Notes under the pieces: generated by a model
Database searches by the model: none
The model's input: only the letters and a program-made list of their open reading frames with translations
Told to the model about the DNA's origin: nothing
Source of the DNA: a virus
Direction: 5' to 3' (one strand)
DNA length: 64,000 nt
IMG/VR virus record: IMGVR_UViG_3300033802_000475
Position numbers and translations under genes: made by a program
Shown here: one piece after another, positions 1 through 64,000 of the stretch
How the letters are laid out: every line of letters starts with the position of its first letter
Numbering within the stretch: the stretch's first letter is position 1

Positions 1-779
1 TGGTGCAGCTCCGGATCGAACAGGGGATCCTCCCGATCGATCCCGTAGACCACCTCCGTGGCGTACACGGGGTGGCTCAGCTTCACGGCCTCCTTGGCCA
101 CGGCGTCGCGGATCTGAGTGGTCCGGACCTCGTCGCCCCACCGCTCGCGGAGATCGCGAATCCGCTTCGCGACCGCGCGGAACAGCTTCTTCCGCTTCTC
201 CTCCGGGATCTGCGCGAAGGGCACCAGGTAGTCTCGCGCCGCCGACGGATCGAGGAGGCCTTCCTCGATCAGCTCGAGCGCGACGTCCGGGAGCCGGAGC
301 AGGCGGAGCCGGTTGGAGACGTAGGCCTGCGATCGATTGACCTCCGCGGCGACCGCCTCCTGCGTCACTCCCGGATTCAGCTCGAGCCACCGCTGGAAGC
401 CGCGCGCCTCCTCGATCGGCGAGAGTGCGTTGCGATGCAGGTTCTCCAGGAGGGCGATCTTGAGCGCCTCGCCCTCGGTGAACACCCGGACCACCGCGGG
501 GATCTGGTCCAGGCTCGCCGCCGTCGCCGCGCGCCAGCGCGTCTCGCCGGCGACGATCCAGTACCGATGGCCGACGAGCGCCGGCCCGCCGGCGTGCTCG
601 CCTTCCGGATTCCGATCGTGAACGACGATCGGCTGGAGGACGCCGTGCTGACGCACCGACTCGGTGAGCTCGGTCAGCTTCTCCTCGTCGAACCGCCGGC
701 GGGGGTTGAGCTCCGGCCACGGCTCCATCTCTGCCGGGCTCAGGTAGAGAACCTGGGGGGCGTCCGGGGCCGTCTTCAC
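1..779 (-). CDS. ParB/Spo0J family protein (3' end runs off window)
   Basis: Manual minus-strand translation from GTG at 779: VKTAPDAPQVLYLSPAEMEPWPELNPRRRFDEEKLTELTESVRQHGVLQPIVV...YWIVAGETRWRAA...ALLENLHRNALSPIEEA...SQAYVSNRLRLL; classic ParB N-domain plus HTH. Not in the ORF track because it is open-ended. Confidence 0.9.
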   Translation of the reverse strand, partial: MKTAPDAPQVLYLSPAEMEPWPELNPRRRFDEEKLTELTESVRQHGVLQPIVVHDRNPEGEHAGGPALVGHRYWIVAGETRWRAATAASLDQIPAVVRVFTEGEALKIALLENLHRNALSPIEEARGFQRWLELNPGVTQEAVAAEVNRSQAYVSNRLRLLRLPDVALELIEEGLLDPSAARDYLVPFAQIPEEKRKKLFRAVAKRIRDLRERWGDEVRTTQIRDAVAKEAVKLSHPVYATEVVYGIDREDPLFDPELH

Positions 780-1570
780 GCGGCTTCCTCCTCCGCCATC
801 GCGGCGGCGAATGCCGCGGCCGCACGGAACGCCCGCGCCGCGGGGAGCCGGAACTCGATGTGCACGACGCAGGTGCCGTCCTCCTGGGCCACGACGTGAA
901 ACCCGGGCGGCAATACGGGCGCGGGAGTGGGGAGGACCGGCGCCGGGGCGACCGGCGAGGCCGGCGTAGGCGCCGACGTCTTGGCGGACTGCTTGCGCGG
1001 CTGTGGCCCCGCGGCCGGCTTCGCAGCGCGCGCCTTCGGCTCGGGCCGCTTCGTCGGCCCCTCGATCCCGAGCTCCCGACGAGCCGGCTTGAGGTAGCCT
1101 TCGATGAGGTTGTTCCGTGTCGTCTCGATCCCCTCGGCGGCGAGCTGCGCGAGGATCCCCCCGACGTCCGGATCGGGATTCGTGGCGAGCGCCTCGCGCA
1201 CGACCTGCCGCACGCGCTCGCGATGCTCGGGGCTCAGCTTCTTGGCCATCGCAGCTTCCTTTCGTGGTTCGCTCCGCAGTGGGGAGACCGTGACCGTCGC
1301 CGGGTCCAGGTGCCGCTCCTCGCTCGGCGGCGGCGCCGCCTGGAGTTCGAGCGCGAGCTCGACGAGCGCGGCGCGCTTGCCCGGCACCATCTTCGAGAAC
1401 CGCCGCTCCGCGGCCGCCTCGATCGCCTCGCGGCCGGCACCTTCGCCGGCGAGCTCGAGGAGCTGCATCGCCCAGCGGCGACCGAGGCGGCTCTCGTCGG
1501 TGCGGGGATCCCGCATCCTCCGGAGCATCGCGCCCAGGCGTTCGGCCTCGAGGTCGGTCAGGGTCTCCAT
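776..1570 (-). CDS. Hypothetical phage protein
   Basis: ORF 776..1726 with likely ATG at 1570 (METLTDLEAERL); GTGA overlap with the ParB start. Confidence 0.65.
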   Translation of the reverse strand: METLTDLEAERLGAMLRRMRDPRTDESRLGRRWAMQLLELAGEGAGREAIEAAAERRFSKMVPGKRAALVELALELQAAPPPSEERHLDPATVTVSPLRSEPRKEAAMAKKLSPEHRERVRQVVREALATNPDPDVGGILAQLAAEGIETTRNNLIEGYLKPARRELGIEGPTKRPEPKARAAKPAAGPQPRKQSAKTSAPTPASPVAPAPVLPTPAPVLPPGFHVVAQEDGTCVVHIEFRLPAARAFRAAAAFAAAMAEEEAA

Positions 1571-1589
1571 TCCGCGCGGAATGTTGGGG

Positions 1590-2450
1590 TTAGCGGCCCG
1601 CGGCGATCGCCGACGGCGGAGCCTTGGGCCGCACGTCCTGCCGGCCGAAGAGGTCACCCTCCGCCGCCCGGGCCCGCTCCTGGCAGTCGAGGCAGCGCTC
1701 GCCGAGCGCCGCGATCGCCACCGCATCGATCACGCGGCCGCAGTCCTTGCACTTCGGCCCCGCACCCGGCCAGGTCACCACCGGGATGCCCTCCGCCTCG
1801 AGGTACTTCGCAGTCTCCGGTAGCATCCCGGCCAGCACGACCCGCCACCCCGGGCCGTCGACGACGACGCAGGGGACGCCACCCTTCCGCCATGCCTCGT
1901 GGTCGACGAAGGCCGCGAGGCGCACGGTCGGCGCGTCCAGGTGCTCGAGCGCGATCGCGAGGAGATTGCGATTGAAGAGCAGCTCGCCGATCCACGCCGG
2001 CCGCGGGTCGGGGACGAACTCGACGTAGCCGCCCTCGCACTCGTGGCACCCCGGCACCTCGCCGGCAGCGATGCCGGTGTAGGTCTCCGCTTCCGCCCGA
2101 CAGCCGGGGCAGTCGTGCGTGGCGAACCGATCCGGACCTCCGCAGTGCGTGCAGGCCTCCAGGCGCTCACGCTCGGCGGGCCCGAGCCAGGCCTTGAGCG
2201 CGGCGAGCGACACCTCCTCGCCTGCGGTCCGCCAGGTCAGCATTCGCCGGATCCCCGCCTCGGCCGCTTCGTGGGTGAGGGCCGGAAACGCGTCCTCGGG
2301 CGCGTGCACCGCGATCAGGACGTGCCCGTCGGTCGCGACCGCGAGCGTCGTCCCGCGGACGGTCATCGTACGGGGGCCGTGGACCGGGTGGGACTCGGGC
2401 AGCAACGGGTCCGGCTTCCGGATCTCTTTCATCCAGCTCAGGTCGTGCAT
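1590..2450 (-). CDS. Hypothetical protein with several CxxC motifs and a beta-clamp-like 'AVATDGH' motif
   Basis: MHDLSW start; CTHCGG, CPGC, CHECEGG, CKDCG..CLDC; TLAVATDGHVLIAV. Confidence 0.6.
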   Translation of the reverse strand: MHDLSWMKEIRKPDPLLPESHPVHGPRTMTVRGTTLAVATDGHVLIAVHAPEDAFPALTHEAAEAGIRRMLTWRTAGEEVSLAALKAWLGPAERERLEACTHCGGPDRFATHDCPGCRAEAETYTGIAAGEVPGCHECEGGYVEFVPDPRPAWIGELLFNRNLLAIALEHLDAPTVRLAAFVDHEAWRKGGVPCVVVDGPGWRVVLAGMLPETAKYLEAEGIPVVTWPGAGPKCKDCGRVIDAVAIAALGERCLDCQERARAAEGDLFGRQDVRPKAPPSAIAAGR

Positions 2451-2644
2451 GTCTGCCTCCGCTGGTAGTCGAGCCAGCGCTCGGCCGCGCCGCGGCTCTC
2501 GAACCCCTCGGCGAGGACCGGATGGCGGCCGCGCGCAGCCGCGTAGTAGACGGCGCACTTCGACGGGTCGCTCGGATCCTTCGCGATGTACGCGTTGGCG
2601 AGCATCTGCGGCGTGACCTCCGCCGCGGCCATGGCGGTCGTCAT
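2438..2644 (-). CDS. Small hypothetical protein
   Basis: 68-aa ORF tightly packed between neighbours. Confidence 0.6.
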   Translation of the reverse strand: MTTAMAAAEVTPQMLANAYIAKDPSDPSKCAVYYAAARGRHPVLAEGFESRGAAERWLDYQRRQTCTT

Positions 2645-2646
2645 GG

Positions 2647-5082
2647 TCAGGCCGCCTCCGCCGCGACCACCGGCGCGGCCGCCTCCGCCGGCTGGCGGAT
2701 CCGGCTCCGGCCCGCGGCTTCGTCGTACTCGACCTCGATCACCGCGTCGACGGCGTCTCGCGTCTCCGCGACGTGCGAGATCACGAGGACCTGCTCGAAG
2801 ACCCCGCCGAGCCGCCGGATCAGGGAGAGGACGTTGCCGCGGCGGACCTCGTCGAGGCTGCCGAAGGGCTCGTCGAGGACGAGCAGGGAGAGCGGGTGGC
2901 CTGCGCGCTCGGCGATCATCTGGCTGACGGCCAGACGCATCGCGATCGCCGCCACGTCCTCGGTCCCCCCGGAGACGACCTCCACCTCGAGGCCGCCCTC
3001 CTGGAGGATCACGTCGAAGTTCTCGGTGACGGTCACGGCCTCGTGGCGCCCGTCGGTTAGGATCTGGAGGAAGCCGCTCATGAGCTCCTCCAGCTCCGGC
3101 CGGATCCCGGCCGCGATGGCGGTGCGGAAGTCGGCGAGCCGATCCGCCGCTGCCTCGTGCGTCCGGAGCTCGCGCGCGAGATCCTCGAGCCGGGCGGCCC
3201 GGGAGTCGTAGACCGCGAGCGCCCTCTCGGCTCGCTCGAGCCGCGCGCGGGCGGCCCGGAGCCCCTCCTGGGCCCGGGCGTACGCACCGACCGCCCGCTC
3301 GTGATTGGCACGCTGCCGCTCGAGCCGGGCGCCCAGCTCGGCGTGCGTCTCGCGATCGAAGGCGAGCTCGGCGAGCCGCGCCGCCGCCTGGTCCCGGGCG
3401 GCCGCGGCCTCGTCACGCCGACGGATCCAGCGGTCGAGATACTCCCGGATCTCGGGCGCCCGGTCGGCGAGCGCCTGCGCGCGCTCCGCCTCGCGCGACA
3501 AGGCTTCAAGGCGCATGATCTCCGCTTCGACCGCGGCGAGCCGCCCAGCGTCGAACGTGTCCTCGCCGAGTTGCTCGAGGTTCGTCCGGAACGCGGCGAG
3601 GCGCGCCGCCGCGTCGGCGAGGCTCGCGCGGGTCTGCTCGAGCTCCTCGGCCGCCCGCTCGGCCGCGACGACCCGGTCGCGGAGCTGCTCGCCCCGGGTG
3701 AGCAGATGTTCGCGCTCGATGTCGGCCGCGAGCTCGTCGTCGGACCGCTCGCCGAGCGTGGAGAGCTTCCGGGAGAGCTCCTCGCGCCGCGCCTCGATCT
3801 CGGCCAGCTCGCCGCGGAGCGCATCGAGGACGGCGTGGAACTGCTCGCCGAGCGGACGGGCACAGGTGGGGCAGGCGCCCGCGGCCCCGGCCTGTTCGAT
3901 CGCGGCGATGCGCCGGCGGACCCGCTCCGCCTCCTTCCCCGCTTGCTCGATCGCCGCTCGGGTCGCCTGCTGTTCGCCGATCCGCCCGGACCGGAGCCGT
4001 TGGAGTCGGTCCTCCACCTCGCGGAACGCAGCCCGCGTCGCCTCGAGCGCCTCGCGATCGCCCGCAGCGACGACCGCCTCGAGCGCGCGGATCCGCCCCC
4101 GCAACCGCTCGATCTCGCGCTCGGTGCCCGCCGCCATCTCCCGGAGGCTCGCCGCACGCTCGGCGTTCACCCGTGCGAGGCGGAGGTTCGCCAACTCGGC
4201 GGAGAGGACCGGAAGGGGCGCGCTCTCCTCCCGCGCTTTCGCGGCCGTCTCGGCCGCCGCTTCGGCGGCGCGGAGCTCCTCGGCGAGGCGGTCCACCTCC
4301 TTCGCCGCGCTCTCGGCGAGCAGCCCGGCCTTGTCGTGTTCGAGCACCAGGCGGTCGTGCTCCCGGCGCCGGGCGTCCGACTCGGCGAGCGCGGCCGCCG
4401 TCGCGGCCTCGGCCGTCCGGGCCTCCTCGAGGGCGGCGGCGGCCGTCTCGACCTCCGTCTCCCAGCGGGAAACCTCGACGAGCGCGCCGTCCCGTTCGGC
4501 GGCGATCGGCTCGCGATCGCCGAGCCCCTGGCGGAGCCCATCCAGCTCGCGCGCGATCTCGCTCTTCCGCCGCCGGCACTTGGCGAGCGCCTCGTCGACG
4601 CGCTCGACGCCGAGGACCTGGAGGAAGAACTGGCGCCGCTCCGTGCCGCCCATGGCGGCGATCCGCCCGAGGTCCTTCTGCCGGCAGAGGTACGTTGCGG
4701 TGAACTCGTCGAGGGCCATGCCGAGCAGCTCGGGCACCCGCTGGTTGACCGCATCGATCCCGGCGGCGATCGGCACCGGCTGCCCCTCGCGGAAGAGGGC
4801 GGCGTTGTTCTCCGTCCGCTCGATGCGGTAGATCTGCCCGCCGACCTCGAAGCGGAGGTGCGCTTCGGCGACGTGCCGGGCGGGCGCCCGGTTCCAACGG
4901 ATCCCCCGGGCGGTGCCGCGCGTTGCCCGCGAGCCGTAGAGCGCCCACGCCACGGCCTCGAGGATCGTCGACTTGCCGCCCTCGTTGCTGCCGACGATCC
5001 CGATCACGCCCCGCTCCGGGAAGGTGATCTCGCTGTCGGCGTGCTGGCGGAAGTTCCGCAGCTTCAGGTTGAGCAGTTTCAT
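2647..5082 (-). CDS. sbcC: SbcC/Rad50-like SMC ATPase
   Basis: Walker A GSNEGGKST, long coiled coil with CPTC zinc hook, signature VSGGTE, Walker B LLVLDEPFGSLD, ISH. Confidence 0.93.
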   Translation of the reverse strand: MKLLNLKLRNFRQHADSEITFPERGVIGIVGSNEGGKSTILEAVAWALYGSRATRGTARGIRWNRAPARHVAEAHLRFEVGGQIYRIERTENNAALFREGQPVPIAAGIDAVNQRVPELLGMALDEFTATYLCRQKDLGRIAAMGGTERRQFFLQVLGVERVDEALAKCRRRKSEIARELDGLRQGLGDREPIAAERDGALVEVSRWETEVETAAAALEEARTAEAATAAALAESDARRREHDRLVLEHDKAGLLAESAAKEVDRLAEELRAAEAAAETAAKAREESAPLPVLSAELANLRLARVNAERAASLREMAAGTEREIERLRGRIRALEAVVAAGDREALEATRAAFREVEDRLQRLRSGRIGEQQATRAAIEQAGKEAERVRRRIAAIEQAGAAGACPTCARPLGEQFHAVLDALRGELAEIEARREELSRKLSTLGERSDDELAADIEREHLLTRGEQLRDRVVAAERAAEELEQTRASLADAAARLAAFRTNLEQLGEDTFDAGRLAAVEAEIMRLEALSREAERAQALADRAPEIREYLDRWIRRRDEAAAARDQAAARLAELAFDRETHAELGARLERQRANHERAVGAYARAQEGLRAARARLERAERALAVYDSRAARLEDLARELRTHEAAADRLADFRTAIAAGIRPELEELMSGFLQILTDGRHEAVTVTENFDVILQEGGLEVEVVSGGTEDVAAIAMRLAVSQMIAERAGHPLSLLVLDEPFGSLDEVRRGNVLSLIRRLGGVFEQVLVISHVAETRDAVDAVIEVEYDEAAGRSRIRQPAEAAAPVVAAEAA

Positions 5083-6221
5083 ACGTCCTCTGCCGTTCGG
5101 AGGTACGCGAGAGCACAGTCCCGCACGTCCGCCGGATCGTCGGCGAAGAAGGCGGCCGCCTCATCGGCGAGGGAGCGCCCCACCCGCTCGCGGCGGTCCC
5201 CGAGCTCGATCGACGTCCGCTGGGCCCACCGGAGCTCGAGCTGGAAATGGAGGCAGGTCTGCTTCAGCTGACGGACCCGCGCCCAGTCGATTTGGTCGCG
5301 CTCCTCCCGGGGGAAGTCCGGTACGAGAAGGCGGACGATCGCGCCCTCGATCGACGGGCTCGACTCGGCGAGGTTGAGGAGGGCGGCGTTGACCCGGTCG
5401 GCGGACGCCTCGTGCCCCCCGAGGATGTCGTCGAGGTCGTAGTCGTATACCGGCCGCGTCGGGATCTCGACGAGATCCAGCGCGCCCTCCCGGGTGTCGT
5501 AGACGACGACGCCCTTCGGGGCCGTCTCCGGCCAGATGTTGCTCGAGGTCCGCTCGATCGATCCCGAGTAGAACGCGATCGCGGTCGGGTGGAGGCGCGT
5601 GAACTCGTGGTAGTCGCCGACGGCGATCACGTCCCAGCGCCCAGCCTCGCGGCCAACGTCCAGCGCGCCCTCGCCGCCGTAGAACGTCGGGAGCCGGTCC
5701 GCCCCCTCCGCCGAGGTCCGCACGGCAGCGTGCAGGAGCAGCACGTTGACGTCGGCCTCGGGGTCCGGGTCGAGGCGGTAGGGCACCGCCTCGCCCAGCG
5801 CGACGAAGGGGAAGCAGGCGACCGAGACGATCTCGCGCGTCCGGGGCAGTTCGAGGCGGATCCGTTTCGGCGTGGTCGCCACGTGGACCCGCTCGTAGTC
5901 GTCGGGGACGACGATGGGAGAGAGGACCTCCGCGGTCCGGCCCGCGTCGTGGTTGCCCTGGACGACGACGACGAACGCGTCGGACTCCCGCACGATCCGC
6001 CGGATGCCGTCGCGCCACGCCTTGACCGCGTGGATCCCCACCCGCGGGTGGTGGAAGACGTCGCCGGCAACGGTGACCAGGTCGGGCTGCGCGGCGACGA
6101 TCCGATCGACGGCCGCTTCCCACGCGCGTTCGACGTCCACCTCCCGGGCGTTCCGGCCGCCGACCGTAGCGGCGAACGCCCGGAAGCCGAGGTGGAGGTC
6201 CGAGGTCGCAGCGCCCCTCAC
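5079..6221 (-). CDS. sbcD: SbcD/Mre11-like metallophosphoesterase nuclease
   Basis: SDLHLG, AGDVFH, GNHD, GDYH, YSGS motifs; 4-nt overlap with sbcC. Confidence 0.93.
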   Translation of the reverse strand: MRGAATSDLHLGFRAFAATVGGRNAREVDVERAWEAAVDRIVAAQPDLVTVAGDVFHHPRVGIHAVKAWRDGIRRIVRESDAFVVVVQGNHDAGRTAEVLSPIVVPDDYERVHVATTPKRIRLELPRTREIVSVACFPFVALGEAVPYRLDPDPEADVNVLLLHAAVRTSAEGADRLPTFYGGEGALDVGREAGRWDVIAVGDYHEFTRLHPTAIAFYSGSIERTSSNIWPETAPKGVVVYDTREGALDLVEIPTRPVYDYDLDDILGGHEASADRVNAALLNLAESSPSIEGAIVRLLVPDFPREERDQIDWARVRQLKQTCLHFQLELRWAQRTSIELGDRRERVGRSLADEAAAFFADDPADVRDCALAYLRTAEDV

Positions 6222-7573
6222 AGCGCGAGCTCCGGCTCGGCGGCGTCGAGCCGCGCGTTCACCGCATCGACCAGCCGCTCGAAGTCACCGAGGGTGACGG
6301 CCGGGCGGCCGAGGACCTCGCGGGCGATGGCGTCCGGATCGGCGCCGAGCACGCCGCAGCCCCGCATGAACTTCTCGCGGACGGGGCCGACCAGGATCTC
6401 GATGGCGCGCTCGAAGTCGCCCTCGGTCCAATACCGGGTCGATTCCGGAAACCCGTGCGTGCGCGCCCACGCCTTCCGGTCCGGATCGCCCTCGATGCCG
6501 GCTTCGCGGAACGTCGCGAAGAGCCGCTTCCGCGCTGCGTCGCGGTCCCATCCGGACGGCGCCGCCGCGGCGGGTGCCCCCGGGGCCGCGCCCTCGACGG
6601 GGAGCGGCCGGGCGTCGACCGCCGCCGCGGCCTCCGGCTCGCCCGAGCCGGCGCGGATCGCCTGCGGCGCGCCGGCGGAGGGCAGGGAGGCGCGCGCGCT
6701 CGCCTGGTCCGACCGGATGATCTCGAACTCCGCCTCGATCGCCTCCTCGGCCTTCCGGATCTGCTCCTCGTACCGCTGCATCCAGGCGGCGAACGCCTTG
6801 ACCGCGGCACGGCGGAGCGACCGGGTGCGGGCGGTCTTGGCCGGCTCCGCGTTGCCGACCGGGTCCGGATCGTAGCTGTAGGTGGTGCCGTCCCTCCGCT
6901 TGCCCGTCGTAGGCGGCCGTCCGCCCGCCCAGTTGCATTCGGTCACCCGGATCAGGAAGGGCTCCAGGTCGAGGATGCGTCCGGCCTTGATCGCCTCGAG
7001 CGGGGCGCTGTTGATGAAGCGGACGATCGTCGTCTCGACGACGGCCTGCGCCCACGCGGGCGCGCTCCATTGCGCCCGGGCGAGCGCGATGTCGTTGGCC
7101 TCCTCCTCGAGGTCGAGGGCCATCGCGAGCCGCTTCGCCGCCTCGGGCCCCTCGAGCTGCGCCGCGATCTCGCGGTGCTGGCGCGCGCGGTCGCGCAGCG
7201 CCTGCTCGACCGAGGGCGAGAGGTCGCGTTGCTCGAAGTGGTGGAAGTGCGGGTCGGAGTTGATGAGGTCGCTCCAGTAGTTCGCGTTCAGGTACGGACG
7301 CGACCCCATCATGTCCACGTGGTACATGGGGTTCGCCCGCGTGATCCGGCAGAACTCGGCGAACGCGTAGCGCGTGGCCTGCGAGAGGTCCGATCCCTTC
7401 ACAACCGAGCTGCCCGATCCCCACTCGAGCCCCTCGATCGTGCGGTAGAGCTCCCGCACCTCCTTCTTGTAGGCGATCATCGCCTGGCCCGCTTTCCGGA
7501 TCTGCTCGATGTCGGACTCCGTCGGGACCGTCCCGAGTCCTTCGAGCGTCGCGAGGGCCGTCGCTTCAGCCAT
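6218..7573 (-). CDS. Probable single-strand annealing (RecT/Bet-like) recombination protein
   Basis: FAEFCRITRANPMYHVDMMGSRPYLNANYW resembles the Bet/RecT N-terminal motif; KTARTRSLRRAAVKAF resembles the RecT/Bet C-terminal helix; directly upstream of sbcD. Confidence 0.55.
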   Translation of the reverse strand: MAEATALATLEGLGTVPTESDIEQIRKAGQAMIAYKKEVRELYRTIEGLEWGSGSSVVKGSDLSQATRYAFAEFCRITRANPMYHVDMMGSRPYLNANYWSDLINSDPHFHHFEQRDLSPSVEQALRDRARQHREIAAQLEGPEAAKRLAMALDLEEEANDIALARAQWSAPAWAQAVVETTIVRFINSAPLEAIKAGRILDLEPFLIRVTECNWAGGRPPTTGKRRDGTTYSYDPDPVGNAEPAKTARTRSLRRAAVKAFAAWMQRYEEQIRKAEEAIEAEFEIIRSDQASARASLPSAGAPQAIRAGSGEPEAAAAVDARPLPVEGAAPGAPAAAAPSGWDRDAARKRLFATFREAGIEGDPDRKAWARTHGFPESTRYWTEGDFERAIEILVGPVREKFMRGCGVLGADPDAIAREVLGRPAVTLGDFERLVDAVNARLDAAEPELAL

Positions 7574-7624
7574 GCTCTCTCCTGGTACGGTGGAGGCGCT
7601 GCAGGGGCGCCCAGGTGGTCGAGG

Positions 7625-7864
7625 TCAGGCCGCGTGGGCTGCGGCCGGTTCGGGTGCTGCGATCTCCCGGTCGACGCCGGTCCGGATCTCCGCCTGGATC
7701 CGGATCAGCTCCGCCGCCGCAATGCGGTAGTCGGCGTCCTCCGGTCTCACCCGATCGGCGATTCGGTCGAGGTGCTCGGCGACCGAGACCGGGTCGGGCA
7801 CCCGCCGCACGATCTCGACGGCGAGGATCCCGGCCACGTGCTCCCAGTCGATGCGCCGGGCCAT
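7625..7864 (-). CDS. Small hypothetical protein
   Basis: 79-aa ORF in the early operon. Confidence 0.55.
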   Translation of the reverse strand: MARRIDWEHVAGILAVEIVRRVPDPVSVAEHLDRIADRVRPEDADYRIAAAELIRIQAEIRTGVDREIAAPEPAAAHAA

Positions 7865-8169
7865 GCTACGCTGCCCTCCCGCCGCCCGGCGGCGTCGGTA
7901 ACGGCCGGAGAGGGCGCCGGCGCTGCCGGTAGGCGCACAGGCTGGTGACCTTCACCCCCGGCGTCTCCGAATTCCGGCCGAAGAACCGGCCGATCGCGAA
8001 CGTCCAGCGCCGCGGCCGCTTCGGCCGCAGGACCGCGGATGCCCCGTTGACTTCCTTCATGGGCTCCTCCATCGTTGAACTGCCGCCCGGTTTCGTCCGG
8101 GCACCGGCGCCGTCGGCTGCTCTTCCTCCCCAGGACCTCGCAGCCGGCGGCGCTCCTTCCATCGAGCGG

Positions 8170-8316
8170 CTAGAGTCGCCGCCCCTGCGCGCCCACTCTC
8201 CGCCGCACCCGCCCCCACCGGACTTCGTCGCGGATCAGGGGCGGCAGCAGAATCGCCGCGGTGGCGAGCACGGCGAACAGAATCCCGCCGCCGATCAGGT
8301 ATCCGATCATCCGCAT
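8170..8316 (-). CDS. Small membrane protein
   Basis: MRMIGYLIGGGILFAVLATAAILL hydrophobic segment; GAGGAGG RBS upstream. Confidence 0.5.
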   Translation of the reverse strand: MRMIGYLIGGGILFAVLATAAILLPPLIRDEVRWGRVRRRVGAQGRRL

Positions 8317-8558
8317 GCCTCCTCCTCGGTTGCGATTCCGCGCGAGTCCTGCTGCGTCGTCGTGTAGAGATGCACCCATTCCCCACTCGCTCCGAGCATT
8401 GCGACCACCCGCGCTCCCCGGCCTTCCCGCTCCTTGGCCCGCCACGCGGTGCCGCCGTGGAGGCGATCCCCGCTCGACCATATCAGCACCGCCTGCCCCC
8501 CGGGCGGGATCATGCGTTCGGCGGCGGCCAGCTGCTTCATCCCCGGGATCACGCCCAT
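8307..8558 (-). CDS. Small hypothetical protein
   Basis: MGVIPGMKQL start; overlaps neighbours in operon style. Confidence 0.45.
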   Translation of the reverse strand: MGVIPGMKQLAAAERMIPPGGQAVLIWSSGDRLHGGTAWRAKEREGRGARVVAMLGASGEWVHLYTTTQQDSRGIATEEEACG

Positions 8559-8908
8559 GGCGACCTCGCCGGGTCGCAGCCGTATCTCTGGATTCCGACC
8601 TCGGTGAGGTGCGCGAGCAGCCGGCTCGCGTGCCGCTCGTCTCTTGCCTGCCAGTCCCGCTCCTGCGTCCAAGCCGCGGCGGCGCCGCACGCGGGGCACT
8701 GGATCCGCCGGGCGGCCCGGTCGATCTCCCAATCGCCGGTGCAATCGTCGGTCACGTGGGCGAGCGGCGCCTCGGGATCCGCCACGGTCAGATAACCGGC
8801 TCGGTGCAGAGCCTCAGAAGCGTCGTCGGCATGGCCCGCGGCGACGAAGACGCCGAAGAGGCCGGCGTAGACCGTGGCGACACCGACGACGACCAGGATC
8901 CATTCCAT
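8549..8908 (-). CDS. Membrane-anchored protein with CxxC
   Basis: MEWILVVVGVATVYAGLFGVFV transmembrane segment; CPAC. Confidence 0.55.
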   Translation of the reverse strand: MEWILVVVGVATVYAGLFGVFVAAGHADDASEALHRAGYLTVADPEAPLAHVTDDCTGDWEIDRAARRIQCPACGAAAAWTQERDWQARDERHASRLLAHLTEVGIQRYGCDPARSPWA

Positions 8909-8910
8909 GG

Positions 8911-9378
8911 CTACGCCGCCCTCCGTGTTGCCGTGCATGCCCGCGCCGCCGCGATGGCCACCCGCGACGCCGCATTCTCCGCGAGTTCCGCCTCCACCCA
9001 CGCCGAAAGGACTGCCGGTTCGTCCATTGCCCGCATCTGGAGCACGTTGGCACGTCCTTCGGCTTCCTGCTCTCGGAGCATCGCGGCCCGGAGGTCGATC
9101 TCCTCCGCCGGCCAGAGCTCTTCGACAATCGCCTCGATGAACGCGAGGAGATTCTCCGCGCGCTCCCGGTCCGCGCCGACTCGCCTGGCCTCGACCAGGT
9201 AGTCGACGAGGCGCTCGACCGGATTCGCGTAGCCGTTCCGCGCCCGGCTGATCGGAGTGCGGAGCCGGTCGCAGACGCCGCGCAACTCCGGAAACATCCG
9301 CTGCACGACTCCTGCGGCAGCGAGGCGCCGGCGCCGGGCATCGTGCAACGCAACGGCCCCAGTGTGATTGGTGGCCAT
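8911..9378 (-). CDS. Hypothetical early phage protein (CII-like position)
   Basis: MATNHTG start; helical protein two genes downstream of the cro-position gene. Confidence 0.55.
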   Translation of the reverse strand: MATNHTGAVALHDARRRRLAAAGVVQRMFPELRGVCDRLRTPISRARNGYANPVERLVDYLVEARRVGADRERAENLLAFIEAIVEELWPAEEIDLRAAMLREQEAEGRANVLQMRAMDEPAVLSAWVEAELAENAASRVAIAAARACTATRRAA

Positions 9379-9480
9379 GGCGCTATCCCTCCATCTTCCA
9401 CGGCATGGACAGGTCGCGATCCCCACCATCGAGCTCGTTGAGCGGCACGTCGGCGCCGCAATCCGTGCACGTGGCGACGA

Positions 9481-9738
9481 TCAGTGTGCCCGGGCCAGCA
9501 GCGGGGTGAGCGGGCCGCGGGTTGATTGGCGATCGCGACGGGTGTGGGCACTCGGTGCCGCCGGGCCGGTCCGCCGAGCAGCCGCCACCCGGCAACGCTC
9601 CATCTCGATCGCATACGCGACCATGCGTTGGGCCGAGATCAGCGAGAGCACCCTGTCCACCACGTCGAGGCCGATCGCCGAGATCTCGGCATCGATCTGC
9701 GCCTCGAGCTCGTGCAGCTCCGCGAGGGAGGTCGCCAT
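9481..9738 (-). CDS. Small hypothetical protein
   Basis: 85-aa ORF, GGAG RBS. Confidence 0.5.
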   Translation of the reverse strand: MATSLAELHELEAQIDAEISAIGLDVVDRVLSLISAQRMVAYAIEMERCRVAAARRTGPAAPSAHTRRDRQSTRGPLTPLLARAH

Positions 9739-9970
9739 GGGAAGCTCCTGGAGTCGTCGTCCGCGACGTACTGCGCCTCGTCACGCCCATCGACACATCA
9801 GGGCGGGGAAGTGGCGCGCGAGTCTGCGCGCCCGTGGAATGCGCCGTCGTCAGCATTGCGGTTGCCCCCTCGGTCAGGCGGTGTTACGTTTGGGGGCGCC
9901 GGGCATTGCCCGGTTGCCCCCAGCCCCGTCGTGCGTGGTCCGGACGCGCGGCGGGGCTTCTTCCGTCCGG

Positions 9971-10213
9971 TCAGGCCGCGGCTTGTTCGGCGCCCTCGTC
10001 AGCGCCCGCGGTTATTGCCCGGTCACCGCCGATCAGCCGGAGGATCTCGCGTCCTTCCGCCAGCACGTCATCCAGGGACCGCGAGCGCAGAAGATTCGAC
10101 GCGCCATCGATCTCCGGGTGTCGCAGCAGCACGATCTCGACGAGCCGCTTCTCGGTCGGGGTGACCGAGATGCCGATGGTCTGGGTTCGGGACTCTTGCG
10201 CGGGTGGGTTCAT
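9971..10213 (-). CDS. Cro-position small regulator (possible ribbon-helix-helix)
   Basis: MNPPAQESRTQTIGISVTPTEKRLVEIV; divergent from the repressor. Confidence 0.5.
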   Translation of the reverse strand: MNPPAQESRTQTIGISVTPTEKRLVEIVLLRHPEIDGASNLLRSRSLDDVLAEGREILRLIGGDRAITAGADEGAEQAAA

Positions 10214-10307
10214 GGCGACATCCTGTGAGATTAAGCGCGCAAATGCGCGGGTAATCACCTGTGGCGAGGTGCAATATAACGCACTTGCGACGCATGTCAA
10301 GGGGGTT

Positions 10308-10751
10308 GTGACGCACTCTGACGAGGCGGCGGTCCGCAGAGCACTCGATGCGGTCGCACATGTAAAGAGTAATCGACAGGCGGCACGCATCCTGGGGGTG
10401 AGCGAGCCGACTCTCCGGAGGTGGCGCGCCGGGGAGATCGCCGTACCCCTCAGGGAGCCGACGCGGAGTGCGTTACAACGATTTTTTGCGCGTCGCAACG
10501 AGGGCGGCCGATCCGAACCGGAGCAGGCGCGGGCGGAGGATGTTGAGGGCTTTGAGTCGCTGCTCTACAGCCGCAGCGCACTCTATCAGACGCTCTCGTC
10601 GTTCGGCGGCCCCGGAGAGCGGACCGACGACAAGCTCAGCCTGATCGACCTGCTCTCCAAGGTGGCCGCAGATCTCCGCAGGGAGGGGAGGCGGCTGCCC
10701 GTCGAAATTCTGTCCGAGGCGCATGCCGACATACTGCGCGGAAAGATCTGA
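10308..10751 (+). CDS. HTH prophage repressor (ImmR/CI-like)
   Basis: GTG start; SNRQAARILGVSEPTLRRWRAGE HTH; followed by an ImmA-like protease. Confidence 0.75.
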   Translation: MTHSDEAAVRRALDAVAHVKSNRQAARILGVSEPTLRRWRAGEIAVPLREPTRSALQRFFARRNEGGRSEPEQARAEDVEGFESLLYSRSALYQTLSSFGGPGERTDDKLSLIDLLSKVAADLRREGRRLPVEILSEAHADILRGKI

Positions 10752-11286
10752 CGGGGATCTGATCCGAGCAGCAGCACAGCTCGTCCATTACGCCCAACGG
10801 TTCCAGTCCCGCTACGCGAGCGGAACGGTCCCCGCCTCGACCTCGGAGCTCTGGCAATTGCTCCGAGGTGCGACATGTCGCGTCTACGAGATCGAGCCGC
10901 GGCCGGGGGCCCGCGCGATCGTAACGCCGCCGATCGCAGGCTACTACCGGATCGGGATCAAGCGAGACCTATCGGTCACCGAACGGGCCTTCGCGCTCCG
11001 TCACGAGCTCGGGCACGTCCTCGCTGGCGATGCCGAGGAGCCGGTCCGGCTGGTCGACCGCGGTTACCTGACGTGGGCGGAGCGGCTCGCCGACCTCTTC
11101 GCGCTCGCCGACCTAGTGCCCGGACGGCTGATCGCGACTCTACGCCGGATCCGAATGCCGTGGGCTGACGTCCGTCGGGAAATCGAGCGGCTGATCTGCG
11201 ACGACTGGGGACCGGACTGGCACCCTGCACGCGTGGATGACCGGGCGAGGCTGCGGATCCGGCTGTACCGGGAGTGTGGGATCTGA
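10723..11286 (+). CDS. ImmA/IrrE family zinc metallopeptidase
   Basis: ERAFALRHELGH (HEXXH) and ERLADLFA (downstream Glu); start uncertain. Confidence 0.85.
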   Translation: MPTYCAERSDGDLIRAAAQLVHYAQRFQSRYASGTVPASTSELWQLLRGATCRVYEIEPRPGARAIVTPPIAGYYRIGIKRDLSVTERAFALRHELGHVLAGDAEEPVRLVDRGYLTWAERLADLFALADLVPGRLIATLRRIRMPWADVRREIERLICDDWGPDWHPARVDDRARLRIRLYRECGI

Positions 11287-11392
11287 TCAGGGGCGCGCCG
11301 ATGAACTCCCTTGTCGTCCCACGCATCGGCACCGAAACGGATGTTGCGCTGTGGAAGTGAACGGGGGACGCAAACTTTAACGGGGTGAGGCG

Positions 11393-11704
11393 ATGATTCA
11401 AACGGCAGGAGCCAGTGTGCCCGACGGTCAATTGCTGTACTACCCGCTCTCAGACTGGCTTTCCCAATATCAGCATGCAATCCGCGGCCGCGAAATTGCG
11501 TCGAGCGGGTGTGGCAACAACATGGGCGGGCGTTGGGTGCATCTTGAATTCTCGGTCGGAGACCACGTGGTCATGCTCGTCGTTTGGGCGGAAGTCGGCG
11601 CGGACGGGGTCCCGTTCCCGGTCGCAGCGCGGTTCGAAGGCACGCGGGACGAAGTCTGGGAGCAAGTGAACGCGTGGCGTAGAGCAATGGGGCCGGGGTG
11701 GTAG
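11393..11704 (+). CDS. Hypothetical moron protein
   Basis: 103-aa ORF, lower GC than flanks. Confidence 0.45.
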   Translation: MIQTAGASVPDGQLLYYPLSDWLSQYQHAIRGREIASSGCGNNMGGRWVHLEFSVGDHVVMLVVWAEVGADGVPFPVAARFEGTRDEVWEQVNAWRRAMGPGW

Positions 11705-11841
11705 CCGGCGACCTAGTGCCGCATGTAACGCGGAACACGTTGATCAAACGCTTGAGTACGCTCGACCGCACGGCTTTAGCACTTCCACCGGGCCGTGGCC
11801 ATTTCGGAGGCTCGGCGGATCCTTGAGAAGCTCCAGTCCCG

Positions 11842-12162
11842 ATGATCAACATCCACGAATTCGCCGCCCGGCTCGAGGCCGCCGGCCACGTCGTCCAGTG
11901 GGGCTTCGACGGACCGGTCGCCCACAACCGTCCCGGCGACCCCGGGTGGTGGTGCAAAGTCGACGGGGAGGTGGCTGGCGAAATCAGGCCGCTGAAGCCG
12001 GGCGGATTCATTCCGATACTTCAGGAGGGGGGCAGCCGCGATGGCCGCATATTGCGTGAGTTACGACCTCAAAGTGCCCGGCAAGAATTACGGGCCATTG
12101 TACGAGGAACTCAAGAAGTCTCCGAACTGGTGGCACTACCTAGATTCGACCTGGCTGATTAG
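11842..12162 (+). CDS. Hypothetical protein
   Basis: 106-aa ORF; its 3' part overlaps the next gene, so the true end is uncertain. Confidence 0.35.
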   Translation: MINIHEFAARLEAAGHVVQWGFDGPVAHNRPGDPGWWCKVDGEVAGEIRPLKPGGFIPILQEGGSRDGRILRELRPQSARQELRAIVRGTQEVSELVALPRFDLAD

Positions 12163-12313
12163 CACCCGTGAGACGGCGGCGCAGCTTGCGGCACGTCTAA
12201 GGCGGCATATCGATGGCAACGATTATGTTCTTGTGATTGAGGTTCGGAACAACTCAGATGGCTGGTTGCCGAAGGAGGCGTGGGACTGGATCAAGCAGTT
12301 CGTGCCGGCATGA
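12041..12313 (+). CDS. Stand-alone Cas2/VapD-like ferredoxin-fold protein
   Basis: YCVSYDL...Y..LYEELKK...WWHYLDSTWLI...LRRHIDGNDYVLVIEV; Cas2-like xxYD N-terminal strand. Confidence 0.65.
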   Translation: MAAYCVSYDLKVPGKNYGPLYEELKKSPNWWHYLDSTWLISTRETAAQLAARLRRHIDGNDYVLVIEVRNNSDGWLPKEAWDWIKQFVPA

Positions 12314-12473
12314 CGGGCAACACCGAGTTATGCTGGTCGCGAGCGCAGTGAAGGAGACGTTGGCGAGGGGAGATCCCGTAGGAGGCCGGCGCGGGGTACG
12401 TCACGGAATAATAGCCGCGGCGGCCACCCACCACATGTGATTCGGCGCCCCGATCGAACTCGACCCGTCGATC

Positions 12474-12794
12474 ATGGGGGAGTACGCAGGCAAGCTCTAT
12501 CGGGCGGCGAACCGGATCGTGGTCGCCTCAACGCTGGCCGCGGGGAGTTTCGGACTCCTGATCGGCAGCATGTTCGTTAAAGTGCTTGGCGCAGGCATCC
12601 TTCATTGGGCAGTTGCGTTGACAGTGTTGTTCGGCTGGGTGGGCTGGGAGATCGGGCAGAGGTGGGCTTTTCATCTCCGGCTCCAGGCTCAACAGGCGCT
12701 CTGCCAGGTGCAGATCGAAGCGAATACCAGACGAGGGCGAACGGGCGAGACGGCAGACGAGCCGGCCGGCTACGAGCCTCGGTGGATACGCTGA
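12474..12794 (+). CDS. Two-TM membrane protein
   Basis: Two hydrophobic helices (IVVASTLAAGSFGLLIGSMFV; ILHWAVALTVLFGWVGW). Confidence 0.65.
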   Translation: MGEYAGKLYRAANRIVVASTLAAGSFGLLIGSMFVKVLGAGILHWAVALTVLFGWVGWEIGQRWAFHLRLQAQQALCQVQIEANTRRGRTGETADEPAGYEPRWIR

Positions 12795-13096
12795 GAACGC
12801 CGGAACGGTTTACGGCCGCGGAACTTGGTCGGGCCGAGATCCCGTGGAAGGAGATTCGTTGGGAAGTCCAACAGGCAATCTTGGACGCCTGGGGGGCCGG
12901 ACTGACAGCCTGTACGCGTTGATGATCGATTGCAATCTGCGCCTACGGCCCTGCCGGTCATGCGCGGTGTAACCCTCGCGTACAATCGAGCGGGGAGGGC
13001 CCCGGGCTCAACGGCAACGTCCTAGACCTACAAATCGGTACGACCGCCGTTCTGATTGGCAAAGAAAACAATTGGCGATGAAGATCTGGAGGTCGA

Positions 13097-13906
13097 ATGC
13101 CGGCGACTCATTACAAGATCTGGGGTTGGGGAGACTACTTAGAGCGCGGAGTGATGGGCTCCCGCCACGTTGGGGTCGCAGGAGTGGCGAAGAAGGCCAC
13201 AGAGGACCAACCTTTCGCAGTTGCAAACGAACTGATCTGTGGGTATCTCGCCAGGGTGCTCCTATTGCCGGTTCCGCCCGGCTTTGTTGTCGAGCGAGAG
13301 GGGGAGCCATATTACGTTTCCCTCAACTTCAACCTCGCGGGCCAGTCGCTGCCTCCGGCGAATCCCAGACGCCTCGTCGAGGATCATCCCCGGCTGGCCT
13401 GCGGAATTATCCTGTTCGACTGCTGGATTCTCAACCATGATCGCCACCCCGAGAATCTTGCGTACGACACCATATCTAGGCGTGTGCAGCTATTCGATCA
13501 CAGCCATGCGATTCTGCCAGCGGGTATGGGCGGTGAATGGCTGGACCACAATCGTGACAGGCTGGGGATTGGAGGCCATTGCCTCAAATCGGAGATCACA
13601 TCCCTCGATGGCATGAGGTATTGGTACGACCGGATCAATGCCGTGCCAGAGTATTATATTGAAGAGGTCGTACGGGCTGCAGCCGAAGTGGGGTTACCGA
13701 CGGAATTGGTCGGTTCTTGCACTGACTTCTTGCTGGAGCGGCGTCGAAACCTACTGACTCTCGTGGCCGCGCACAGGGGCGAGTTCCAGCAGCTGCAGCC
13801 AGAACTTTGGGAGATGCTCGAAGACGCAAGGGTGGAGGCGGACGCTCAGGACGAGGGCCAGCTAGCAGCAACTCTAGCGAATTCGTCCGGAGGTGACGAT
13901 GAGTAA
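13097..13906 (+). CDS. HipA-like (PI3K/PI4K superfamily) kinase
   Basis: VAKK, ANELICGYLA (alphaC Glu), FDCWILNHDRHPENL catalytic loop, LFDHSHA. Confidence 0.85.
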   Translation: MPATHYKIWGWGDYLERGVMGSRHVGVAGVAKKATEDQPFAVANELICGYLARVLLLPVPPGFVVEREGEPYYVSLNFNLAGQSLPPANPRRLVEDHPRLACGIILFDCWILNHDRHPENLAYDTISRRVQLFDHSHAILPAGMGGEWLDHNRDRLGIGGHCLKSEITSLDGMRYWYDRINAVPEYYIEEVVRAAAEVGLPTELVGSCTDFLLERRRNLLTLVAAHRGEFQQLQPELWEMLEDARVEADAQDEGQLAATLANSSGGDDE

Positions 13907-14759
13907 AGTAGCGACATACTTCATCGCCCAGTACGTGCCGGACCTTTTCAGGCGGGAGCCGAGAAACATCGGTGTATTGGTCGAGAAGGATGGGCGGGTC
14001 GCCGCCCAGTTCCTCGGCGAGATTCAGCCTGGCGAACTCGACGGCAGGAAACTTCGAGGGTTCGACTACCCGCATGTTTACCGTCAGTGGGTAGAGTACT
14101 GGCGAGACCAGGTTTATCGGGGGGATAAGGGTATCGAGACCGTCGTGCGGACCAGCCGCGATCATTACCGCGTAATTCACGGCGGAGAGTTGACCGATAC
14201 CGGAGAGGACTCGGTCGACAAGCTGGCTGCTTACTTGTACTCCCTACTGGTGTCGGAGGGCGGGTTCGCAAAAGCGATCGCGAACAGTGATGATGAAATG
14301 GCGGACGTGCGGTCCCCCAAGCTCGAGCAGGATGTGGAGTCTGCGTTCAAGAGGCTGAGCATTTTGGCGGGATCGCCTAACGACCTTTTGGTGCGCCATC
14401 CCATTCGGAAGAACGTTCAGTTGCGGGGCCGAGCCGTTGACATACACACGCCGGACTTCGTGCAAGAAAATGGACGGTTGTACGTAATGGAACTCGTGGA
14501 CTTCAGCACGAAACGCACCTCTCTGCCCAAAGAGCATGCCGGTCGGACCGCCTACATGTTCTCAGATTTGCGACGAGAGCACGCCCATATAGACCCGATC
14601 GCTATCGTCCAGCTACCGGATTCTGGATACGAAAGCGAGGACGTATACTATGGCATGAAGATGCTCCGGGCGGAGTCAAACGTCGTAGTGTGGACAGATC
14701 CGGATGAGAAAGGCCGGTTCCTGCGCGAGCGCCACGAGATAGCGATGGCAGAGGCCTGA
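13899..14759 (+). CDS. DUF3037-domain protein (kinase partner) with C-terminal restriction-endonuclease-like domain
   Basis: YFIAQYVPDLFRREPRNIGVL matches the DUF3037 N-terminus; PDFVQENGRLYVME; overlaps the kinase stop. Confidence 0.75.
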   Translation: MSKVATYFIAQYVPDLFRREPRNIGVLVEKDGRVAAQFLGEIQPGELDGRKLRGFDYPHVYRQWVEYWRDQVYRGDKGIETVVRTSRDHYRVIHGGELTDTGEDSVDKLAAYLYSLLVSEGGFAKAIANSDDEMADVRSPKLEQDVESAFKRLSILAGSPNDLLVRHPIRKNVQLRGRAVDIHTPDFVQENGRLYVMELVDFSTKRTSLPKEHAGRTAYMFSDLRREHAHIDPIAIVQLPDSGYESEDVYYGMKMLRAESNVVVWTDPDEKGRFLRERHEIAMAEA

Positions 14760-14791
14760 TTCGCCCGATCACCGGACCATTATCTATCGCC

Positions 14792-14829
14792 CGAGGATGG
14801 CCTGCGGCTCCCGCTGTGGGCCATCCTCG
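14792..14829. terminator. Hairpin between convergent genes
   Basis: 11-bp inverted repeat CGAGGATGGCC / GGCCATCCTCG. Confidence 0.55.
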
Positions 14830-14917
14830 TTCCTCACCACACCCGTAACCCCGCTTCCCCCGCCACTTTGATCCGTCCCACCGTCGTCATCCGGGTCTCA
14901 AGCGCCTACGTCGCGCA

Positions 14918-15469
14918 CTAGTACGGCGCCCTTCGGCGCCCGAGCGCGTCGACCGGGGTAAGCGCGCCTGCAGGAATCACGTCGGCGCCGAGCCGGGTGA
15001 CCGCCGCTAGGTGCCCGAACCGGGGCACGTCGCAGACGACCAGCTCGCCGTCGAGCGCCCAACCGTCATCGCAGCGGGAGAGGTCTATGCCCCGGGCGAT
15101 CTCGGGGCGCCGCATCTCCGCGGAGTCCGCGGGACCGACGCGGAGGACGTCTAGACGTCCCGACCGATCGGCGACGGCGCCGACGATCACCGGGACCTCC
15201 CGGACGTCGATGACGGTGTCCACCCGCTCGATGACGACGGGCGCGCGTTCCTCGAGGCCGCGGATCCGGGCGCGGAGCTGGTCGACGAGCCCGTCGCGCT
15301 CCTGGAGGAGCGCCTCCAGCCGCTCGACCTCGGCTCTCCAGTGGTCGCCGGGGAGGGAGTCGACGACGGGGACCGCCGGCGGGGTGTAGGCGGGGCGGTC
15401 GGTAGAGCACCTACCGATCAGCACACCGAGGGCGAGAGCAGCGACGGTGGCGATCGAGAGGGACTTCAT
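14918..15469 (-). CDS. Membrane-anchored coiled-coil protein (spanin-like position, relic lysis module)
   Basis: N-terminal hydrophobic segment, coiled coil AEVERLEALLQERDGLVDQLRARIRGLEE; follows the amidase fragment. Confidence 0.55.
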   Translation of the reverse strand: MKSLSIATVAALALGVLIGRCSTDRPAYTPPAVPVVDSLPGDHWRAEVERLEALLQERDGLVDQLRARIRGLEERAPVVIERVDTVIDVREVPVIVGAVADRSGRLDVLRVGPADSAEMRRPEIARGIDLSRCDDGWALDGELVVCDVPRFGHLAAVTRLGADVIPAGALTPVDALGRRRAPY

Positions 15470-15670
15470 GCGCCCATCCATTCCCTGACGCCCTCGACGA
15501 TCGCGCGGGCGACCCTCGCGCGATGCTCGGGATCCGTCAGGCGCGCCCGGTCGTCCGGGTTCGTCAGGAACCCGAGCTCGACCAGGATCGCGGGCATCCG
15601 CGTCGCGCGGAGGACGTAGAGGCGGCGATTCCCGCACGCCGGCGACACGTCCGGGAACACCCCCGCAGAC
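15466..15670 (-). pseudogene. C-terminal fragment of an Amidase_3 endolysin
   Basis: GVFPDVSPACGNRRLYVLRATRMPAILVELGFLTN; 99/106 nt identical to 27095-27200; N-terminal Zn ligands missing. Confidence 0.85.
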
Positions 15671-15697
15671 CGCCCCGGGGACTCCACGGCAGCGGCC

Positions 15698-15859
15698 CGG
15701 GCGACCACCCTCCTGGTCGTCGGTGACCAGGACGGGAGAAAGGTCGGCAACGATGGCAAGAGCGGGAAACACCGTAAGGCGGAGGCCTTGATCGCACAAG
15801 GATACCCGATACGGATCGTGGGAGAGAGTGTGTTCATGGACCTGGTCGCCCCCGAATAG
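15698..15859 (+). pseudogene. C-terminal fragment of a BRCT domain (as in phage exonuclease-BRCT proteins)
   Basis: Manual translation RATTLLVVGDQDGRKVGNDGKSGKHRKAEALIAQGYPIRIVGESVFMDLVAPE*; no start or N-terminal part. Confidence 0.7.
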
Positions 15860-16002
15860 GTCGCCCCTCTTGTGTGTTGCATTATGCGAATGTTTCGCAT
15901 TTTGCAATACATCCACGCGCATGCCCCGGCCCTATGACCGCATGGCGCACGCCGCGTAACTCTCGTAATACCAACACGTTGCCGTAGTGGTGGGTGTGGG
16001 TG

Positions 16003-16032
16003 TTGACATGGTGGCACCACCTTTGCTATAAT
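16003..16032 (+). promoter_or_regulatory. Consensus sigma70-type promoter with operator-like palindrome in the spacer
   Basis: TTGACA (16003-16008), 18 nt, TATAAT (16027-16032); GGTGG-CA-CCACC at 16010-16021. Confidence 0.8.
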
Positions 16033-16103
16033 CCTGGGCGACGGTCGGGCGAGGGGCCCGGCCGCTGACTGGGCGAGGCGCCCACAGCACAGGAGACACA
16101 CCA

Positions 16104-16367
16104 ATGGCCACCACGATCCTTCTCCCCGTTGACCTGACCAAGGCGATCGAGTCGGATGCCCGCATCGTTCGGGCGGTCGTCTACGAGGACGGCTGGGTTC
16201 CGAACGCCTACCGCTACGCCGCCCCGGGCAAGGCGACGGTGGTGACTCGGGCCGAGGACGGCCGGATCGAGATCTCCGAGACGACCTACGATCGGAAGCG
16301 CTCCTACGGCCGCGGCCCGCGCTGGGTCGCCTTCAGCGCGAAGGGCGGGCGGCTGGCGAGCGCCTGA
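16104..16367 (+). CDS. Small hypothetical protein
   Basis: AGGAG RBS; first gene after the promoter. Confidence 0.75.
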   Translation: MATTILLPVDLTKAIESDARIVRAVVYEDGWVPNAYRYAAPGKATVVTRAEDGRIEISETTYDRKRSYGRGPRWVAFSAKGGRLASA

Positions 16368-16435
16368 GGTTGTGCGCCGTGGGCGCCGTTCGATGGGCGC
16401 CCACGGCCCGGTGAGTCAGCCCACGACCTACCACC

Positions 16436-16690
16436 ATGGAGGAAGAGATGCCGAATGAGGTTTGCGAGATCGTCGGGCGCTTTGCGCCGGGGAAGGAACC
16501 CGCTGGCTGGGACGGCCGCGATCCGAGTGCCGTCCTGTACGATGACGGTATCGCCGTGATGCGGCCGGTCGTCCGGGGCGGGATCTCTTGGGAGTACCAC
16601 ATCGGGACTTCTGACCCCGAGCGGGCGCGTCAGATTCTCGCCGACGAATGGGGTGAGGCGGAGGTCGTGGAATCGATTCCCACGGCCTGA
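16436..16690 (+). CDS. Small acidic hypothetical protein
   Basis: 84-aa ORF (start may be 16448). Confidence 0.6.
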   Translation: MEEEMPNEVCEIVGRFAPGKEPAGWDGRDPSAVLYDDGIAVMRPVVRGGISWEYHIGTSDPERARQILADEWGEAEVVESIPTA

Positions 16691-16766
16691 ATGAGGCAGC
16701 CCGGCGGCGCGAGGTGCGCCGTCTCGATCCGCGGAGCGAGGCGCTCCGCAATCCCGAGAGGAGACC

Positions 16767-17009
16767 ATGGCCTACTACAGCACCAGCACCCTCGTACCGA
16801 CCGAGGACGGCCCGTTGTTCGACGTTTTCGGCCCCGGAGACCTGATCGCCGGTGAGCCCGTCGAGTCCGAGGAACTCGCCAAGATCTGGACCGAGCTGCT
16901 CAGCCGGCGCGAGGGCGAGATCCAGGTGGCGTTGGATGCGGGAGACACCGCGACCGCGGATCGGATCTGGGCCGAGGTCGAGGAAGAGGCGCGACGGCAG
17001 GTCGCGTGA
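16767..17009 (+). CDS. Small acidic hypothetical protein
   Basis: GAGGAG RBS; 80 aa. Confidence 0.7.
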   Translation: MAYYSTSTLVPTEDGPLFDVFGPGDLIAGEPVESEELAKIWTELLSRREGEIQVALDAGDTATADRIWAEVEEEARRQVA

Positions 17010-17097
17010 ATGTCGGGCGTCGTCTGAGGTGGACGGCGTCGATCACCCGCCCGGCGAGGCGCCGGGCCCTACCGCCCGAGGAGGGCAGGAGGACGCT

Positions 17098-17973
17098 ATG
17101 TCGCACACGATCTATCATGTCCACGGCATTGGCGACGCGGCCCTAGACGGACTCCATGCTGCCAAGGTGAGGATGACGGCGGCGAGGGCCAGAATGATGA
17201 AGCAGCCGCCGATGCCGATCCCACCGCTTGAGATTCCTGAGCCTCCTGAGCTTCCGATGATTCGCGGCTGTGGGCTCGCGTGGTTGGGCTCATCGCGCAA
17301 CGCGACGGTTGTCAACCTCGTCGCGACCGACGAGGATGGGCGTACCGCCACAGGCAGCGTGGGGCGGACGATCCTGCGTATGCTCTCTCCCGCGGAGATC
17401 CTGGAGCTGACCCAACAGGCCGAGCGGATCGCCGACGAGCTCGAAGCTGCGGCCGACGCACGGGAAGCTGCGATCGATCGGATCGTGGAAGCCGCACTGC
17501 AGGATGCCGATCCCGCGATTCGTGCTCTTGCCGAGCGGATGTCGGCAGAGCGGCGCGCGGATGAGGAGCGAGTGGAGTGGATCCGCAAGTACGGCTCGCG
17601 GCGTCTCCAGCGAATGCTGGAGGAAGGCATCGAACACGCCGCCACATACCGTGATGAGCGGCTGGCGCTAGAACGGCCGGAATGGCGGTATATGAATCAT
17701 GTGCCCGGCCGGTACGAGGAGCCGCGTAATCCGCCGGAGACCGCATTCGACCTCCTCGACGAGGCGCGGAAGACGGCGCCGGACGCCCGCATCTTGTACT
17801 GGATGGTGGGGCGGTCGTGCGAGGACTGCGATGCGGGCGACTGTCCGGAGCACGGCGATGACCGCTGGGTTCGCGGCTACACGTGCATCGCTTCGTTCCT
17901 GGGCCGCGATATCGTGTTTCGCATGGCCGATGACGGCACCCCGCCGGTACTCCAGGGCGGAGGCAACGACTGA
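17098..17973 (+). CDS. Hypothetical protein
   Basis: GGAGG RBS, MSHTIYHVHG start; coiled coil; CxxCxxxxCxxH motif near the C-terminus. Confidence 0.7.
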   Translation: MSHTIYHVHGIGDAALDGLHAAKVRMTAARARMMKQPPMPIPPLEIPEPPELPMIRGCGLAWLGSSRNATVVNLVATDEDGRTATGSVGRTILRMLSPAEILELTQQAERIADELEAAADAREAAIDRIVEAALQDADPAIRALAERMSAERRADEERVEWIRKYGSRRLQRMLEEGIEHAATYRDERLALERPEWRYMNHVPGRYEEPRNPPETAFDLLDEARKTAPDARILYWMVGRSCEDCDAGDCPEHGDDRWVRGYTCIASFLGRDIVFRMADDGTPPVLQGGGND

Positions 17974-18073
17974 TCCATCCGATGGCGGGGTCCGGACCGG
18001 GTGAGTGGCGTCCCCGTTCCGGCGCGATGGGCCCTGGCGTGAGCCCGGCCCGCCCCGCGTAACCGCAACCCGG

Positions 18074-18111
18074 GGGTGTTCCCAATTTTCGGTCGAAAAT
18101 TGGGAACACCC
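18074..18111. repeat. 38-bp near-perfect palindrome (18-bp arms, 2-nt centre)
   Basis: GGGTGTTCCCAATTTTCG-GT-CGAAAATTGGGAACACCC, 20 nt upstream of the 18132 start. Confidence 0.95.
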
Positions 18112-18131
18112 ACCCCCATGAAGGAGCGAAG

Positions 18132-18623
18132 ATGTCCCCAACTCCCGGCAATCCCCGCGTGGTGTTCCGCGCTCCCGAGGGCGTACTGACCGAGATCCAG
18201 GCACGCCAGGAAGCGCTCTCGGCGCAGATGGGCGTCGGCGACGATGCCCCGCTCGGCTCGACGGCGCGGCGGGACCTGGAGCGGTACTACGCGATCGTGC
18301 GCGACGAGCTCCGCCAGCTCCCGCTCACGCGGAACGAGGTCCTCCTCGTTCTCGACGCCTTAAACGGCGTGCTCGTCGAGCCGCCGGAGATGTACCGCGG
18401 CGCCGTGTTGCTGGACGTGGCCGATCACATCCGGCTGAACGCGGCGGACGAGAAGTGGAAAGTCGACGCCGAGAGCTTGATGCGGCGACTGGAGACGCTC
18501 TCGCCCGGCACGCTCATGGCCCTCGTCGACCTGGCCGAGCGGTTCTGGTCGCGGGCGGACGAGGGCACGGACGCCGTGCTCCGCGACCTCGGGGTCCGGG
18601 CGTGGCTCGGAGGTCGGGAGTAG
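18132..18623 (+). CDS. Putative ribbon-helix-helix DNA-binding protein
   Basis: AAGGAG RBS; PRVVFRAPEGVLTEIQAR...STARRDLERYY fits a beta-alpha-alpha pattern; 4 nt upstream of the TnpB-like gene. Confidence 0.55.
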   Translation: MSPTPGNPRVVFRAPEGVLTEIQARQEALSAQMGVGDDAPLGSTARRDLERYYAIVRDELRQLPLTRNEVLLVLDALNGVLVEPPEMYRGAVLLDVADHIRLNAADEKWKVDAESLMRRLETLSPGTLMALVDLAERFWSRADEGTDAVLRDLGVRAWLGGRE

Positions 18624-18627
18624 GGCG

Positions 18628-19836
18628 ATGAGTTCGACGGCGCCGACGATCACCGCCCGGTGCGACCGGTGCGGGCTCGAGCGGGCGACGAAGCCGACGG
18701 CCGCGGGAGCGCCCCGTCTGCCGGGCGGCTGGAAGCGCATGGGCGAGCGCGTCCATTGTGACCGCTGCTGGCGCGCGTCGTACGTACTCCGCGCGATCAC
18801 CCTGCCGATCGCGGCGCCGCTCGAGGGGGACTGGAAGGAGCTGCGTGCGGCGCTTCACGCCTGCTGGTCGAACGCCACGCAGCTCGCGAACTGGGCCATC
18901 ACCGAGCTGGTGAAGGCCGACGTCACACGGACGCCGGACTTGGAGAAGCTCCCGCCGATGCCGCGGGTCTATCTCTACCCTGGCGCCCGGGCGATCCTGC
19001 CCGGCATGGACACGAGCTCGATCGTCTCGCTGCTCCAGGCCGTGGAGCAGCGGTACCGGAAGGCACGCTTCGACGTGATCTGGCGACGTGCGGCCTCTCC
19101 GCCGAGCTTCCGCTACCCCATGCCCTACCCGGTCCACAATCAGCGCTGGAGCATCCGCGAGGAGGAGGGACGGGGGCTGATTCTCTCGGTGCCGCTTGCC
19201 GGTCGGCGGTGGGACCTGGTGCTCAAGACCGGCGGCCGTGGGCGCCAGCGCGCGGCTGTGCGGAAGCTGATCGCCGGCGAGGCGGCGGCGGGCGAGCTCG
19301 CGATCTACGAGCGCGGCTCTAATGTCATGGCCAAGATGGTGCTGTGGCTCCCGCGCGAGGATCGCAGGCGTGATCGCTCGGGTACGCTCTACGTCCGCAC
19401 GGTGGAGGACGCGGTCTGGGAGTACCGCATCGAGGACGGCGAGCCGCACTACCTGTATGCCGACCACGTGCGGCAATGGCTCGCCGCCTACAGGCGGCGC
19501 TCGGAGCGGGCCGCGCGCGACCTCAAGCACGAGAAGCGCTGGCCCGCCAAGGTTCGCCGCCGCCAGCTCGAGGACCTGGAACCGATGCGCCGGAAGCATC
19601 GGGCACGGATGGACACCTGGACCCACGAGGCGACGGCGATGCTGGCCGGCTTCGCGGATCGCTCGCGGATTGCGTGCGTGGTATACGACGACCAGGTTAC
19701 GAGCTACGCAGATCTCCCGTGGCACCAGCTCCGGGAGCGGCTGGAGTACAAGCTGGACGGGCTCGGGATCGAATTCGTCCATGCGAAGGGCGAGGCGGTC
19801 GCGGAATCCGCCACGCCGCTCGAAACCGCTGATTGA
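18628..19836 (+). CDS. Nuclease-dead TnpB/Cas12-like protein with N-terminal Zn finger
   Basis: WED-like AITLPIAAP, REC helix (LRAALHACWSNATQLANW), bridge/RuvC helix RKHRARMDTWTHEATAMLAGFA, RuvC-II-like VVYDD, LEYKLDGLGIEFV; RuvC-I GxDxG replaced by TLYVRTVED; ends before RuvC-III; CDRC..CDRC at the N-terminus. Confidence 0.75.
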   Translation: MSSTAPTITARCDRCGLERATKPTAAGAPRLPGGWKRMGERVHCDRCWRASYVLRAITLPIAAPLEGDWKELRAALHACWSNATQLANWAITELVKADVTRTPDLEKLPPMPRVYLYPGARAILPGMDTSSIVSLLQAVEQRYRKARFDVIWRRAASPPSFRYPMPYPVHNQRWSIREEEGRGLILSVPLAGRRWDLVLKTGGRGRQRAAVRKLIAGEAAAGELAIYERGSNVMAKMVLWLPREDRRRDRSGTLYVRTVEDAVWEYRIEDGEPHYLYADHVRQWLAAYRRRSERAARDLKHEKRWPAKVRRRQLEDLEPMRRKHRARMDTWTHEATAMLAGFADRSRIACVVYDDQVTSYADLPWHQLRERLEYKLDGLGIEFVHAKGEAVAESATPLETAD

Positions 19837-19952
19837 CAATCTGTTGCGCCACCGCCAGGCGCAGTGTGAGTCGCCACCGGCGCAGAGCCGCCGGGCGGCG
19901 CTCGCAGGAAGGCCGATAACAGTCTGGGATATGCGGCGTTACGCCGCCGGCC

Positions 19953-20247
19953 CCGGAAGCCGACTCTCGGCGAGTCAATGGGTTGCGGCAGCGACGTCAT
20001 GGGCGCACTCGAGGCGCTTGCCACCCCCGGAAGCCGACTCTCGGCGAGTGTGTGGCTGCGGCCCGCTGACCTCGCGATCGACGCTGCCGGAGGCTGACTC
20101 CCGGCGAGCAAACGGCTGCGGCTTCCACTTGATCTCCCCTTACGGGCGCACATGCTCGCTGCGAGCCGATTCTCGGCGAGACAGCGGTTGCGGCCGCCGA
20201 TCGATCTCACGATCCGGATGTCGTGACTCGGCGAGGGGGTTGGTCAC
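19953..20247 (+). CRISPR. Degenerate mini CRISPR-like array (4 full repeats plus 1 degenerate)
   Basis: Repeats at 19953-19989, 20027-20062, 20087-20122, 20159-20194 and ~20214 (degenerate); consensus CCGGAAGCCGACTCTCGGCGAG-N5/6-GG(T/C)TGCGGC; spacers 37, 24, 36 and 19 nt; strand inferred from the upstream gene. Confidence 0.75.
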
Positions 20248-20947
20248 GTCCCAGTCCCTGTCGCGATCGAGACGCCGAACGATAGTTCATCGCGCCACCA
20301 CCGGGCGCAGAGCGAGACGACGGCCTTCGCGGCGTCGGTGCCGTCGCTCGCGAGAAGGCCGAGAACAGCCGACGATACGGGGCGTAATGCCTCCGGCCGT
20401 CGGGGCGTACTGTCGGTTGGACGGACGTCGTGGCGGTCCAGTGGAATCCCACACGCCGAGGCGCAACGCCTTTGGGGGGGGGGCGTTGGGACGAACTGGT
20501 GAGCGTTGTGGCCTTGGCAGAGACATATCCATGCATACCCTCAAAGAGTACGCGGTCATCGCGGGTACGCCGAGACGCGGAAGGGTGCTGCGTTTCGTCC
20601 ACGCGTCGGGCGTGGATAGGCCCGATATAGATCGGCGCTACGGCCGAGGCCGTGACCACGGGCACGGGCCACAATGGATCGTCGAGACTGGACGACGCGA
20701 TGTGCGGCTCGGCGACGAGGTCGAGGCAGGCGAGGATGGTGTGATACACACCATCATAGCGAGAGCGACAGCCATGATCGTCCGCGGCACTGGACAACAG
20801 AGGCGCGAAGAGGGCGGATCGGGCGTGGGCGACCGCGGAGGCGAGGGCGCGCGGCGCGCTGCTGACCCGCGAGGGGGTCGAGGGGGCGGGCGCACAAGAG
20901 GCGCTCGCCGCCGAGCTCGACACAAAGCAGGAGCCGGTAAGCAAAGC

Positions 20948-21529
20948 ATGAAGAAGCGTGGCCCCAAACCGGATCCGCAGATCGCGGAACGGAACCGGTG
21001 TATCGCCACCCGCATTCAGCGAGGTGAACATCCTCGTGACGTCGCTCGCGACTTTGGTCTCAACGAGCGATACGTCTCTCGCATCTGCAAGGAGGTCACC
21101 GGATCGAGACCGAAGGAGCTTCGGGGTCTGCTGTGGCCTAGGGATCGGGTTATTAAGGCGCTCCGTGAGTGGACGGAACGGAACGGACGTCCGCCACTCT
21201 ACGTCGAGGCGAACGTGGCCGTGGATCTTCCGGCTGCAGAGACCATTATGCGCGCCCTCGGGCTGCGGTCATGGCTTCAGGTGTACGATTTCCTCGGATT
21301 TCCGGCGCCGGGGCGCAGGGGGCGAGGGATCTCCACAGACATCTCTCGAGGGGCACCGACCCCCGACGAAGTACGCATGGCGCGGACACGTTTGGGCACG
21401 TCCCCCAGCGACCTTGCGGCCATGCTCGGAGTCGAAGAGGGGGAATTGGAGGCGTGGGAAAGTGGTCGTGATCGCCCGGCGCCGTACTTGCGCCTGGCGC
21501 TCGCATACCTGTCTCTGCGTCGTCAATGA
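20948..21529 (+). CDS. Multi-HTH DNA-binding protein
   Basis: N-terminal HTH (HPRDVARDFGLNERYVSRI), middle WPRDRVIKALREWTERNGRPP (homing-endonuclease-associated-repeat-like), C-terminal Xre HTH (SPSDLAAMLGVEEGELEAWESGRDRP). Confidence 0.7.
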   Translation: MKKRGPKPDPQIAERNRCIATRIQRGEHPRDVARDFGLNERYVSRICKEVTGSRPKELRGLLWPRDRVIKALREWTERNGRPPLYVEANVAVDLPAAETIMRALGLRSWLQVYDFLGFPAPGRRGRGISTDISRGAPTPDEVRMARTRLGTSPSDLAAMLGVEEGELEAWESGRDRPAPYLRLALAYLSLRRQ

Positions 21530-21640
21530 CCTGAAGGAATCAGATCCACCCGACCCCTTCCTTAACTCCTTCGCCCCGTACAACGCATCCGGTGATCAGG
21601 GGACATTACTACCCGTGCGGTGTTGCGCGGGCGACCAGGC

Positions 21641-22699
21641 TCAGGCCGCCGCCTCGGTCCGCTCTCGGTTTACCGCGCGGTCGCATCGGTCCCGGGCCAC
21701 CCGGGCCCACTGAGGGCTCAGCTCAACCAGCAGCACATCCCTCCCGTGGCGGATCGCCGCCTCCCCGGTCGTCCCTGAGCCCGCGAAGAAGTCCGCCACC
21801 AGCTCCCCTGGCCGGCTGCTCGCCGTCACGATGTGCTGCATGAGCGCGAGCGGCTTCTCGCAGGGGTGTTTGCCGCGCCGGTACATCACCGGGTCGAACG
21901 TCCAGACGTCGGTGTAGGGGACGTCGGCCGTGACCCCGAAGGCGCGGCGCAGATTCGCCAAGGTCTCCCGCCGGCGCGCGTACTCCGCCTCCAGACGCCT
22001 GTACTCGGCCTCGAGCTCGTCGTACGGCCGGCTGAACACGCCGTCGGCGACGCGGCCGGCGAACGCCTCCCGGAGGGCTTCGTACGCGGCCCGGGGAATG
22101 AACGTCCACTGCGAGCGGCCGAAGTAGTGCCCAGCCATCCGCGTCCCGAGAATCCGGTTGCACTCGTCGAGCCCGACGCTGGCCCGAATACGCTCCCCGT
22201 CCAGGTAGCTACGAATCGGCTCGAAGACCTCGGCCCGGAGCAGCCGATCGGCGGCTCCGAAGGCCCGATCCGCCCCGAACTGCTCGGCGAAGATGATCCG
22301 CTCGGTCTGCGGGAAATAGGACCGCAGCGATTCCTTCCGGGCTTGGCGGTGGTGGCCGTGCCTCTTCACCCAAACGATGTCGTTCAGGATGCAGAAGCGC
22401 TCGGCGACCACGTTGCCGACCTCGCGGGCCATGCGAGGGCCGGCGAAGACGTAGAGGCTCCCGTTCGGCTTAAGCACGCGCTGCCACTGCTCGAGGAGCC
22501 GGTCGAGCCAGGCGAGGAATGCCCGGGGGCTGTCCCACTGCCGGTCCCAGGGTTCGTCCTTGACCCGGAAGTACGGGGGATCCGTCGCGATCAGGTCGAC
22601 GCTAGCGGCCGGCAGACTCTGGGAAACCTCAAGCGCGTCCGCCTGGATGACCTGGGCGCGGCCAGGCCGAAGGGTCTTCGGCGAATCTTCGGTGTCCAT
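21641..22699 (-). CDS. N6-adenine/N4-cytosine DNA methyltransferase (beta class)
   Basis: IATDPPY (motif IV) before HPCEKP and DFFAGSGTT (motif I). Confidence 0.92.
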   Translation of the reverse strand: MDTEDSPKTLRPGRAQVIQADALEVSQSLPAASVDLIATDPPYFRVKDEPWDRQWDSPRAFLAWLDRLLEQWQRVLKPNGSLYVFAGPRMAREVGNVVAERFCILNDIVWVKRHGHHRQARKESLRSYFPQTERIIFAEQFGADRAFGAADRLLRAEVFEPIRSYLDGERIRASVGLDECNRILGTRMAGHYFGRSQWTFIPRAAYEALREAFAGRVADGVFSRPYDELEAEYRRLEAEYARRRETLANLRRAFGVTADVPYTDVWTFDPVMYRRGKHPCEKPLALMQHIVTASSRPGELVADFFAGSGTTGEAAIRHGRDVLLVELSPQWARVARDRCDRAVNRERTEAAA

Positions 22700-22879
22700 G
22701 GCGGACAGCATAGCGTCCTGCGCCCGGTCTGTCCATGACCAGCTGGCCGTTGGAGGGCGCTGCGCTGAAGGTCGTCTCCTCCCGCTATTCCCTCGCCCCG
22801 CGCGCCCCAACACAATGCCCACGGACCCCGACCAGGAGGCACCGTGGGCTACGTCATGCTGGATTTCGAATCATCCTGG

Positions 22880-23647
22880 CTATCGTACCGCGATCCAAAA
22901 TCCGACCGCGCACCCTGCCGCCAGCGGCACCGGCGAGTTGAGCTCGAGGCTGAGCCACCCGCCGGCGGCGCAGCTGGCGAGGGAGGCGGCCGGGCGGACC
23001 CACCAGAGGGCGGTCCCCTGGACGATCGCTGAGTCGCCGTCGAGCCGGAACGTCACCGGCGGTCGGACGCGGTAGCTCTCCCGCACCAGGTCGCCGTCCG
23101 AGCGCACGAGCCAGAGATCCGTCTCGCGGGTGCCGATCCGTCCGGAGCGCGCGAGGGCGATCGGCGACGGCCGCGGTTGCAGCGCGGGCGGGAGGCCGGA
23201 GTGCGGCTGTGCGAGGGCCGCGGAATCCCCGGGGAGACCGGCGGCGTCGGGCATCGCCGCGGCGGTGGGGAGCTCCGGAGTCGGGGAAGGGAGGGGGTCC
23301 CCGGGAGGGACACCTCCCGCCGTCCCGGGTGGGCGAGGCCCGGGTGCGCTGCGATCGAGGGAGGTGGCGAGCCGGTAGCCGGCGGCCTGGCAAAAGGCGG
23401 CGACGTCGCCGGCCGCGGCGTTCGCCGCGGTGGCGCGGGTCTCCGGTTCGACACGAGGGCGGACCATCGACTCGAGGAGCCCGACGTCGGGATCCGGCTC
23501 ATCCTCGACGATCGCCGCGGAGTCGACTTGGACGTCCCGATAGCGGGGCGCGCCCCCGTTGGGGTCCAGCCAGCCGAGAAGGTAGAGGAGACCTGCGACA
23601 AGGACGGCGCCGAGGGCGCCGGAGAGTATTCCGCGCGGAATGTTCAT
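22880..23647 (-). CDS. Membrane protein, possible spanin
   Basis: N-terminal TM (ILSGALGAVLVAGLLYLLGWL), Pro-rich linker, hydrophobic C-terminus; near the end of the late operon. Confidence 0.45.
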   Translation of the reverse strand: MNIPRGILSGALGAVLVAGLLYLLGWLDPNGGAPRYRDVQVDSAAIVEDEPDPDVGLLESMVRPRVEPETRATAANAAAGDVAAFCQAAGYRLATSLDRSAPGPRPPGTAGGVPPGDPLPSPTPELPTAAAMPDAAGLPGDSAALAQPHSGLPPALQPRPSPIALARSGRIGTRETDLWLVRSDGDLVRESYRVRPPVTFRLDGDSAIVQGTALWWVRPAASLASCAAGGWLSLELNSPVPLAAGCAVGFWIAVR

Positions 23648-24021
23648 TGGACACTCCCGGTGTCGAGGACCTCGAGTTCGAACGTATCGACCAGGTACGC
23701 CCCGGTGTCGGTCCGAACGCGGCACCACACGACGTAGACCCCGGCCGTTTGCTCTCCCGCGCCTCGCCGCTTCTTTGTCCATAGGACTCGAGTCCCATTG
23801 ACCTCGGGATTTCCGGCGAGGAACTGCTTCGTCACATCGGACCAGGGCCCGCCCGGCACGAACCGCCGGCGCTCCCAGTCGTACGTCCGCGTCGCGCCTC
23901 GCGACACCCGCACCTCCGGAGTCCCCTGAAGCGTCGCGTCGCCAAGGTCGGCGAGGGCGCCGGCGAAGTCGCTTCCGAGGACGATCTCGGCGTCTGCGTG
24001 GACGGTGATCACCTGATGCAT
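23644..24021 (-). CDS. Hypothetical virion-associated protein
   Basis: MHQVITVHAD start; beta-rich. Confidence 0.6.
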   Translation of the reverse strand: MHQVITVHADAEIVLGSDFAGALADLGDATLQGTPEVRVSRGATRTYDWERRRFVPGGPWSDVTKQFLAGNPEVNGTRVLWTKKRRGAGEQTAGVYVVWCRVRTDTGAYLVDTFELEVLDTGSVQ

Positions 24022-24023
24022 GG

Positions 24024-25349
24024 CTAGTTCGCCGTGTGGATGCGCGAGCTCGAGCTCGCGCGGTGGAACCGGGTGCCGGCGGCCGCCCCGTGGATCCGCA
24101 CCGGCGCGGCCGCGCGATGGATGTGTTCGGGGCGAGCGACCAGCGCGCCGCCGAGCAGGACGCTGTCCGCCAGGTGGCGGTGCCCCGAATCCGCCACCGC
24201 CAGCGCGTGCGCCTGCGTGAGGCTGAGGGCGCCTGCGAAGTGCGCGTGCAGCGCCTCCTCGACGACGAGGAGCCCCGGCCATGCGAGCTCGGGGGCTTCG
24301 GCCGCGTGGGCGTGGAGTGCGTCAGCCACGGCGAGCCGGTTCGCCTGCGCGAGCGTGAGATCCTCCGCCGCGTGCGCGTGCCGCGCCCGGTCGACCGCGA
24401 GTACGCCGGCGGTCGCCAGCGTGGGCGCGTCGGCGCCGTGGCCATGGAGCGCGTGCACCGGATCGAGGACGTGCGCCTGGGTCAGCGCCGGCGACCCGGC
24501 GGCGTGCCCGTGGCTCGCGCCTGCGGCGGTCAGGATTGCGGACTGCGCGAGTGCGGGCTCCTCGGCCGCCTGCCCGTGGGCGGCTGAGGCGACCCCAAGG
24601 ACGTGTGCCTGGGCGAGCGCCGGGGACTCGGCCGCGTGCGCATGGGCGGCCTCGGCGGGCGCGAGTTCGACAGGTTCGTCGCCGCCCTGCGGGGGCTGAT
24701 AGCTCGCGGCAACGATCGAGCAGAGGCGTGCCACGGCGTCCTGCTGAATCCACCCCACGGTGACGTTGGCCGCGCCGGGAGCGGCGCCGATCTGCTGCAG
24801 ATCGCTCGATGCCTCTGTGGCGAGGACCGTTTGGTTGGAGCTCGCGATATGGGAACCGAGGCTGCCGTTCGCGACGAACGTGGAGAGGATCAGGTCCCCA
24901 TCCGCGCTGGGGACCGCGACCTCAATCACCGGATCGCCGCTCGTCGTGGTCTTCTGCAGCGCCTGGGGCGACCCCGGCCGAACGGGCGCGACTTGGTCCA
25001 CGTCGGCCAGGATCGTCACCCCGATCTCGAGCTCGCCGTCGTCGAGCAGCTGCACGTCGGCGAAGTACGTCGTGCTCGGATCCAGGCCCCGGAAGATCCA
25101 TTGCTCGACCCAGTGCGGCGCATCGCCTCCGGGGTGAGAGCTGACGACCCGAGCCGCATCCGTCCCCGAGCCGAAGGCCCCCCCGGTGCGGATCCGGACC
25201 CACGCCACGCCCGCACTCGCTACGTCGGCGCAGTAGACGTGCACGACGAGGCACCCATTGACCAGCCCCGCCGGGGTCGTGGCCGAATGGGTGCCCTGCG
25301 TCGCTGTGCCGATTCGCAGGATCGACGGGGTGCCGACGACCTGGGGCAC
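24024..25349 (-). CDS. Putative tail fibre/virion protein with 22-aa HxH repeats
   Basis: Beta-rich N-domain followed by about 7.5 repeats of 22 aa (xHAHAAExPxLAQAxxLxVxxA). Confidence 0.65.
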   Translation of the reverse strand: MPQVVGTPSILRIGTATQGTHSATTPAGLVNGCLVVHVYCADVASAGVAWVRIRTGGAFGSGTDAARVVSSHPGGDAPHWVEQWIFRGLDPSTTYFADVQLLDDGELEIGVTILADVDQVAPVRPGSPQALQKTTTSGDPVIEVAVPSADGDLILSTFVANGSLGSHIASSNQTVLATEASSDLQQIGAAPGAANVTVGWIQQDAVARLCSIVAASYQPPQGGDEPVELAPAEAAHAHAAESPALAQAHVLGVASAAHGQAAEEPALAQSAILTAAGASHGHAAGSPALTQAHVLDPVHALHGHGADAPTLATAGVLAVDRARHAHAAEDLTLAQANRLAVADALHAHAAEAPELAWPGLLVVEEALHAHFAGALSLTQAHALAVADSGHRHLADSVLLGGALVARPEHIHRAAAPVRIHGAAAGTRFHRASSSSRIHTAN

Positions 25350-25357
25350 GAACTACC

Positions 25358-26341
25358 TCACCCCCACCCCGGATCCGAGATCCAGATCCGGAAGTCGTCG
25401 ACGTAGAAATCGGTGTCCTCGAGGAACCGGCCGTTGTCGTACCCGAGGAGGTAGCCGGAGCAGAGCACATTCTCGTGCCCGGCCGGCGCCTCATTCGCGT
25501 CGTTCGGCACGTCGACGATCAGCCGGTCGTCGAGCCACAGGCGCTCGAGCCCGTTCGCCTTCCCGGGGTCGGAGAGCCGGACGTGAGCTCGGGCCCGGAG
25601 CCAGCGGCCGCGGTGCGAGGCGTCGATCGCCGGGCCGCCGTTGCCGGGGACGCGGGGGTAGTGCTCCAGCGGCCGGTTCGGCTCCGTGCGGCAAACGTTG
25701 AGCGTCGAGCCGCCGTTCCCGTCCGCCCAGGTCTGAAACGTCACCGCCGGCGGCTGGCTGTAGCCGGACGGCCCCCACAACGCGAGGAACTTGTTGTTGT
25801 AGCTGCTGTTCCCGCGGTTGTGGTAGTAGTTCTCTGGGATCCGGACGTAGAACTCGATCCAAACCTCCCGCGCGGCCGGGAACAAGAATCGCTGCTCGCC
25901 CCACATATGCGTGTCGCCGTTCGGCTCATAGGGACCGTAGCGGAACCGGAGCGAGCGACGGCCGCTCCGCGCGTACTCCGTCGCGACCTCGACGTACCGG
26001 GGCCCGACCCAGCGGAAGCCGTTCGCGCCGTGGTTGCTCAGCTTGCCGCCCACGGGGTAGCCCTCGAAGTCATCGACGAAGAGCGGCGTGACGACCGAGG
26101 GCGGCTCGGGCTGCGGTTCCGGCTCGGGTTCCGGCTCGGGCTTCGGCGTCGGCGCGGGGGTGTCCGCCTCGACCCGCACGACGTAGTCGTGGGTGTAGCG
26201 GACCGCGGCGCCGGGGTGTTCGGCCAGGGCGCGGAGTGACGATTCGACAGCCTCGCGCTCGGTCGTGTGCCGGGAGACCTCGGCCCCATCCACGAAGACG
26301 CGGTAGTAGCCGGATCCCTCGGCGGTCAGCTTGGGCGTCAT
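25358..26341 (-). CDS. Putative carbohydrate-binding or polysaccharide-lyase-like (beta-sandwich) protein
   Basis: PEPEPE linker; FVDDFEG...SLRFRY...EVWIEFYVRIP...NNKF...ERLWLDDRL...YVDDFRI pattern of LamG/lyase-like folds. Confidence 0.55.
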   Translation of the reverse strand: MTPKLTAEGSGYYRVFVDGAEVSRHTTEREAVESSLRALAEHPGAAVRYTHDYVVRVEADTPAPTPKPEPEPEPEPQPEPPSVVTPLFVDDFEGYPVGGKLSNHGANGFRWVGPRYVEVATEYARSGRRSLRFRYGPYEPNGDTHMWGEQRFLFPAAREVWIEFYVRIPENYYHNRGNSSYNNKFLALWGPSGYSQPPAVTFQTWADGNGGSTLNVCRTEPNRPLEHYPRVPGNGGPAIDASHRGRWLRARAHVRLSDPGKANGLERLWLDDRLIVDVPNDANEAPAGHENVLCSGYLLGYDNGRFLEDTDFYVDDFRIWISDPGWG

Positions 26342-26354
26342 GGGGTTCGTCTCC

Positions 26355-26735
26355 TCACTGGGGGTCCGAGATCTCCACGCTCCACGCCGGCACGGTCACC
26401 GTGCCGCCCTGGGTCAGGGACTGCGGCGTGCAGGTCGTCACGTAGAGCAGCCGGGAGTTGATCGTGTCGGCGAGCACGACGTGGTCGGCCTCTCCCGTCG
26501 CCGTGATCGGGATGTCGGCCTGCTGCGCGATCGTGATCTTCCGGCCCGAGACGTCGCCGTTGCCGATCACGAAGTCCCCGTTCCCGGCGCCGGGGGTCAG
26601 CTCCACGTCCGCCAGCGCCACCGCGGCGATCGCGGCGAAGTTCGCGGGCTCGTCGCTGCAGACGTAGAGGCGATTCGCCTCCGCGATCCGCTCGAGCGTG
26701 CCGTCCAGGGTGTAGTCCGGTGCGGCCTTCGGCAT
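26355..26735 (-). CDS. Conserved phage tail-associated protein
   Basis: 126-aa beta-rich ORF; GGAG RBS. Confidence 0.65.
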   Translation of the reverse strand: MPKAAPDYTLDGTLERIAEANRLYVCSDEPANFAAIAAVALADVELTPGAGNGDFVIGNGDVSGRKITIAQQADIPITATGEADHVVLADTINSRLLYVTTCTPQSLTQGGTVTVPAWSVEISDPQ

Positions 26736-26736
26736 C

Positions 26737-26982
26737 TCAGTCCCCCTTCCGGTTCATGTTCTTCGCCGCGTGCGCCGCCGTCTTCGGCCGCACGACCGCC
26801 CCGCGCACCACGCGCTCGCCGGTCGGCACCTCGCCGGCGAGATCGCGGGCCCATCCGCGCGCGCACCACGCGGAGCCGCAGGCATCCGAGACCGTCACCC
26901 GATCGCCGGCCTCGAGGTCGTAGTGGCGTCCGGTCACGGGGTCTCGAGACCGGAGTCGCGTCTCCAGGATCTCCACCTTCAT
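26737..26982 (-). CDS. Small hypothetical protein
   Basis: 81-aa ORF in the late operon. Confidence 0.6.
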   Translation of the reverse strand: MKVEILETRLRSRDPVTGRHYDLEAGDRVTVSDACGSAWCARGWARDLAGEVPTGERVVRGAVVRPKTAAHAAKNMNRKGD

Positions 26983-27002
26983 CGGTCTCTCCGGGGCAGG
27001 GG

Positions 27003-27560
27003 TCAGGGTTGTGGTGCCTTCTCGAGCTCGGCCGCGATCGCGGCGGCGAGCCAGTCCCGCGCCTCAGGGTCGAGAAGCCGCGTCCGATCGGTCAGGTTCG
27101 TCAGGAACCCGAGCTCGATCAGGATCGCGGGCATCCGCGTCGCGCGGAGGACGTAGAGCCGCCGGTTGCCGCACGCCGGCGACTCGTCGGGGAACACCCC
27201 GGAGGATCGTTCCGGGGGCACGACCGTCGCGATCCGGTCGAACACCCTCCGCGCGAGCGCCTCGCCGCGCGCCGACCCGCGGCAGTGAAAGATCTGCACG
27301 CCCTCAGCGGCCGGGCTCGCGCTCGCGTTGCAATGCAGCGAGACGAAGACGGAGGCCCCGGCCTCGTTCGCGGCCCGAGTCCGCGCGGCGAGGTCGATTG
27401 TGCGGTGCGTCGTCCGGGTGTAGAGCACGGCGAGGCCGGCTCGCTCGAGCTGCGTGCCGACAGCGAGGGCGTAGTCGAGGGCGATGTCGGCCTCCCGCAC
27501 GCCGCCGGCGACGGCGCCGGGGTCCGTCCCGCCGTGGCCCGGATCGATGCAGACGAGCAC
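27003..27560 (-). CDS. Endolysin, N-acetylmuramoyl-L-alanine amidase (Amidase_3)
   Basis: IDPGHGG, READI, VSLHCNA, AILIELGF zinc/catalytic motifs. Confidence 0.95.
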   Translation of the reverse strand: MLVCIDPGHGGTDPGAVAGGVREADIALDYALAVGTQLERAGLAVLYTRTTHRTIDLAARTRAANEAGASVFVSLHCNASASPAAEGVQIFHCRGSARGEALARRVFDRIATVVPPERSSGVFPDESPACGNRRLYVLRATRMPAILIELGFLTNLTDRTRLLDPEARDWLAAAIAAELEKAPQP

Positions 27561-27561
27561 G

Positions 27562-28092
27562 TCAGCCTCCTTTCTTCCCTGCCGATCCCGCCCGCGGGAT
27601 CGCGCCCTCCGCGAACCCCCGCAGGAAGTCGATAATCGGCCGAATGAGCGGGGTCGGCCGTCCCGTCAGCGTCTCCCGGTGCTGGTCGAACGACTCGATC
27701 TCGACGGCGAGAAGGACGACGGCGAGGGCCGTGGCGAGCGCCGCGTGGGTGTCGATCAACCCGGCCGCATCGATCAGCGCCTCCACCGACCAGACGATCA
27801 AGACCAGGAGCACACCGGTCGCCTTCCCGATCATCCCGCCGCGGGCGAGGTTGGGATCGTACGTCCCGTTCCGGCGCGCGATCTCGGAGCCGAGGAGAAA
27901 GTCGAGGAGCGAGACGAACATGAGGATCAGGAGCAGCCCCAGGAGGGGTACGTCGGTCAGGAGCTGCACCGCAGCGGTCGCGGTCCCGGTGATCCAGCTC
28001 CAGACCGGCGCCTCCTCGAGGCGGCCGAACGGTGCCACGAGCGCGGCTCGCAGGTAGCCGCTCGAGCGGACGTCGCTGGGAAGTCGCATCAC
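27562..28092 (-). CDS. Holin
   Basis: Multiple TM helices, LLDFLLG..., VEIESFDQH; immediately upstream of the endolysin. Confidence 0.8.
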   Translation of the reverse strand: MMRLPSDVRSSGYLRAALVAPFGRLEEAPVWSWITGTATAAVQLLTDVPLLGLLLILMFVSLLDFLLGSEIARRNGTYDPNLARGGMIGKATGVLLVLIVWSVEALIDAAGLIDTHAALATALAVVLLAVEIESFDQHRETLTGRPTPLIRPIIDFLRGFAEGAIPRAGSAGKKGG

Positions 28093-28113
28093 GCCTCCGG
28101 GGGTGGATGAAAC

Positions 28114-28162
28114 GAAAACGGCCCCCGGGCTCGCCGTGTGTGGGTGGCGAGCCGGGGGCCGT
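28114..28162 (-). terminator. Rho-independent terminator after the DUF2335 moron
   Basis: Minus strand ACGGCCCCCGGCTCGCC...GGCGAGCCCGGGGGCCGT followed by TTTCGTTTC. Confidence 0.7.
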
Positions 28163-28240
28163 CCAGGCCGTCTATATGGGGCGGGCCGACGCCCGCCTAA
28201 CCTACTACCAGTCTAGTGCGTGTGGGGATCCGACGCAACA

Positions 28241-28744
28241 TCAAACGTCGCCGCGTACTTGGGCTCTCCGCTGCTGGCGTGTCGGGGTGTTTCGCGTTGC
28301 CGCCGCGGCGCGCAGGGCACCGAACAGCACCACGAGCGTGCCGATGATCGTGGCCAGACCTTTCGCGTCGTGGCCCTGCTCAATCAGCTGGCGTCCCGCC
28401 GTGATGGCGTAGAGGGCGATTCCCGTGCTGGCGAGGAAGCTCCCGACGCGCTGAATGGATTCGGTCCAGCTCGCACGATTCTCGACCCGGATCCGATGAT
28501 CGGCGAACTTCTCCGCCATGGTCAGAATGCGCTCGGGCGCGCTCGGCACGATTTCACCGTAGCGCGCAAGTGTCTCCGGGTCCGGAATCGGCCCCGAGTA
28601 CAGAATTTCTTCCTTGGTGACGGTTACGCCATGGGTGGGGTTGCCACCCGTGGGCATGACAGGGGCGGGAGGGTGGGTGCCGGCCGGGACAGGTTGCCGG
28701 TTGGGGATTCGTGCAAGCTTCTTCTTACGACTCGCCCGGCCCAT
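28241..28744 (-). CDS. DUF2335-like membrane protein
   Basis: YSGPIPDPETLARYGEIVPSAPERILTMAEK motif plus two C-terminal TM helices. Confidence 0.85.
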   Translation of the reverse strand: MGRASRKKKLARIPNRQPVPAGTHPPAPVMPTGGNPTHGVTVTKEEILYSGPIPDPETLARYGEIVPSAPERILTMAEKFADHRIRVENRASWTESIQRVGSFLASTGIALYAITAGRQLIEQGHDAKGLATIIGTLVVLFGALRAAAATRNTPTRQQRRAQVRGDV

Positions 28745-28967
28745 GCGTGGAGACGGTCGGGTCGAACGCGCGGGTGGCCGCCTCCAATTCCTCGCCCACG
28801 GCGCGCCACACCTTGAACATTGTGGCAGCGCCGGCTTCTTCGGGCGAGGCGTACCGCTCGTATGGATGCGGCTCGTTCAGCGCCCCGCCGATGTCCAACG
28901 TCCGGGCAATGCCCGCGAAGACGGGGGTGTTGACGATCGCGAAGAAGGCGGCGCGCATGGCTCTCAT
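28725..28967 (-). CDS. Small protein of the type usually found upstream of DUF2335 genes
   Basis: FAGIARTLDIGGALNE...SPEEA...WRAVGEELEAA motif. Confidence 0.65.
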   Translation of the reverse strand: MRAMRAAFFAIVNTPVFAGIARTLDIGGALNEPHPYERYASPEEAGAATMFKVWRAVGEELEAATRAFDPTVSTHGPGES

Positions 28968-29370
28968 AACACCTGCGAGTCGGTCCAACACAGCGACCAG
29001 TAGGTTAAGAACGTAACCGACAACGGTTAACCACGCAACCCCGTGGGTTAACCTTGCCGGCGACGCAAGAACCTTTCCACGATCTACGCTGCCCGTCTCA
29101 CATCGCCCGCCGTCACGCGCACGGGATGGTGCCGCGCGCATTCGACGAGTGACCACACGCGCGCGTCTGGCCACCCGTCAACGGTCCGGCGGGTCCAAGG
29201 TGGCACGCGCACATTTACCTCGGCGGCGCAACGCGGGCAGATGACGACCGCGCGCGGCCAGCGGAGCCGGCGGCCGGGCGACCGTGCAACGGCCCGCGCC
29301 GGCATTGATTGCAATGTTGTCGGCGGCTCGTGCATCTTAGATGTGTGGACCCTCAACATGGAGGCCAACC

Positions 29371-30261
29371 GTGCTCATCCGCAGAACAGCAGCTCTCGCC
29401 CTCGCCGCGCTCGCCCTCGGGGCGTGTGGCCGGGATCGTGACGATGGACCGGACATCGCGCGCCCGGACCAGCTCTCGATCCAGATCGTGAGCGGCGACC
29501 GGCAGCGCGCGCCGGTGGCGCCCGCCCCGGCCCCCTCGGCCTCGGCGGGCACGCTGGCCCCGGCCGCGACCGTGCCGACCAACGTCCTGCCCGAACCGTT
29601 GGTCGCGCGCATCACGATCAACGGCCAGGCGCCGGGCGCGTATGCGGCGCGGTCCTCGGACCCGCTCGCGCCAAGCTTCACAGTGCTGCCATCGAATACG
29701 GCCGTCACGTTCCGCGTCGTGCAACCCGACGACCCGATCGGCCGCCACTGCGGCGCGTCGTTCCTCGACAGCGGCATCCCCGACGACTCGGGCTACGTGA
29801 CCACGTTCTGGGAGCGCGGGACCTACGCGGGCGAGTGCCGTATGGAGGTGCGCCTCGTGGTCGACGGCCAGCCGAGGGTGGACACCGTGTTCACTGCGAC
29901 GTTCGAGCCGGGGCCGGCGGTCCGTTTCTCGACACCCAACGGCGTTCCTACGGTCATAGCCGGGGACACGATTTGGGCTCCTGACTACCTGCGTGCCGGA
30001 TACGACGCGTACGAGAACGAGATCGCGCCAGCCGACCTGGCTGCATCCACATCCGTGTCGTGGGCATGGAAGCGAGCCGGTGATCCTACACCTTCAACTC
30101 CAACGGGCACGGGGTGGCGTGTCGCGGTGCCGGCCGAGGCGGCAAGCTGGCCCGGCGGCTATTGCACGCCCGGCTTGGGGTGCACAGGGCCAAACGCGGT
30201 GCTCACCATGTGGCTTAACGGCAACGATCACCCTGACGGGATTGTATTCTACGTGCAGTAA
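29371..30261 (+). CDS. Lipoprotein moron with Ig-like domain(s)
   Basis: GGAGG RBS, GTG start, lipobox LALGAC, LSIQIVSGDRQ; opposite strand to the late operon. Confidence 0.75.
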   Translation: MLIRRTAALALAALALGACGRDRDDGPDIARPDQLSIQIVSGDRQRAPVAPAPAPSASAGTLAPAATVPTNVLPEPLVARITINGQAPGAYAARSSDPLAPSFTVLPSNTAVTFRVVQPDDPIGRHCGASFLDSGIPDDSGYVTTFWERGTYAGECRMEVRLVVDGQPRVDTVFTATFEPGPAVRFSTPNGVPTVIAGDTIWAPDYLRAGYDAYENEIAPADLAASTSVSWAWKRAGDPTPSTPTGTGWRVAVPAEAASWPGGYCTPGLGCTGPNAVLTMWLNGNDHPDGIVFYVQ

Positions 30262-30582
30262 TCACCACAGCGCCCTCGACCCCTCCGAATGCACAGGCTG
30301 GCCGGTGGCCGCGCGCAGCTCGTCTCTGCCGATCTGCTCGCGCCACCGCCACCGCGTCCAGCAGCCGTCGCATCTGAAGCGGTCGTGCCCTCTCAGCTCC
30401 TCGGGCACGCCAGAGCATCCCTCCGGGCAGAGATCCAGCATCATATCGGCGGTCACGACCCTTCCGCACCGACACCGAAAGTGCGGGATCGGCGTGCCCT
30501 TGGGATACAAGATCCTAGAGGCGTAGGGCCCGGCTTTCCCCTCGTCGATGAAGTCTTGCAGGGTCCGATACGTCCGCTCCAT
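30262..30582 (-). CDS. Small Zn-binding hypothetical protein
   Basis: CRCG and CDGC motifs; follows the tail protein. Confidence 0.55.
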   Translation of the reverse strand: MERTYRTLQDFIDEGKAGPYASRILYPKGTPIPHFRCRCGRVVTADMMLDLCPEGCSGVPEELRGHDRFRCDGCWTRWRWREQIGRDELRAATGQPVHSEGSRALW

Positions 30583-30592
30583 GGCTATCCCC

Positions 30593-33500
30593 TCACGATT
30601 GCTGCGACCCGCCCTGTGAGATGACGAAGAACTGCACTCCGTCGATGTCCTCCCCCGGCGTCATCGAGGCGTACTTGGCGCCGGGGTCCACGTGCCACCG
30701 CATCTGAACGGCGGTCACCTGTACCGCGATGTCTTGAGGAGACGCCCCGACGATGAGTATGTCTTTGAGCTTGAGTCGGAATCGATCAACCTGAGTGCCT
30801 CCCGGACCAGGATCGATCCCCACGACACCCACGGTGATCGTCTGGTTGAACAGCTCGGCGATCTGACCCGGGCCCACCGGTGCCCCGAACCACACGGCGC
30901 GCTGCTCCGAGTACGCGCCGTTGTTCAAGCTCAGCTCCACGGCCACGAGCACGTCCACGAACGCCAAGTCGTTGGGGCTGTTGTTCGTGATGACCACGTG
31001 GAAGACGGCCGTGTACGTGTCGTCGTAGCTCGGCACGTCGGCCGACAAGGACGCAGGGCCGCTCGTGGCGCCGACGGCTAGGAGCATTTGGGGGGAGGTG
31101 AAGACGGCGGTTCTCTGCTGCGGGTTCTGTCGCGCGATCAGTCGGCAGAAAGCCGTGAACCCGGAGGTCGTGGCCACAGCCACCACGCGCTGAATGATCT
31201 GAGCCCCCGTCGGCATCGGGTCATCCGCATACCCGTTGTCCGCCTCGTCAATGGTGCCCCACCTGTTGCGCCCCTCGTAGGACGTGCTGGGGATCAAGAT
31301 GATAATGGGCACGTCCTGATACGTGTCCCCGAAGACGACCGTCTGCTTGTGGAACACCGTGCCGCTGACCACGCCCTTCGGAAGCAGCTTGGGCCCCGCC
31401 CCGTCGCTCGCCTTGAACGTGGGCAGCGCGTGCCCGTCGGCGCCGAGGTGCTGTGTGATCGACGACAGCGGCGTCGGGTCAGCAGCGGAGCGGTAGATGT
31501 TCGCCGCGTGGCGGTCACCGAGCTTCGTGAGCGGGTCGCCCTCCACGACCATGGGCTGCAGCCACGGGGAGAGGACAACCTGAACGACATTGGACTCTAC
31601 GCCGAGCGCGTCCCTCACCTGCACCTCGAACACCGTGCTGTCGCGCCCATACCGGGTGATCTGCACCGTGGTCGTGCCGTCCGACAGCGCGGCGTACACC
31701 CCCCAAGCCGGAGGCGTGTCCCCCTGCTTGAACTCCCGAGTCCGGTACTCGAGCCCGGAGGTGCCGCCGGCCGAATTGAAGGCGATGATGCGCACGGTGC
31801 CGGACAGCTGGGTCGCGGACTCCACGTACGCGTGAAGCCGGGGCCCCGGATCGCCCGGCGGGCCCTCGGGTCCTTGAGGACCCTGAGGACCCTGCGGGCC
31901 TTGGGGGCCCTGCGGACCGGTCAGAACGCTCCACGAGTCCTCCACGGGCTCACCGGCGACCCCACGGCCGTCGCGGGCGAGGACCTGGTAGTAGAGCGTC
32001 GTCTCTCCCGGCACCGGCTGCGGCGGCGCGAACCAGCCCTGTCGGCCCGTGATCGTCGCCGTGGGCGAGGACGGCCACGGGTTGGACGGTGAGGTGCGGA
32101 CGCGGAGCTCGAGCGTGGCGACGTTCGCGCTGCCGATCGCGCCGAGCGTGAGCTGGCCGGCATCCCCGTTCCACTGCCGCAGCACCTGGAGCACGGCGGG
32201 TGCCTCGAGTCCAGGCGCGCCGGTGGCCGGGCCCGGGCGGGTGCCCCCGATCGGAGGCGGAGGCGGCCCGTACGGGTCAGGAATACGCCTGCGAGGGCTC
32301 TCGGCGAGCACGACCTGGGTCGTCTCCGCCCGGACCAGGTCCTGGACCAGCTCGACGATCCGGACCGTATCCAGCGCGATCTCCGCGTCGCGGAGCTGCA
32401 CGTCATCGCCGAGGCGGAGCTCGTCGAAGGCGAAGGCGTCCGGGTCGATCCGGTAGAGGTCCAGGACGTCGACCCGGTACTCCACTCGCGGGCGCCTTCG
32501 TTCGTCCAGCTCGGCCGCCGCGCGCTGCCAGAGTACGTGAGCGCCGGCCCCTGCGACGAAGGCGGGGACATCGCTCGCCACGACCGGGGTGACCATCGCG
32601 GCGTCCAGGTAGAAGTCCGCGGCGCCGCCGTGGGCGACGATGGCGATCTGCGCGGTGCCGGCCGGAAGAGGCTCGTCGTGGACGGGGCCCGCGGTGAGCT
32701 CGAGGTAGACGCCGAGGCCCTCGCTCGACGGCCGTTGCGAGACCGGGTAGATCGTCCCGTTCTGGTGCCGTAGCTCGACCCGGATCTTGCCCGACACCAC
32801 CGTCGCGCCGACGCGGAGCGCGATGTAGGGGCGATCCTCCGGGTTCGAGATCTGGAAGGCGTTCGAGATGAGCCCCTGCCCGTCGGCCGTCGCCTGGACG
32901 CGCCACGCCGTGCCGCCCTGGCGGGCGTAGATGGGATCCGTCGACTTCGTGACGGTCGGCGTGCCCACCTTCGACCAGCTCGCGGGCAGTCCCGCGGCCT
33001 CGATCGAGAGGTCCCCGTTCGGGACCAGGTTCCGGGCGTCGGGGATGTCCTCGGCGACCAGATCGCCGGTCCGGACCCCGTAGGCGGCCCGGCCGGCCGG
33101 GCTCTCGATGTAGGCGAGCCGATCGCCTGCCGCGGAGGTGGCCAGCCTCCCGACGTCGCCCGCGGCGAGGGCGGGGAGGCCCGAGCCGTTGACGGTGAGC
33201 GTGCCTGCGGCGGCGTTCGATGCGGTGATGGGATAGGCGCCCTTGCCTTCGACGAAGAACCAGAGGCCCACGTGGGCGCCGTCCTCGAAGACCGGGTGAG
33301 GTCCGGCGAACGTGAGCACCCGGGCGTTGGTGGCGCCGGCGACCGTGGCGATCTGCCACTCCGCATCCGCGAGGGTGAGGAGGCCTGCGCCCGCCGCGTA
33401 GAGCCGCGTCTGGACGTCCGCCTCATCCGTGAGGCGCTCGAGGCCTCGGAGATTCTTCGCGTACCGAAGCTCCGCGCCGCCGCTCGTCTGCCCGACCCGG

Positions 33501-34099
33501 TGGAGGAGGTCGACCAGGTAGTGCGACCCGTCGGCCGCGAGGCGGAACTGCGCTTCGGCACCGCCCGGGACCGCCTCCTCGAGGGCGCGCAGCGCCGCAA
33601 GGGGCGTGGTGCGGTCGAAGGAGAGGTCGACCGGGGCGGTCGGTTCCACGATGCCGAGTTGGAAGGCGATTGCATCGCCGTCGTAACTCGGGAGGATGAA
33701 GTCCTGGAGCCATTTCGCCGGCGTGAGCCCGACCAGCCCGAAGGTGAAGAGCGGGCGCCCGCCGGCCAGGACCTGCCGGACCAAACCCTGCCGGAGGTCC
33801 ATCCAGAGCGCGTCCGCCGAGAGCTCGAGCGACCGCCGGCCGTCCGGGTGTCGGATGTCGTGGCGGCCCGCCAGACGCCAGAGGGTGAATCCGGTCGCGG
33901 ATCCCTCCTCCTGGAGGCGGAGGACCGCGCCGGTCGAGAGCTCGGCGACGGCAGGATCGTCGGCCGGGATCTCGACGTTGAGGGTTTCCTCGCCCTTGAG
34001 GACCTGCCGCCTTTCCGCACGAAATACGGCGCCGACCACGGCACGCCGGGTGGCGCCCGTCCGGTCCCAGATCTCCAGGCGATAGCGCTTGGCTGCCAT
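30593..34099 (-). CDS. Tail hub/minor tail protein (Tal-like) with collagen-like segment
   Basis: N-terminal prophage-tail domain (LRYAKNLRGLERLTDEADVQTRLYAAG), ELRLGDDVQL, GPQGPQGPQGPQGPEGPPGDPGP; follows Dit. Confidence 0.8.
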   Translation of the reverse strand: MAAKRYRLEIWDRTGATRRAVVGAVFRAERRQVLKGEETLNVEIPADDPAVAELSTGAVLRLQEEGSATGFTLWRLAGRHDIRHPDGRRSLELSADALWMDLRQGLVRQVLAGGRPLFTFGLVGLTPAKWLQDFILPSYDGDAIAFQLGIVEPTAPVDLSFDRTTPLAALRALEEAVPGGAEAQFRLAADGSHYLVDLLHRVGQTSGGAELRYAKNLRGLERLTDEADVQTRLYAAGAGLLTLADAEWQIATVAGATNARVLTFAGPHPVFEDGAHVGLWFFVEGKGAYPITASNAAAGTLTVNGSGLPALAAGDVGRLATSAAGDRLAYIESPAGRAAYGVRTGDLVAEDIPDARNLVPNGDLSIEAAGLPASWSKVGTPTVTKSTDPIYARQGGTAWRVQATADGQGLISNAFQISNPEDRPYIALRVGATVVSGKIRVELRHQNGTIYPVSQRPSSEGLGVYLELTAGPVHDEPLPAGTAQIAIVAHGGAADFYLDAAMVTPVVASDVPAFVAGAGAHVLWQRAAAELDERRRPRVEYRVDVLDLYRIDPDAFAFDELRLGDDVQLRDAEIALDTVRIVELVQDLVRAETTQVVLAESPRRRIPDPYGPPPPPIGGTRPGPATGAPGLEAPAVLQVLRQWNGDAGQLTLGAIGSANVATLELRVRTSPSNPWPSSPTATITGRQGWFAPPQPVPGETTLYYQVLARDGRGVAGEPVEDSWSVLTGPQGPQGPQGPQGPQGPEGPPGDPGPRLHAYVESATQLSGTVRIIAFNSAGGTSGLEYRTREFKQGDTPPAWGVYAALSDGTTTVQITRYGRDSTVFEVQVRDALGVESNVVQVVLSPWLQPMVVEGDPLTKLGDRHAANIYRSAADPTPLSSITQHLGADGHALPTFKASDGAGPKLLPKGVVSGTVFHKQTVVFGDTYQDVPIIILIPSTSYEGRNRWGTIDEADNGYADDPMPTGAQIIQRVVAVATTSGFTAFCRLIARQNPQQRTAVFTSPQMLLAVGATSGPASLSADVPSYDDTYTAVFHVVITNNSPNDLAFVDVLVAVELSLNNGAYSEQRAVWFGAPVGPGQIAELFNQTITVGVVGIDPGPGGTQVDRFRLKLKDILIVGASPQDIAVQVTAVQMRWHVDPGAKYASMTPGEDIDGVQFFVISQGGSQQS

Positions 34100-34102
34100 G
34101 GG

Positions 34103-34861
34103 TCACCACCACCGCTTGTGGTAGCGGACGACGACCTGCGCCTCGCCCCCGGTAACGGTGACGACAACGCGATCGGCGCGCTCGGCCGGGTCCGCCTCGG
34201 GGAAGGTGCTCTCGGCCGAGAGGCCGCCGATCGCGTTCGCACCGTTCACCGTGACGGCGTAACTCTCGTCGTCGATTCGCCAGCGCGAGGGCGTCGTGAG
34301 GGAGCCGGTCCAGGTGAGCGAGCGCAGCACGTCGGTGCCGGCGAGGACCTCGACCACGATCTTGGAGATGGGCCCGCCGTAGGTCGCCTGGACGTCGACG
34401 GCGATGGGCGAGGGCGCGGTGCCGAGCTTCAGGAGCGCCGTGGGACCGGCAAGGATGGTCTCGACCGTCGCCACCGCGGTCGGGTCCGGCAGCAGCCACT
34501 CGAGCGTGGCGCGTGCCGCCCGGGAGGTCCACTGTGGGGCGAGCTCCTCGACCGGCGCCGAGACGCGTTGGAAGATGCCGTGCCATTCGCGGCCCGGGTA
34601 ATCCGAGAGCCGAATGATCCCGGTACCTTGGAGCGCGGCCGAGAGCTCGTCGATTCGGGAGAGGAGCGTCTGCCGGTCCGGCGCGACGATCGTGCCGTCG
34701 ACGGTCATGCGACCGGCGCCCGCGGCGCCCCCGACCACCAGGCTGCCGATCGCGCCGGGCACGTCGACCACGGTGCTCGCCTGGCCGGCGAGCCGCGGCA
34801 GCCGCCGGGTCTGGGCGACGAATCCGAGCGCGCCGAGGTCGATGCCGTTGACGGAGATCAT
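34103..34861 (-). CDS. Distal tail (Dit-like) protein
   Basis: 252 aa, MISVNGIDLGALG...YHKRWW; position between TMP region and tail hub. Confidence 0.7.
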   Translation of the reverse strand: MISVNGIDLGALGFVAQTRRLPRLAGQASTVVDVPGAIGSLVVGGAAGAGRMTVDGTIVAPDRQTLLSRIDELSAALQGTGIIRLSDYPGREWHGIFQRVSAPVEELAPQWTSRAARATLEWLLPDPTAVATVETILAGPTALLKLGTAPSPIAVDVQATYGGPISKIVVEVLAGTDVLRSLTWTGSLTTPSRWRIDDESYAVTVNGANAIGGLSAESTFPEADPAERADRVVVTVTGGEAQVVVRYHKRWW

Positions 34862-36156
34862 CCCACGAGCCTCCTCACCTCATCCGGCGTCCAGTCGGCG
34901 CCCCGGAGGACCAGAACATCACGGAGCGCGGAGAGGCCTGCGTTGCCCGCGGCCCGCGCCCCGATCCACATGATCGGTGCCCCCCATTCGGGCGCCAGCC
35001 CTCCTGTCGGGGGCGGTTGGTGCTCTCCCACGACCACCGGTCCCCCATTCCGTGCGGCGTCCAATCGGACGGACCCGTCTGCGAATATGCGCAGGAAGAA
35101 CTCGAAACGATCGTTCAGGTCGAACGACTGCGAACACAGCGAGGTGGCGAACTGGTTCTTGTGGTTCACCATCTCCGCGATGTAGCCGTTCGGGTGGAGA
35201 GTGGTCCCCCAGAGGCCGACCCGCGCTCCCCCGCCGGAGATGCCCCAGAGGGCGAATGAGAAGGAGGCCATCGTGGCATTGCCGCGCTCTACGCCCCGCA
35301 GATAGACGGTCTGGGCCTGCGGCCGATGGAGCCACTCGCACGACAGCGAGTCTGCGGCTCGGGTCCGTGCCGACGCGTCGGTCACGATGGGCGTGGTAGG
35401 TACCCTTATCGAGGCCTCCATCTGCGCATGGTGGAGTATGGCCGTCTTCGTGTTCTGAGCTATGCCGGTAGGGTATATGAAACCCCACCGCTCGTTTCCC
35501 GATGTCCCCGTGCCTATCACCGCGAGAAGGTAGAGCGATCCGCCGTTAGGCCCTACGTCGGCCAGCTTGTCAGCGAGGACGGACCCTGATCCCACAGTGA
35601 CGTTCGGCACCCCGGTCGACCAATTGAAGATCCCTCGCACGACGAACGCCTTGGCGGTGCCGTCGTAGATGCCCCACTCCGACACGTCTGCGTCCACGTT
35701 CTCGATCAGGCACCAGAACGTGTCGGCAGAGCCGGTGAACGACCCGGTGAACTGGCTACGATTGTGGGATGTAGCCGATCCAAGATTCGTGTGTCGGTAC
35801 GCGATCTGCCCGGCGATGGCCGACACAGCCTCCGAGATGGAGAACCCATTCGCACCGCCCCACGCCGTACCCGCTGCCGCGAATCGCGACGAGTCTGCCA
35901 AAGCATTGGTACGTGCCGGCTCCAGTCGAAGCACTGGCGCCTCCCGTATCCTGTCGCCGTCGAGATCGAGCCACTCGATGCGCGGCACATTCACAGCGGC
36001 TCGCCGAAGGATGCCGCCCGCGTCGACAAACAACGCCTCGCTGCTCCGCGAGAACGACGCACCCTGAGGGAACGGCTGGCCCGCGTGGTAGCGGAAGAGG
36101 ATCCGCGGATCCCGGAACCGCGGCCTCCGGATCGGCCGGAGCATGGAAACGCTCAT
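34858..36156 (-). CDS. Tail-associated LamG-like/receptor-binding protein
   Basis: ASFSRSSEALFVDAGG...PRIEW...LEPARTN and PTTPIVTDASARTRAAD motifs typical of phage tail-fibre-like proteins; lower GC in the central part. Confidence 0.65.
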   Translation of the reverse strand: MSVSMLRPIRRPRFRDPRILFRYHAGQPFPQGASFSRSSEALFVDAGGILRRAAVNVPRIEWLDLDGDRIREAPVLRLEPARTNALADSSRFAAAGTAWGGANGFSISEAVSAIAGQIAYRHTNLGSATSHNRSQFTGSFTGSADTFWCLIENVDADVSEWGIYDGTAKAFVVRGIFNWSTGVPNVTVGSGSVLADKLADVGPNGGSLYLLAVIGTGTSGNERWGFIYPTGIAQNTKTAILHHAQMEASIRVPTTPIVTDASARTRAADSLSCEWLHRPQAQTVYLRGVERGNATMASFSFALWGISGGGARVGLWGTTLHPNGYIAEMVNHKNQFATSLCSQSFDLNDRFEFFLRIFADGSVRLDAARNGGPVVVGEHQPPPTGGLAPEWGAPIMWIGARAAGNAGLSALRDVLVLRGADWTPDEVRRLVG

Positions 36157-39100
36157 TCGAGTCCTCCAACGTCGGCGCGGTACTGGGGAGAGCCAAGGCC
36201 GCCGCGGCCGCGGTAGGCCGCCCGTATCCGGTCTGCGGCCGCCGCTCCGAACGCTGCCCCCGCAGCGGCTCCGGCCTCGACCAGCTTTTCCCGATCTGCG
36301 GTGCCGGTCAGAGCGGGGAAGTTGAGCGCCACGTTGATCCCGGAGATGCTGACCGGGCCGGGCGAGGCCCCGCCTGTACGACCGAGCGCCGCCGAGAGCT
36401 CCGCCGCGGATGGCGGGGCGATCTGGGGAACGTAGGGCGTCGGGGCGCTCCCGCCGGCGAGCAGCGCATGGATCGCAGCCAGGTGGTAGAGCTGCGTCGA
36501 TTCGATCGCGAGGAGCTGGTTCGCCTGGACCTCGGTGATGCCGACCGAGAGACGGGTCTCCGGGGCGCCGCCGCCGACGACGCCCCCCGCACCGCCGATC
36601 AGGTCCGAGGCCGAGGAGAGCCAATCGAGGAACTCATCGGGCGTCAGCCCGCCCAACCACGCGAGCTCGAACTCGCCCGACTGAATCATCCGGAAGAGGT
36701 CCTGGATGAATTGCTGGAACGCCTGCTGCCCCTCCGCGGTCGAGAGATCGAACCCGGCGAGCGCATCGGCAAGATGGTCAGGCAGATCCGCGAACGAGAA
36801 GAGGAGGTCACGGTAGCGCCGGAGCTGTTCGATCGGGTCCGAGATGTCGAACAGCTTGAACTCCCGCCGGAGTAGGTCCAACTGCCCGGTCCAGCTCTCG
36901 AAGAGCGTGTCCCAGTCCGCCTCCTGGAGCGCCCGCCAGAACATGCGCCAGGACGCCTCGGTGTCGTTCAGGGTGATTCCGAACCGCTCGGCGAGAGCCT
37001 TGATTTCGCTCATGCTGTATCCGGCGTAAGCCAGGGCTCGGCGAATGTCATCAACCGTCTCCTTGGACGCGGCGCGGCGGAGGGCTTCGATATCGGCCGC
37101 CTCCCAGTCGGTCATCGACCGGGTGCCCCCGTCCGTATAGCGCTCGATCAGTCGGTCGATCTCCTCCTGGCGGCGTTGCGCGGGACCCGCCATGACGTCA
37201 CCAATCACCCTGCGGACGCCGGCCACGAGTCCGCCCGAAGTCCCGCCCACGATGCCCGCGAGGTAATTGACGTCCCGGCGGAGCCGCTCCAGCGCCTCCG
37301 TGTTCGCCTCGAGGGTGCGACGCAGCTCCTCGGCCTGCCGGTCCGCGTCTCCGCCGCCGAAAAGACCGCCCAGGAGTCCGATAACGCCCCCGATCGACTG
37401 AGCGAGGCCCCCGATGGCGTTGCCGCTGGCGATCTTCCCGATTCCGTCGGCCAGGTCGATCACTCCTTGCAGCGACCGGCGGGTACGATCGTCGAGGATC
37501 CCCATCGCGTCGGCGACCGAAAGGACGCCGCGAGCCAGCCCCTCCAGCGAGCGGGCGTAGGAAGCCAGATCCTCGAAGCGGCCCTTGGTCTCTTCGACCT
37601 CCACGCCGGCTTGTTGGAGGAGCTCGACCAGCCGCTCGATCAGCTGGTTGAGCTCCTCCGCGGGCAGGCCGGCCTGCTCGAGCGCGCGGTAGAGCTGCGC
37701 CGTATACCGCTGGACCTCTTTCCTTGCGTCAGCGACTCGGCGTTCGGCTCGGGCGATACGCTCGGGGTCCCGGGCCAGGCGGGCGCTCAGGAGCTCGCGC
37801 TCCGCGTCGGTGACCTGACGGACTCGGGACCCTAGGCCGTCCATTGCTTCGTCGAGCGAGCGCGTGCCGTCCTCCATTCGGAGCAGGATGGAGGGGATCC
37901 GCCCGAACGAGTTCTGGAGCTCGACGACGACGGCCGGCAACTCCCGCTGCCAGCGGTCGATCAGTTCCCGCGCCGCCTCGCGCGCGGTATCGCGCATCTC
38001 GCGCAGCCACCTCAGGAACGCCTCCGCGCCCGGCGGCACCTGGAGGCCGGCCTTCCGGATGGCCGCGAGCTGCGTCTCGGTATCCTCCATCTGCTGCTGC
38101 AGCGAGAGCAGCTCGCGGAGCGCTGCCCGCACCTCGTCGGACGCGCCCGCCAGGTCTCGCAGGCCCAGCTCGCCGGCCAGGGTGTATTCGCTCATGGCGG
38201 TCTTGAGCGCCTTGAGCGCCTTCTCTCCCTCCTGCAGCTCTTCCTCGGTCGGCGTGGCGGAGGTCCGCTTGCGCTCCTTCGGTTCGAGCGCGCGGTCGAG
38301 TCGCTCGAGCTCCTTCTCCAGATGCTCGATCAGTGGCGTAAGCTGCGTGTCGGCGGCACGGAGTTCCTCAATCCGTTCAGCGATCGCGGTGCGCCGGCGG
38401 CGCAGGTTGAATCGCTCCCGGGCATCGGCGAGCGCCTCTTCGGTCTCGCGCAACTCCTCGGTCTTCGCCTGGAGCTGCTCTTGCTTGCGGCGGTACTCCT
38501 CCAGGAGGTCGATCCGCGCCTGAAGTCTGCGACGCTCCGCATTCGCCGTGCGCTCCGCCACCCGGTCGCCCTTTTCCCTCGCGTCGGCCAGGTCGACCTC
38601 GGCCTGCATGAGAGCGCGCCGCGTCTCCGTGATCGTGCGATCGAGCTGAGCGGCCGACATGCCCCCGATATCGATCGTCTGGTGGCGACCCGCGCCGCCG
38701 CGCACGATCGTCTCCGATCCGACGACCAACTGCGCCCCCTCGGTCTCCTTCCGGAGCGTCTCCACCTCCCCGCGGAGACGTACGAGGCGCTCCGAGAGCA
38801 GGGCCACGGCCACCGCTTCCGTCGCCTCGCCGAACCGGCGAAGCTGTTCGATCGAGCGATCCAGCGGGTCATCCAGGTCGATCAGCGCATCGGCGATCCC
38901 GAGCACGTAGCTCACGACCGGGACCGCGACCGTTTCGGCGAGCCGGGCTTTCAGCGTCTGCCACTTCTTCGAGACGTTATCGAGCAGCGCCGGCCACCCG
39001 GTCTTCATGGCCGCGGCCACGCCGCCCACCTCGGCCTCGAGCTGGTTGAGGATGATGACCTGCGCCTCGTAGAGCCGGTTCTGTTCGGTCAGCCGCTTGA

Positions 39101-40082
39101 CCTGCTCGATGATGGCGTCATCGAAGGTGAAGCCCATCTTCCGCAGCATGCCGAGGCCGCGGATCGGGTCGTCGAGCGCCCGGGCGAGCGCCTCGACCGA
39201 CTTTTCGATGCCGCCGTACACCGAGGCCATGTCGCCGCCGAGCTTGATCGTGCGCTCGAAGACGTCTTCCTGGATACTCTTGTACGTCAGCAGCTGGGCG
39301 ATCGCGAGGTCGATCTCGTTCGAGCCGAAGAACGTCTCGCGCTGCATCTGTCGGGAAAAGCGCTGGATCTCCTCAAAGGTCCGCCCGACATGCCCGGCAT
39401 TCGCCTCCCACACGGCGCGCTGGCGCGTCGCGTCGTCGCGGAGCTGTCTCGCGAAGCGGATGAGCTCCGTGCCCCATTGCCGGATTCGGTCGATGGCGAA
39501 GAGCGCGGCGAAGGAGCTCACGAGGCCCTGGACGTTCGCCTTGAGCTGCGCTGCGGCGCGGCCCAAGAGGCCCATGCCCTTTTGTCCTTCTGTCCCCGCC
39601 CTGCGGCCGGCTTCGCCGACGTTCTTGAGCGCGCGCTGGAGGCGGTTGTACTCCTCGGTGTTCTGGAGACCGGCCTGCTGCATGTCCTTCAATGCCGCGA
39701 GAACGCCCTGGTTGAACTCGCGCTTCGCGGCATTGTTGAGCCGCCGGAACTCCTCCGGATTGATGAGCCCGCGGGCGAGCCCCTCGCGCAGGCTGCCGGC
39801 CTTGTTTCGCAACTCGGCGTTCATCCCGTCGAGGAACGCCTTCGCCGCGGTGGCGCTCCGCTTCCGGAACTCCTTCTCGTCGATCGCGCTCTTGGCGAGC
39901 TCCGCCCGCGCGCCGGCGAGGGCCGTGCGCAGATTGGCCCGCAGCCCCTCGGCGATCGCCGACGCTGCGCCACGTCCGCCCGCCTTCGCCTCGCTCGGGA
40001 GCGTTTCCTTGATCTCCCGCCTGAAGCGACGGAAGTCCAGCCGCGCCGGAACCCAGAGCGTACCCGCCTTCATATCGGCCAC
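36153..40082 (-). CDS. Tape measure protein
   Basis: 1309 aa, helical and Ala-rich; VEALARALDDPIRGLGMLRKMGFTF tape-measure motif. Confidence 0.92.
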   Translation of the reverse strand: MADMKAGTLWVPARLDFRRFRREIKETLPSEAKAGGRGAASAIAEGLRANLRTALAGARAELAKSAIDEKEFRKRSATAAKAFLDGMNAELRNKAGSLREGLARGLINPEEFRRLNNAAKREFNQGVLAALKDMQQAGLQNTEEYNRLQRALKNVGEAGRRAGTEGQKGMGLLGRAAAQLKANVQGLVSSFAALFAIDRIRQWGTELIRFARQLRDDATRQRAVWEANAGHVGRTFEEIQRFSRQMQRETFFGSNEIDLAIAQLLTYKSIQEDVFERTIKLGGDMASVYGGIEKSVEALARALDDPIRGLGMLRKMGFTFDDAIIEQVKRLTEQNRLYEAQVIILNQLEAEVGGVAAAMKTGWPALLDNVSKKWQTLKARLAETVAVPVVSYVLGIADALIDLDDPLDRSIEQLRRFGEATEAVAVALLSERLVRLRGEVETLRKETEGAQLVVGSETIVRGGAGRHQTIDIGGMSAAQLDRTITETRRALMQAEVDLADAREKGDRVAERTANAERRRLQARIDLLEEYRRKQEQLQAKTEELRETEEALADARERFNLRRRRTAIAERIEELRAADTQLTPLIEHLEKELERLDRALEPKERKRTSATPTEEELQEGEKALKALKTAMSEYTLAGELGLRDLAGASDEVRAALRELLSLQQQMEDTETQLAAIRKAGLQVPPGAEAFLRWLREMRDTAREAARELIDRWQRELPAVVVELQNSFGRIPSILLRMEDGTRSLDEAMDGLGSRVRQVTDAERELLSARLARDPERIARAERRVADARKEVQRYTAQLYRALEQAGLPAEELNQLIERLVELLQQAGVEVEETKGRFEDLASYARSLEGLARGVLSVADAMGILDDRTRRSLQGVIDLADGIGKIASGNAIGGLAQSIGGVIGLLGGLFGGGDADRQAEELRRTLEANTEALERLRRDVNYLAGIVGGTSGGLVAGVRRVIGDVMAGPAQRRQEEIDRLIERYTDGGTRSMTDWEAADIEALRRAASKETVDDIRRALAYAGYSMSEIKALAERFGITLNDTEASWRMFWRALQEADWDTLFESWTGQLDLLRREFKLFDISDPIEQLRRYRDLLFSFADLPDHLADALAGFDLSTAEGQQAFQQFIQDLFRMIQSGEFELAWLGGLTPDEFLDWLSSASDLIGGAGGVVGGGAPETRLSVGITEVQANQLLAIESTQLYHLAAIHALLAGGSAPTPYVPQIAPPSAAELSAALGRTGGASPGPVSISGINVALNFPALTGTADREKLVEAGAAAGAAFGAAAADRIRAAYRGRGGLGSPQYRADVGGLE

Positions 40083-40085
40083 GGA

Positions 40086-40355
40086 TCACCTCCGCATTCG
40101 CGAGGCGCGCTCGGCGACTTGGCGCCGCGCCGCAATACCGAAGAGGACGAGCTGTACCCTCCCCGGCAGCCACCGCCACGGCCGCCGCTCTCTCCAGACG
40201 TCGTAGGTGAGGCGCATCGCGAGCGAGACATCCTTCTCCGACAGGCCTGCGGCGGCGAGCCGGGCACGGCTCACGCGGCGCTCGAGGTCGGCGCGCCGCT
40301 CGGCGCGTTCGCGGGCCACGGCCCGTGCGTGGCGGATCCAGCGGCGCAGCTTCAC
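40086..40355 (-). CDS. Small basic hypothetical protein
   Basis: GTG start at 40355 overlapping the previous stop. Confidence 0.5.
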   Translation of the reverse strand: MKLRRWIRHARAVARERAERRADLERRVSRARLAAAGLSEKDVSLAMRLTYDVWRERRPWRWLPGRVQLVLFGIAARRQVAERASRMRR

Positions 40356-40903
40356 AAGTCCCCCACGTCGCCGATCATCTGCCGGACCCGCTCGCGCGCT
40401 CGTTCGAGCGCCGGGCGGATGTGGGGCCTCGGACGCATCTTGGTGGTGCCGTACTCCAGGTAAACGCCCAGCGGCTGGCCGTCCGAGGCCTTCGCCTTGC
40501 TGAAGGCCGAAGCGATGAGCACGTCGTCGCGGCGTACGACCTTGCTCACGTGCCAGGAATTGCGGTACCGCTGCGTCGGCGAGGCCGGCGGCTGGCCCGG
40601 AGCCGAGGCGATGTACGTCCTCGTCGCGCGCGTGCGCGCCGGCCCCTGGGGTGCTACGGTGCCCTCCTGGGCTGCCCGGTAGCTCGCCATGAGGAACTCG
40701 CGCCGGTTCCGCCGCCATTCCGCACGGAAATCGTGCGCGGCGCGGCGGATGTAGTAGGTCTCACCCGATGGGGCGGCGGAATCGAGCTCGCGCTGGATCT
40801 CCGCGACGACGGTCTCCGCCATCGCCTCGACCAGCGGGGCGTACTCCGTCGCCAGTGCGACCAGCACCGCGTCGGACTCGTCGTCGTAGCGAATCTCGTC
40901 CAC
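40352..40903 (-). CDS. HK97 gp10-like tail completion protein
   Basis: GVYLEYGTTKMRPRPHIRPALE motif. Confidence 0.85.
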   Translation of the reverse strand: MDEIRYDDESDAVLVALATEYAPLVEAMAETVVAEIQRELDSAAPSGETYYIRRAAHDFRAEWRRNRREFLMASYRAAQEGTVAPQGPARTRATRTYIASAPGQPPASPTQRYRNSWHVSKVVRRDDVLIASAFSKAKASDGQPLGVYLEYGTTKMRPRPHIRPALERARERVRQMIGDVGDL

Positions 40904-40904
40904 C

Positions 40905-41771
40905 TCAATCCTCCAGGGGATCGGGCGGGGCTCCGGCGCGCAGCCAGGCCCGCAGCTGAAAGAGATCGACGTCGTAGAGTGCCCCGGCCGGAAGCTTCTG
41001 TTGCCGCTCGATCGAGGCGAAGAGCGTCGCCCACCCGAACTCCTCGCTAGCCTTCTCTCCCGAGCGGCGCCTCCGCGGCGGTGGGTCGCCGAGCCGCGCG
41101 TAGCGGCGGTGCCCGACCTCGACCACGGCCGCGAGGAGCGCGGCGTCATCCTGCGGATCGATTTCGTCAACCCACTCCGGCGCATCGTCCGGCGAGGTCG
41201 CCGGCGCACCGCTCGGCGTGAGCGCGTGCGCGTAGAGCCAGCGGCGCTGGATGCGGAGCTCGCGGTAGAGCCGCGCATGCAGCCGTCGCAGCTTCCGGAT
41301 CCGGCGCCGGAGCGTCGCGGCTCTCCTCCACCCGGGCCCTTCGGCGAGCTCGGCCTCCGCGGCCGCGGCCAGCCGTCCGCAGACGTCGAGGTCCGCGCTG
41401 ATCGACCGGATCTCGGCGTCGTGCGCCGCGATCTCGTACATCGCCGCGTAGCTGCGGCCGGTGACCTCGACCACGCGGCCGGCGAGTTCGACCCGGACAG
41501 GCTCGCGCCGAAGCAGCTGGCGCATCGCCTCGAGCGCGTCGGCCGGTTCCGCGTCCGCGCGCTTGAGTTCCTGCATCCGGGTCAGGTAGTAGTGGCGCAG
41601 GAGCCCGTAGCGGCGGAGCGCGCCCTGGGCCGTGTCCGCCGGCGTCTGTGCGAGCTCCGCAGCCCATTCGGCGGGGAGCCCTCCGGCCTCGGCGTACGAG
41701 GCGCGGAGCGTGCCCTCGTACTGGCCGCATAGCTGCCTCAGCTCCTCCGCCGTCAGGACGTCCGCCGGCAC
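40905..41771 (-). CDS. Probable tail assembly chaperone
   Basis: Helical 288 aa; C-terminal W..LF..I...LY..DL pattern; between tail tube and TMP. Confidence 0.55.
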   Translation of the reverse strand: MPADVLTAEELRQLCGQYEGTLRASYAEAGGLPAEWAAELAQTPADTAQGALRRYGLLRHYYLTRMQELKRADAEPADALEAMRQLLRREPVRVELAGRVVEVTGRSYAAMYEIAAHDAEIRSISADLDVCGRLAAAAEAELAEGPGWRRAATLRRRIRKLRRLHARLYRELRIQRRWLYAHALTPSGAPATSPDDAPEWVDEIDPQDDAALLAAVVEVGHRRYARLGDPPPRRRRSGEKASEEFGWATLFASIERQQKLPAGALYDVDLFQLRAWLRAGAPPDPLED

Positions 41772-41777
41772 GGCGCG

Positions 41778-42011
41778 CTACTTCTTCGACGCCGGCCGCT
41801 CCTTCGGCGCCGCGACCGGCTCGCCGGCCTCGGCGACCGGCGTGGCCGGCGAGCCTGCCTCGACCCGCTCCGCGTAGGGCGGGCTCACCCGGGTCATCGC
41901 GCGAAACTGCGCCTCGGTGACCTGAACGACCGTGCCGACCGGGATCGACCGGCCGCGGAACACGTACGGACCGCGGACGATCCGCACCGGGAACGTCTTC
42001 TCGTTCGCCAT
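41778..42011 (-). CDS. Small hypothetical protein
   Basis: 77 aa; GAGG RBS. Confidence 0.6.
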   Translation of the reverse strand: MANEKTFPVRIVRGPYVFRGRSIPVGTVVQVTEAQFRAMTRVSPPYAERVEAGSPATPVAEAGEPVAAPKERPASKK

Positions 42012-42020
42012 GTCCTCACC

Positions 42021-42560
42021 TCACGCGATGGCGTCTTCGACCCAGTAGAGCTCCCCGTTGACCTCGTAGACGTCGAAGGTCGCCGTCGGCTCCGTGTAGG
42101 CCGTCCGGTTCATGTTGAGCTCGGGCAGGCTCGCGACCTTGGCGCGCGGGAACCGGTACGTCCGAGGCCCGATCGGGCCCATCGTCCGCACGTAGATCGA
42201 CAGCACCTCGGTCCCGAGCTGATCGCCCCGGACGGTGAGGATCTCCTCCGTCGGCTCCACCTGGTCCTCGAGGTCGCCCTCGAGCGCCGACGTCGGGAGC
42301 CCCAGCAGGCGCCGGAGGTTGTCCAGCGTGGCGCTCGCGAGCCCGACGACGAGCTGCACGTCGGCCTCGCTGATGAAGCTGTCGATCGCGCCGGTCCCCT
42401 GGCCCGACCGCTGCTTCACCGTGTTCACCGTGCCGGTGAGCCGGGCGCCGTCCTGCGTCGTGAGACCCCACGAGGTCTCCGTGTAGGGCCCGCCCTTCGT
42501 GCCGGTGTAGTGTCCCACCTCGATGATGCCGTGGGCGCTGAACTGCTTGCTGTACGGCAT
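42021..42560 (-). CDS. Major tail tube protein
   Basis: MPYSKQF start; WGLTTQDGARL...FPRAKV pattern; position after the terminator protein. Confidence 0.7.
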   Translation of the reverse strand: MPYSKQFSAHGIIEVGHYTGTKGGPYTETSWGLTTQDGARLTGTVNTVKQRSGQGTGAIDSFISEADVQLVVGLASATLDNLRRLLGLPTSALEGDLEDQVEPTEEILTVRGDQLGTEVLSIYVRTMGPIGPRTYRFPRAKVASLPELNMNRTAYTEPTATFDVYEVNGELYWVEDAIA

Positions 42561-42573
42561 TTGGCCACCTCGT

Positions 42574-43023
42574 TCAGATACGTGAGTACCGGACCTCAAA
42601 GGGTCTCATCCGCCGGAGCGGCTCGCCCGGCGCCGCTGGGAAATCCAGCGCGGTTTCGCTGATCGCGTAGAGCCGCAGCCCCTCCCACACCCAGTGGGCC
42701 TCGTCGAGGAGCTCGACGATGCGCGCATCGATCTCGGAGAGACGGCCGGCCCCGCCGCCCTCCCCGACCGGCCAGACCCAGACGTCCACCTGGATCTGCG
42801 AGGCGCCGATTCCGGGGCGGCGGATGGTATCGGTCGCTTTCAGCACCGTGACCCGCGGGAGCTCCCGGCGGGCGGCCTCCGGCAATCCCTCCGGATCCAC
42901 GACGTCCCACGGCCAACCGGTCGTGATGCGGGGCCCCGACCCATCGGCAAAAGATCCGACCAGCGCGGCGAGCGTGGGGTCGCCCGCCAGCCGATCGATG
43001 GTGCCCTGGAGCGCCGGGGTCAT
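42574..43023 (-). CDS. Tail terminator (DUF3168-like)
   Basis: LAGDPTLAALVG, PRVTV, IQVDVWV. Confidence 0.75.
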   Translation of the reverse strand: MTPALQGTIDRLAGDPTLAALVGSFADGSGPRITTGWPWDVVDPEGLPEAARRELPRVTVLKATDTIRRPGIGASQIQVDVWVWPVGEGGGAGRLSEIDARIVELLDEAHWVWEGLRLYAISETALDFPAAPGEPLRRMRPFEVRYSRI

Positions 43024-43361
43024 TCGTCGAACCTCTCGTCGGTCTCGACGAGATCCGCCTCGAGGTCGCCGGGCGGCCCCCAGTCCCCGGCGTCCGCCAC
43101 CAACCACCGCCGCGGGCCGATGCCGGCGGTGACCTCCAGCCCGTCGTCAGGCTGGAGGTCGGTGCCCGAGGCGAAGAACGCCCGGACCCGCCGCGTCGCG
43201 CGCCTGCCGTACGGCTCCTGCTGAACCGAGCCGCTCGCCGGCTGGATGTCGCAAGGAACATTGACCGCGACGCGCTGCCACCGGGTGAGTCGCGCCCGGT
43301 CCGGCGTGGTCACCGGCACGCGGCGGTAAATCGTGACGCGGTGGTTGGTGACCGCGGGCAC
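43020..43361 (-). CDS. Head-closure/stopper protein
   Basis: HRVTIYRR...VPCDIQPASG...DLQPDDGL; SPP1 gp16/FII-like. Confidence 0.75.
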   Translation of the reverse strand: MPAVTNHRVTIYRRVPVTTPDRARLTRWQRVAVNVPCDIQPASGSVQQEPYGRRATRRVRAFFASGTDLQPDDGLEVTAGIGPRRWLVADAGDWGPPGDLEADLVETDERFDE

Positions 43362-43364
43362 GTC

Positions 43365-43877
43365 CTACGCCTCCTCTTCGTCGGCTGCGCCGCCGGCGAT
43401 CTCCTTCGCTCGCTTCAGCGCCGCCACGCTCTCGACGTCGGCCTTCGTGTAGCCGTTCGGCTTCGAGGGCGCGACGCCGTCGAAGTCCTCGGGGGCGAGC
43501 CCTTCCGCCTCGGCGAGCTTCTTCGCCGCGGCACTCGCGAACAGGATCTCGCCGTCCGCGACCTCGCCACCCTGGCGTTCGTCCTCTTCTTCCTCCTCCT
43601 CGAAGGCGTCGTCGCCACCCTCTTCCCCATCGGTGCTCTCGACGACGCTCTCCTCCGAAGCGATCGCGACGTTCGGCTCCGGCTCGCTCTCCGCCGCGTC
43701 CTCGGTCTTCGTCTCCTCCGCAGCCTCCGCCCTCGGGGCCTCCTTTGGCCAGCGCGCGAAACCGCGCGCCACGAGCTGGTCGGCCTCCTCCTGCGTGTCC
43801 ACCTCGTGGGTGCCGCCCGGGGGAGTGGTCTGCCCACCCCCCACGAGCGTCACCAGGGCCTCGACGACGGGGGCCAT
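43365..43877 (-). CDS. FI-like acidic DNA-packaging protein with C-terminal E3-binding (PSBD)-like domain
   Basis: After the capsid gene; TPPGGTHEVDTQEEADQLVARGFA; acidic linker; ASAAAKKLAEAEGL...PSKPNGYTKADV. Confidence 0.6.
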   Translation of the reverse strand: MAPVVEALVTLVGGGQTTPPGGTHEVDTQEEADQLVARGFARWPKEAPRAEAAEETKTEDAAESEPEPNVAIASEESVVESTDGEEGGDDAFEEEEEEDERQGGEVADGEILFASAAAKKLAEAEGLAPEDFDGVAPSKPNGYTKADVESVAALKRAKEIAGGAADEEEA

Positions 43878-44905
43878 TACGACGCGACCGTCGCGCAGAG
43901 CGAGGCGTTGACCCGGTAGGGCACAACGAGCGGCGCGCACTGCAGGAGCAGCCACCGGATGGCCGGGTCCTCCTCGAGCCAGGACTTGATGAAGTACCGG
44001 GTCGCGGTGTACCCGGCCTTCTCGTCCTGGATGGCGCCGTAGCACCGGGTGCCGAGCAACTCCGGACCGGACATGATCACGGTGTGGTTCGGCAGCACCT
44101 TCTTCACCTGCCCGTCGTCGTCGACGTAGGAGTCCTGGTAGACCCAGAACTCGAAGTCGCCGATCGTGCCCATGAAGCGCGCCTTGCGCGCGTCCTTGGG
44201 CCCGATCTCCGCCACGGACGCGGAGCCCCGGCGGGTGTCGAGCAGCTCCTTGACCCGATCGTTCACGCGGAACAGCCGCCACGCGGCCGGGTCCATGACG
44301 ACCTGATTGACGACCGCGCCGGACTTGTCCTGGATCAGCGTCGCCCAGTCCTCGATGTTCTCGACGGGCGTCGCATCCGACTGGCCCCACCGGCTGGTGC
44401 CGGTCAGCGTCACGGTGAGCGCCGGATCCCGCTCGAAGTCGACGACCTTCGTCGGATAGCCGTCGCCCGTGACGGTGACCTTCCCCGTCCGGAGCACCTC
44501 CGACGCCATGACCTCCTCGCGGCGCGAGAGCATGAGGAGCTGATCGGCGATCTCCTGGCGGAGCTTGATCGCCCGGCGCTCCATCGGCGAGAGGTTCCCG
44601 CCGATCTGCTCGCCCATGACGCGCTTGAGCGGCGCGGACGGGTCGAACTCGCGCTTGTCCTTGACGTACGCCGGCTTGAAGGTGTCCGTCCGGTAGCCGG
44701 TCTGCTCGACGACGCGACCGGGGCGCTTCGGCGAGACGAACGGCGTGAGGCGCGGCTTCGAGAGGTCCACGTCGAAGTGGATCTCCTCGCTCGTCTCTTC
44801 CTGGATGAGCGTGAAGAAGCTGCTCAGCAGGAAGAGCCGCGGCTCGTCGAGGTTCTGGACCACCCGCCGCAGGGCGCCGGTGGAATACAGCAGGTCCTCG
44901 GTCAT
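43877..44905 (-). CDS. Major capsid protein, lambda gpE family
   Basis: FLLSSFF...SEEIHFD...LTPFVSP...FKPAYVKDK...WLEEDPAIRWLLLQCAPL. Confidence 0.93.
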   Translation of the reverse strand: MTEDLLYSTGALRRVVQNLDEPRLFLLSSFFTLIQEETSEEIHFDVDLSKPRLTPFVSPKRPGRVVEQTGYRTDTFKPAYVKDKREFDPSAPLKRVMGEQIGGNLSPMERRAIKLRQEIADQLLMLSRREEVMASEVLRTGKVTVTGDGYPTKVVDFERDPALTVTLTGTSRWGQSDATPVENIEDWATLIQDKSGAVVNQVVMDPAAWRLFRVNDRVKELLDTRRGSASVAEIGPKDARKARFMGTIGDFEFWVYQDSYVDDDGQVKKVLPNHTVIMSGPELLGTRCYGAIQDEKAGYTATRYFIKSWLEEDPAIRWLLLQCAPLVVPYRVNASLCATVAS

Positions 44906-44909
44906 AGTG

Positions 44910-45284
44910 TCAGGCTCCCGTCGTGGGGGTGAGGAAGATCCCGACGTCGGCCAGCGCCCAGTAGACCGAGTCCACGGTGTGGCCGTCGCCGAGGGTGATC
45001 GCGTTCGTCGAGAACTCGCCGGTCAGGTAGACCGTCGCCTGGACGTCGGCGGCGGTCGCGTCGACGTCCTCGGCGAGAATCGCGCGGGGCGTCTCCGACC
45101 CGTCTTCCGCGTCGGCCTCCGACAGGACGAACTTCCCCGAGGCCGTGATCTTGCCGAGGACGGCGCCGCGGCTGAGCGCCGCGCTCTGGGCGATGGTCAC
45201 GGTCTTCGCCACGCGCGGGAACTCGCCGGCGATCAGGTTGTCGGGCAGGAACGGCGTGCCCTTGCGAAACTCGGCCATGCTCAC
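44910..45284 (-). CDS. Head decoration protein (lambda gpD-like)
   Basis: LSRGAVLGKITASGKF...AILAEDVDAT...YLTGEF. Confidence 0.88.
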   Translation of the reverse strand: MSMAEFRKGTPFLPDNLIAGEFPRVAKTVTIAQSAALSRGAVLGKITASGKFVLSEADAEDGSETPRAILAEDVDATAADVQATVYLTGEFSTNAITLGDGHTVDSVYWALADVGIFLTPTTGA

Positions 45285-45288
45285 CTCC

Positions 45289-45744
45289 TCAGGCGGTGGC
45301 GCGGGCGGCCTTGCCCGCGTTCAGGATGAAATCGGCGGCCTTGGCCTCCGGGTCGCCCTCGTCGGCGCCGGCGCCCGTCGCCGACGCTCCGGCCTCGAGG
45401 CCATCCACGTCCGCCTCGTCGGCGCGCATGCTCGCGGCGACGCTCAGCCGACGCTCGCGCACGTCCTGGAGCAGCCGGACGGCGGCCGCCTCCACGCTCG
45501 CGCCCTCGGCGACGAGCTGCGCGACGAGCTTCTCCTGGCCGGGGAGCGCGCTCGCCTGGATCTTCACGATCCGCTCGCGCTCGGCCGCCGCGGCCGCCTG
45601 GCGGATCTCGGCGAGCAAACCCGGGTGGTGCTGCTCGAGGTATGCGAGGTTGACGTCCGGATTTCGGACCTCGACCCGGACCTCCTGACCCGCGGCGGAC
45701 GCGTTCGTGGTCGCCGTCGCGGGCGTGCTCTGCTGCTGCGACAT
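45289..45744 (-). CDS. Nested in-frame scaffold protein (Nu3-like)
   Basis: Internal GAGGAGG RBS before ATG MSQQQSTPAT; AAERERIVKI motif; same arrangement as lambda C/Nu3. Confidence 0.65.
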   Translation of the reverse strand: MSQQQSTPATATTNASAAGQEVRVEVRNPDVNLAYLEQHHPGLLAEIRQAAAAAERERIVKIQASALPGQEKLVAQLVAEGASVEAAAVRLLQDVRERRLSVAASMRADEADVDGLEAGASATGAGADEGDPEAKAADFILNAGKAARATA

Positions 45745-46671
45745 CTCGCCCTCCTCTGGCTGAATGTCGGTGGACAGGGACCCGCCGGCGGCGGGCAGGA
45801 TGCGCCGGCTTGCGGCGCGGCTGCGCTCCGCCGCGACGGCGAGCGCGGACTCGAAGCTGCCGAGCCGGTCGAAGAGGCCGGCCTCGACGGCGTGGCGGCC
45901 GACCAGGACGCCGCCCTGGCCGTAGTCGGAGATCACCCGCTCCGCGGAGATGCCGCGGTTCCGTGCGACGGCCGCGATGAAGACCGACTCGACCTCGTTC
46001 AGGATCTCGAGGATCTGGTCCCGCCCCTCCGCGGTGCCGGGATCCACGCGCTTCTTCGGCGCATTGCTCGAGACGATGTCGTAGGTGGCGATCCCGGACT
46101 TCTCGTCGGCCTTCGTGTAGTCGCGGATCACCATGCGCGCGCCGATCGAGCCGCCCCAGGCGGTCTGGGTGCCGACGATCAGATCCATCGCGCTGGCGAG
46201 CCAGTAGCCGGCCGACGAGGCCTGACCGCCGACGTGGGCGATCATCGGCTTCGTGCCGCGGAGCTCGTAGAGGATGTCGCCGGTCTCCTCGACGCCCCAG
46301 ACCGCGCCGCCCGGCGTGTCGAAGTCGAAGACCAGGCCCTCGATCGCGCTGTCCTCAGCGAGACGGACCACGTCGCGGGCGAGCGTCTCGTAGCTCGTCA
46401 TCCCGCTCACCCGAGAGAGCAGGGTGGCGCGCTTCGTGAGCGGGCCGAAGACCGGAACGATCGCGATGCCGTCGCGCACGACGATTCGGCCGTCCTCGTC
46501 GTACGGCTCGCCCTCTCGGACCTGGACCGCGGCCTCCGGGGCGCCGAGGCTGCCGAGGAGCTCCGAGATCTCCGCGTCGCCCTCGGCGATCGCGATCATG
46601 AGGCGCAGCCACGACTCCTCGATCAGCCACGGGGCCGCGCACAGGTACTCCATGATTCGCTGGTGCTTCAC
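45289..46671 (-). CDS. S49 family prohead protease (gpC-like)
   Basis: FDFDTPGG, ASAGYWLAS, GSIGA motifs; C-terminal scaffold region. Confidence 0.92.
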   Translation of the reverse strand: MKHQRIMEYLCAAPWLIEESWLRLMIAIAEGDAEISELLGSLGAPEAAVQVREGEPYDEDGRIVVRDGIAIVPVFGPLTKRATLLSRVSGMTSYETLARDVVRLAEDSAIEGLVFDFDTPGGAVWGVEETGDILYELRGTKPMIAHVGGQASSAGYWLASAMDLIVGTQTAWGGSIGARMVIRDYTKADEKSGIATYDIVSSNAPKKRVDPGTAEGRDQILEILNEVESVFIAAVARNRGISAERVISDYGQGGVLVGRHAVEAGLFDRLGSFESALAVAAERSRAASRRILPAAGGSLSTDIQPEEGEMSQQQSTPATATTNASAAGQEVRVEVRNPDVNLAYLEQHHPGLLAEIRQAAAAAERERIVKIQASALPGQEKLVAQLVAEGASVEAAAVRLLQDVRERRLSVAASMRADEADVDGLEAGASATGAGADEGDPEAKAADFILNAGKAARATA

Positions 46672-48311
46672 AGGTCCTCCTCGTCGAGGTCTGCGCCCGC
46701 GTCGTTCGAGGTCTCCGAGCTTCCCGCGCGCTCCTCGGTCGGGGGCGACCCTTCGAGCGCGGCGTCGCGGCGGCGGACCTCCCGGCCACGCTGCGCGTAG
46801 ACGTGCTCCCAGTCAGCCCCGAAGATCCGAGCCGACTCGTCCTCGGCCGTCGTGAGCCACGCGTCGACCGCATCTCTCGCGGCGCGGATCTCGATGTCCG
46901 GCCGAACGACGCCGCGGCGGGGGCCGATCCACTTCGTGCCCAGCCACGCCGCGCGGATCAGCGGATCCTCGAAGAAACCGGGCGCATCGAGGAGCCCAAC
47001 GGCGACGCACTCGGTGATGAACAGCTCGTAGACCGGCTGGCAGAACTCGTCGACCATGAACTGCTGCCAGCTCTCGAAGAACCGGAACGCCTCGAGCATC
47101 GAGGCCTGGCTCGCCGAGTACGAGCTGCCGAAGTGCTTGATCAGCACCTCGAACGGGATGCCGAGCGCCGCGCCGATCTGCTTCATCCACGCGTGGACGA
47201 AGCCCTCGAAGCTGTGGTTGGGGCGCTTCGGATCGACGAACTCGAACGTGTCCGTGTCCGCGCCCTCGATCACGAGCCCAGACCCGAGCTTGTAGGCGCG
47301 GGACGGGCTGAGCTCGGCATCATCCCCGCCGCCGACGTCCGGCTGCTCGATCAACTGCGCCGTCTCGGGCGTCTGGCTCTTCACGATCACCGCGAAGAGC
47401 GAGTTGACGACGGCCGCGTGAAGCTCCGCGGTGCCGTAGTCCGAGAGCTGCTTTAGCGCCTCGATGATCGGGGCGAGGTAGGGCACGCCGCGGGTCTGAT
47501 TCGCCCGGGTCTGCCGGTACATCAGCCAGGCGAGCCGAAGGCCGGACCTCCGGCCCCACGCCGGCACTCTCGACCAGGTCACCGGGCCCGTCGTCAGCGC
47601 GATCCAGTCGTCTCCAGGGTGACGGCTGCGGACGTGATAGGCGACCGGCGCGCCGGCATCGTCCATCTCCACGCCGGCGACAAGGCGGTCGGTGTCCGGC
47701 TTGTCGTTCGGGTTGGAGACCCGATCGGCCTCCACGAGCTGGATCTTGAGCGAGACCAGGTCGCCCGGGCGCATTCGCTGCCGCCTTACGACGAGCAGGT
47801 CGCCGGACTCGAGCACCGACCACAGCGCCGTGTACTGCATGCCGGTGAAGGTCTGCCGGCGGCCGAAGTCGAGCTGGCGGTTGCGCGCGGCCATGCGGAA
47901 GAGCCGCTCGGCTCTCGCTTCCCACGCCTGCGCTTCGTCCTCGGTGAGACCGAGGACCTCGTGGTCGATCACCGACTTGACGCGGAAGCCGGGACCGACC
48001 GCCTCCGTCATCGCCGCGTTCATGGCGGCCAGTGCGAGCGGGAAGTTCCGGATCGCATCGCGGGACCGCGCCCGCAGCGCGGGCAGGCTCGGCAGTGTGT
48101 CGCTGTCCGCGGACCCCGCCGCCGGCGTCCACGTCTGGGTCTGCGGCCGGTCGCCCCGGGCCCCGGTGTACTGGATCAGCCCGGAGCTCAGCGCGAGCGA
48201 CGCTCGCGCGCGCCGCCTGCGAAGACCCGCCGTCGGGCTGAAGAACTCGACGACGCGGTCGATGACGTTCGGGCCCTTGCCCGGCAGGCGAAGGAGCGTG
48301 CGCTCAGACAC
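46668..48311 (-). CDS. Portal protein, lambda family
   Basis: LRARSRDAIRN, VLESGD, KIQLVEADRV, GVEMD..GAPVAYH, QTRGVP, YSASQASMLE. Confidence 0.95.
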   Translation of the reverse strand: MSERTLLRLPGKGPNVIDRVVEFFSPTAGLRRRRARASLALSSGLIQYTGARGDRPQTQTWTPAAGSADSDTLPSLPALRARSRDAIRNFPLALAAMNAAMTEAVGPGFRVKSVIDHEVLGLTEDEAQAWEARAERLFRMAARNRQLDFGRRQTFTGMQYTALWSVLESGDLLVVRRQRMRPGDLVSLKIQLVEADRVSNPNDKPDTDRLVAGVEMDDAGAPVAYHVRSRHPGDDWIALTTGPVTWSRVPAWGRRSGLRLAWLMYRQTRANQTRGVPYLAPIIEALKQLSDYGTAELHAAVVNSLFAVIVKSQTPETAQLIEQPDVGGGDDAELSPSRAYKLGSGLVIEGADTDTFEFVDPKRPNHSFEGFVHAWMKQIGAALGIPFEVLIKHFGSSYSASQASMLEAFRFFESWQQFMVDEFCQPVYELFITECVAVGLLDAPGFFEDPLIRAAWLGTKWIGPRRGVVRPDIEIRAARDAVDAWLTTAEDESARIFGADWEHVYAQRGREVRRRDAALEGSPPTEERAGSSETSNDAGADLDEEDL

Positions 48312-48519
48312 GGGGCGAGACCCTCCGCGCGACAATCCCGCCGCGCTTGAGACGCGCGATGCGCCGCTCGAGGTAGTCGCGTTCGTGCCGGAGCTGCGCG
48401 AGCTGGGCTTCCACCTGCTGACGAGACCCCTGCACCCATTGCTGGCCGTGGGTGAGCAAGCGGTCGATCGCCGCGTTGACCTTGGCCAGCCTGTCCTCGA
48501 GCTCAGCGATCGTCGCCAC
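48304..48519 (-). CDS. gpW-like head-tail adaptor
   Basis: About 70 aa between terL and portal; ELEDRLAKVNAAI...QLAQLRHERDYLE. Confidence 0.75.
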   Translation of the reverse strand: MATIAELEDRLAKVNAAIDRLLTHGQQWVQGSRQQVEAQLAQLRHERDYLERRIARLKRGGIVARRVSPRV

Positions 48520-48540
48520 CGACTCTCTCCCGGGAACGAG

Positions 48541-48617
48541 AAAAGCCCCGCGCCGCGGATCTCCGCGGAGCGGGGCCAACAAAAAGCCCGCGCCGCGAGC
48601 GTCTCGCGGAACGGGCT
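48541..48617 (-). terminator. Two tandem terminator-like hairpins between terL and gpW
   Basis: 48541-48576 and 48581-48617, GC-rich interrupted stems, each followed by a U tract on the minus strand. Confidence 0.6.
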
Positions 48618-48716
48618 GCGCCCAGTCGTGGAATGTCTTGATCGCCAGTCATCTGGCGACGCTCAGAACCTACGCGGTCCAAGTCACCGCGTCAATAGCC
48701 GCGAGGCCACCGGTGC

Positions 48717-50699
48717 CTACCTCGATCCGGTCGCCGAAAAGAGCACCCGTCCGCGCCGCCGACGCACCGGCGCCGGCGGCGCTTTGCCCGTTCGGAGCGC
48801 CTCGCCCTGCTTTCGGACCATCTCCGCAAGCTGGCCAAGGTTGTTTCGCACCGCGGGGCCGAGGACGTGCAGCATGGCGAGCACGCCCACCTCGAGGTCG
48901 ATCGCCTCGTTCGCCCCCTTCTTCTTCCACTCCACCACCCAGTCGCCGTTCGGCAGGCGCTTCCGGCGCGGCTCCTCGCGGCCGAACTGCGCGTAGAACT
49001 CGGCGTCGGCGCCGTTGTGCCACTCCGGATTCGCCGCGCGAAAGTGCATGTACCCGAACGGGACCGGCCGATCGGGATCCCACGTGAGGCGCAGCCGCGC
49101 GAAGAGCGTCGCCTTCATCGGGTGCGTGCCGATGTGGACAAGGCGGATCCCCTGCTTGTTCGGCTTCGCCGACTTCTTGATCGGCTCGCGTTGCCGGGAG
49201 GGCTGGCCCTTCGTCGCCCATACGCCTTCGGTCTGGCGGGGGCGGACGTAATCGTAGACCTCGTTCGTCCTCGATCCGTCGCCCGAGTCGACGCCGAGCA
49301 CGTGGATGCGCATCTTGGCGCCCGATTCGTGGACGTAGACTCGTTTTCGGAGCGCGTCAAGCTGCTGCCAGACCTGGGGTAGGGAGGTGTCGCCGTAGAG
49401 GCGGTGGTGGGCCACCATCCAGGACTCCTCGCGGTCTCCCCACCCACGGATCAGGACCTCGATGCGGTCGTGCTGCACGTCCGCAAAGGCCGTAAGAAGC
49501 CCCACCCCCATCGGCACCTCGACCAGGTGCCCCTCGGGGTCCCGATACTCCTCGACCCGGGCAGCAAGGCTGTTCGGATCGACCTCCTGGCCGGTCTTCT
49601 CCTCCCAGGGTTCGGCGAGTACGGTGTTGTAGAAGACCTGGAGCAGGAGCGGGTCATCCTTCGAGCGCAGGAACTCGGCGACGAGCCTCGCCCAGCTCGC
49701 GCCCGGGAAGAGCGAGATGAGCGCGTTGAAGTGGTAGCCGCGGATCGCAGCGCCCGGATTCTCGGCGATCCAACGGCCCTCCAGCACCATGCGCGTCTTG
49801 TGGCGCTCCTCGATGACGCAGGCGTTCTTCTCGCAGAGGTAGTAGACCGTCTCGGGGCGGTGGACAAACTCGCCGGGATGGACCTCCTCCTTCTCCCACT
49901 TGATGCCGTACGGTTCGTCCGGCCCGCCCCAACGTAACACCTGCTCGTGGCCGCAGTGCGGACACTTCACGTAGTAGCGCCGCTTGTCCGACATCTCGTA
50001 GAGGCGGGACGTCGGACCGCCCTTCTTGATCGGCGTCGAGATGGTGCAGATGAAGGCGTTCGGGAAGGTGAGCGTGCGCTTTTCCGCGAGCGCGGCGGGG
50101 TCGCCCTCTTCGCCGGCCGAGGTCGCATACGCGTCGCGCTCGTCGAAGAAGAGCCGCGGCGCCGACCGGCTCCGGAGGCCGCGGGGCGACTCGGCGCCGA
50201 TGATGCCGATCCAGCCTCCGGCGAACTTCTTGTAGCGGATCGTGTTGTCGCTCGACTTCGACGTCTGGGGAGCGATCTTGCCCTGGATCCGCTTTGTGTC
50301 CTCGAGGACCGGCTGGAGCTTCTCCTTGCTCCACTTCTCCGCCTCTTCCTGCGTCGGCTGCACGACGATCACCGGGGCTGGATCGACGTCGATCCAGTAG
50401 GTGATCGGCAGCCCGATGAGCCCGACCGTCGCACCGACCTGGGCCGGCTTCATGACGACCATCTCCCGGACCGTCGGGTCCGAGATCGCGTCCATCGGCT
50501 CGCGGAGGTAAGGGACACGCGAGAGGCGGAAACGCCCCGGCTCCGCGGAGGTGTTCGGAACGACGCCGTAGCGGTCGGCCCACTCGCTCAGCGTGAGCCT
50601 CGGAGAGGGACGGAACGTCTCCTCAAAGACCTTCCGCATCCTGGATCGCCAGGCGGCGAGGGCGTCCGGGTGGGTGGTCCTACGCCTCTTCATCGGCAT
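48717..50699 (-). CDS. Terminase large subunit (GpA family)
   Basis: MKPAQVGAT (Walker A), FFDERDAY, ISTP, YYVKCPHCG, FADVQHDR, VDSG, NEAIDLEV. Confidence 0.97.
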   Translation of the reverse strand: MPMKRRRTTHPDALAAWRSRMRKVFEETFRPSPRLTLSEWADRYGVVPNTSAEPGRFRLSRVPYLREPMDAISDPTVREMVVMKPAQVGATVGLIGLPITYWIDVDPAPVIVVQPTQEEAEKWSKEKLQPVLEDTKRIQGKIAPQTSKSSDNTIRYKKFAGGWIGIIGAESPRGLRSRSAPRLFFDERDAYATSAGEEGDPAALAEKRTLTFPNAFICTISTPIKKGGPTSRLYEMSDKRRYYVKCPHCGHEQVLRWGGPDEPYGIKWEKEEVHPGEFVHRPETVYYLCEKNACVIEERHKTRMVLEGRWIAENPGAAIRGYHFNALISLFPGASWARLVAEFLRSKDDPLLLQVFYNTVLAEPWEEKTGQEVDPNSLAARVEEYRDPEGHLVEVPMGVGLLTAFADVQHDRIEVLIRGWGDREESWMVAHHRLYGDTSLPQVWQQLDALRKRVYVHESGAKMRIHVLGVDSGDGSRTNEVYDYVRPRQTEGVWATKGQPSRQREPIKKSAKPNKQGIRLVHIGTHPMKATLFARLRLTWDPDRPVPFGYMHFRAANPEWHNGADAEFYAQFGREEPRRKRLPNGDWVVEWKKKGANEAIDLEVGVLAMLHVLGPAVRNNLGQLAEMVRKQGEALRTGKAPPAPVRRRRGRVLFSATGSR

Positions 50700-51198
50700 C
50701 GTCGTCGCTTGCGCCTTCGCCCTCGATCTCCTGTCCCGCCTCGCGCAGCGCCTCGATCACCTCCTCGATGGCGGGGTCGAGGCGAGCGATTACCTCCTGC
50801 GGCGTCTCGCAGCCGACCAGGACCGAGGACCATCGGTGCTTGAAGGACTTGAGGAGAGCGGCGGCGGTCTCGAGCGGCTCTCGGACCAGCTTCTCGACGT
50901 CGTCGATATGGATCACCTCGCCCCGGAGCTGGGCGAGGCGGATTTCCTTCATTTCCGCGTCGGCGATGGCCGCGCGGAGCTCCGCCTCCTGGATCGACTC
51001 CTCGACCGACGTGCGCTTGCCCTTCGCCTCCTCGACCTTGTACTGGATGTAGCGATGGTTACTTTCGGGCCACGGGTAAACCTTTTTCCCGTGGGCATCT
51101 ATCTCGGCTCGCAGAATGCCGTCCCGCTCCAGATTCCGGATCTGGCGGGTGGTGAGCCCAAGCAGGCGCGAGAGGTCCGACTGGTTGACGCGTTGCAC
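50680..51198 (-). CDS. Terminase small subunit (Nu1-like)
   Basis: VNQSDLSRLLGLTTRQIRNL winged HTH, coiled coil, LRGEVI. Confidence 0.9.
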   Translation of the reverse strand: MQRVNQSDLSRLLGLTTRQIRNLERDGILRAEIDAHGKKVYPWPESNHRYIQYKVEEAKGKRTSVEESIQEAELRAAIADAEMKEIRLAQLRGEVIHIDDVEKLVREPLETAAALLKSFKHRWSSVLVGCETPQEVIARLDPAIEEVIEALREAGQEIEGEGASDDDADEEA

Positions 51199-51199
51199 G

Positions 51200-51400
51200 G
51201 CGCACGGTCAGTCACGCCGGAAACGGAAGCCATCCCGGCGAGGGCCTGTGACTAGCGAAATGTCGCGGGCGGGCGCGATCCTCGCCCCGGGGGGGGCCGG
51301 GAGGACCCGCGGGGAGGGGGCGGCCGCCCCGCCGGCGCCCGGGGCGCCGTAGGCCGCGACCGCGCAAGTCGTTGCGCTCCAATGTTTTCCGTCCGTGCTC
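51200..51400. other. Candidate cos/packaging region
   Basis: Non-coding GC-rich stretch directly upstream of terS; minus strand CGCGGGTCCTCCC...TTTCGCTAG; positional analogy with lambda cos only. Confidence 0.35.
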
Positions 51401-51827
51401 ATGTCATTGCCCTCGCCTTCTCGCCCGCCGAGAGCGAGCGCGCGACCTCGAGGAGGAAGGCGACCTCATCCGGGGTGAGGTCGGGCACCTGCTGAAGAGC
51501 GAGGCGAAGGTCCGCCTCGCCGCGCCCCCGCTTGCGGATCTTCGCAACGACCCGGGCGCTCGGCCGGATGCCTACGCTCACGCGGACCACGATCAGGTAC
51601 CAATGGCTGCAGCGCCGGCACTTGCGCTCGAAGGCGACCACGCCGATCGCGGCGACGGCGATCACCTCGCGCCAGTGATACTGGCCGCATGGGCAGGCAA
51701 TCTGCTGCTCGATCGCCGCGGAACTGTACACCACGTCTCCCTCGCCTAGATGGATAACAGCCCGAGCCCCGTCCTCGTGGACGGTGCGCGGGCTGCGCCC
51801 AGTCGTGTAATGTCCTCCAAGCTTCAA
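51399..51827 (-). CDS. Zn-ribbon hypothetical protein
   Basis: CPCG and CRRC motifs. Confidence 0.55.
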   Translation of the reverse strand: MKLGGHYTTGRSPRTVHEDGARAVIHLGEGDVVYSSAAIEQQIACPCGQYHWREVIAVAAIGVVAFERKCRRCSHWYLIVVRVSVGIRPSARVVAKIRKRGRGEADLRLALQQVPDLTPDEVAFLLEVARSLSAGEKARAMT

Positions 51828-51858
51828 GGTGCGTCCTCAGTCGTTGATGGTCAAGCGT

Positions 51859-52191
51859 TTACCGCGTTGGCGGCGTTGATGCGTCTCTCAGCTGTGCGCG
51901 GCGCCGACGCTCTCGCTCTCGGGTTCCGCCACGCCCCGCACCCGACCGGATCACCGTCGCCACTGCGGGGAAAGGGCCGTCGCCGGGCACGATCAGCGCC
52001 CGGAACGCGTACGGGCGGCGAACGCGAACGTAGTAGCCCTTGCCGCTGTGCGCCGGGCGGGGCTCGCTCGTGGTCTCCTCTAGTCCACGGATGATCGCGC
52101 CGAGCGCCTGGCCGTAGCTCAGGTGCGGGGCAATGCGCTCGCGAAATCGCTCGACGGCGTGGGGCGTGACGAAGTAGCGACCGGCGATCAC
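51859..52191 (-). CDS. Hypothetical protein (TxHAxERF motif, DUF4258-like)
   Basis: FVTPHAVERFRER. Confidence 0.5.
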   Translation of the reverse strand: MIAGRYFVTPHAVERFRERIAPHLSYGQALGAIIRGLEETTSEPRPAHSGKGYYVRVRRPYAFRALIVPGDGPFPAVATVIRSGAGRGGTRERERRRRAQLRDASTPPTR

Positions 52192-52198
52192 GCGGGCC

Positions 52199-52546
52199 TC
52201 AATCTCTTACCCAGTACCATCCGCCGCGTCCCCGATACCAGCGTGCGAACCCACACCGCTCGTGTAGCCGCTGGGACGCCGTGTTGCCGTCGTGCACGTA
52301 CGCGAAGAGCGGGACGTGCAGGTCTCGATACGCCTGCTCGGCGAGCCGGCGGCCGCGGTACTCGGGAAGCACATAGATCGGGCCGACCCTCATCCGGCCG
52401 CGGCCGGCGGGATGCGGGCAGTAGAATCCGACGGGGCGCTCGCGCCCGTCCTCCTCCCGTGCGACGATCGGTACGGCCTTCAGCGTCGGCGGCCGGATCC
52501 GCCAGCCTTCCGCCGCCGCCCGCTGGATGATCTCCTCGAGGGTCAT
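52199..52546 (-). CDS. GNAT family acetyltransferase
   Basis: IYVLPEYRGRRLA (motif A), NTASQRLHERCGF (motif B). Confidence 0.85.
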   Translation of the reverse strand: MTLEEIIQRAAAEGWRIRPPTLKAVPIVAREEDGRERPVGFYCPHPAGRGRMRVGPIYVLPEYRGRRLAEQAYRDLHVPLFAYVHDGNTASQRLHERCGFARWYRGRGGWYWVRD

Positions 52547-53193
52547 CGATCCTCTCCCGGAACAGGTCCAAATACACGGCGATACGTCTCGGACTGACGG
52601 ATCCCCCGGTGGCCCGGTAGCGTGGAGGGCACGGCCCGATGCTGCACGAGCGAGGGCACGTGCACGAGCATCTTCGCCCGCCGGCGCGAAAGCCACGCGC
52701 CCAGGAGCAGATCCGCGGCATGCCGGTGCTCCGGGTGCGCCTCGTACCAAGCCGGCGCCCATTCACCGAATCCGCGCATCACCGAGGCCCTGAGCAGCAC
52801 CGCTTGCATCATGCAGAACGAGCTCGGCGGCTGCGACCGCCACCGCTCGCCCCGCTCGAGCATGGCCATGTCCTGGCTGGACCTGGAGAAGAGCGAGACC
52901 GCGCCGACCTCGGGGGCGACCGCCATCCGCTGCAGGGGAATCGCGGCCTGAACGCCGAAGTTCGGAGCGAGCCAGACATCGTCCTCGAGGGCCAGAATGA
53001 GCGGCCGATCGATCTCGAGAGCGAGCTCAATCAGGGTGGGGAAATCAGATCGAGGATCACCGCCCGGCGAGTGGCGCCAGATCACGATCTCAGCTCCTCT
53101 GCATTCCCGTACGGTCCTCCGCACGAGCTCGTCGAGCAAGGCACTGCGCTCGGGCATCGTCGGAATCGCGACGACGACGTCGCGCCAGGTCAC
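52543..53193 (-). CDS. GT-A fold glycosyltransferase-like protein
   Basis: VVVAIPTMPER, LILALEDDV (DxD-type), HVPSLVQH. Confidence 0.75.
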   Translation of the reverse strand: MTWRDVVVAIPTMPERSALLDELVRRTVRECRGAEIVIWRHSPGGDPRSDFPTLIELALEIDRPLILALEDDVWLAPNFGVQAAIPLQRMAVAPEVGAVSLFSRSSQDMAMLERGERWRSQPPSSFCMMQAVLLRASVMRGFGEWAPAWYEAHPEHRHAADLLLGAWLSRRRAKMLVHVPSLVQHRAVPSTLPGHRGIRQSETYRRVFGPVPGEDR

Positions 53194-54251
53194 AGCCTGT
53201 CCCACCAGAGTTCTCTCAGCCGTTCGGGGGAGCGACGTCGCACCGGGACGTTGTTCTCCCAGTCGTTGATCAAGAGCTGGCGCACGTGCTCCCTGCACGT
53301 CGCCTCGTCGTCGCCCTGGCGCTCCAAGCGCTTTCGGATCCGCTCCATCTGCTCGAGCGGGGTAGAGGCGACCAGGTAGTCCCGGTATTCCCTCCAGGAG
53401 GCGAATCGCGAGGGCAGGCGCCGCGCGTTGAAGATCTCCTCCTCCGCGTAGAGCGCGGCGAAGTGCGTCCCGCCGAGCCGGCGGAGCAGCCGCTCGTACG
53501 TCTCCGGCTCGATCTCCTGCAGCGTCGCGAGCGCGCGGTACGACTGCTCGTGCAGGAGGAACGAGACGCGCATCGTCCGCTCGTTCACGCCGCGAAGCCG
53601 ATAGAGCCGATCATAGACGCGATTGTAGGGCAGGCCATAATCGGCGATGTACTTCCAGACGTCGCCAAATGCCCAGTCGAAGAGCGGATAGAACCGGTAG
53701 TTCCCCTCTCCGGGCGCGGCAGTGCTCCAACCGATCCCGCGATATCCCGGGTTCGCCTTCGCCGCCCGCCACCGGTTCAGACTCTCGCGTGAACGGAGCC
53801 CGACGAGGAATGCGGTCGGCTCCGGTGAGGAGGCCTCGAACCAGGGGAAGAAGTCGTAGAACCGGTCGGGTGCGCCCGGGGCGGCGTGGATCGCGATCTC
53901 CGACTTCGGCCGCATCCACTCCTCGCCCTCGCCCCACGCATGCAGCCAGATGTCGCGGTGGCTCGTCGCGTTCGTCATCCGAAGCGGAACCTGGAACCAA
54001 CGCGGGGTGACTGCGGGATGCCGCATCTCCCGCTCGATCACCTCGATCGTGCCTGCGTACTCCGCTTCCTGGTCCAGGAAGAAGACCTCCACCTTCCGGC
54101 CACGCCGCTCGGCCTCGGTCACGGCGAGGTGCCACAGCACCTGCGAATCCTTCCCGCCCGAGACGGAGATGACGACTCGGCCGAAGTGGTCGAAGACGTA
54201 CGCAACCCGCCGGCGCGCCGCGTCGAGCACGGACTCGGTTGTGGTCACCAT
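53190..54251 (-). CDS. IbrA/YbdN-like PAPS reductase family protein (DUF3440)
   Basis: ISVSGGKDS PP-loop, FFLDQEAEY, LVGLRSRESLNRW, YPLFDW..GDVW, LINDW. Confidence 0.9.
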   Translation of the reverse strand: MVTTTESVLDAARRRVAYVFDHFGRVVISVSGGKDSQVLWHLAVTEAERRGRKVEVFFLDQEAEYAGTIEVIEREMRHPAVTPRWFQVPLRMTNATSHRDIWLHAWGEGEEWMRPKSEIAIHAAPGAPDRFYDFFPWFEASSPEPTAFLVGLRSRESLNRWRAAKANPGYRGIGWSTAAPGEGNYRFYPLFDWAFGDVWKYIADYGLPYNRVYDRLYRLRGVNERTMRVSFLLHEQSYRALATLQEIEPETYERLLRRLGGTHFAALYAEEEIFNARRLPSRFASWREYRDYLVASTPLEQMERIRKRLERQGDDEATCREHVRQLLINDWENNVPVRRRSPERLRELWWDRL

Positions 54252-55033
54252 CCGGCAGCCTCCGCCTTGTCCGCGATCGCGTTCGTGAGGGTCACGTATT
54301 CGAGGAGCCGCCCGACCAGGTAGCGGTCCACGGGCAGGTCCGTCGCGACGATCCGGGGCACGGCTGCGCCGCGCCGGAAAAGCCGGGCGGGAGTCGGTAC
54401 GGCCCGGCGGGGTTCTGCCTGCTGAGCGAATGCGGCGAGCCGGCGGATGATCCCGGCGACAGTCTTCTCGTTCGCGAAGGCCTCCTCCTTCACCGCGGCG
54501 TAATCGGCGTGCACCCGGGACGGCGCCTCGATCGTCTCGACTTCGATCTCGGGGAACCGGAACGGCTCGTCGCCGGCCACGACCCCATCCATCGCGCGCA
54601 GGACCGCCTCGACGCCGAACGGGTCGGACGTGCGGAGCTCGTGCGCGTTCTTCCAGCGCGTCTCGGCGAGGAACGAGTCCGTGAAACCCCAGCGCTCGGC
54701 GCCGACGGCGTAGAAGTGCCACCACATCCGCCACGGCTCGGAGACGAAGAGGACCTCGTCGACGGAGATGCGGTGGAGATGCGGCCGCGGCCGGAGCAGG
54801 ACCTGGCCGAGCTTCACCCGGTTCGACGGTGTCATGAGCCGGGAGAGGCCGACGACGACCATTGTCCCGGGCGCGCCGAGCCATTCCTCCCGCCGCTCGA
54901 GGAGCGTCGCGAGCTCGACGACCGGGAGCCCGACCGGCGTGGGGTATCCGGGCGCGACGACCGCGAACGCCCGGTCCGGGTCGCTGAGGAGCGCCGCGTC
55001 AAACGGCCGGGTCGTCAGGTAGATCCTCGCCAT
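54245..55033 (-). CDS. Hypothetical protein (possibly a degenerate SNF2-like domain)
   Basis: 262 aa between IbrB- and IbrA-like genes; no intact Walker A; fold guess is weak. Confidence 0.5.
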   Translation of the reverse strand: MARIYLTTRPFDAALLSDPDRAFAVVAPGYPTPVGLPVVELATLLERREEWLGAPGTMVVVGLSRLMTPSNRVKLGQVLLRPRPHLHRISVDEVLFVSEPWRMWWHFYAVGAERWGFTDSFLAETRWKNAHELRTSDPFGVEAVLRAMDGVVAGDEPFRFPEIEVETIEAPSRVHADYAAVKEEAFANEKTVAGIIRRLAAFAQQAEPRRAVPTPARLFRRGAAVPRIVATDLPVDRYLVGRLLEYVTLTNAIADKAEAAGW

Positions 55034-55679
55034 CCCGTCCCGTCCATGCGCGGGTGTATTCCGGCGCCGCGAGAAGCCGTGCGACGCCGACGACCTGCTT
55101 CAGCCGGAGCAGCTCCTCGACGCTCATGCCGAGGTGCTTTGCGATCCGCTCGTCGCTCCACCCCTCGTGGAGGAGGGCGCGAACGAGCGCGCCCATGAGC
55201 TCGACCTGGTGCTTCCCCCGGGCTCGGTTGTGCCGGACCGTCGCCGCCATCCGATCGGCGAGCGGCCGATCGATCACCGACGACGGCACGTAGCGCCGGC
55301 CGAGACGTTCGGTGATCACCTTCCGGCGGTGGAACCCGTCGACGACCTCCCACTCGGCGGCCGCCGGATCCTCGACGGTGACCACGGGCATCGTGACCCC
55401 GTCCTCGCGGATCGAGACCTCGAGGAGGTCCAGCTCCGGCGCCGCGACAACGTTCGGGTTGTACGTGTTCGCCCGGACGCGTTCGGCGGGCAGAAGCTGG
55501 ATCGCGAGAACAGGGTCGTCACAGACGTCCGAGACCAGCGCGCGGATCTCCCGCGTCAGGCGGTTGTAGACGGCGACTCGGACATCCGCCGGCGCCGCGC
55601 TTAACCGCCGGATCGCGCGGACGGCATCGTCGATCCGCTCCTCCGTGGTCCGAATCATGTCGGTCGCGGTATTCATCAT
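54999..55679 (-). CDS. IbrB/YbdM-like ParB/Srx-domain protein
   Basis: RANTYNPNVV, EVVDGFHR, RMAATVRHNRARGKH. Confidence 0.9.
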   Translation of the reverse strand: MMNTATDMIRTTEERIDDAVRAIRRLSAAPADVRVAVYNRLTREIRALVSDVCDDPVLAIQLLPAERVRANTYNPNVVAAPELDLLEVSIREDGVTMPVVTVEDPAAAEWEVVDGFHRRKVITERLGRRYVPSSVIDRPLADRMAATVRHNRARGKHQVELMGALVRALLHEGWSDERIAKHLGMSVEELLRLKQVVGVARLLAAPEYTRAWTGRDGEDLPDDPAV

Positions 55680-55689
55680 CTCCCTCGGG

Positions 55690-56526
55690 TCAGGCGTACG
55701 ACTGCGCGACCGGAAACCACTCGCGCAGCCGCCGGTACAGGGTGGGCCAGTAGCGGCGGAGCCAGGCCGCGCCGCCGTGCCTCGTCGCCCCGCCCGGGAT
55801 CCACCAGCTCTTGCGGACCCGCCATGGCTCGCGCTCGTGCATGAAGCCGACGCAGCGGTAGACCGGCAGCAGCTCGAGCCCGTGCGCGACCGCGTAGGCG
55901 TAGACGTCGATACCCTCCCAGTCGCCGAGCGGCGTGCAGACGAGCTGCCCGCGCTCGCGGCCGCGGGCGGCCTGACGGCGGTAGAGGAGGCCGTTGAAGC
56001 AACGATTCCGCGCGCGGCCGCGCGATTCCTCGGCGCGCAGCCCGAGGAAGATCGCCTCCCGGTCCTCGGTCGCCTCCTCGACGACGCCATAGAAGGCCGC
56101 CTTGCTGAGCCCCGCCGCGCGCGAGTGGAGATCGCCGGCGACGTCGAGCTCGTGCGCGTGGTCGCGGATCCAGTCCGCGGGCGAGATCGGGGGGCGGACG
56201 ATCTCGAGCTCGGCGCCCCATTCCTTCGCGAGCCCCTCGACGTACGCCTCCTCGCCCGGGTAGTCGAGATCGTCCTTCTCGCTCACGAGCGGGACACCGG
56301 CGCCTGTCTCCACGGTGATCAGGTGCGCCATCGCCGTCGAATCCTTCCCGCCGCTCCACATGACCGCGGCGTCGCCGCCGGCCTCCTCGAGACAGCGCAC
56401 GACGAGCCGGCGCGCCTGGTCGACGCGGCGCCGATGGGCCAGCGTCGTCGCGTGGCGCGCCGCCACGACCATCCATCGCGCCCAGACCGCGCGGTCGTGC
56501 GCGTCCAGCACCGGCTCAGCCGACAC
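55690..56526 (-). CDS. CysH-like PAPS reductase family protein of type IV-B CRISPR-Cas
   Basis: MWSGGKDS PP-loop, FLGLRAEESRGR, CTPLGDW..IDVYAY; directly after csf3. Confidence 0.88.
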   Translation of the reverse strand: MSAEPVLDAHDRAVWARWMVVAARHATTLAHRRRVDQARRLVVRCLEEAGGDAAVMWSGGKDSTAMAHLITVETGAGVPLVSEKDDLDYPGEEAYVEGLAKEWGAELEIVRPPISPADWIRDHAHELDVAGDLHSRAAGLSKAAFYGVVEEATEDREAIFLGLRAEESRGRARNRCFNGLLYRRQAARGRERGQLVCTPLGDWEGIDVYAYAVAHGLELLPVYRCVGFMHEREPWRVRKSWWIPGGATRHGGAAWLRRYWPTLYRRLREWFPVAQSYA

Positions 56527-57304
56527 AGGAGACCTCCTCGACGGCGTCGACCCGCTCGCCGAGTCGCTGGACCGGCACGCGGCACAGCATGCGGGTCCGC
56601 GGGTGCCAGTACGGCGCGCGGACGGTGGCCTCCCGGACGTCGTGGCGGGTCGTGCGCTGCGCGAGCTCGAAGTGCGCCGGCAGCGGCCGCATGAGGCGCC
56701 AACCCGGGCCGAACCAGTGCCACGGCTCGCCGGGCGCGACCTCCCACCCGTGCACGTGGCCGAGGCCTCCGGAGCGCTTCCCGCCGATCGTCTGCACTTC
56801 GCGGAGGAGGTCTTCGAGGCGCGCGCGATCGCCGATGACCCACCAATCGACCCAGTGCGCGACGACCACGGGGGCGGGGAGGTTCGAGGCCTTCGTCTCG
56901 CCGACCGAGGGATTGATGACCGTCGCCCCGAGTTTATCCGCCCGGACGCGGCGGCGGCGCCACCGGACGGACGCTGCCGCGTCGACGGACGGCCAGCCCG
57001 CCGAAGCGAACGCGATCGGGAACGGGCAGCCGGGCACCTCGCCATCCGCTATCGGGATCGGGACGTCCGTGTCCTCGATCGGCGCCGAGATCGGACAGCC
57101 GGCGAAGACGTCGTCGGGCACGCGCCCGGTCTCGCGCACGATGACGACGTACTGCAGCGCGCCCTCGATCATGAGCGGGTCATAGAGGTCCCACGCGACC
57201 GGCGCGGCGAGCCACGCGCGGATCCGGAGGGGCTCCGGGGAAACCGGAGCCCACCGTTCCCGGGCCCGCTCGCGCCAGGCCCGATTCTCCGCCGCCCAGC
57301 TCAA
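56516..57304 (-). CDS. csf3: Type IV Cas5-family subunit Csf3
   Basis: RAMP start PLRIRAWLAAP, G-rich loop IGGKRSGGLGHV, LMRPLP, RAPYWHP. Confidence 0.85.
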   Translation of the reverse strand: MSWAAENRAWRERARERWAPVSPEPLRIRAWLAAPVAWDLYDPLMIEGALQYVVIVRETGRVPDDVFAGCPISAPIEDTDVPIPIADGEVPGCPFPIAFASAGWPSVDAAASVRWRRRRVRADKLGATVINPSVGETKASNLPAPVVVAHWVDWWVIGDRARLEDLLREVQTIGGKRSGGLGHVHGWEVAPGEPWHWFGPGWRLMRPLPAHFELAQRTTRHDVREATVRAPYWHPRTRMLCRVPVQRLGERVDAVEEVSCVG

Positions 57305-58728
57305 GCCGTCACCTCCGCGGGCGCGCGGCGCTTCTTCGGCCGCTCCGTCGCCGTGGTGGAGATCCCCGGGTCCGCGGGTGCGAGCGCCATCGCCCACTCG
57401 ATCATCTCGTCGCGCCGGCGCTCGACGTCCTCGAGGTAGAGGTCGGGCGGCGGGAGCTCGGCCGCCCCCGGTCCGGGCGTGTAGCCGTCCAGCGCGATCC
57501 CGCCCATGCCGCGGGCCGCGTCGGCGCCGATGTACCCGGTCGCGCGGAACTGCTCGAGCAGGTCGGCGAGGCACGAGGCGGTGACCGGGTTGATCCCGTC
57601 GAGGCCGATGATCTGGAGCGTGTGGACCATCTGGTAGCCGGCGATGAGGACCTCCTTGTTCGCGATCATCTGGATCCCGTCGCTCTCCGGGATGTCGCGG
57701 TGCGCGTGACGGGTGAGGAGGCGGAGCTGCGTCATCTCCGCCGCCACGGGGAGCTGGGCGGCGAACTCCTCGAGAGGCATGTGTGGCGCGACGACCGGGT
57801 GCACCAGCCAGGCGTTCTCCCGGCAGACGAGGACGGCATCGCAGACCCGGGCGCGGCCGCCCATGATCTGCTTGTCGATGCACCCGGCGAAGAGGTCCCA
57901 CGGGGGGCAGGCGCGGCGCGCTGCATCACGCACCAGGTTGTTGACCTTCGCGCCGTCGGCGCCGGCATCGACGTTGCCGCCGGCGAGGAGCGCGTGCGCC
58001 CGGTGCGTGGGCAGGGCGCGCGTCGAGAGGCCGAGGAGCGAGAACCAGCGGCCCATCACCAGGTCGCGCCAGAAGCCCCGGATCGCGTTGCCCGAGACGA
58101 ACGGCACGTAGGCCGCCCGACCCGTCAGGGGGTCGTGCACGCGCTGGCGGCGAAAGAGGCTGACGTTGCCGTGCTTCTCGTCGGCGCCGTGGTGCATCGG
58201 CCCGGTCAGCGTCCAGACCGACGTGTAGGCGCGGGGCGCGATCAGCTCGCGCGGCAGCTGCGGGATGTAGCCCCCCGACTGAACCGGATCGGGGAAGTAA
58301 TCGAAGTGCAGGTCCTCGCCCTCGATCCCGTAGCGATCGGTCGCGAAGGTCGAGAGGAACTCCGGACTCTCGTGCACGACGACGCGGAGGTCGTCGTAGT
58401 CCATCGCGGCCAGCGCGCGGTCCCAACGGATCCGGCCCTCCGGGAGCCAGGCCTCGATCGGGCCCCACTCCGAATCGCCGCCAGCGGGGTCGACGTCGAA
58501 GCGCCGGCAGAAGGCGCGGTAGAAGCCGAGCGGGCTTCGCTCGGAGACGACGAACGGGACCAGGCTCGTCGTGATCTCGTTCGGGAGCTCCTGGTAGCGA
58601 CGCTCGCCGATCTTGTCGCGGTCGATGCGGATCACGGTCGCGCGCAGCAGGTAGGCGAGCAGCCTGCGCGTGGCCTTGATGCCGCTCGGAATGTCCTGTC
58701 GGCTCAGTTCCTTCTCGGGGCGCCTCAT
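57301..58728 (-). CDS. csf2: Type IV Cas7-family Csf2 with N-terminal helical (Cas11-like) fusion
   Basis: WTLTGPMHHGADEKHGN, VPFVSGNAIRG..RD, LLAGG, PPWDLFAG, G-rich loop YIGADAARGMG; about 135-160 extra N-terminal residues. Confidence 0.88.
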   Translation of the reverse strand: MRRPEKELSRQDIPSGIKATRRLLAYLLRATVIRIDRDKIGERRYQELPNEITTSLVPFVVSERSPLGFYRAFCRRFDVDPAGGDSEWGPIEAWLPEGRIRWDRALAAMDYDDLRVVVHESPEFLSTFATDRYGIEGEDLHFDYFPDPVQSGGYIPQLPRELIAPRAYTSVWTLTGPMHHGADEKHGNVSLFRRQRVHDPLTGRAAYVPFVSGNAIRGFWRDLVMGRWFSLLGLSTRALPTHRAHALLAGGNVDAGADGAKVNNLVRDAARRACPPWDLFAGCIDKQIMGGRARVCDAVLVCRENAWLVHPVVAPHMPLEEFAAQLPVAAEMTQLRLLTRHAHRDIPESDGIQMIANKEVLIAGYQMVHTLQIIGLDGINPVTASCLADLLEQFRATGYIGADAARGMGGIALDGYTPGPGAAELPPPDLYLEDVERRRDEMIEWAMALAPADPGISTTATERPKKRRAPAEVTA

Positions 58729-59549
58729 CACGCTTCTCCTGTGTTCAGGGTGGGGATCAATCGACAGAAGACCGGCCACCACGTCGTCTCCGCGTGGGGG
58801 CGGAGCGGCGCGGTGAGCGTCGGCCAGAGCCGCGCGGCGGTGAGGCCCGAGCGCGGCGGGAGTACGAGATCTCGAAGTGCCTGCTTCGCGCGCCACGCCG
58901 GGACACCGCCCTCGACGAGAACCCGCATCAGGTGGGTCGCGGCATCCCGGGCGCGGAGCCAGACGTCGCGGTCGAGGACGAAATCCAGGTGGTCGTCGAC
59001 CTGCACCGGGTAGCGGTCGCGCGAGTATGCGGTCCGGCTGTAGAGCGCGACGTGTTTCGATTGCAGCCGGATCAGGGCCGCCGGGTGCATCGGCTCCCCC
59101 GGCCACCACGTCCGCTTCCAGTTCGGCACGCCGTGCGCCTCCTGGACGGACTCGCCGCCGTGGTCGATCCCGTAGAGCGGGATCCCGACCACGAACGGGG
59201 GTGCCGGTGGATTCAGGAGCTCGGCGAGGGGGTCGGTGCCGGGAGCCCGGATCGACCAGAAGCGCACGCCCTCGGCGCTCGCGAACCAGGAGACACAACG
59301 CAGCCGGAGCGTCTTCGCGCAGAAAACGCACGCGGCGCAGTAGCGCGTCCCCCCGAACGCGTGGATCCGGTTCGCGTTGCGCGTCGGAATGAAGTTCGAG
59401 CTGACGAGCTGGTCGACGTCGTACGCGCCCCCCTCACCCCCGCAGCGGGCGCAGTGCGAGGCCTCGCCCCGCGCCTGCGGGATCGGCTCGCCGTAGACGT
59501 CGCAGGGGACGGGGCTACCCGCCGCCCGCCATATCAATTGCGTCTCCAT
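58728..59549 (-). CDS. csf1: Type IV large subunit Csf1 (Cas8-like)
   Basis: CARCG...CAAC zinc finger, LLNPPAPPFVV, QSKHV, YPVQVDD; first gene of the csf operon. Confidence 0.8.
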   Translation of the reverse strand: METQLIWRAAGSPVPCDVYGEPIPQARGEASHCARCGGEGGAYDVDQLVSSNFIPTRNANRIHAFGGTRYCAACVFCAKTLRLRCVSWFASAEGVRFWSIRAPGTDPLAELLNPPAPPFVVGIPLYGIDHGGESVQEAHGVPNWKRTWWPGEPMHPAALIRLQSKHVALYSRTAYSRDRYPVQVDDHLDFVLDRDVWLRARDAATHLMRVLVEGGVPAWRAKQALRDLVLPPRSGLTAARLWPTLTAPLRPHAETTWWPVFCRLIPTLNTGEA

Positions 59550-59554
59550 TGAGG

Positions 59555-60088
59555 TCACGGCTCCTTCGTTGCTCCGCGCCCGTCCGCGATCGCCCGTGCA
59601 TGGACGGCCCGCACCAGGTGCGAGGTGAACTCCTTCCGCTCCCAGCCGCGGCCGCCCTTCCGCGGCCAGACGACGAAGAAGCGGTATGGGTGCATTTCCG
59701 CGGCGATCCTGACCTTGAGCCGCGCGTCTTCCCGGGCGTAGAAGCCCGCTCCTTTCCGGCCCTTGACCTCGTGGAACTCGACGGTCCCGTCCGGCATCAC
59801 CACGCGGAAGTCGGGCGAGTAGAACGCGGCGGTTGCGAGGCGAAGCTTCTCGGGCTCGAAGTCCCAACGCAGGATCGTCCCCGCCCGCTGCAGGGTGTCG
59901 AGGTGCGCGGCGTAGCGGGCCTCGGTCTGGTTCATCCGCGGCCCGGAGGTGCGGGCGGCCGGCTCCGGCTCCGTGGCGGTCTCCTGGAGGACGCCCTCGA
60001 TCCGCCTCCGGAGCACGGCGCCGACGTCCGGCCGCTGGAGCAGCTGCCGGAGCTCCGCCGGCGAGAGCGAGCGTAGATCGACGCTCAT
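59555..60088 (-). CDS. DUF1064-like PD-(D/E)xK endonuclease
   Basis: MNQTEARYA...YSPDFRV...FHEVKG. Confidence 0.8.
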   Translation of the reverse strand: MSVDLRSLSPAELRQLLQRPDVGAVLRRRIEGVLQETATEPEPAARTSGPRMNQTEARYAAHLDTLQRAGTILRWDFEPEKLRLATAAFYSPDFRVVMPDGTVEFHEVKGRKGAGFYAREDARLKVRIAAEMHPYRFFVVWPRKGGRGWERKEFTSHLVRAVHARAIADGRGATKEP

Positions 60089-60267
60089 GCCCGGGCGCCT
60101 CCGCTATTCCGCGCGGAAACCATGAGCTCGCAGAACTCGCAGCGCTGGTCCTCGAGGCCGGTGAGTTCGATGCCGCACATGGAGCACCGATCGCGGCCCA
60201 CGGCGCACCGGCAGGCGCCAGGTCGGCAGTGCCCGAGGCAGCGCTCGCCGCGGTGATCACGCGCCAT
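60085..60267 (-). CDS. Small Cys-rich protein
   Basis: 60 aa with 8 Cys. Confidence 0.5.
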   Translation of the reverse strand: MARDHRGERCLGHCRPGACRCAVGRDRCSMCGIELTGLEDQRCEFCELMVSARNSGGARA

Positions 60268-60676
60268 GGTTCTCGCTCCGCGCGTTGGGGTGGGCGGCGG
60301 TGTGCTCGGCCATGAGGGCCTGCGCCTCTTCGGGCGTGGCGACCTCAAACCACGGATGCGCCGTCCCGTCTTCTGTGACCACTTCGAGGCGATGGAGCTG
60401 GAGCAATCCACCGAGCGTCCAGTTGCACCCCTTCCCCTGATTCTCCGGGCGGGGCGAGCCGGCACCTGTCCAGCGTCCGACGCACGAGAATCCGACATAC
60501 CGCTCCACCTCCTCAGCGGTACGTCCCGCGCCGGCTCGGATCAGCGAGGTCATGGATTGAATCGTTCCGCACATCGGGCATCGGAAGGCCACGTGTTCCC
60601 GGGGTACCCCCTGCGCCCGGATCGCCTCTCGGTACTCCTCGATGGTCATCGTCTGCCGCTCCGTCGTCGTCCGCAT
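60257..60676 (-). CDS. VVA0879-like phage protein
   Basis: AFRCPMCG, FSCVGRW, GCNWTLGGL. Confidence 0.8.
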   Translation of the reverse strand: MRTTTERQTMTIEEYREAIRAQGVPREHVAFRCPMCGTIQSMTSLIRAGAGRTAEEVERYVGFSCVGRWTGAGSPRPENQGKGCNWTLGGLLQLHRLEVVTEDGTAHPWFEVATPEEAQALMAEHTAAHPNARSENHGA

Positions 60677-61614
60677 CACACCCCTCCCTCGCCCCAGCGG
60701 CGGACGAATCGCGCCTCGATGTCCCGCAGCCTCCTCTGGGCGATCGCCAACTCGGTTGCCACATCCGCGCCGTCGCGGCCCTCCAATGCGGCCAGGCACA
60801 GCGCCAGATCGGAGATGACGCCGCGTAGCTCGAGGGCGAGCGGGTCACGCTGCGCATCCATCCCCTGGGCCTTGGAGCGACCGTCGGCGCCGTGCTCGGC
60901 CCCACTGAAATTCCGGTCGGATATTTTTCCGGGTGCCGCGGATTTTTCTGGCCCTTCGACAGCGACAATCCCATCGCCGTCCGGCAGCTCGACTCCGAGG
61001 AACGGCGCCATGCGTTCGGCGGCCTGCGCCAGCAGCGGCCCCCACTCGCCGGCGGCGAATAGGCCGGACGCGAACCGGACTGCCTCGATCATTTCGCGGG
61101 TGAACGCCTCCCGTGAGGCTCCGGCCCGGCATGCAGCGACCTCAGCACGCACCGCCTCCAGCTCGCGGGCGAGATAGTCGAGCTGATCGGCCGCCGTCCG
61201 TAGCAAGCCCTCGATCTCGGGATACGAAGATTGCCCGGTCCTACCGACCTCCAGCCGGATCAAATGGGCCACGCTCGGCGGGTCAAGTTCCCATTGACGC
61301 TCACTCCTGTCGCCGGGGTCGGCCCCGACGGCGCGGCGCAAATCCTCGATCGCGCTACGGTGCACGCGCTGGAACCCGCCCGACGGCGGATATGCCGTCT
61401 CCACGACTCGCCGGGCCGCCGTGGTGATGGCCCGTGCTCTCTCCCGCGCCTCCTCCAGCTCGCGGGTGAGGCGGGCGATGTATTCGTTCGCATACGGGTC
61501 CATTGACCGCGGCGGCCCGAGCGGGATACTGAGAGGCGGCAGCGACGGGCAGTTATGCTGCCGTTGTGTGCTCAGGTCGTGCTGGCCGCAATGCGGGCAG
61601 GTATACATGCTCAT
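60676..61614 (-). CDS. Hypothetical mosaic phage protein
   Basis: 312-aa ORF; N-terminal CPHC, coiled coils. Confidence 0.6.
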   Translation of the reverse strand: MSMYTCPHCGQHDLSTQRQHNCPSLPPLSIPLGPPRSMDPYANEYIARLTRELEEARERARAITTAARRVVETAYPPSGGFQRVHRSAIEDLRRAVGADPGDRSERQWELDPPSVAHLIRLEVGRTGQSSYPEIEGLLRTAADQLDYLARELEAVRAEVAACRAGASREAFTREMIEAVRFASGLFAAGEWGPLLAQAAERMAPFLGVELPDGDGIVAVEGPEKSAAPGKISDRNFSGAEHGADGRSKAQGMDAQRDPLALELRGVISDLALCLAALEGRDGADVATELAIAQRRLRDIEARFVRRWGEGGV

Positions 61615-61892
61615 GAATCACCATCCTCTCGCCGAATTTCGATTCTCGCCGGGTCCATCCGGTTCAGCCGCCGGATGATGCGGTCGAGGTGCGACCGTAG
61701 GCTTATCCGGCTCTCGATCCGATACGGCTCGCCGCCGATGCGGATGCCGTTTACCGTCATCGGCCCCGTGTCATACCAGCCGCCGTGTAGCGCCGACGCG
61801 TCCTCGATCACGTCCGGATCTTCGCCGCCGTAAGCGAGGCCATCGATCCAGATTGTGTAGACCCTATCAGCCATCGTCGTCGCTCCGCTCAT
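61611..61892 (-). CDS. Small hypothetical protein
   Basis: 93 aa; overlaps both neighbours by 4 nt. Confidence 0.55.
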   Translation of the reverse strand: MSGATTMADRVYTIWIDGLAYGGEDPDVIEDASALHGGWYDTGPMTVNGIRIGGEPYRIESRISLRSHLDRIIRRLNRMDPARIEIRREDGDS

Positions 61893-62008
61893 AGAACTGC
61901 ATCAAGCACGCGCCAGAGCATCCATGCGGCGCCACCCAGGACCACGAGAAAACCAATGACCGCAAACACGTACATCGCTGTCAGGTACCACTCCAGGTCA
62001 TCCCACAT
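61889..62008 (-). CDS. Small membrane peptide
   Basis: MWDDLEWYLTAMYVFAVIGFLVVLGGAAWML; CAGGAG RBS. Confidence 0.55.
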   Translation of the reverse strand: MWDDLEWYLTAMYVFAVIGFLVVLGGAAWMLWRVLDAVL

Positions 62009-62300
62009 CGCTCTCGCTCCTGTCGGTGGGGTGGGCGGCGAGACGGCGGATCTCCGCGAGCAATTCGTCGCCGTCGATCCCGGCATGGCTGGCCACCGCC
62101 CGAAGACGTTCACCCGCTCGCTGTGTCGCCTTGCGCTGGCATTCAATGCACCGCGCCCACAGGCGGCCATGCCCCTTGGGACCGCCGCAGACCTTGCAGC
62201 GCCGTTTGGCCGCGCAGTCGGTGCAGAAGCTGTTCGGTGGCGGCACGTCCACAACGCCGCAGCCGAGGCAGCGGACGGTCAGGTCAGCAAGCGCGCTCAC
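61998..62300 (-). CDS. Cys-rich small protein
   Basis: Four CxxC motifs. Confidence 0.55.
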   Translation of the reverse strand: MSALADLTVRCLGCGVVDVPPPNSFCTDCAAKRRCKVCGGPKGHGRLWARCIECQRKATQRAGERLRAVASHAGIDGDELLAEIRRLAAHPTDRSESDVG

Positions 62301-62504
62301 TCTCCACCTCCTCGCCCCGGCGGGCGGCGGATTCCTCGTCGGGCCGCGAAGTCGGGAACGGCGGCACTAGCTCCCGTTCGTATTCGTCTTGGTCCCCCCC
62401 GACAGTGCGGGCAGAGGCCCGCGTAGTAGGGCAGGCCGCAGCCGGGGCAGGACGGCCCGTCACATACTGGCATCGTCATCGCTCCTGTCGGTGGGATGGG
62501 CGGC
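62014..62504. repeat. Gene-junction direct repeats, family B
   Basis: TCGCTCCTGTCGGTGGG(G/A)TGGGCGGC at 62014-62039 and 62479-62504. Confidence 0.85.
62297..62479 (-). CDS. Cys-rich small protein
   Basis: MTMPVCDGPSCPGC...CPHC; CAGGAG RBS. Confidence 0.5.
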   Translation of the reverse strand: MTMPVCDGPSCPGCGLPYYAGLCPHCRGGPRRIRTGASAAVPDFAARRGIRRPPGRGGGE

Positions 62505-62673
62505 TCTCCCGCACCCGCACGTCCCAGGTCAGCCGCAGCGTAGCGCCGCAATACGGGCATACTCGCTTGCGGTCATCCGACGCCACGACGCAGGCGTCGG
62601 TTATGTCTCCGCAGCTCACTCCCACGTCTGCGGTCGCCTCGTCGCCCATGATCCACCTGATTCTGTGCCTCAC
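62476..62673 (-). CDS. Small Zn-ribbon protein
   Basis: CPYCG. Confidence 0.5.
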   Translation of the reverse strand: MRHRIRWIMGDEATADVGVSCGDITDACVVASDDRKRVCPYCGATLRLTWDVRVRESRPSHRQER

Positions 62674-62969
62674 TCCCCACCTCCCTCGCCCCGGCGGGCG
62701 GCGCGAATCGTCTCCAACTCTGCCGCCAGTGCGTCCCGCTCCTCCAGCAGCGTGCGGATGGTGTCGGGGTCGCAGGCGGCGATGAAGTGGGCGTTTGCCC
62801 GGTACTGCTCAATCCCGACGTATGAAACCCCGCGAACCATGCAGATTGGAAGAGGATCGGGAGAGGCCACGATGTCGCGTGTGGAACCCTTGTCGTAAGA
62901 CATTTCCCACGGTCCCGGCGTCGGCCCCATCGTCAACGCCTCCCGAATCTTCTCGTAGCGGTCAGTCAT
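62670..62969 (-). CDS. Ead/Ea22-like phage protein
   Basis: PTPGPW...ANAHFIAACDPDTIRTLLEE. Confidence 0.75.
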   Translation of the reverse strand: MTDRYEKIREALTMGPTPGPWEMSYDKGSTRDIVASPDPLPICMVRGVSYVGIEQYRANAHFIAACDPDTIRTLLEERDALAAELETIRAARRGEGGGE

Positions 62970-63574
62970 CACTCCCCACCTCCCTCGCCCCGGCGGGCGG
63001 CGTGCGCCTCGTTGTACGCCTCGGTAATCGGTCCGAATACCACATCCTCCCAACGGTCCTCCCCCTGCGCCTCGGAGCGGAGGGCGGCGAGAGCGCGGGC
63101 GCACGCAATCACACGCTGCCGAGTCTGCCGCAGGCGCTCCACATCCGCAGCGGTGGGTCCGTCGGGCTCTACCCAGAGGTTGGCCGCTGTTTCGAGGTCA
63201 TCGAGCGCGGCCAGGAAGTCCCGCCACACCTCCCCCTCGCCGCGCGGGGTGCGGAGGAGGGCGGCGGCGTCGTCGCCATTGCTCAGGGCCTTGCCCCACG
63301 CTCGGAACCATCCCCGCGCCTGGAAGCGAACGTGCTTCTTCTCCTCGTCGTCGAGAAGCCCGAAGTCGTGGCGGTACCACATGCAGGCGTCGTTGACTTG
63401 GGCGTCCGTGGGCTCCCGCACGTCCTCGCCGGCGGCGGGGGCGGGGTGGGGCGTGAATGCCGCGCCCGCGCCAACCACCGACTCCTCAGTCATCCTCACT
63501 GCATCCTCACTGTCAGAAGGGTAGATCCCAGTCGTCATCATCGTCCCACACGCCGGCGTACGCCGGCTCCTCAT
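62969..63574 (-). CDS. Hypothetical phage protein
   Basis: EPTDAQVNDAC motif; start uncertain. Confidence 0.55.
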   Translation of the reverse strand: MRSRRTPACGTMMTTGIYPSDSEDAVRMTEESVVGAGAAFTPHPAPAAGEDVREPTDAQVNDACMWYRHDFGLLDDEEKKHVRFQARGWFRAWGKALSNGDDAAALLRTPRGEGEVWRDFLAALDDLETAANLWVEPDGPTAADVERLRQTRQRVIACARALAALRSEAQGEDRWEDVVFGPITEAYNEAHAARRGEGGGE

Positions 63575-63740
63575 ACGGTTCCTCGACCCACCACTCGGCC
63601 TCTTCGAGCTCGAGCTCCTCGGCGGTCCGCTGCTCGCACGCCGCGCAGAGTCCGTGGCCGCCCCTTGGTCCGCCGCAATCGGGACAGATTCGGCTCCCGC
63701 GGTCGCGCTCGAGTAGGCGGCGAGCGAGACGGCGGCTCAT
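63513..63740 (-). CDS. Small acidic Zn-finger protein
   Basis: CPDCG..CAAC, acidic tail ending DDDWDLPF. Confidence 0.55.
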   Translation of the reverse strand: MSRRLARRLLERDRGSRICPDCGGPRGGHGLCAACEQRTAEELELEEAEWWVEEPYEEPAYAGVWDDDDDWDLPF

Positions 63741-64000
63741 GGCGACATCACTCGCAGCGGCGCCGGGGGACGCCGACGGCCAAGCCGCCGATCCGGGCCG
63801 CCCATGCACACGGCCGTTCCCTTGCCGAGCAGCCGGCTCAGGAGCGGCGAATACCACTCGTCGAGCTCCTCGAGACGCTCCGGGCTGTAGTTCGAGGTGA
63901 TGATCGTGGCCCGCGGCTCACGGCCGGCGACCAGCTCGAAGAGCAGTTCCCGGAGCCAGGGGCTGTCCGTCTTCGCCTTCCCCAGGTCGTCGATGATCAG
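63737..64000 (-). CDS. DnaC/IstB-like AAA+ helicase loader (C-terminal part; 5' end off window)
   Basis: Manual translation LIIDDLGK (Walker B)...TIITSNYS...LLSRL...MGGPDRR*. Confidence 0.85.
   Translation of the reverse strand: MIIDDLGKAKTDSPWLRELLFELVAGREPRATIITSNYSPERLEELDEWYSPLLSRLLGKGTAVCMGGPDRRLGRRRPPAPLRVMSP

Follow-up and report, generated by a model that had tools for sequence, protein, structure and literature searches.

Organization of the locus

The window analysed here is a stretch of 64,000 nt of viral DNA (IMG/VR record IMGVR_UViG_3300033802_000475); the phage record is 70.7 kb long and 95% complete by CheckV. Within the window, a gene for a 402-aa effector is followed by a tracr-like scaffold, an array of five direct repeats and a second scaffold that ends in one repeat-like unit and a presumed single guide (Table 1).

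Table 1. Features of the effector locus and its surroundings (window coordinates)
Feature	Position	Strand	Basis or remark
Sigma-70 consensus promoter, perfect (TTGACA, 18 nt, TG-TATAAT)	16003-16032	+	12/12 matches; 0.0 expected in shuffles
Upstream ORF, 163 aa	18132-18623	+	Translationally close to effector gene
Effector gene, predicted nuclease-dead Cas12f-like, 402 aa	18628-19836	+	Fold model, Foldseek, VIA, family profile
Scaffold copy 1, tracr-like	19840-19952	+	Model R1, 119.7 bits over 19823-19991; covariation
Copy 1, P1 hairpin (loop ACCGCCA)	19846-19862		
Copy 1, conserved CGCTCGC stem			
Copy 1, anti-repeat TCTGGG	19923-19928		
Copy 1, small hairpin	19933-19947		
Array of five direct repeats, decaying	19953-20249	+	Repeat search, sequence
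Repeats 1-4	19953-19989, 20027-20062, 20087-20122, 20159-20194	+	Repeat search
Spacers 1-4	19990-20026, 20063-20086, 20123-20158, 20195-20213	+	37, 24, 36, 19 nt
Repeat 5, degenerate, tail lost	20214-20249	+	Repeat search
Scaffold copy 2 with one repeat-like unit (20397-20434)	20277-20434	+	83.5 bits, E 2e-19, full model length
Single guide of copy 2, presumed	20435-20462	+	End of model match
HTH protein gene, 193 aa, just downstream of module	20948-21529		

An earlier, sequence-only reading of this DNA had placed the start of the feature at 18132, which is the start of a 163-aa ORF upstream of the effector gene, and had described that ORF as an RHH-like gene coupled to the effector. The two genes are indeed translationally close, but the RHH label finds no match in Pfam, PHROGs or NCBIfam and no convincing one in the Atlas. 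Homologues of the ORF lie beside only two of 44 related loci (L011 and L013), and it is not a conserved partner of the effector. Profiles of Cas1, Cas2 and the Y1 transposase (TnpA) have no match in the 70.7-kb phage record, in line with the reported lack of tnpA, cas1 and cas2; the locus thus lacks the transposase of a TnpB/IS200-IS605 element and the adaptation genes of a complete CRISPR-Cas system. The phage is temperate; integrase and excisionase-like genes are present.

The perfect sigma-70 promoter probably drives an operon that contains the effector module. RNA-library contigs from two runs (X8 and X12) start at 16048, where a remnant of the Illumina adapter is found, and the stretch holding the locus occurs in 17 metatranscriptome runs. 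The RNA contigs, which carry no information on strand, transcript ends or processed small RNAs, cover the region from 16048 to 22744/22811; over the neighbouring 22.8-28.1 kb, RNA runs give patchy cover and a DNA run gives unbroken cover. No consensus promoter or terminator was found within 17900-20700, and a TTGACA at the effector stop codon was rejected as a promoter for want of a matching -10 box.

A Cas12f-like effector with a lost catalytic site

The sequence-only reading had recognized a TnpB/Cas12 backbone in the 402-aa protein, and structure prediction narrows this to a Cas12f fold. With the AF2 model (pLDDT 92.7), Foldseek retrieved AsCas12f at E 3e-18 and a natural dCas12f (9n9c) at E 2e-16, TnpB reaching only E 1e-9. 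Structural alignment with VIA gave Z scores of 25.0 for AsCas12f (336 residues; model residues 52-397) and 23.7 for dCas12f (model residues 46-386 on the whole 365-residue chain), compared with 16.8 for TnpB, 16.3 for Cas12k and 13.0 for Cas12m. At the sequence level, the family profile matched the solved chains of SpCas12f1 (E 3e-9, profile positions 63-403) and OsCas12f (E 5e-9), and active Cas12f was matched better than the natural dCas12f 9n9c (E 3e-9 versus 2e-4). The NCBIfam profile guided_TnpB scored E 4.6e-4 on the effector, under that profile's cut-off.

The protein opens with a zinc ribbon (C12, C15, C44 and C47), followed by the WED/REC region and a remnant of RuvC, and the motifs singled out earlier lie where they had been placed: CDRC at residues 12-15 and 44-47, GTLYVRT at 252-258, VVYDD at 351-355 and YKLDGLGIEFV at 374-384. 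When the family profile is aligned to solved Cas12f chains, Arg257 takes the position of the RuvC-I Asp, as the proposed loss of this site requires; the position is Arg in 41 of 60 family sequences and Asp in none. Asp354 stands at the RuvC-II Glu position, where 56 of the 60 sequences have Asp. The profile alignment stops at the start of the Cas12f TNB domain, leaving the effector devoid of the TNB zinc finger and RuvC-III, again as anticipated from the sequence. Past the end of the alignment, family members have a C-terminal tail with a median length of 18 residues and no CxxC (0/60); the TNB domain was sought in ten longer family members and found in none, and the TNB profile matches the effector over its first 21 positions only (E 0.35). 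With an incomplete catalytic triad and no TNB zinc finger, the effector is predicted not to be a nuclease, and its assignment as a nuclease-dead protein of the Cas12f/TnpB type is supported by the modelled fold, by sequence homology and by the loss of the catalytic site.

Scaffolds, array and predicted RNA pairing

A dedicated repeat search recovered the four repeats, the degenerate fifth and the spacers of 37, 24, 36 and 19 nt that had been reported previously, with repeat starts 74, 60, 72 and 55 nt apart and repeat identity of 70-100%; Tandem Repeats Finder reported no repeats in the window because the units are interspaced. Folding energies of single repeats are no better than those of shuffled sequence. 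Repeats 1-4 retain the 3' tail TGCGGC, complementary to the P1 loop of scaffold copy 1, and their 9-nt tail is nearly constant, while the remainder of each repeat diverges. Given repeats that are 70-89% alike, irregular spacer lengths and a fifth repeat without a tail, the array is decaying and is perhaps partly or wholly out of use. The short spacers could nevertheless still work, since guides of 14-16 nt are enough for DNA binding by published dCas12f proteins (PMC13472631).

Beyond the array lies a second scaffold-repeat-guide unit (20277-20462), which is absent from the sequence-only reading. Model R1 of the scaffold finds exactly two copies in the window, ~70% identical to each other. In copy 2, the P1 loop ACCACCG (20297-20303) is matched to the tail GTGG (20430-20433) and the anti-repeat GCCGAC to the repeat start GTCGG. 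The presumed guide is followed by a G+C-rich hairpin at ~20463-20492 (-18.4 kcal/mol, with a weak z of -1.8) that has no T tract.

The same model detects the scaffold in every related locus with enough DNA, including ten loci outside model building. Across loci, covariation links the scaffold to the repeats in two places, namely, at the anti-repeat and between the hairpin loop and the spacer-proximal tail of the repeat, which would form a pseudoknot. Counted on the same alignment that yielded the structure, 94.8% of cells are paired, as opposed to 78.1% in shuffles and 35%-41% when the partners are slid, and compensatory changes are seen in 14 of 23 pairs; the pseudoknot helix is 98.7% paired, with changes on both sides in four out of four pairs. 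The two copies in the window differ from each other in a compensatory manner as well (CCGC/GCGG in copy 1 versus CCAC/GUGG in copy 2). The covariation at two sites marks the scaffold as a putative tracr-like RNA.

Related loci

The effector family comprises 941 clusters at 50% identity (E <= 1e-3), and its members were met in phage and metagenome DNA only; no effector homologues were found among INPHARED phages or PLSDB plasmids. In ~30 related phage and metagenome loci, gathered with a 19-sequence alignment (the residue counts given above come from the 60-sequence family set), the effector gene is followed by a conserved scaffold of ~115 nt and then by a clean array of 2-16 perfect repeats of 36-38 nt with spacers of 35-37 nt. 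The array begins 112-135 nt past the stop codon in most related loci. The adjacency of repeats, on which the sequence-only reading hinged, is thereby borne out: most of the loci with enough downstream DNA carry arrays behind the scaffold.

Comparison with known systems

Natural nuclease-dead Cas12f proteins are a recent discovery, made with transcription activators encoded on the chromosomes of Bacteroidota (Hoffmann, Wiegand et al., Nature 2026; PMC13472631; PDB 9n9c). Like them, the effector has the Cas12f fold and has lost part of the RuvC site through truncation at its C-terminus; in both cases, the guide RNAs are encoded immediately behind the effector gene, the guide forms their 3' end, and single-guide as well as array forms occur. 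By contrast with these chromosomal proteins, the family described here is phage-borne, carries an additional zinc ribbon at the N-terminus (residues 1-50) to which no solved Cas12f can be aligned, and comes with a tracr-like scaffold of its own, separate from the array repeats and coevolving with them; unlike in the sigma-E clade of dCas12f, there is no operonic rpoE/sigma-E partner and no conserved neighbour. C-terminally truncated natural dCas12f, some beside CRISPR arrays, have already been published (PMC13472631, PMC10691335), so that the earlier suggestion of an undescribed type V-like lineage was overstated. One of these reports mentions a 'distinct cluster' of dCas12f adjoining CRISPR arrays, with which our family is compared by description only (PMC13472631). 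The kind, natural dCas12f, is therefore known, whereas the large phage-borne family is uncharacterised: it appears to play the same trick as the chromosomal activators of Bacteroidota in another setting, with ~940 clusters, a helper RNA of its own and small arrays, and with neither adaptation genes nor a protein partner.

Among nuclease-active systems, Cas12f1 (type V-F1; AsCas12f, SpCas12f1, OsCas12f and Un1Cas12f) provides the best fold and sequence matches and is likewise miniature. Its arrays often lack adaptation genes, and its long tracrRNA forms two separate pairings with the repeat, as the scaffold studied here may do, but our effector has neither a complete catalytic triad nor the TNB zinc finger. 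TldRs, too, are small, nuclease-dead, C-terminally truncated and RNA-guided; they repress transcription, and some are prophage-encoded (10.1101/2023.11.30.569447, PMC13622181). However, TldRs are direct descendants of TnpB that work with a single omega-RNA-like guide and have no CRISPR array, whereas the present fold is clearly nearer to Cas12f than to TnpB (Z 25 versus 16.8) and arrays are present. Cas12m (type V-M), found on plasmids and in some prophages, binds DNA without cutting and blocks transcription (PMC11656645), but it has ~600 aa, a full RuvC/zinc-finger fold and no tracrRNA, and is a distant fold match (Z 12-13). The VIPR systems resemble the locus as phage-encoded RNA-guided silencing in conflicts between mobile elements (10.64898/2026.10.15.759431); their RNAs, however, are built from successive 5-nt GGYNN units and follow a non-contiguous recognition code, and the 36-37-nt repeats with contiguous 19-37-nt spacers rule out a VIPR reading. 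Thus, the binding-only, RNA-guided character proposed from the sequence fits a nuclease-dead Cas12f-type protein with an array, but the nearest kin are Cas12f proteins rather than TnpB, TldR, Cas12k or Cas12m.

Proposed mechanism and alternatives

We consider it probable that the phage carries, in this locus, a self-contained module of the natural dCas12f kind that binds DNA under RNA guidance. The operon would be transcribed from the promoter at 16003-16032 and would comprise the effector gene followed by two guide-RNA genes, each opening with a structured scaffold of ~115 nt in the role of a tracrRNA. The anti-repeat of the scaffold would pair with the first 5-7 nt of the repeat, and the loop of the first hairpin with the last, spacer-adjacent 4-6 nt, giving rise to the pseudoknot. 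Copy 1 would serve the small array, with its four usable repeats and guides of 37, 24, 36 and 19 nt, and copy 2 would act as a natural single-guide RNA. The protein, probably a dimer like Cas12f, would load these RNAs, presumably once they have been processed, and open matching double-stranded DNA beside a short motif; since Arg replaces the RuvC-I Asp and the TNB/RuvC-III part is missing altogether, it would not cut, so that the bound complex would act as a roadblock or repressor. Such a module would represent a compact, multiplexed, cut-free DNA-targeting system of ~400 residues.

Several other explanations have to be weighed against this one. That the module is a relic in this phage, its effector and RNAs being remnants, no longer useful, of an ancestor whose array still worked, appears improbable. 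The uneven, imperfect array, set against the perfect repeats and 35-37-nt spacers of the relatives, together with the tailless fifth repeat and the lack of targets in our searches, would fit such decay, but the ORF is intact and has a relative that is 92% identical at the protein level, the 9-nt tail has hardly changed in repeats 1-4 while the remainder drifts, the loop/tail and anti-repeat/repeat pairs of copy 2 are still matched, and the locus follows a perfect promoter and occurs in RNA libraries. Moreover, repeats are also reduced to tails in two related loci (L013 and L002), which agrees less with decay than with the published passage from an array to a single guide (PMC10691335); related loci capture the proposed stages of this transition side by side, and the window has both forms. 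We regard it as quite unlikely that the effector is an RNA-guided recruiter like dCas12f-sigmaE, bringing a transcription factor or an enzyme (perhaps a Csf complex or HTH protein) to DNA. Such recruitment is how the closest characterised dead relative acts (PMC13472631), a gene for a 193-aa HTH protein lies a short way downstream, and a weak Sigma70_r4 gene lies two genes upstream of the effector in one related locus (L001); yet no gene next to the effector is conserved across the 44 loci, no Sigma70_r2 (sigma region 2) was found in the phage record, and the short tails of the family offer nothing at the C-terminus on which a partner could dock in lieu of the TNB domain.

Some viral homologues of cas genes have been reported to counteract CRISPR immunity (10.1101/2023.06.24.545427), and a dead Cas12f copy might, in principle, serve as a decoy or anti-CRISPR that soaks up host Cas12f guide RNAs or occupies their targets. 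This is very unlikely here: a decoy would need to match host RNA, whereas the effector has its own scaffold and arrays, which coevolve locus by locus. Least credible of all is the notion that the repeats are unrelated to the adjacent gene, being either protein-binding DNA sites (iterons or a partition site) or type IV-B guides. Although interspaced repeats in an intergenic region of a phage can be an origin or a centromere, the order of gene, scaffold and array is kept in dozens of related loci with no csf genes within 3-5 kb of the effector, the compensatory changes between scaffold and repeat point to RNA pairing rather than to protein sites, and one and the same architecture recurs from locus to locus with entirely different repeat sequences.

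Targets

Target searches with the guides of the putative RNA-guided module were largely negative. BLAST of 122 unique spacers against all related loci examined and the phage genome gave a sole match, in L039, and the L039 palindrome, searched in IMG/VR, occurs on its own contig only. Ungapped scans of the window guides against the 70.7-kb genome gave values equal to those of shuffled guides, no spacer target was found in a complete relative (G001, 47.5 kb), exact searches of IMG/VR with spacers 1 and 3 yielded no target, and blastn of the array against cultured phages and plasmids returned chance-level matches only. The guide of another related locus (L004) has one match with 3 mismatches in its 7.9-Mb MAG, and the control likewise has one.

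As no target was found, the silencing of host defence genes or competing elements put forward in the sequence-only reading is still something that we infer. The targets are likely to be other mobile elements or host genes, and possibly also one of the phage's own genes. Should rival phages, the defences of the host or lysogeny genes of the phage itself prove to be among them, the module would add a new layer to phage-phage and phage-host conflict. The only lead is a gene of the phage itself (phage record 1899-2339, minus strand) for a 146-aa protein, for which no homologues were found except the protein itself. The integrase and excisionase-like genes lie downstream of it, on the same strand, and its codons 5-9 are matched over a 13-nt seed that starts from the first base of spacer 3. 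It is conceivable, albeit rather unlikely, that the phage turns the module on itself as well as on rivals, with an RNA-guided roadblock tuning excision and integration and with the two mutually matched scaffold/repeat pairs acting as orthogonal guide channels that share one effector. If such self-targeting were true, the module would constitute an RNA-programmed lysogeny switch.

A Cas12f-like effector predicted to lack nuclease activity

The module is best explained, with good probability, as an RNA-guided mechanism that binds DNA without cutting it. The sequence-only reading, which proposed a nuclease-dead TnpB/Cas12-like protein accompanied by a degenerate mini CRISPR array, was confirmed as an observation and is supported as an interpretation by the fold of the effector, the loss of its catalytic site and the arrays of its relatives. 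Single-sequence family searches with the effector gave only faint matches (NCBIfam guided_TnpB, E 4.6e-4; PHROG 'transposase', E 0.008), and the Pfam Cas12f1-like TNB profile matched over the first 21 positions only (E 0.35). A word-based search recovered 68 metagenomic relatives without a Pfam domain, and an exhaustive search yielded 941 clusters at 50% identity with E <= 1e-3, 416 of them with E <= 1e-30; no homologues were found among 50,697 cultured phage records or 72,556 plasmids. The AlphaFold2 model, computed from an alignment of 60 relatives, is confident (mean pLDDT 92.7), and Foldseek searches against the PDB placed Cas12f on top (AsCas12f, E 3e-18; natural dCas12f 9n9c, E 2e-16; then Os, Sp, Cn and Un1 Cas12f), with TnpB appearing from E 1e-9. 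VIA-align gave Z 25.0 for AsCas12f (336 residues aligned, model residues 52-397) and 23.7 for dCas12f (model residues 46-386 over the entire dCas12f chain), with lower scores for TnpB (16.8), Cas12k (16.3) and Cas12m (12-13). At the sequence level, the family profile matched SpCas12f1 (E 3e-9), OsCas12f (E 5e-9), AsCas12f (E 6e-7) and dCas12f 9n9c (E 2e-4).

The proposed loss of nuclease activity was borne out by the family-profile alignments, in which the Cas12f motif 'GVDLG' is aligned to 'LYVRT' of the effector, so that the RuvC-I Asp corresponds to Arg257; this position is R in 41 of the 60 family members and Asp in none. The RuvC-II Glu position is Asp354 (D in 56 of 60), and the alignment ends at the start of the Cas12f TNB zinc finger. 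The tail past the last strand (median, 18 residues) contains CxxC in no member, and the TNB domain is also absent from the ten longer members (462-580 aa). Because the RuvC-I Asp and RuvC-II Glu are substituted and the TNB zinc finger is missing, the effector is a Cas12f homologue that is unable to act as a RuvC nuclease. The N-terminal 50 residues make up a four-Cys zinc ribbon, which is present in 50 of the 60 members and does not align to any solved Cas12f chain.

Arrays and scaffold RNA

Features of the effector locus and its guide RNA elements
Feature	Position in the window	Description
Consensus promoter	16003-16032	sigma-70, 12/12, extended -10 box
Effector ORF	18628-19836 (+)	402 residues
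Scaffold copy 1 (R1 match)	19823-19991	119.7 bits
Repeat copies (repeat search)	starts 19953, 20027, 20087, 20159, 20214	70-100% identity; spacers of 37, 24, 36 and 19 nt
Scaffold copy 2 (R1 match)	20277-20436	83.5 bits, E 2e-19, full model length
Ten-G run	20474-20483	in the loop of the hairpin behind the copy-2 guide
DNA methyltransferase gene	21641-22822 (-)	PHROG E 5e-71
Scaffold element P1		5-bp hairpin with conserved 7-nt loop
Scaffold stem		conserved CGCGAG/CTCGCG
Scaffold anti-repeat		segment immediately 5' of conserved GATAT, predicted to pair with the 5-7 nt at the repeat start
Repeat element		hairpin within the repeat

All five repeats of the previously described array were recovered with the same spacer lengths, their regularity being far below that of a working CRISPR array. 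As read from the sequence, the last nine bases of repeats 1-4 (GGYTGCGGC) are nearly invariant, with drift in the remainder, and repeat 5 is devoid of this tail. The candidate identity with the VIPR systems of phages was rejected, since these, unlike the present array, use 5-nt GGYNN units.

Adjacent arrays are also a property of the homologues. Among 43 related loci retrieved from the genome collection, IMG/VR and metagenomes, most of those with sufficient downstream DNA carry an array that begins 112-135 nt past the effector stop codon (for example, L003, L005, L008, L009, L012, L015, L017, L025, L029, L032, L034 and L037); in L007, L010, L039 and L040, it lies ~900 nt downstream, with another gene between. 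These arrays comprise 2-16 repeats of 36-38 nt, perfectly identical in many cases, and 122 of the 155 family spacers are unique (modal length, 36 nt). The repeats of L003 become degenerate with distance from the near end, a pattern seen in arrays whose leader is at that end. Whole repeat-spacer units with identical spacers are duplicated in tandem in L014 (2153-2336) and L009 (6754-6859); therefore, at least some arrays of the family grow by duplication instead of spacer acquisition. No conserved neighbour gene accompanies the effector across 44 loci, the sole recurrent 'families' being shadow ORFs antisense to the effector gene. The upstream 163-aa ORF, previously described as RHH-like, did not live up to that description: neither a fold nor a family could be assigned to it, and it does not recur as a conserved partner.

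The stretch of 112-135 nt that separates the first repeat from the stop codon is conserved in sequence among loci with unrelated repeats (alignment A3, 20 loci). RNAalifold and a column-pair scan of the alignment outlined the scaffold and repeat elements listed in the table, and the scan additionally uncovered a predicted pseudoknot, in which the P1 loop would pair with the 4-6 nt at the repeat end, beside the spacer. The pseudoknot partners covary between loci (CCGC/GCGG, CCAC/GTGG, TCGCAA/TTGCGA, CTGCA/TGCAG and CCGA/TCGG). In A3, from which the structure was itself derived, 94.8% of cells are paired versus 78.1% upon shuffling and 35-41% with slid partners, both-sided changes occur in 14 of 23 pairs, and the pseudoknot helix is 98.7% paired with compensatory changes in 4/4 pairs. 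The covariance model R1, built without the pseudoknot, detects the scaffold in every locus with sufficient DNA, including loci outside its building set (L018, L019, L028, L002, L023, L004, L007, L010, L031, L039/L040 and L020, the latter with two copies); where the array is displaced, the scaffold precedes the array and does not adjoin the effector gene. L002, L004, L019, L023 and L028 have no long array, carrying the scaffold and one repeat, and appear to encode natural single-guide RNAs. For dCas12f guide RNAs, a route has been proposed in which RuvC-III is lost from Cas12f and the array, reduced to a half repeat close to the tracrRNA, merges with the latter (PMC10691335); the spread of array and single-guide forms in the family matches this route.

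Within the 64-kb window, R1 has exactly two matches, the second of which was also detected by repeat search as a 70%-identical duplicate of the post-stop stretch. Each scaffold copy is matched to its own repeats: in copy 1, loop ACCGCCA fits tail GCGG, and anti-repeat TCTGGG fits the repeat start CCCGGA; in copy 2, the corresponding sequences are loop ACCACCG and tail GTGG, and anti-repeat GCCGAC and repeat start GTCGG. Copy 2 includes one repeat-like unit and one presumed guide (from 20435), behind which lies a G+C-rich hairpin, the ten-G run of which might be a slippage-prone tract. Two tandem scaffold copies (1509-1687 and 1773-1942) similarly lie behind one effector gene in L020.

The kind of module is already known: natural dCas12f proteins with a C-terminal truncation have been published, among them a cluster located beside CRISPR arrays and presumed to act in repression (PMC13472631), and a TnpB/Cas12 census includes Cas12f branches with altered sites (PMC10691335). 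In a literature search confined to sources outside subscription journals, no paper described the phage-borne family, its scaffold or the zinc ribbon at its N-terminus. Specific to the window are a decaying array whose repeat tails are kept, two scaffold/repeat pairs that are mutually matched, the RNA-library evidence and the seed match between spacer 3 and one of the phage's own genes.

Potential targets of the guides

The window guides have no convincing match in their own genome (BLAST and ungapped scan) or in IMG/VR, cultured phages and plasmids, and no self-target was found in G001, a complete relative. From its first base, spacer 3 matches exactly 13 nt of the same virus record (G000 2314-2326, locus L049), ~1.8 kb before the first base of the window, a length reached by 0 of 1000 shuffled guides; the remaining 29 guides tested across five phage genomes did not depart from the null. 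The site corresponds to codons 5-9 of a 146-aa gene; this gene lies, in the same orientation, upstream of the integrase and excisionase-like genes and has no homologues in the protein database except itself. Given the 30 guides tested, the match is only suggestive as a target lead. In the case of published dCas12f, guides of 14-16 nt suffice and 11 bp can yield off-target activity (PMC13472631), so seed-length matches could be relevant here. In L039, a spacer matches its own contig at 27 of 30 positions from the first base (positions 413-442 and 4946-4988); the matched sequence, AACTGTCATCCGATGACAGTT, is palindromic and precedes by 50-78 nt a 621-aa ORF that resembles a putative terminase large subunit. 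The starts of spacer 3 (20120-20137) and the copy-2 guide (20432-20449) are rough reverse complements (18 nt, 78%), which alone is not significant; if real, the complementarity would mean that both guides are aimed at opposite strands of one site.

Expression and genomic setting

The locus stretch is present in 17 phyllosphere metatranscriptome runs. Contigs from three of these runs and one DNA run were compared over positions 12000-30000. Two RNA runs contain a single contig extending from 16048 to 22744 or 22811, with an Illumina adapter remnant ahead of 16048, and the following 5 kb are represented in the RNA runs by short scattered contigs only; the DNA run shows complete coverage, with contig breaks at different positions. 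The contigs, which cannot prove strand, ends or processing, fit a transcription unit that runs from the consensus promoter through the effector, both guide genes and a downstream HTH gene. Positions 16003-16048 probably mark the start of this ~6.7-kb unit, which would end near 22750 within the opposite-strand methyltransferase gene. That gene is convergent with the effector operon, and the RNA contigs extend into it.

The window covers most of a linear 70.7-kb virus record (completeness of 95%, CheckV estimate) with a G+C content of ~70%. The phage is tailed, its PHROGs matches including the terminase large subunit (E 9e-218), portal, head protease, major head protein, tape measure and tail proteins, and it is temperate: an excisionase-like ORF and a gene for a tyrosine integrase (E 2e-45) are found at the left end of the record, beyond the window. 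The absence of cas1, cas2 and tnpA next to the effector extends to the whole phage: searches across the record found no Cas1, Cas2, Y1 transposase or sigma region 2. The phage DNA is also present in phyllosphere and mixed-culture metagenomes. The regions 9522-11286 and 13097-13906 contain an HTH protein ORF and an adjoining IrrE/ImmA-like Peptidase_M78 ORF, which might together form a lysogeny switch, as well as a HipA-like kinase ORF. In L001, the locus of a 92%-identical effector, Csf3 and PAPS_reduct genes are located ~3 kb upstream of the effector.

Follow-up and report, generated by a model that had tools for sequence, protein, structure and literature searches.

A type IV-B Cas gene set lacking a CRISPR array shares a phage gene island with IbrA/IbrB-type and other predicted nucleic-acid-modifying enzymes

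The uncultured phage represented by IMG/VR record IMGVR_UViG_3300033802_000475 (roughly 70 kb) carries an array-less type IV-B Cas gene set in one apparent operon with predicted nucleic-acid-modifying enzymes, and the same pairing recurs in diverged phages and in bacterial and archaeal plasmids, providing a testable lead to the function of type IV-B systems. The island was found in a 64,000-nucleotide stretch of this genome (the window), and consists of ten tightly packed or overlapping genes, all on the minus strand. IbrA/IbrB cassettes lie beside csf genes in 9 of 15 scorable phage and metagenome loci and in 4 of 8 inspected plasmids, and IV-B-linked IbrA proteins fall in at least three clades interleaved with unlinked ones. 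We regard functional coupling of the two parts as well supported, although the chemistry and its target are inferred.

Gene content of the island

The original prediction described nine overlapping minus-strand genes lying between putative replication genes and the terminase, and the observation of these genes is confirmed: all nine genes are real and are positioned where they were proposed to be. A plot of GC content at third codon positions switches frame exactly at the proposed gene boundaries, and start codons with ribosome-binding sites overlap or abut the upstream stop codons. No minus-strand promoter-like site was found, and the terminator-like sites that were found, including one on the minus strand inside csf1, are no more than shuffled sequence gives. 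Three corrections are needed, however; the GNAT protein is 115 aa rather than the 187-aa ORF, the proposed Cas11 portion of Csf2 is unproven, and the island extends one gene further, to a small conserved gene designated dn1. Genes for the small terminase, large terminase, and portal follow directly, and the upstream neighbor encodes a RusA-like resolvase.

Table 1. Genes of the island, listed from csf1 to dn1, with principal profile matches.
Coordinates	Strand	Gene or product	Length (aa)	Profile and database matches
58728..59549	-	csf1; type IV large subunit, Cys-rich zinc-ribbon-like N-terminus	273	PADLOC Csf1_0_IV 4.4e-15; TIGR03114 1.8e-8
57301..58728	-	csf2 (Cas7) with conserved 170-aa N-terminal extension	475	PADLOC typeIV_Cas7 2.5e-34 (residues 171-416); PDB 7JHY Csf2 9e-8
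56516..57304	-	csf3 (Cas5)	262	PADLOC Csf3_0_IV 1.1e-27; TIGR03116 2.8e-13
55690..56526	-	cysH-like PP-loop ATP pyrophosphatase (CasCysH)	278	PF01507 2.3e-11
54999..55679	-	IbrB-like ParB/Srx-domain protein (DGFHRR motif)	226	phrog_2159 7.8e-58; ParB_N 1.1e-4 (below the Pfam cut-off)
54245..55033	-	predicted Snf2-like-fold protein without ATPase motifs	262	
53190..54251	-	IbrA-like PP-loop enzyme (PAPS_reduct + DUF3440)	353	PF01507 1.8e-16; PF11922 (DUF3440) 9.3e-9; phrog_2302 2.1e-85
52543..53205	-	GT-A fold glycosyltransferase (start at 53205 or 53193)	220	no Pfam hit
52199..52546	-	mini-GNAT acyltransferase	115	PF00583 7.6e-8 (profile positions 35-116)
51859..52191	-	dn1; small conserved protein	110	no Pfam hit

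The three Csf proteins are clearly recognizable and are encoded together. Homologues of Csf1 that are 32–85% identical lie directly upstream of csf2 in most of the related loci, and Csf2 has 142 homologues, nearly all of which are 430–530 aa long. There is no separate cas11 gene, and the N-terminal extension of Csf2 occupies the position where one normally lies; comparison of this extension with Cas11 sets using hhalign gave a probability of no more than 2%, but Cas11 sets of different lineages are equally undetectable to each other. There are no array-like repeats between coordinates 50500 and 61800, none were found by a k-mer scan of the genome, and there is no PF10040 or Cas1 match in the 70.7-kb record; a degenerate set of repeats 32 kb away was not linked to the island.

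The cysH-like protein and IbrA both contain an SGGKDS PP-loop motif that is invariant (at least 90% conserved), but neither has a conserved cysteine; no cysteine is conserved above 53% in 32 homologues of the cysH-like protein, and the single cysteine of IbrA is not conserved among 19 homologues. Orthologues of the cysH-like protein with 50–81% identity occur in related loci, often at the far end of the enzyme cassette, and IbrB homologues in the related islands are 38–86% identical. The best plasmid match to IbrA is the IbrA of the Actinarchaeum halophilum IV-B plasmid (51% identity).

The 262-aa protein encoded between ibrB and ibrA, whose gene overlaps both and which was originally listed as unknown, has 33 metagenomic homologues of about 255 aa. 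Its AlphaFold2 model (pLDDT 96.8, pTM 0.92) aligns structurally (VIA-align) with CSB, SWR1, Chd1, and poxvirus NPH-I at Z scores of 10–11.7, and with ZorD at 8.3. However, it contains no Walker A (GK[ST]) or DExx motif, and neither is present among the conserved columns of its homologues; it resembles Snf2 enzymes in shape and is not an active member of that group. The glycosyltransferase (GT) was confirmed by its AlphaFold2 model (pLDDT 89.2), for which a Foldseek search of the PDB gives 135 matches at E<=1e-3; nearly all of the top-ranked matches are GT-A enzymes, including Mimivirus R655/R699, POMGnT1, GnT-I, and SpsA. Residues D75, D76, and H189 are invariant in seven homologues, with the D75-D76 pair corresponding to the DxD motif (ED-D in most).

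The start of the GNAT gene is placed by the frame plot and by an ATG abutting the GT stop codon, and 13 homologues are 113–122 aa in length; at 115 aa, the protein is shorter than typical GNATs. Homologues of 113–122 aa occur in 12 related loci, and a GNAT is annotated in the Halomontanus and Rhodovastum IV-B plasmids. The dn1 product is 81% identical to a protein encoded at the same position in the nearest relative, and 54% identical to one encoded between csf3 and cysH on the Rhodovastum plasmid. We note also that its N-terminal motif lies in frame within the C-terminal extension of the called Csf3 gene in L047, and in the C-terminal part of the Cas6-like ORFs of L003 and L023 (L numbers denote the related loci we compared). 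An Atlas search provided only a weak RelE-like lead.

Recurrence of the pairing in other phages and in plasmids

Examination of the neighborhoods of csf2 homologues, which had been proposed beforehand as a test of the interpretation, gave a positive outcome for IbrA and IbrB, and largely so for GNAT. Among the 15 non-redundant loci with a fused Csf2 and enough flanking sequence, nine carry IbrA plus IbrB within about 6 kb of csf3, and one more is cut off inside the cassette; genes outside of the island are almost never shared between these loci. In about 12 loci (L002, L003, L005, L006, L027, L030, L042, L043, L047, L050, L051, and L052) the cassette is nested within the IV-B locus, with the cysH orthologue (50–58% identical to that of the window in the phage loci) lying distal to it. 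In the reciprocal direction, four of six sampled neighborhoods of the Snf2-like gene contain csf genes plus cysH. These loci are not phylogenetically independent and the counts are given without a formal statistic, and because accessory genes of mobile elements tend to collect in the same hot spots, co-occurrence is inflated.

A similar arrangement is seen in plasmids with a separate cas11 gene. Four of eight inspected Csf2-positive plasmid records, those of Actinarchaeum, Halomontanus, and Natrinema (haloarchaeal), and Rhodovastum (alphaproteobacterial), carry a ParB-domain gene and an IbrA-like gene beside the csf genes, with or without a GNAT; the IbrA-like genes are annotated as DUF3440 or PAPS-reductase family, and the ParB gene of Natrinema was identified by tblastn. 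In comparison, IbrA-like genes are present in 699 of 72,556 plasmids and 180 of 50,697 phages.

The IbrA phylogeny shows that the IV-B-linked proteins fall in at least three strongly supported clades interleaved with unlinked IbrAs from E. albertii, Ralstonia, Fusobacterium, and a Flavobacterium phage, and strongly supported branches force at least four gains or losses of the linkage. The cassettes also differ between close Csf relatives. For example, in L011 the Csf2 is 76% identical to that of the window but the IbrA is only 42% identical and the gene order is reversed, while in L059 the Csf2, IbrB, and dn1 products are 89%, 86%, and 81% identical respectively, but IbrA is only 58% identical, a methyltransferase is present, and the GT is absent. 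The GT is only an occasional member of these loci and is absent from the nearest relative; GNAT and the DNA methyltransferase also vary between loci. The methyltransferase is of the beta class (N6/N4) with intact SDPPW and VLDPCxGxGMT motifs, and an SNF2-IbrB-IbrA gene order is found in a phage without IV-B.

Both parts nonetheless often occur alone. IV-B genes are found without IbrAB on actinobacterial plasmids, in Skermania phage SPI1, and on a Thermococcus plasmid, and IbrAB is found without IV-B in hundreds of plasmids and phages.

Interpretation and alternative explanations

We favor, with moderate confidence, the explanation that the island is a single co-transcribed and translationally coupled unit of a tailed phage, expressed between the putative recombination/replication genes and the packaging genes, and joining two parts. 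The first is an array-less and Cas6-less IV-B effector set of Csf1, the extended Csf2, Csf3, and the cysteine-less CasCysH; the second is an IbrAB-type cassette of IbrB, the Snf2-like protein, and the cysteine-less IbrA, with exchangeable decorating enzymes, here the GT and mini-GNAT, which relatives replace or supplement with the methyltransferase. What our comparisons establish is that the two parts are genetically coupled across phages and plasmids of Bacteria and Archaea, and that they were joined or separated several times. The remainder is inference, namely that the Csf ribonucleoprotein supplies nucleic acid binding or targeting, that the two PP-loop enzymes activate a substrate by adenylation and not by sulfur transfer, and that the GT, GNAT, or methyltransferase completes a covalent modification; the likeliest target is DNA, and the likeliest purpose is to mark or protect the DNA of the element or to act in conflicts between mobile elements. 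Any physical association between the Csf proteins and the enzymes is likewise inferred; the single complex prediction gave no answer.

The original interpretation, that the IV-B ribonucleoprotein may scaffold or direct a multi-step modification that protects phage DNA or counters host CRISPR, is supported only in part. The linkage to IbrAB is borne out, but the proposed analogy with Dnd/Ssp phosphorothioation is weakened by the lack of conserved cysteines and of a cysteine desulfurase, and both the scaffolding role and the protective purpose remain inferences.

The first of the alternatives is that two independent modules sit side by side in a hot spot for accessory genes and share only transcription, with the IV-B set acting alone, for example as a sponge for host crRNAs, and the IbrAB cassette having its own function. 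Each module is common on its own, six of the 15 fused-clade loci with enough flank lack IbrAB, and in this window cysH immediately follows csf3, such that the two parts are cleanly separable. We nevertheless consider this unlikely, because of the nesting of the cassette between csf3 and cysH, the recurrence of the pairing with three different IbrA clades and both gene orders in phages and in haloarchaeal and alphaproteobacterial plasmids, and the lack of shared flanking genes. In addition, dn1, which elsewhere lies between csf3 and cysH or in frame in the same ORF as Csf3 or the Cas6-like protein, here closes the operon on the far side of the enzymes.

A second and less likely alternative is that RNA is modified rather than DNA, such as host tRNA, crRNA, or the small RNAs bound by the Csf filament, with the PP-loop enzymes acting like TilS- or TtcA-type RNA modifiers and the GNAT like an RNA or aminoacyl-tRNA acetyltransferase. 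The only published biochemistry shows the purified IV-B complex binding heterogeneous small RNAs (PMC7937560, as summarised in PMC8175902), which would fit an RNA target as well, and CasCysH was proposed to AMPylate nucleic acid bound by the complex (PMC8175902). PP-loop enzymes without a catalytic cysteine include many RNA-base modifiers. However, the recurrent partners are DNA-oriented, including the ParB/Srx domain, the Snf2-like fold, the methyltransferase, and the SNF2-related gene beside IbrB-IbrA in the phage without IV-B, and no RNA-specific domain was found.

It seems very unlikely that the island is solely a regulatory device without chemical modification, in which IbrA/IbrB are co-activators, as reported for the prophage eib genes of E. 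coli ECOR-9 (a Ralstonia IbrB homologue is annotated 'co-activator of prophage'), and the nuclease-less Csf complex is a CRISPRi-like repressor, type IV-A systems acting by transcriptional repression (PMC13676074), because the invariant PP-loop motifs and the DxD motif of the GT argue for catalysis, and there is no array, Cas6, or guide source next to the genes.

A more speculative possibility, which we think doubtful but cannot exclude, is that the Csf ribonucleoprotein is the nucleic-acid-tracking subunit of an IbrAB-type DNA hypermodification machine, taking the place of the SNF2 translocase that accompanies IbrAB elsewhere, with CasCysH and IbrA as paired adenylating enzymes. Type IV-B would then be a Cas-derived DNA-modification system and not an interference system.

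The function of type IV-B systems was still described as unclear in September 2026 (PMC13676074), and the only clue so far has been the cysH-like gene. The repeatedly re-formed link to IbrA/IbrB, a GNAT, and DNA methyltransferases, of which we found no description in an incomplete collection of the literature, supports the 'epigenetic' hypothesis raised in PMC7038947 and points away from phosphorothioation. It also identifies cultured carriers in which the idea can be tested directly, Halomontanus rarus, Natrinema thermotolerans, Actinarchaeum halophilum, and Rhodovastum atsumiense, and would give a first functional context for the widespread but uncharacterised IbrAB pairs.

Comparison with known systems

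Like the Dnd, Ssp, and type 4 BREX phosphorothioation systems (DndA-E, SspABCD, BrxP), the island pairs a PAPS-reductase-fold enzyme with a ParB-like protein (as in DndC/DndB), and PADLOC gives weak hits to DndC, BrxP, and SspD; the DndC hits are far below family level (1.8e-5). However, there is no conserved cysteine or Fe-S motif in either PP-loop enzyme, there is no cysteine desulfurase (PF00266) match in the phage record, although a host enzyme cannot be excluded, and none of the ten island proteins matched PADLOC models for DndA/IscS/SspA, DndD, DndE, SspB, or SspC. Dnd-type phosphorothioation is thus unlikely. The resemblance to Dpd 7-deazaguanine modification (DpdA with the ParB-like ATPase DpdB) and to phage hypermodification loci is thematic only; a ParB-family protein works with a base-modifying enzyme on DNA, and decorating enzymes (GT, GNAT-like Mom) are typical of phage hypermodification, but no tRNA-guanine transglycosylase, QueC/D/E, thymidylate-synthase-like, or hydroxymethylase genes were seen in the island.

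The island shares with the IbrA/IbrB pairs of prophages, phages, and plasmids, such as those of E. albertii/E. coli plasmids and Flavobacterium phages FCL-2 and FPSV-F7, the same domain pair, a conserved PP-loop, and carriage by mobile elements. In those examples the two genes are adjacent, whereas here they are split by the Snf2-like gene, followed by a GT and a GNAT, and joined to Cas genes; the comparison with these uncharacterised pairs gives no mechanism.

Another close relationship is with subtype IV-B CRISPR-Cas (csf1-cas11-csf2-csf3 plus a cysH-like gene), as represented by the Mycobacterium sp. JS623 Csf complex (PDB 7JHY) and Rhodococcus jostii RHA1 pRHL3. Csf1, Csf2, and Csf3 are recognizable, there is a cysH-like PP-loop gene without a catalytic cysteine, there is no adjacent array and no Cas6, Cas1, nuclease, or helicase, and the system is carried by a mobile element. 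It differs in having the N-terminal domain of Csf2 instead of a separate cas11, and in the continuation of the operon into IbrB, the Snf2-like protein, IbrA, GT, GNAT, and dn1, none of which are present in the actinobacterial reference loci; we note also that many relatives in the same Csf2 clade have a Cas6-like gene, and that one has a real array.

The organization and predicted products of the island

The island lies in a 70,721-bp IMG/VR virus record with an estimated completeness of 95% and a G+C content of about 70%. A plot of third-codon-position GC changes frame exactly where the original prediction had placed its gene boundaries, and each gene has a start codon with a purine-rich ribosome-binding site that overlaps or abuts the previous stop codon. 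The original observation is thus confirmed, although with three corrections: the GNAT is shorter than the 187-aa ORF first proposed, the assignment of a Cas11 portion to Csf2 remains unproven, and a tenth small gene, dn1, follows seven bases beyond the nine that were listed. No minus-strand promoter-like site was found, and terminator-like sites are no more frequent than in shuffled sequence, with one minus-strand site lying inside csf1. No repeat array lies in 50500-61800. A RusA-like resolvase gene precedes csf1, and the small terminase, large terminase and portal genes follow two small genes after dn1. Five degenerate direct repeats (67-89% alike, 27-49 nt, spaced 55-74 nt) are present next to the TnpB-like gene noted from the sequence, but they lie 32 kb from the csf genes and no link to the type IV-B genes was found.

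Coordinates of the island genes and of related features in the loci compared (handles beginning with L denote individual loci)
Sequence	Coordinates	Strand	Feature	Size
Window	58728-59549	minus	csf1	
Window	57301-58728	minus	csf2 with an N-terminal extension (residues 1-170)	475 aa
Window	56516-57304	minus	csf3	
Window	55690-56526	minus	cysH-like gene	
Window	54999-55679	minus	ibrB	
Window	54245-55033	minus	gene for protein with predicted Snf2-like fold	262 aa
Window	53190-54251	minus	ibrA	
Window	52543-53205	minus	predicted GT-A glycosyltransferase gene	
Window	52199-52546	minus	GNAT gene	115 aa
Window	51859-52191	minus	dn1	110 aa
Window	19940-20240		five degenerate direct repeats	
L017 (metagenome contig SXGT01483763.1)	16049-16608		CRISPR array	8 repeats
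L009	7772-8947		Cas6-like family (example)	
L005	12252-13007		Cas6-like family (example)	
L003	14320-14916		beta-class DNA methyltransferase	about 200 aa
L005	13419-13997		beta-class DNA methyltransferase	about 200 aa
L027	3708-4322		beta-class DNA methyltransferase	about 200 aa
L059 (GCA_036375745.1, contig DASVBR010000210.1)	4946-5620		beta-class DNA methyltransferase	about 200 aa
L039	12670-13395		beta-class DNA methyltransferase	about 200 aa
L006	12302-13723		methyltransferase apparently fused to IbrB	473 aa
L027	4298-5230		family f2 protein (example)	about 290-310 aa
L052	1224-2042		Mom-family gene (PF25680)	
L056 (Flavobacterium phage FPSV-F7)	2200-3423		SNF2-related-domain protein (PF00176)	

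The Cas assignments are solid. The PADLOC type IV models match Csf1 at 4e-15, residues 171-416 of Csf2 at 2.5e-34, and Csf3 at 1e-27, and the solved IV-B Csf2 of PDB 7JHY matches at 9e-8. The cysH-like protein and IbrA both match PF01507, with IbrA also matching DUF3440, and IbrB matches the phage ParB family phrog_2159 at 8e-58. The GNAT matches PF00583, and because its homologues are 113-122 aa long the 115-aa reading is the true gene. The glycosyltransferase has no Pfam match, but an AlphaFold2 model (pLDDT 89) gives 135 PDB matches at E<=1e-3, of which the top-ranked are GT-A enzymes with only stray non-GT entries lower in the list; residues D75-D76 and H189 are invariant. The 262-aa protein, which the original prediction had left as unknown, has 33 metagenomic homologues and models at pLDDT 96.8. 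The model resembles Snf2-family ATPase cores, with Z scores of 10-11.7 against CSB, SWR1, Chd1 and poxvirus NPH-I and 8.3 against ZorD, although the protein has no Walker A or DExx motif. A search with this protein in the ESM Atlas returned a poor model and no usable hit, and a profile comparison of its family with the SNF2-related protein of Flavobacterium phage FPSV-F7 showed no similarity.

All 142 relatives of the 475-aa Csf2 are long, mostly 430-530 aa, and no locus of this clade has a separate gene between csf1 and csf2, whereas lineages with a Csf2 of roughly 290 aa do have a 120-156-aa gene in that position. A fusion with Cas11 is the economical reading, although this is not demonstrated: profile-profile comparison (hhalign) of the N-terminal part with Cas11 sets finds no similarity, but in a control the Cas11 sets of different IV-B lineages cannot detect each other either. 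Pfam searches at E<=1 with the Csf2 N-terminus, with dn1, and with two further protein families (f2, an unknown family described below, and f4) returned nothing.

The dn1 gene closes the operon here, but its homologue on the Rhodovastum plasmid (54% identity) lies between csf3 and cysH. Its N-terminal motif also lies in frame inside the C-terminal extension of the called Csf3 gene in L047, and in the C-terminal part of the long Cas6-like ORFs of L003 and L023. It looks like a Csf-associated component, in which case the enzymes in this window would be bracketed by Cas-linked genes. A complex prediction for Csf3 with dn1, chosen because of this shared reading frame in relatives, returned a score of 0.00, which counts neither for nor against binding.

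Linkage of the enzyme cassette to type IV-B genes

A nucleotide search of phage genomes with the whole region gave only a 4% match, in the ParB gene, to Microbacterium phage Rasputia, and tblastn of Csf2 against the same phages gave nothing. An alignment of Csf2 recovered 10 IMG/VR loci and 27 metagenome loci but none from species-representative genomes, and the counts given here are thus not an unbiased census of canonical IV-B loci. Examination of csf2 neighbourhoods was the test that had been proposed with the original prediction. We mapped the window's proteins onto these loci and re-called their genes with a per-locus codon model. Fifteen non-redundant loci of the fused-Csf2 clade have enough downstream flank to be scored, and nine of these carry IbrA and IbrB within about 6 kb of csf3 (L002, L003, L005, L006, L011, L023, L027, L028/29 and L030), while six lack the pair (L004, L007, L008, L009, L010 and L017); one more, L022, ends inside the cassette. 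Genes outside the island are almost never shared between loci, and this is not plain synteny of sister phages.

The gene orders differ. In one form ibrB is followed by the Snf2-like gene and then ibrA, with or without GT and GNAT; in the other a methyltransferase, with or without a GNAT, is followed by an unknown 300-aa gene, ibrA and ibrB. The latter unknown gene (family f2, no Pfam match) always directly precedes IbrA in the ibrA-ibrB-ordered cassettes of L003, L005, L011, L022, L023 and L027, where it occupies the position of the Snf2-like protein in the other form. The cysH orthologue, 50-58% identical to the window's in the phage loci, lies beyond the cassette in about twelve loci, so that the cassette is nested inside the IV-B operon there. 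In L052 a Mom-family gene (the phage Mu DNA-modification family) lies two genes upstream of a csf-IbrB-Snf2-like-IbrA-GNAT-cysH island.

The linkage extends beyond this clade. A tblastn search of PLSDB with Csf2 found IV-B plasmids with a separate cas11, and of eight inspected, four carry a ParB-domain gene and an IbrA-like gene (annotated as DUF3440-domain or PAPS-reductase family) beside the csf genes, two of them with an annotated GNAT. These are plasmids of Actinarchaeum halophilum YIM 93972 (NZ_CP071309; csf1-cas11-csf2-csf3-cysH-x-MTase-like-ParB-262 aa-IbrA), Halomontanus rarus KZCA124 (NZ_CP135527; ...csf3-x-x-AbrB-IbrA-ParB-GNAT-cysH), Natrinema thermotolerans A29 (CP031299), and the alphaproteobacterium Rhodovastum atsumiense G2-11 (NZ_OW485605), in which the cassette is on the opposite strand. 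In contrast, Mycolicibacterium, Rhodococcus RHA1, Gordonia and Thermococcus plasmids and Skermania phage SPI1 have cysH only. IbrA-like genes occur in about 1% of plasmid records and 0.4% of phage records, and the best plasmid match to the window's IbrA is on the Actinarchaeum IV-B plasmid, at 51% identity against 39% for the next. In the reciprocal direction, of six sampled neighbourhoods of the Snf2-like gene, four hold csf genes and cysH (L047, L050, L051, L052) and two hold the cassette alone (L045, L049).

Two further features occur in members of this Csf2 clade. A family of 234-699-aa proteins with a marginal Cas6 match (PF10040, E about 1e-5) lies just upstream of csf1 or just downstream of csf3 in 17 loci (L001, L003-L007, L009, L010, L017-L024 and L029), although published accounts treat Cas6 as rare in IV-B, and the window and its phage have none. 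In addition, a genuine CRISPR array, with near-identical repeats of about 33-35 nt spaced 70-75 nt apart, lies about 4 kb downstream of the cas6-like-csf1-csf2(fused)-csf3-cysH genes of L017, and some members of this IV-B-like clade are therefore array-associated. The degenerate repeats of the window are unlike this repeat.

Exchange of cassettes among related loci

In a phylogenetic tree of IbrA, the IV-B-linked sequences fall in at least three strongly supported clades, which are interleaved with unlinked IbrAs from E. albertii, Ralstonia, Fusobacterium and a Flavobacterium phage. Strongly supported branches force at least four changes of the label 'no IV-B', and hosts with putatively fused and with separate Cas11 are mixed. 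Close Csf relatives also carry different cassettes. L011 has a Csf2 at 76% and a CysH at 73% identity to the window's, but its IbrA is at 42% and the order is reversed. The nearest relative of the island, L059, is a contig binned as Longimicrobiales, and is mosaic: the csf genes, cysH, IbrB and dn1 are 80-89% identical to the window's (Csf2 89%, IbrB 86%, dn1 81%), whereas the Snf2-like protein, IbrA and GNAT are only 49-64% identical (Snf2-like protein 49%, IbrA 58%), a methyltransferase is inserted after cysH, and the GT is absent. This suggests recombination breakpoints inside the operon. The cassette is thus exchanged while the association is kept, and we take this as the strongest argument for functional coupling.

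The interpretation offered with the original prediction is partly supported. The genetic coupling of IV-B with an IbrAB-type cassette is well supported by these comparisons, but membership of the GT is occasional, and the mechanism and purpose of the island are inferred.

Predicted chemistry and relation to known systems

Reviews and surveys mention only cysH, and occasionally an ADP-ribosyltransferase or N6-MTase, as partners of IV-B (PMC7038947, PMC8175902, bioRxiv 270033), and a 2026 paper still calls its function unclear (PMC13676074); we found no paper linking IV-B to IbrAB. Several of the partners point to DNA, including the ParB/Srx domain, the Snf2-like fold, and a compact beta-class DNA methyltransferase with intact SDPPW and SAM-binding (VLDPCxGxGMT) motifs that is present in many cassettes, although not in the window. 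In addition, an SNF2-related gene (PF00176, 1e-10) lies directly upstream of IbrB-IbrA in Flavobacterium phage FPSV-F7, which has no type IV-B genes, and this fits the idea that IbrAB normally works with an SNF2 partner. An RNA target is not excluded, however, as the purified IV-B complex binds heterogeneous RNA (PMC7937560, as summarised in PMC8175902).

The SGGKDS PP-loop is invariant (conserved in at least 90% of the homologues) in both the cysH-like family (32 sequences) and the IbrA family (19 sequences), and neither has a conserved cysteine, which matches what has been reported for CasCysH (PMC8175902) and extends it to IbrA. The phage has no cysteine desulfurase, and none of the ten island proteins matched a DndD, DndE, SspB or SspC model in PADLOC. 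Dnd/Ssp-type phosphorothioation is therefore unlikely, and the analogy with it that was drawn in the original prediction fails. We infer that adenylation of a substrate followed by transfer is the more natural reading.
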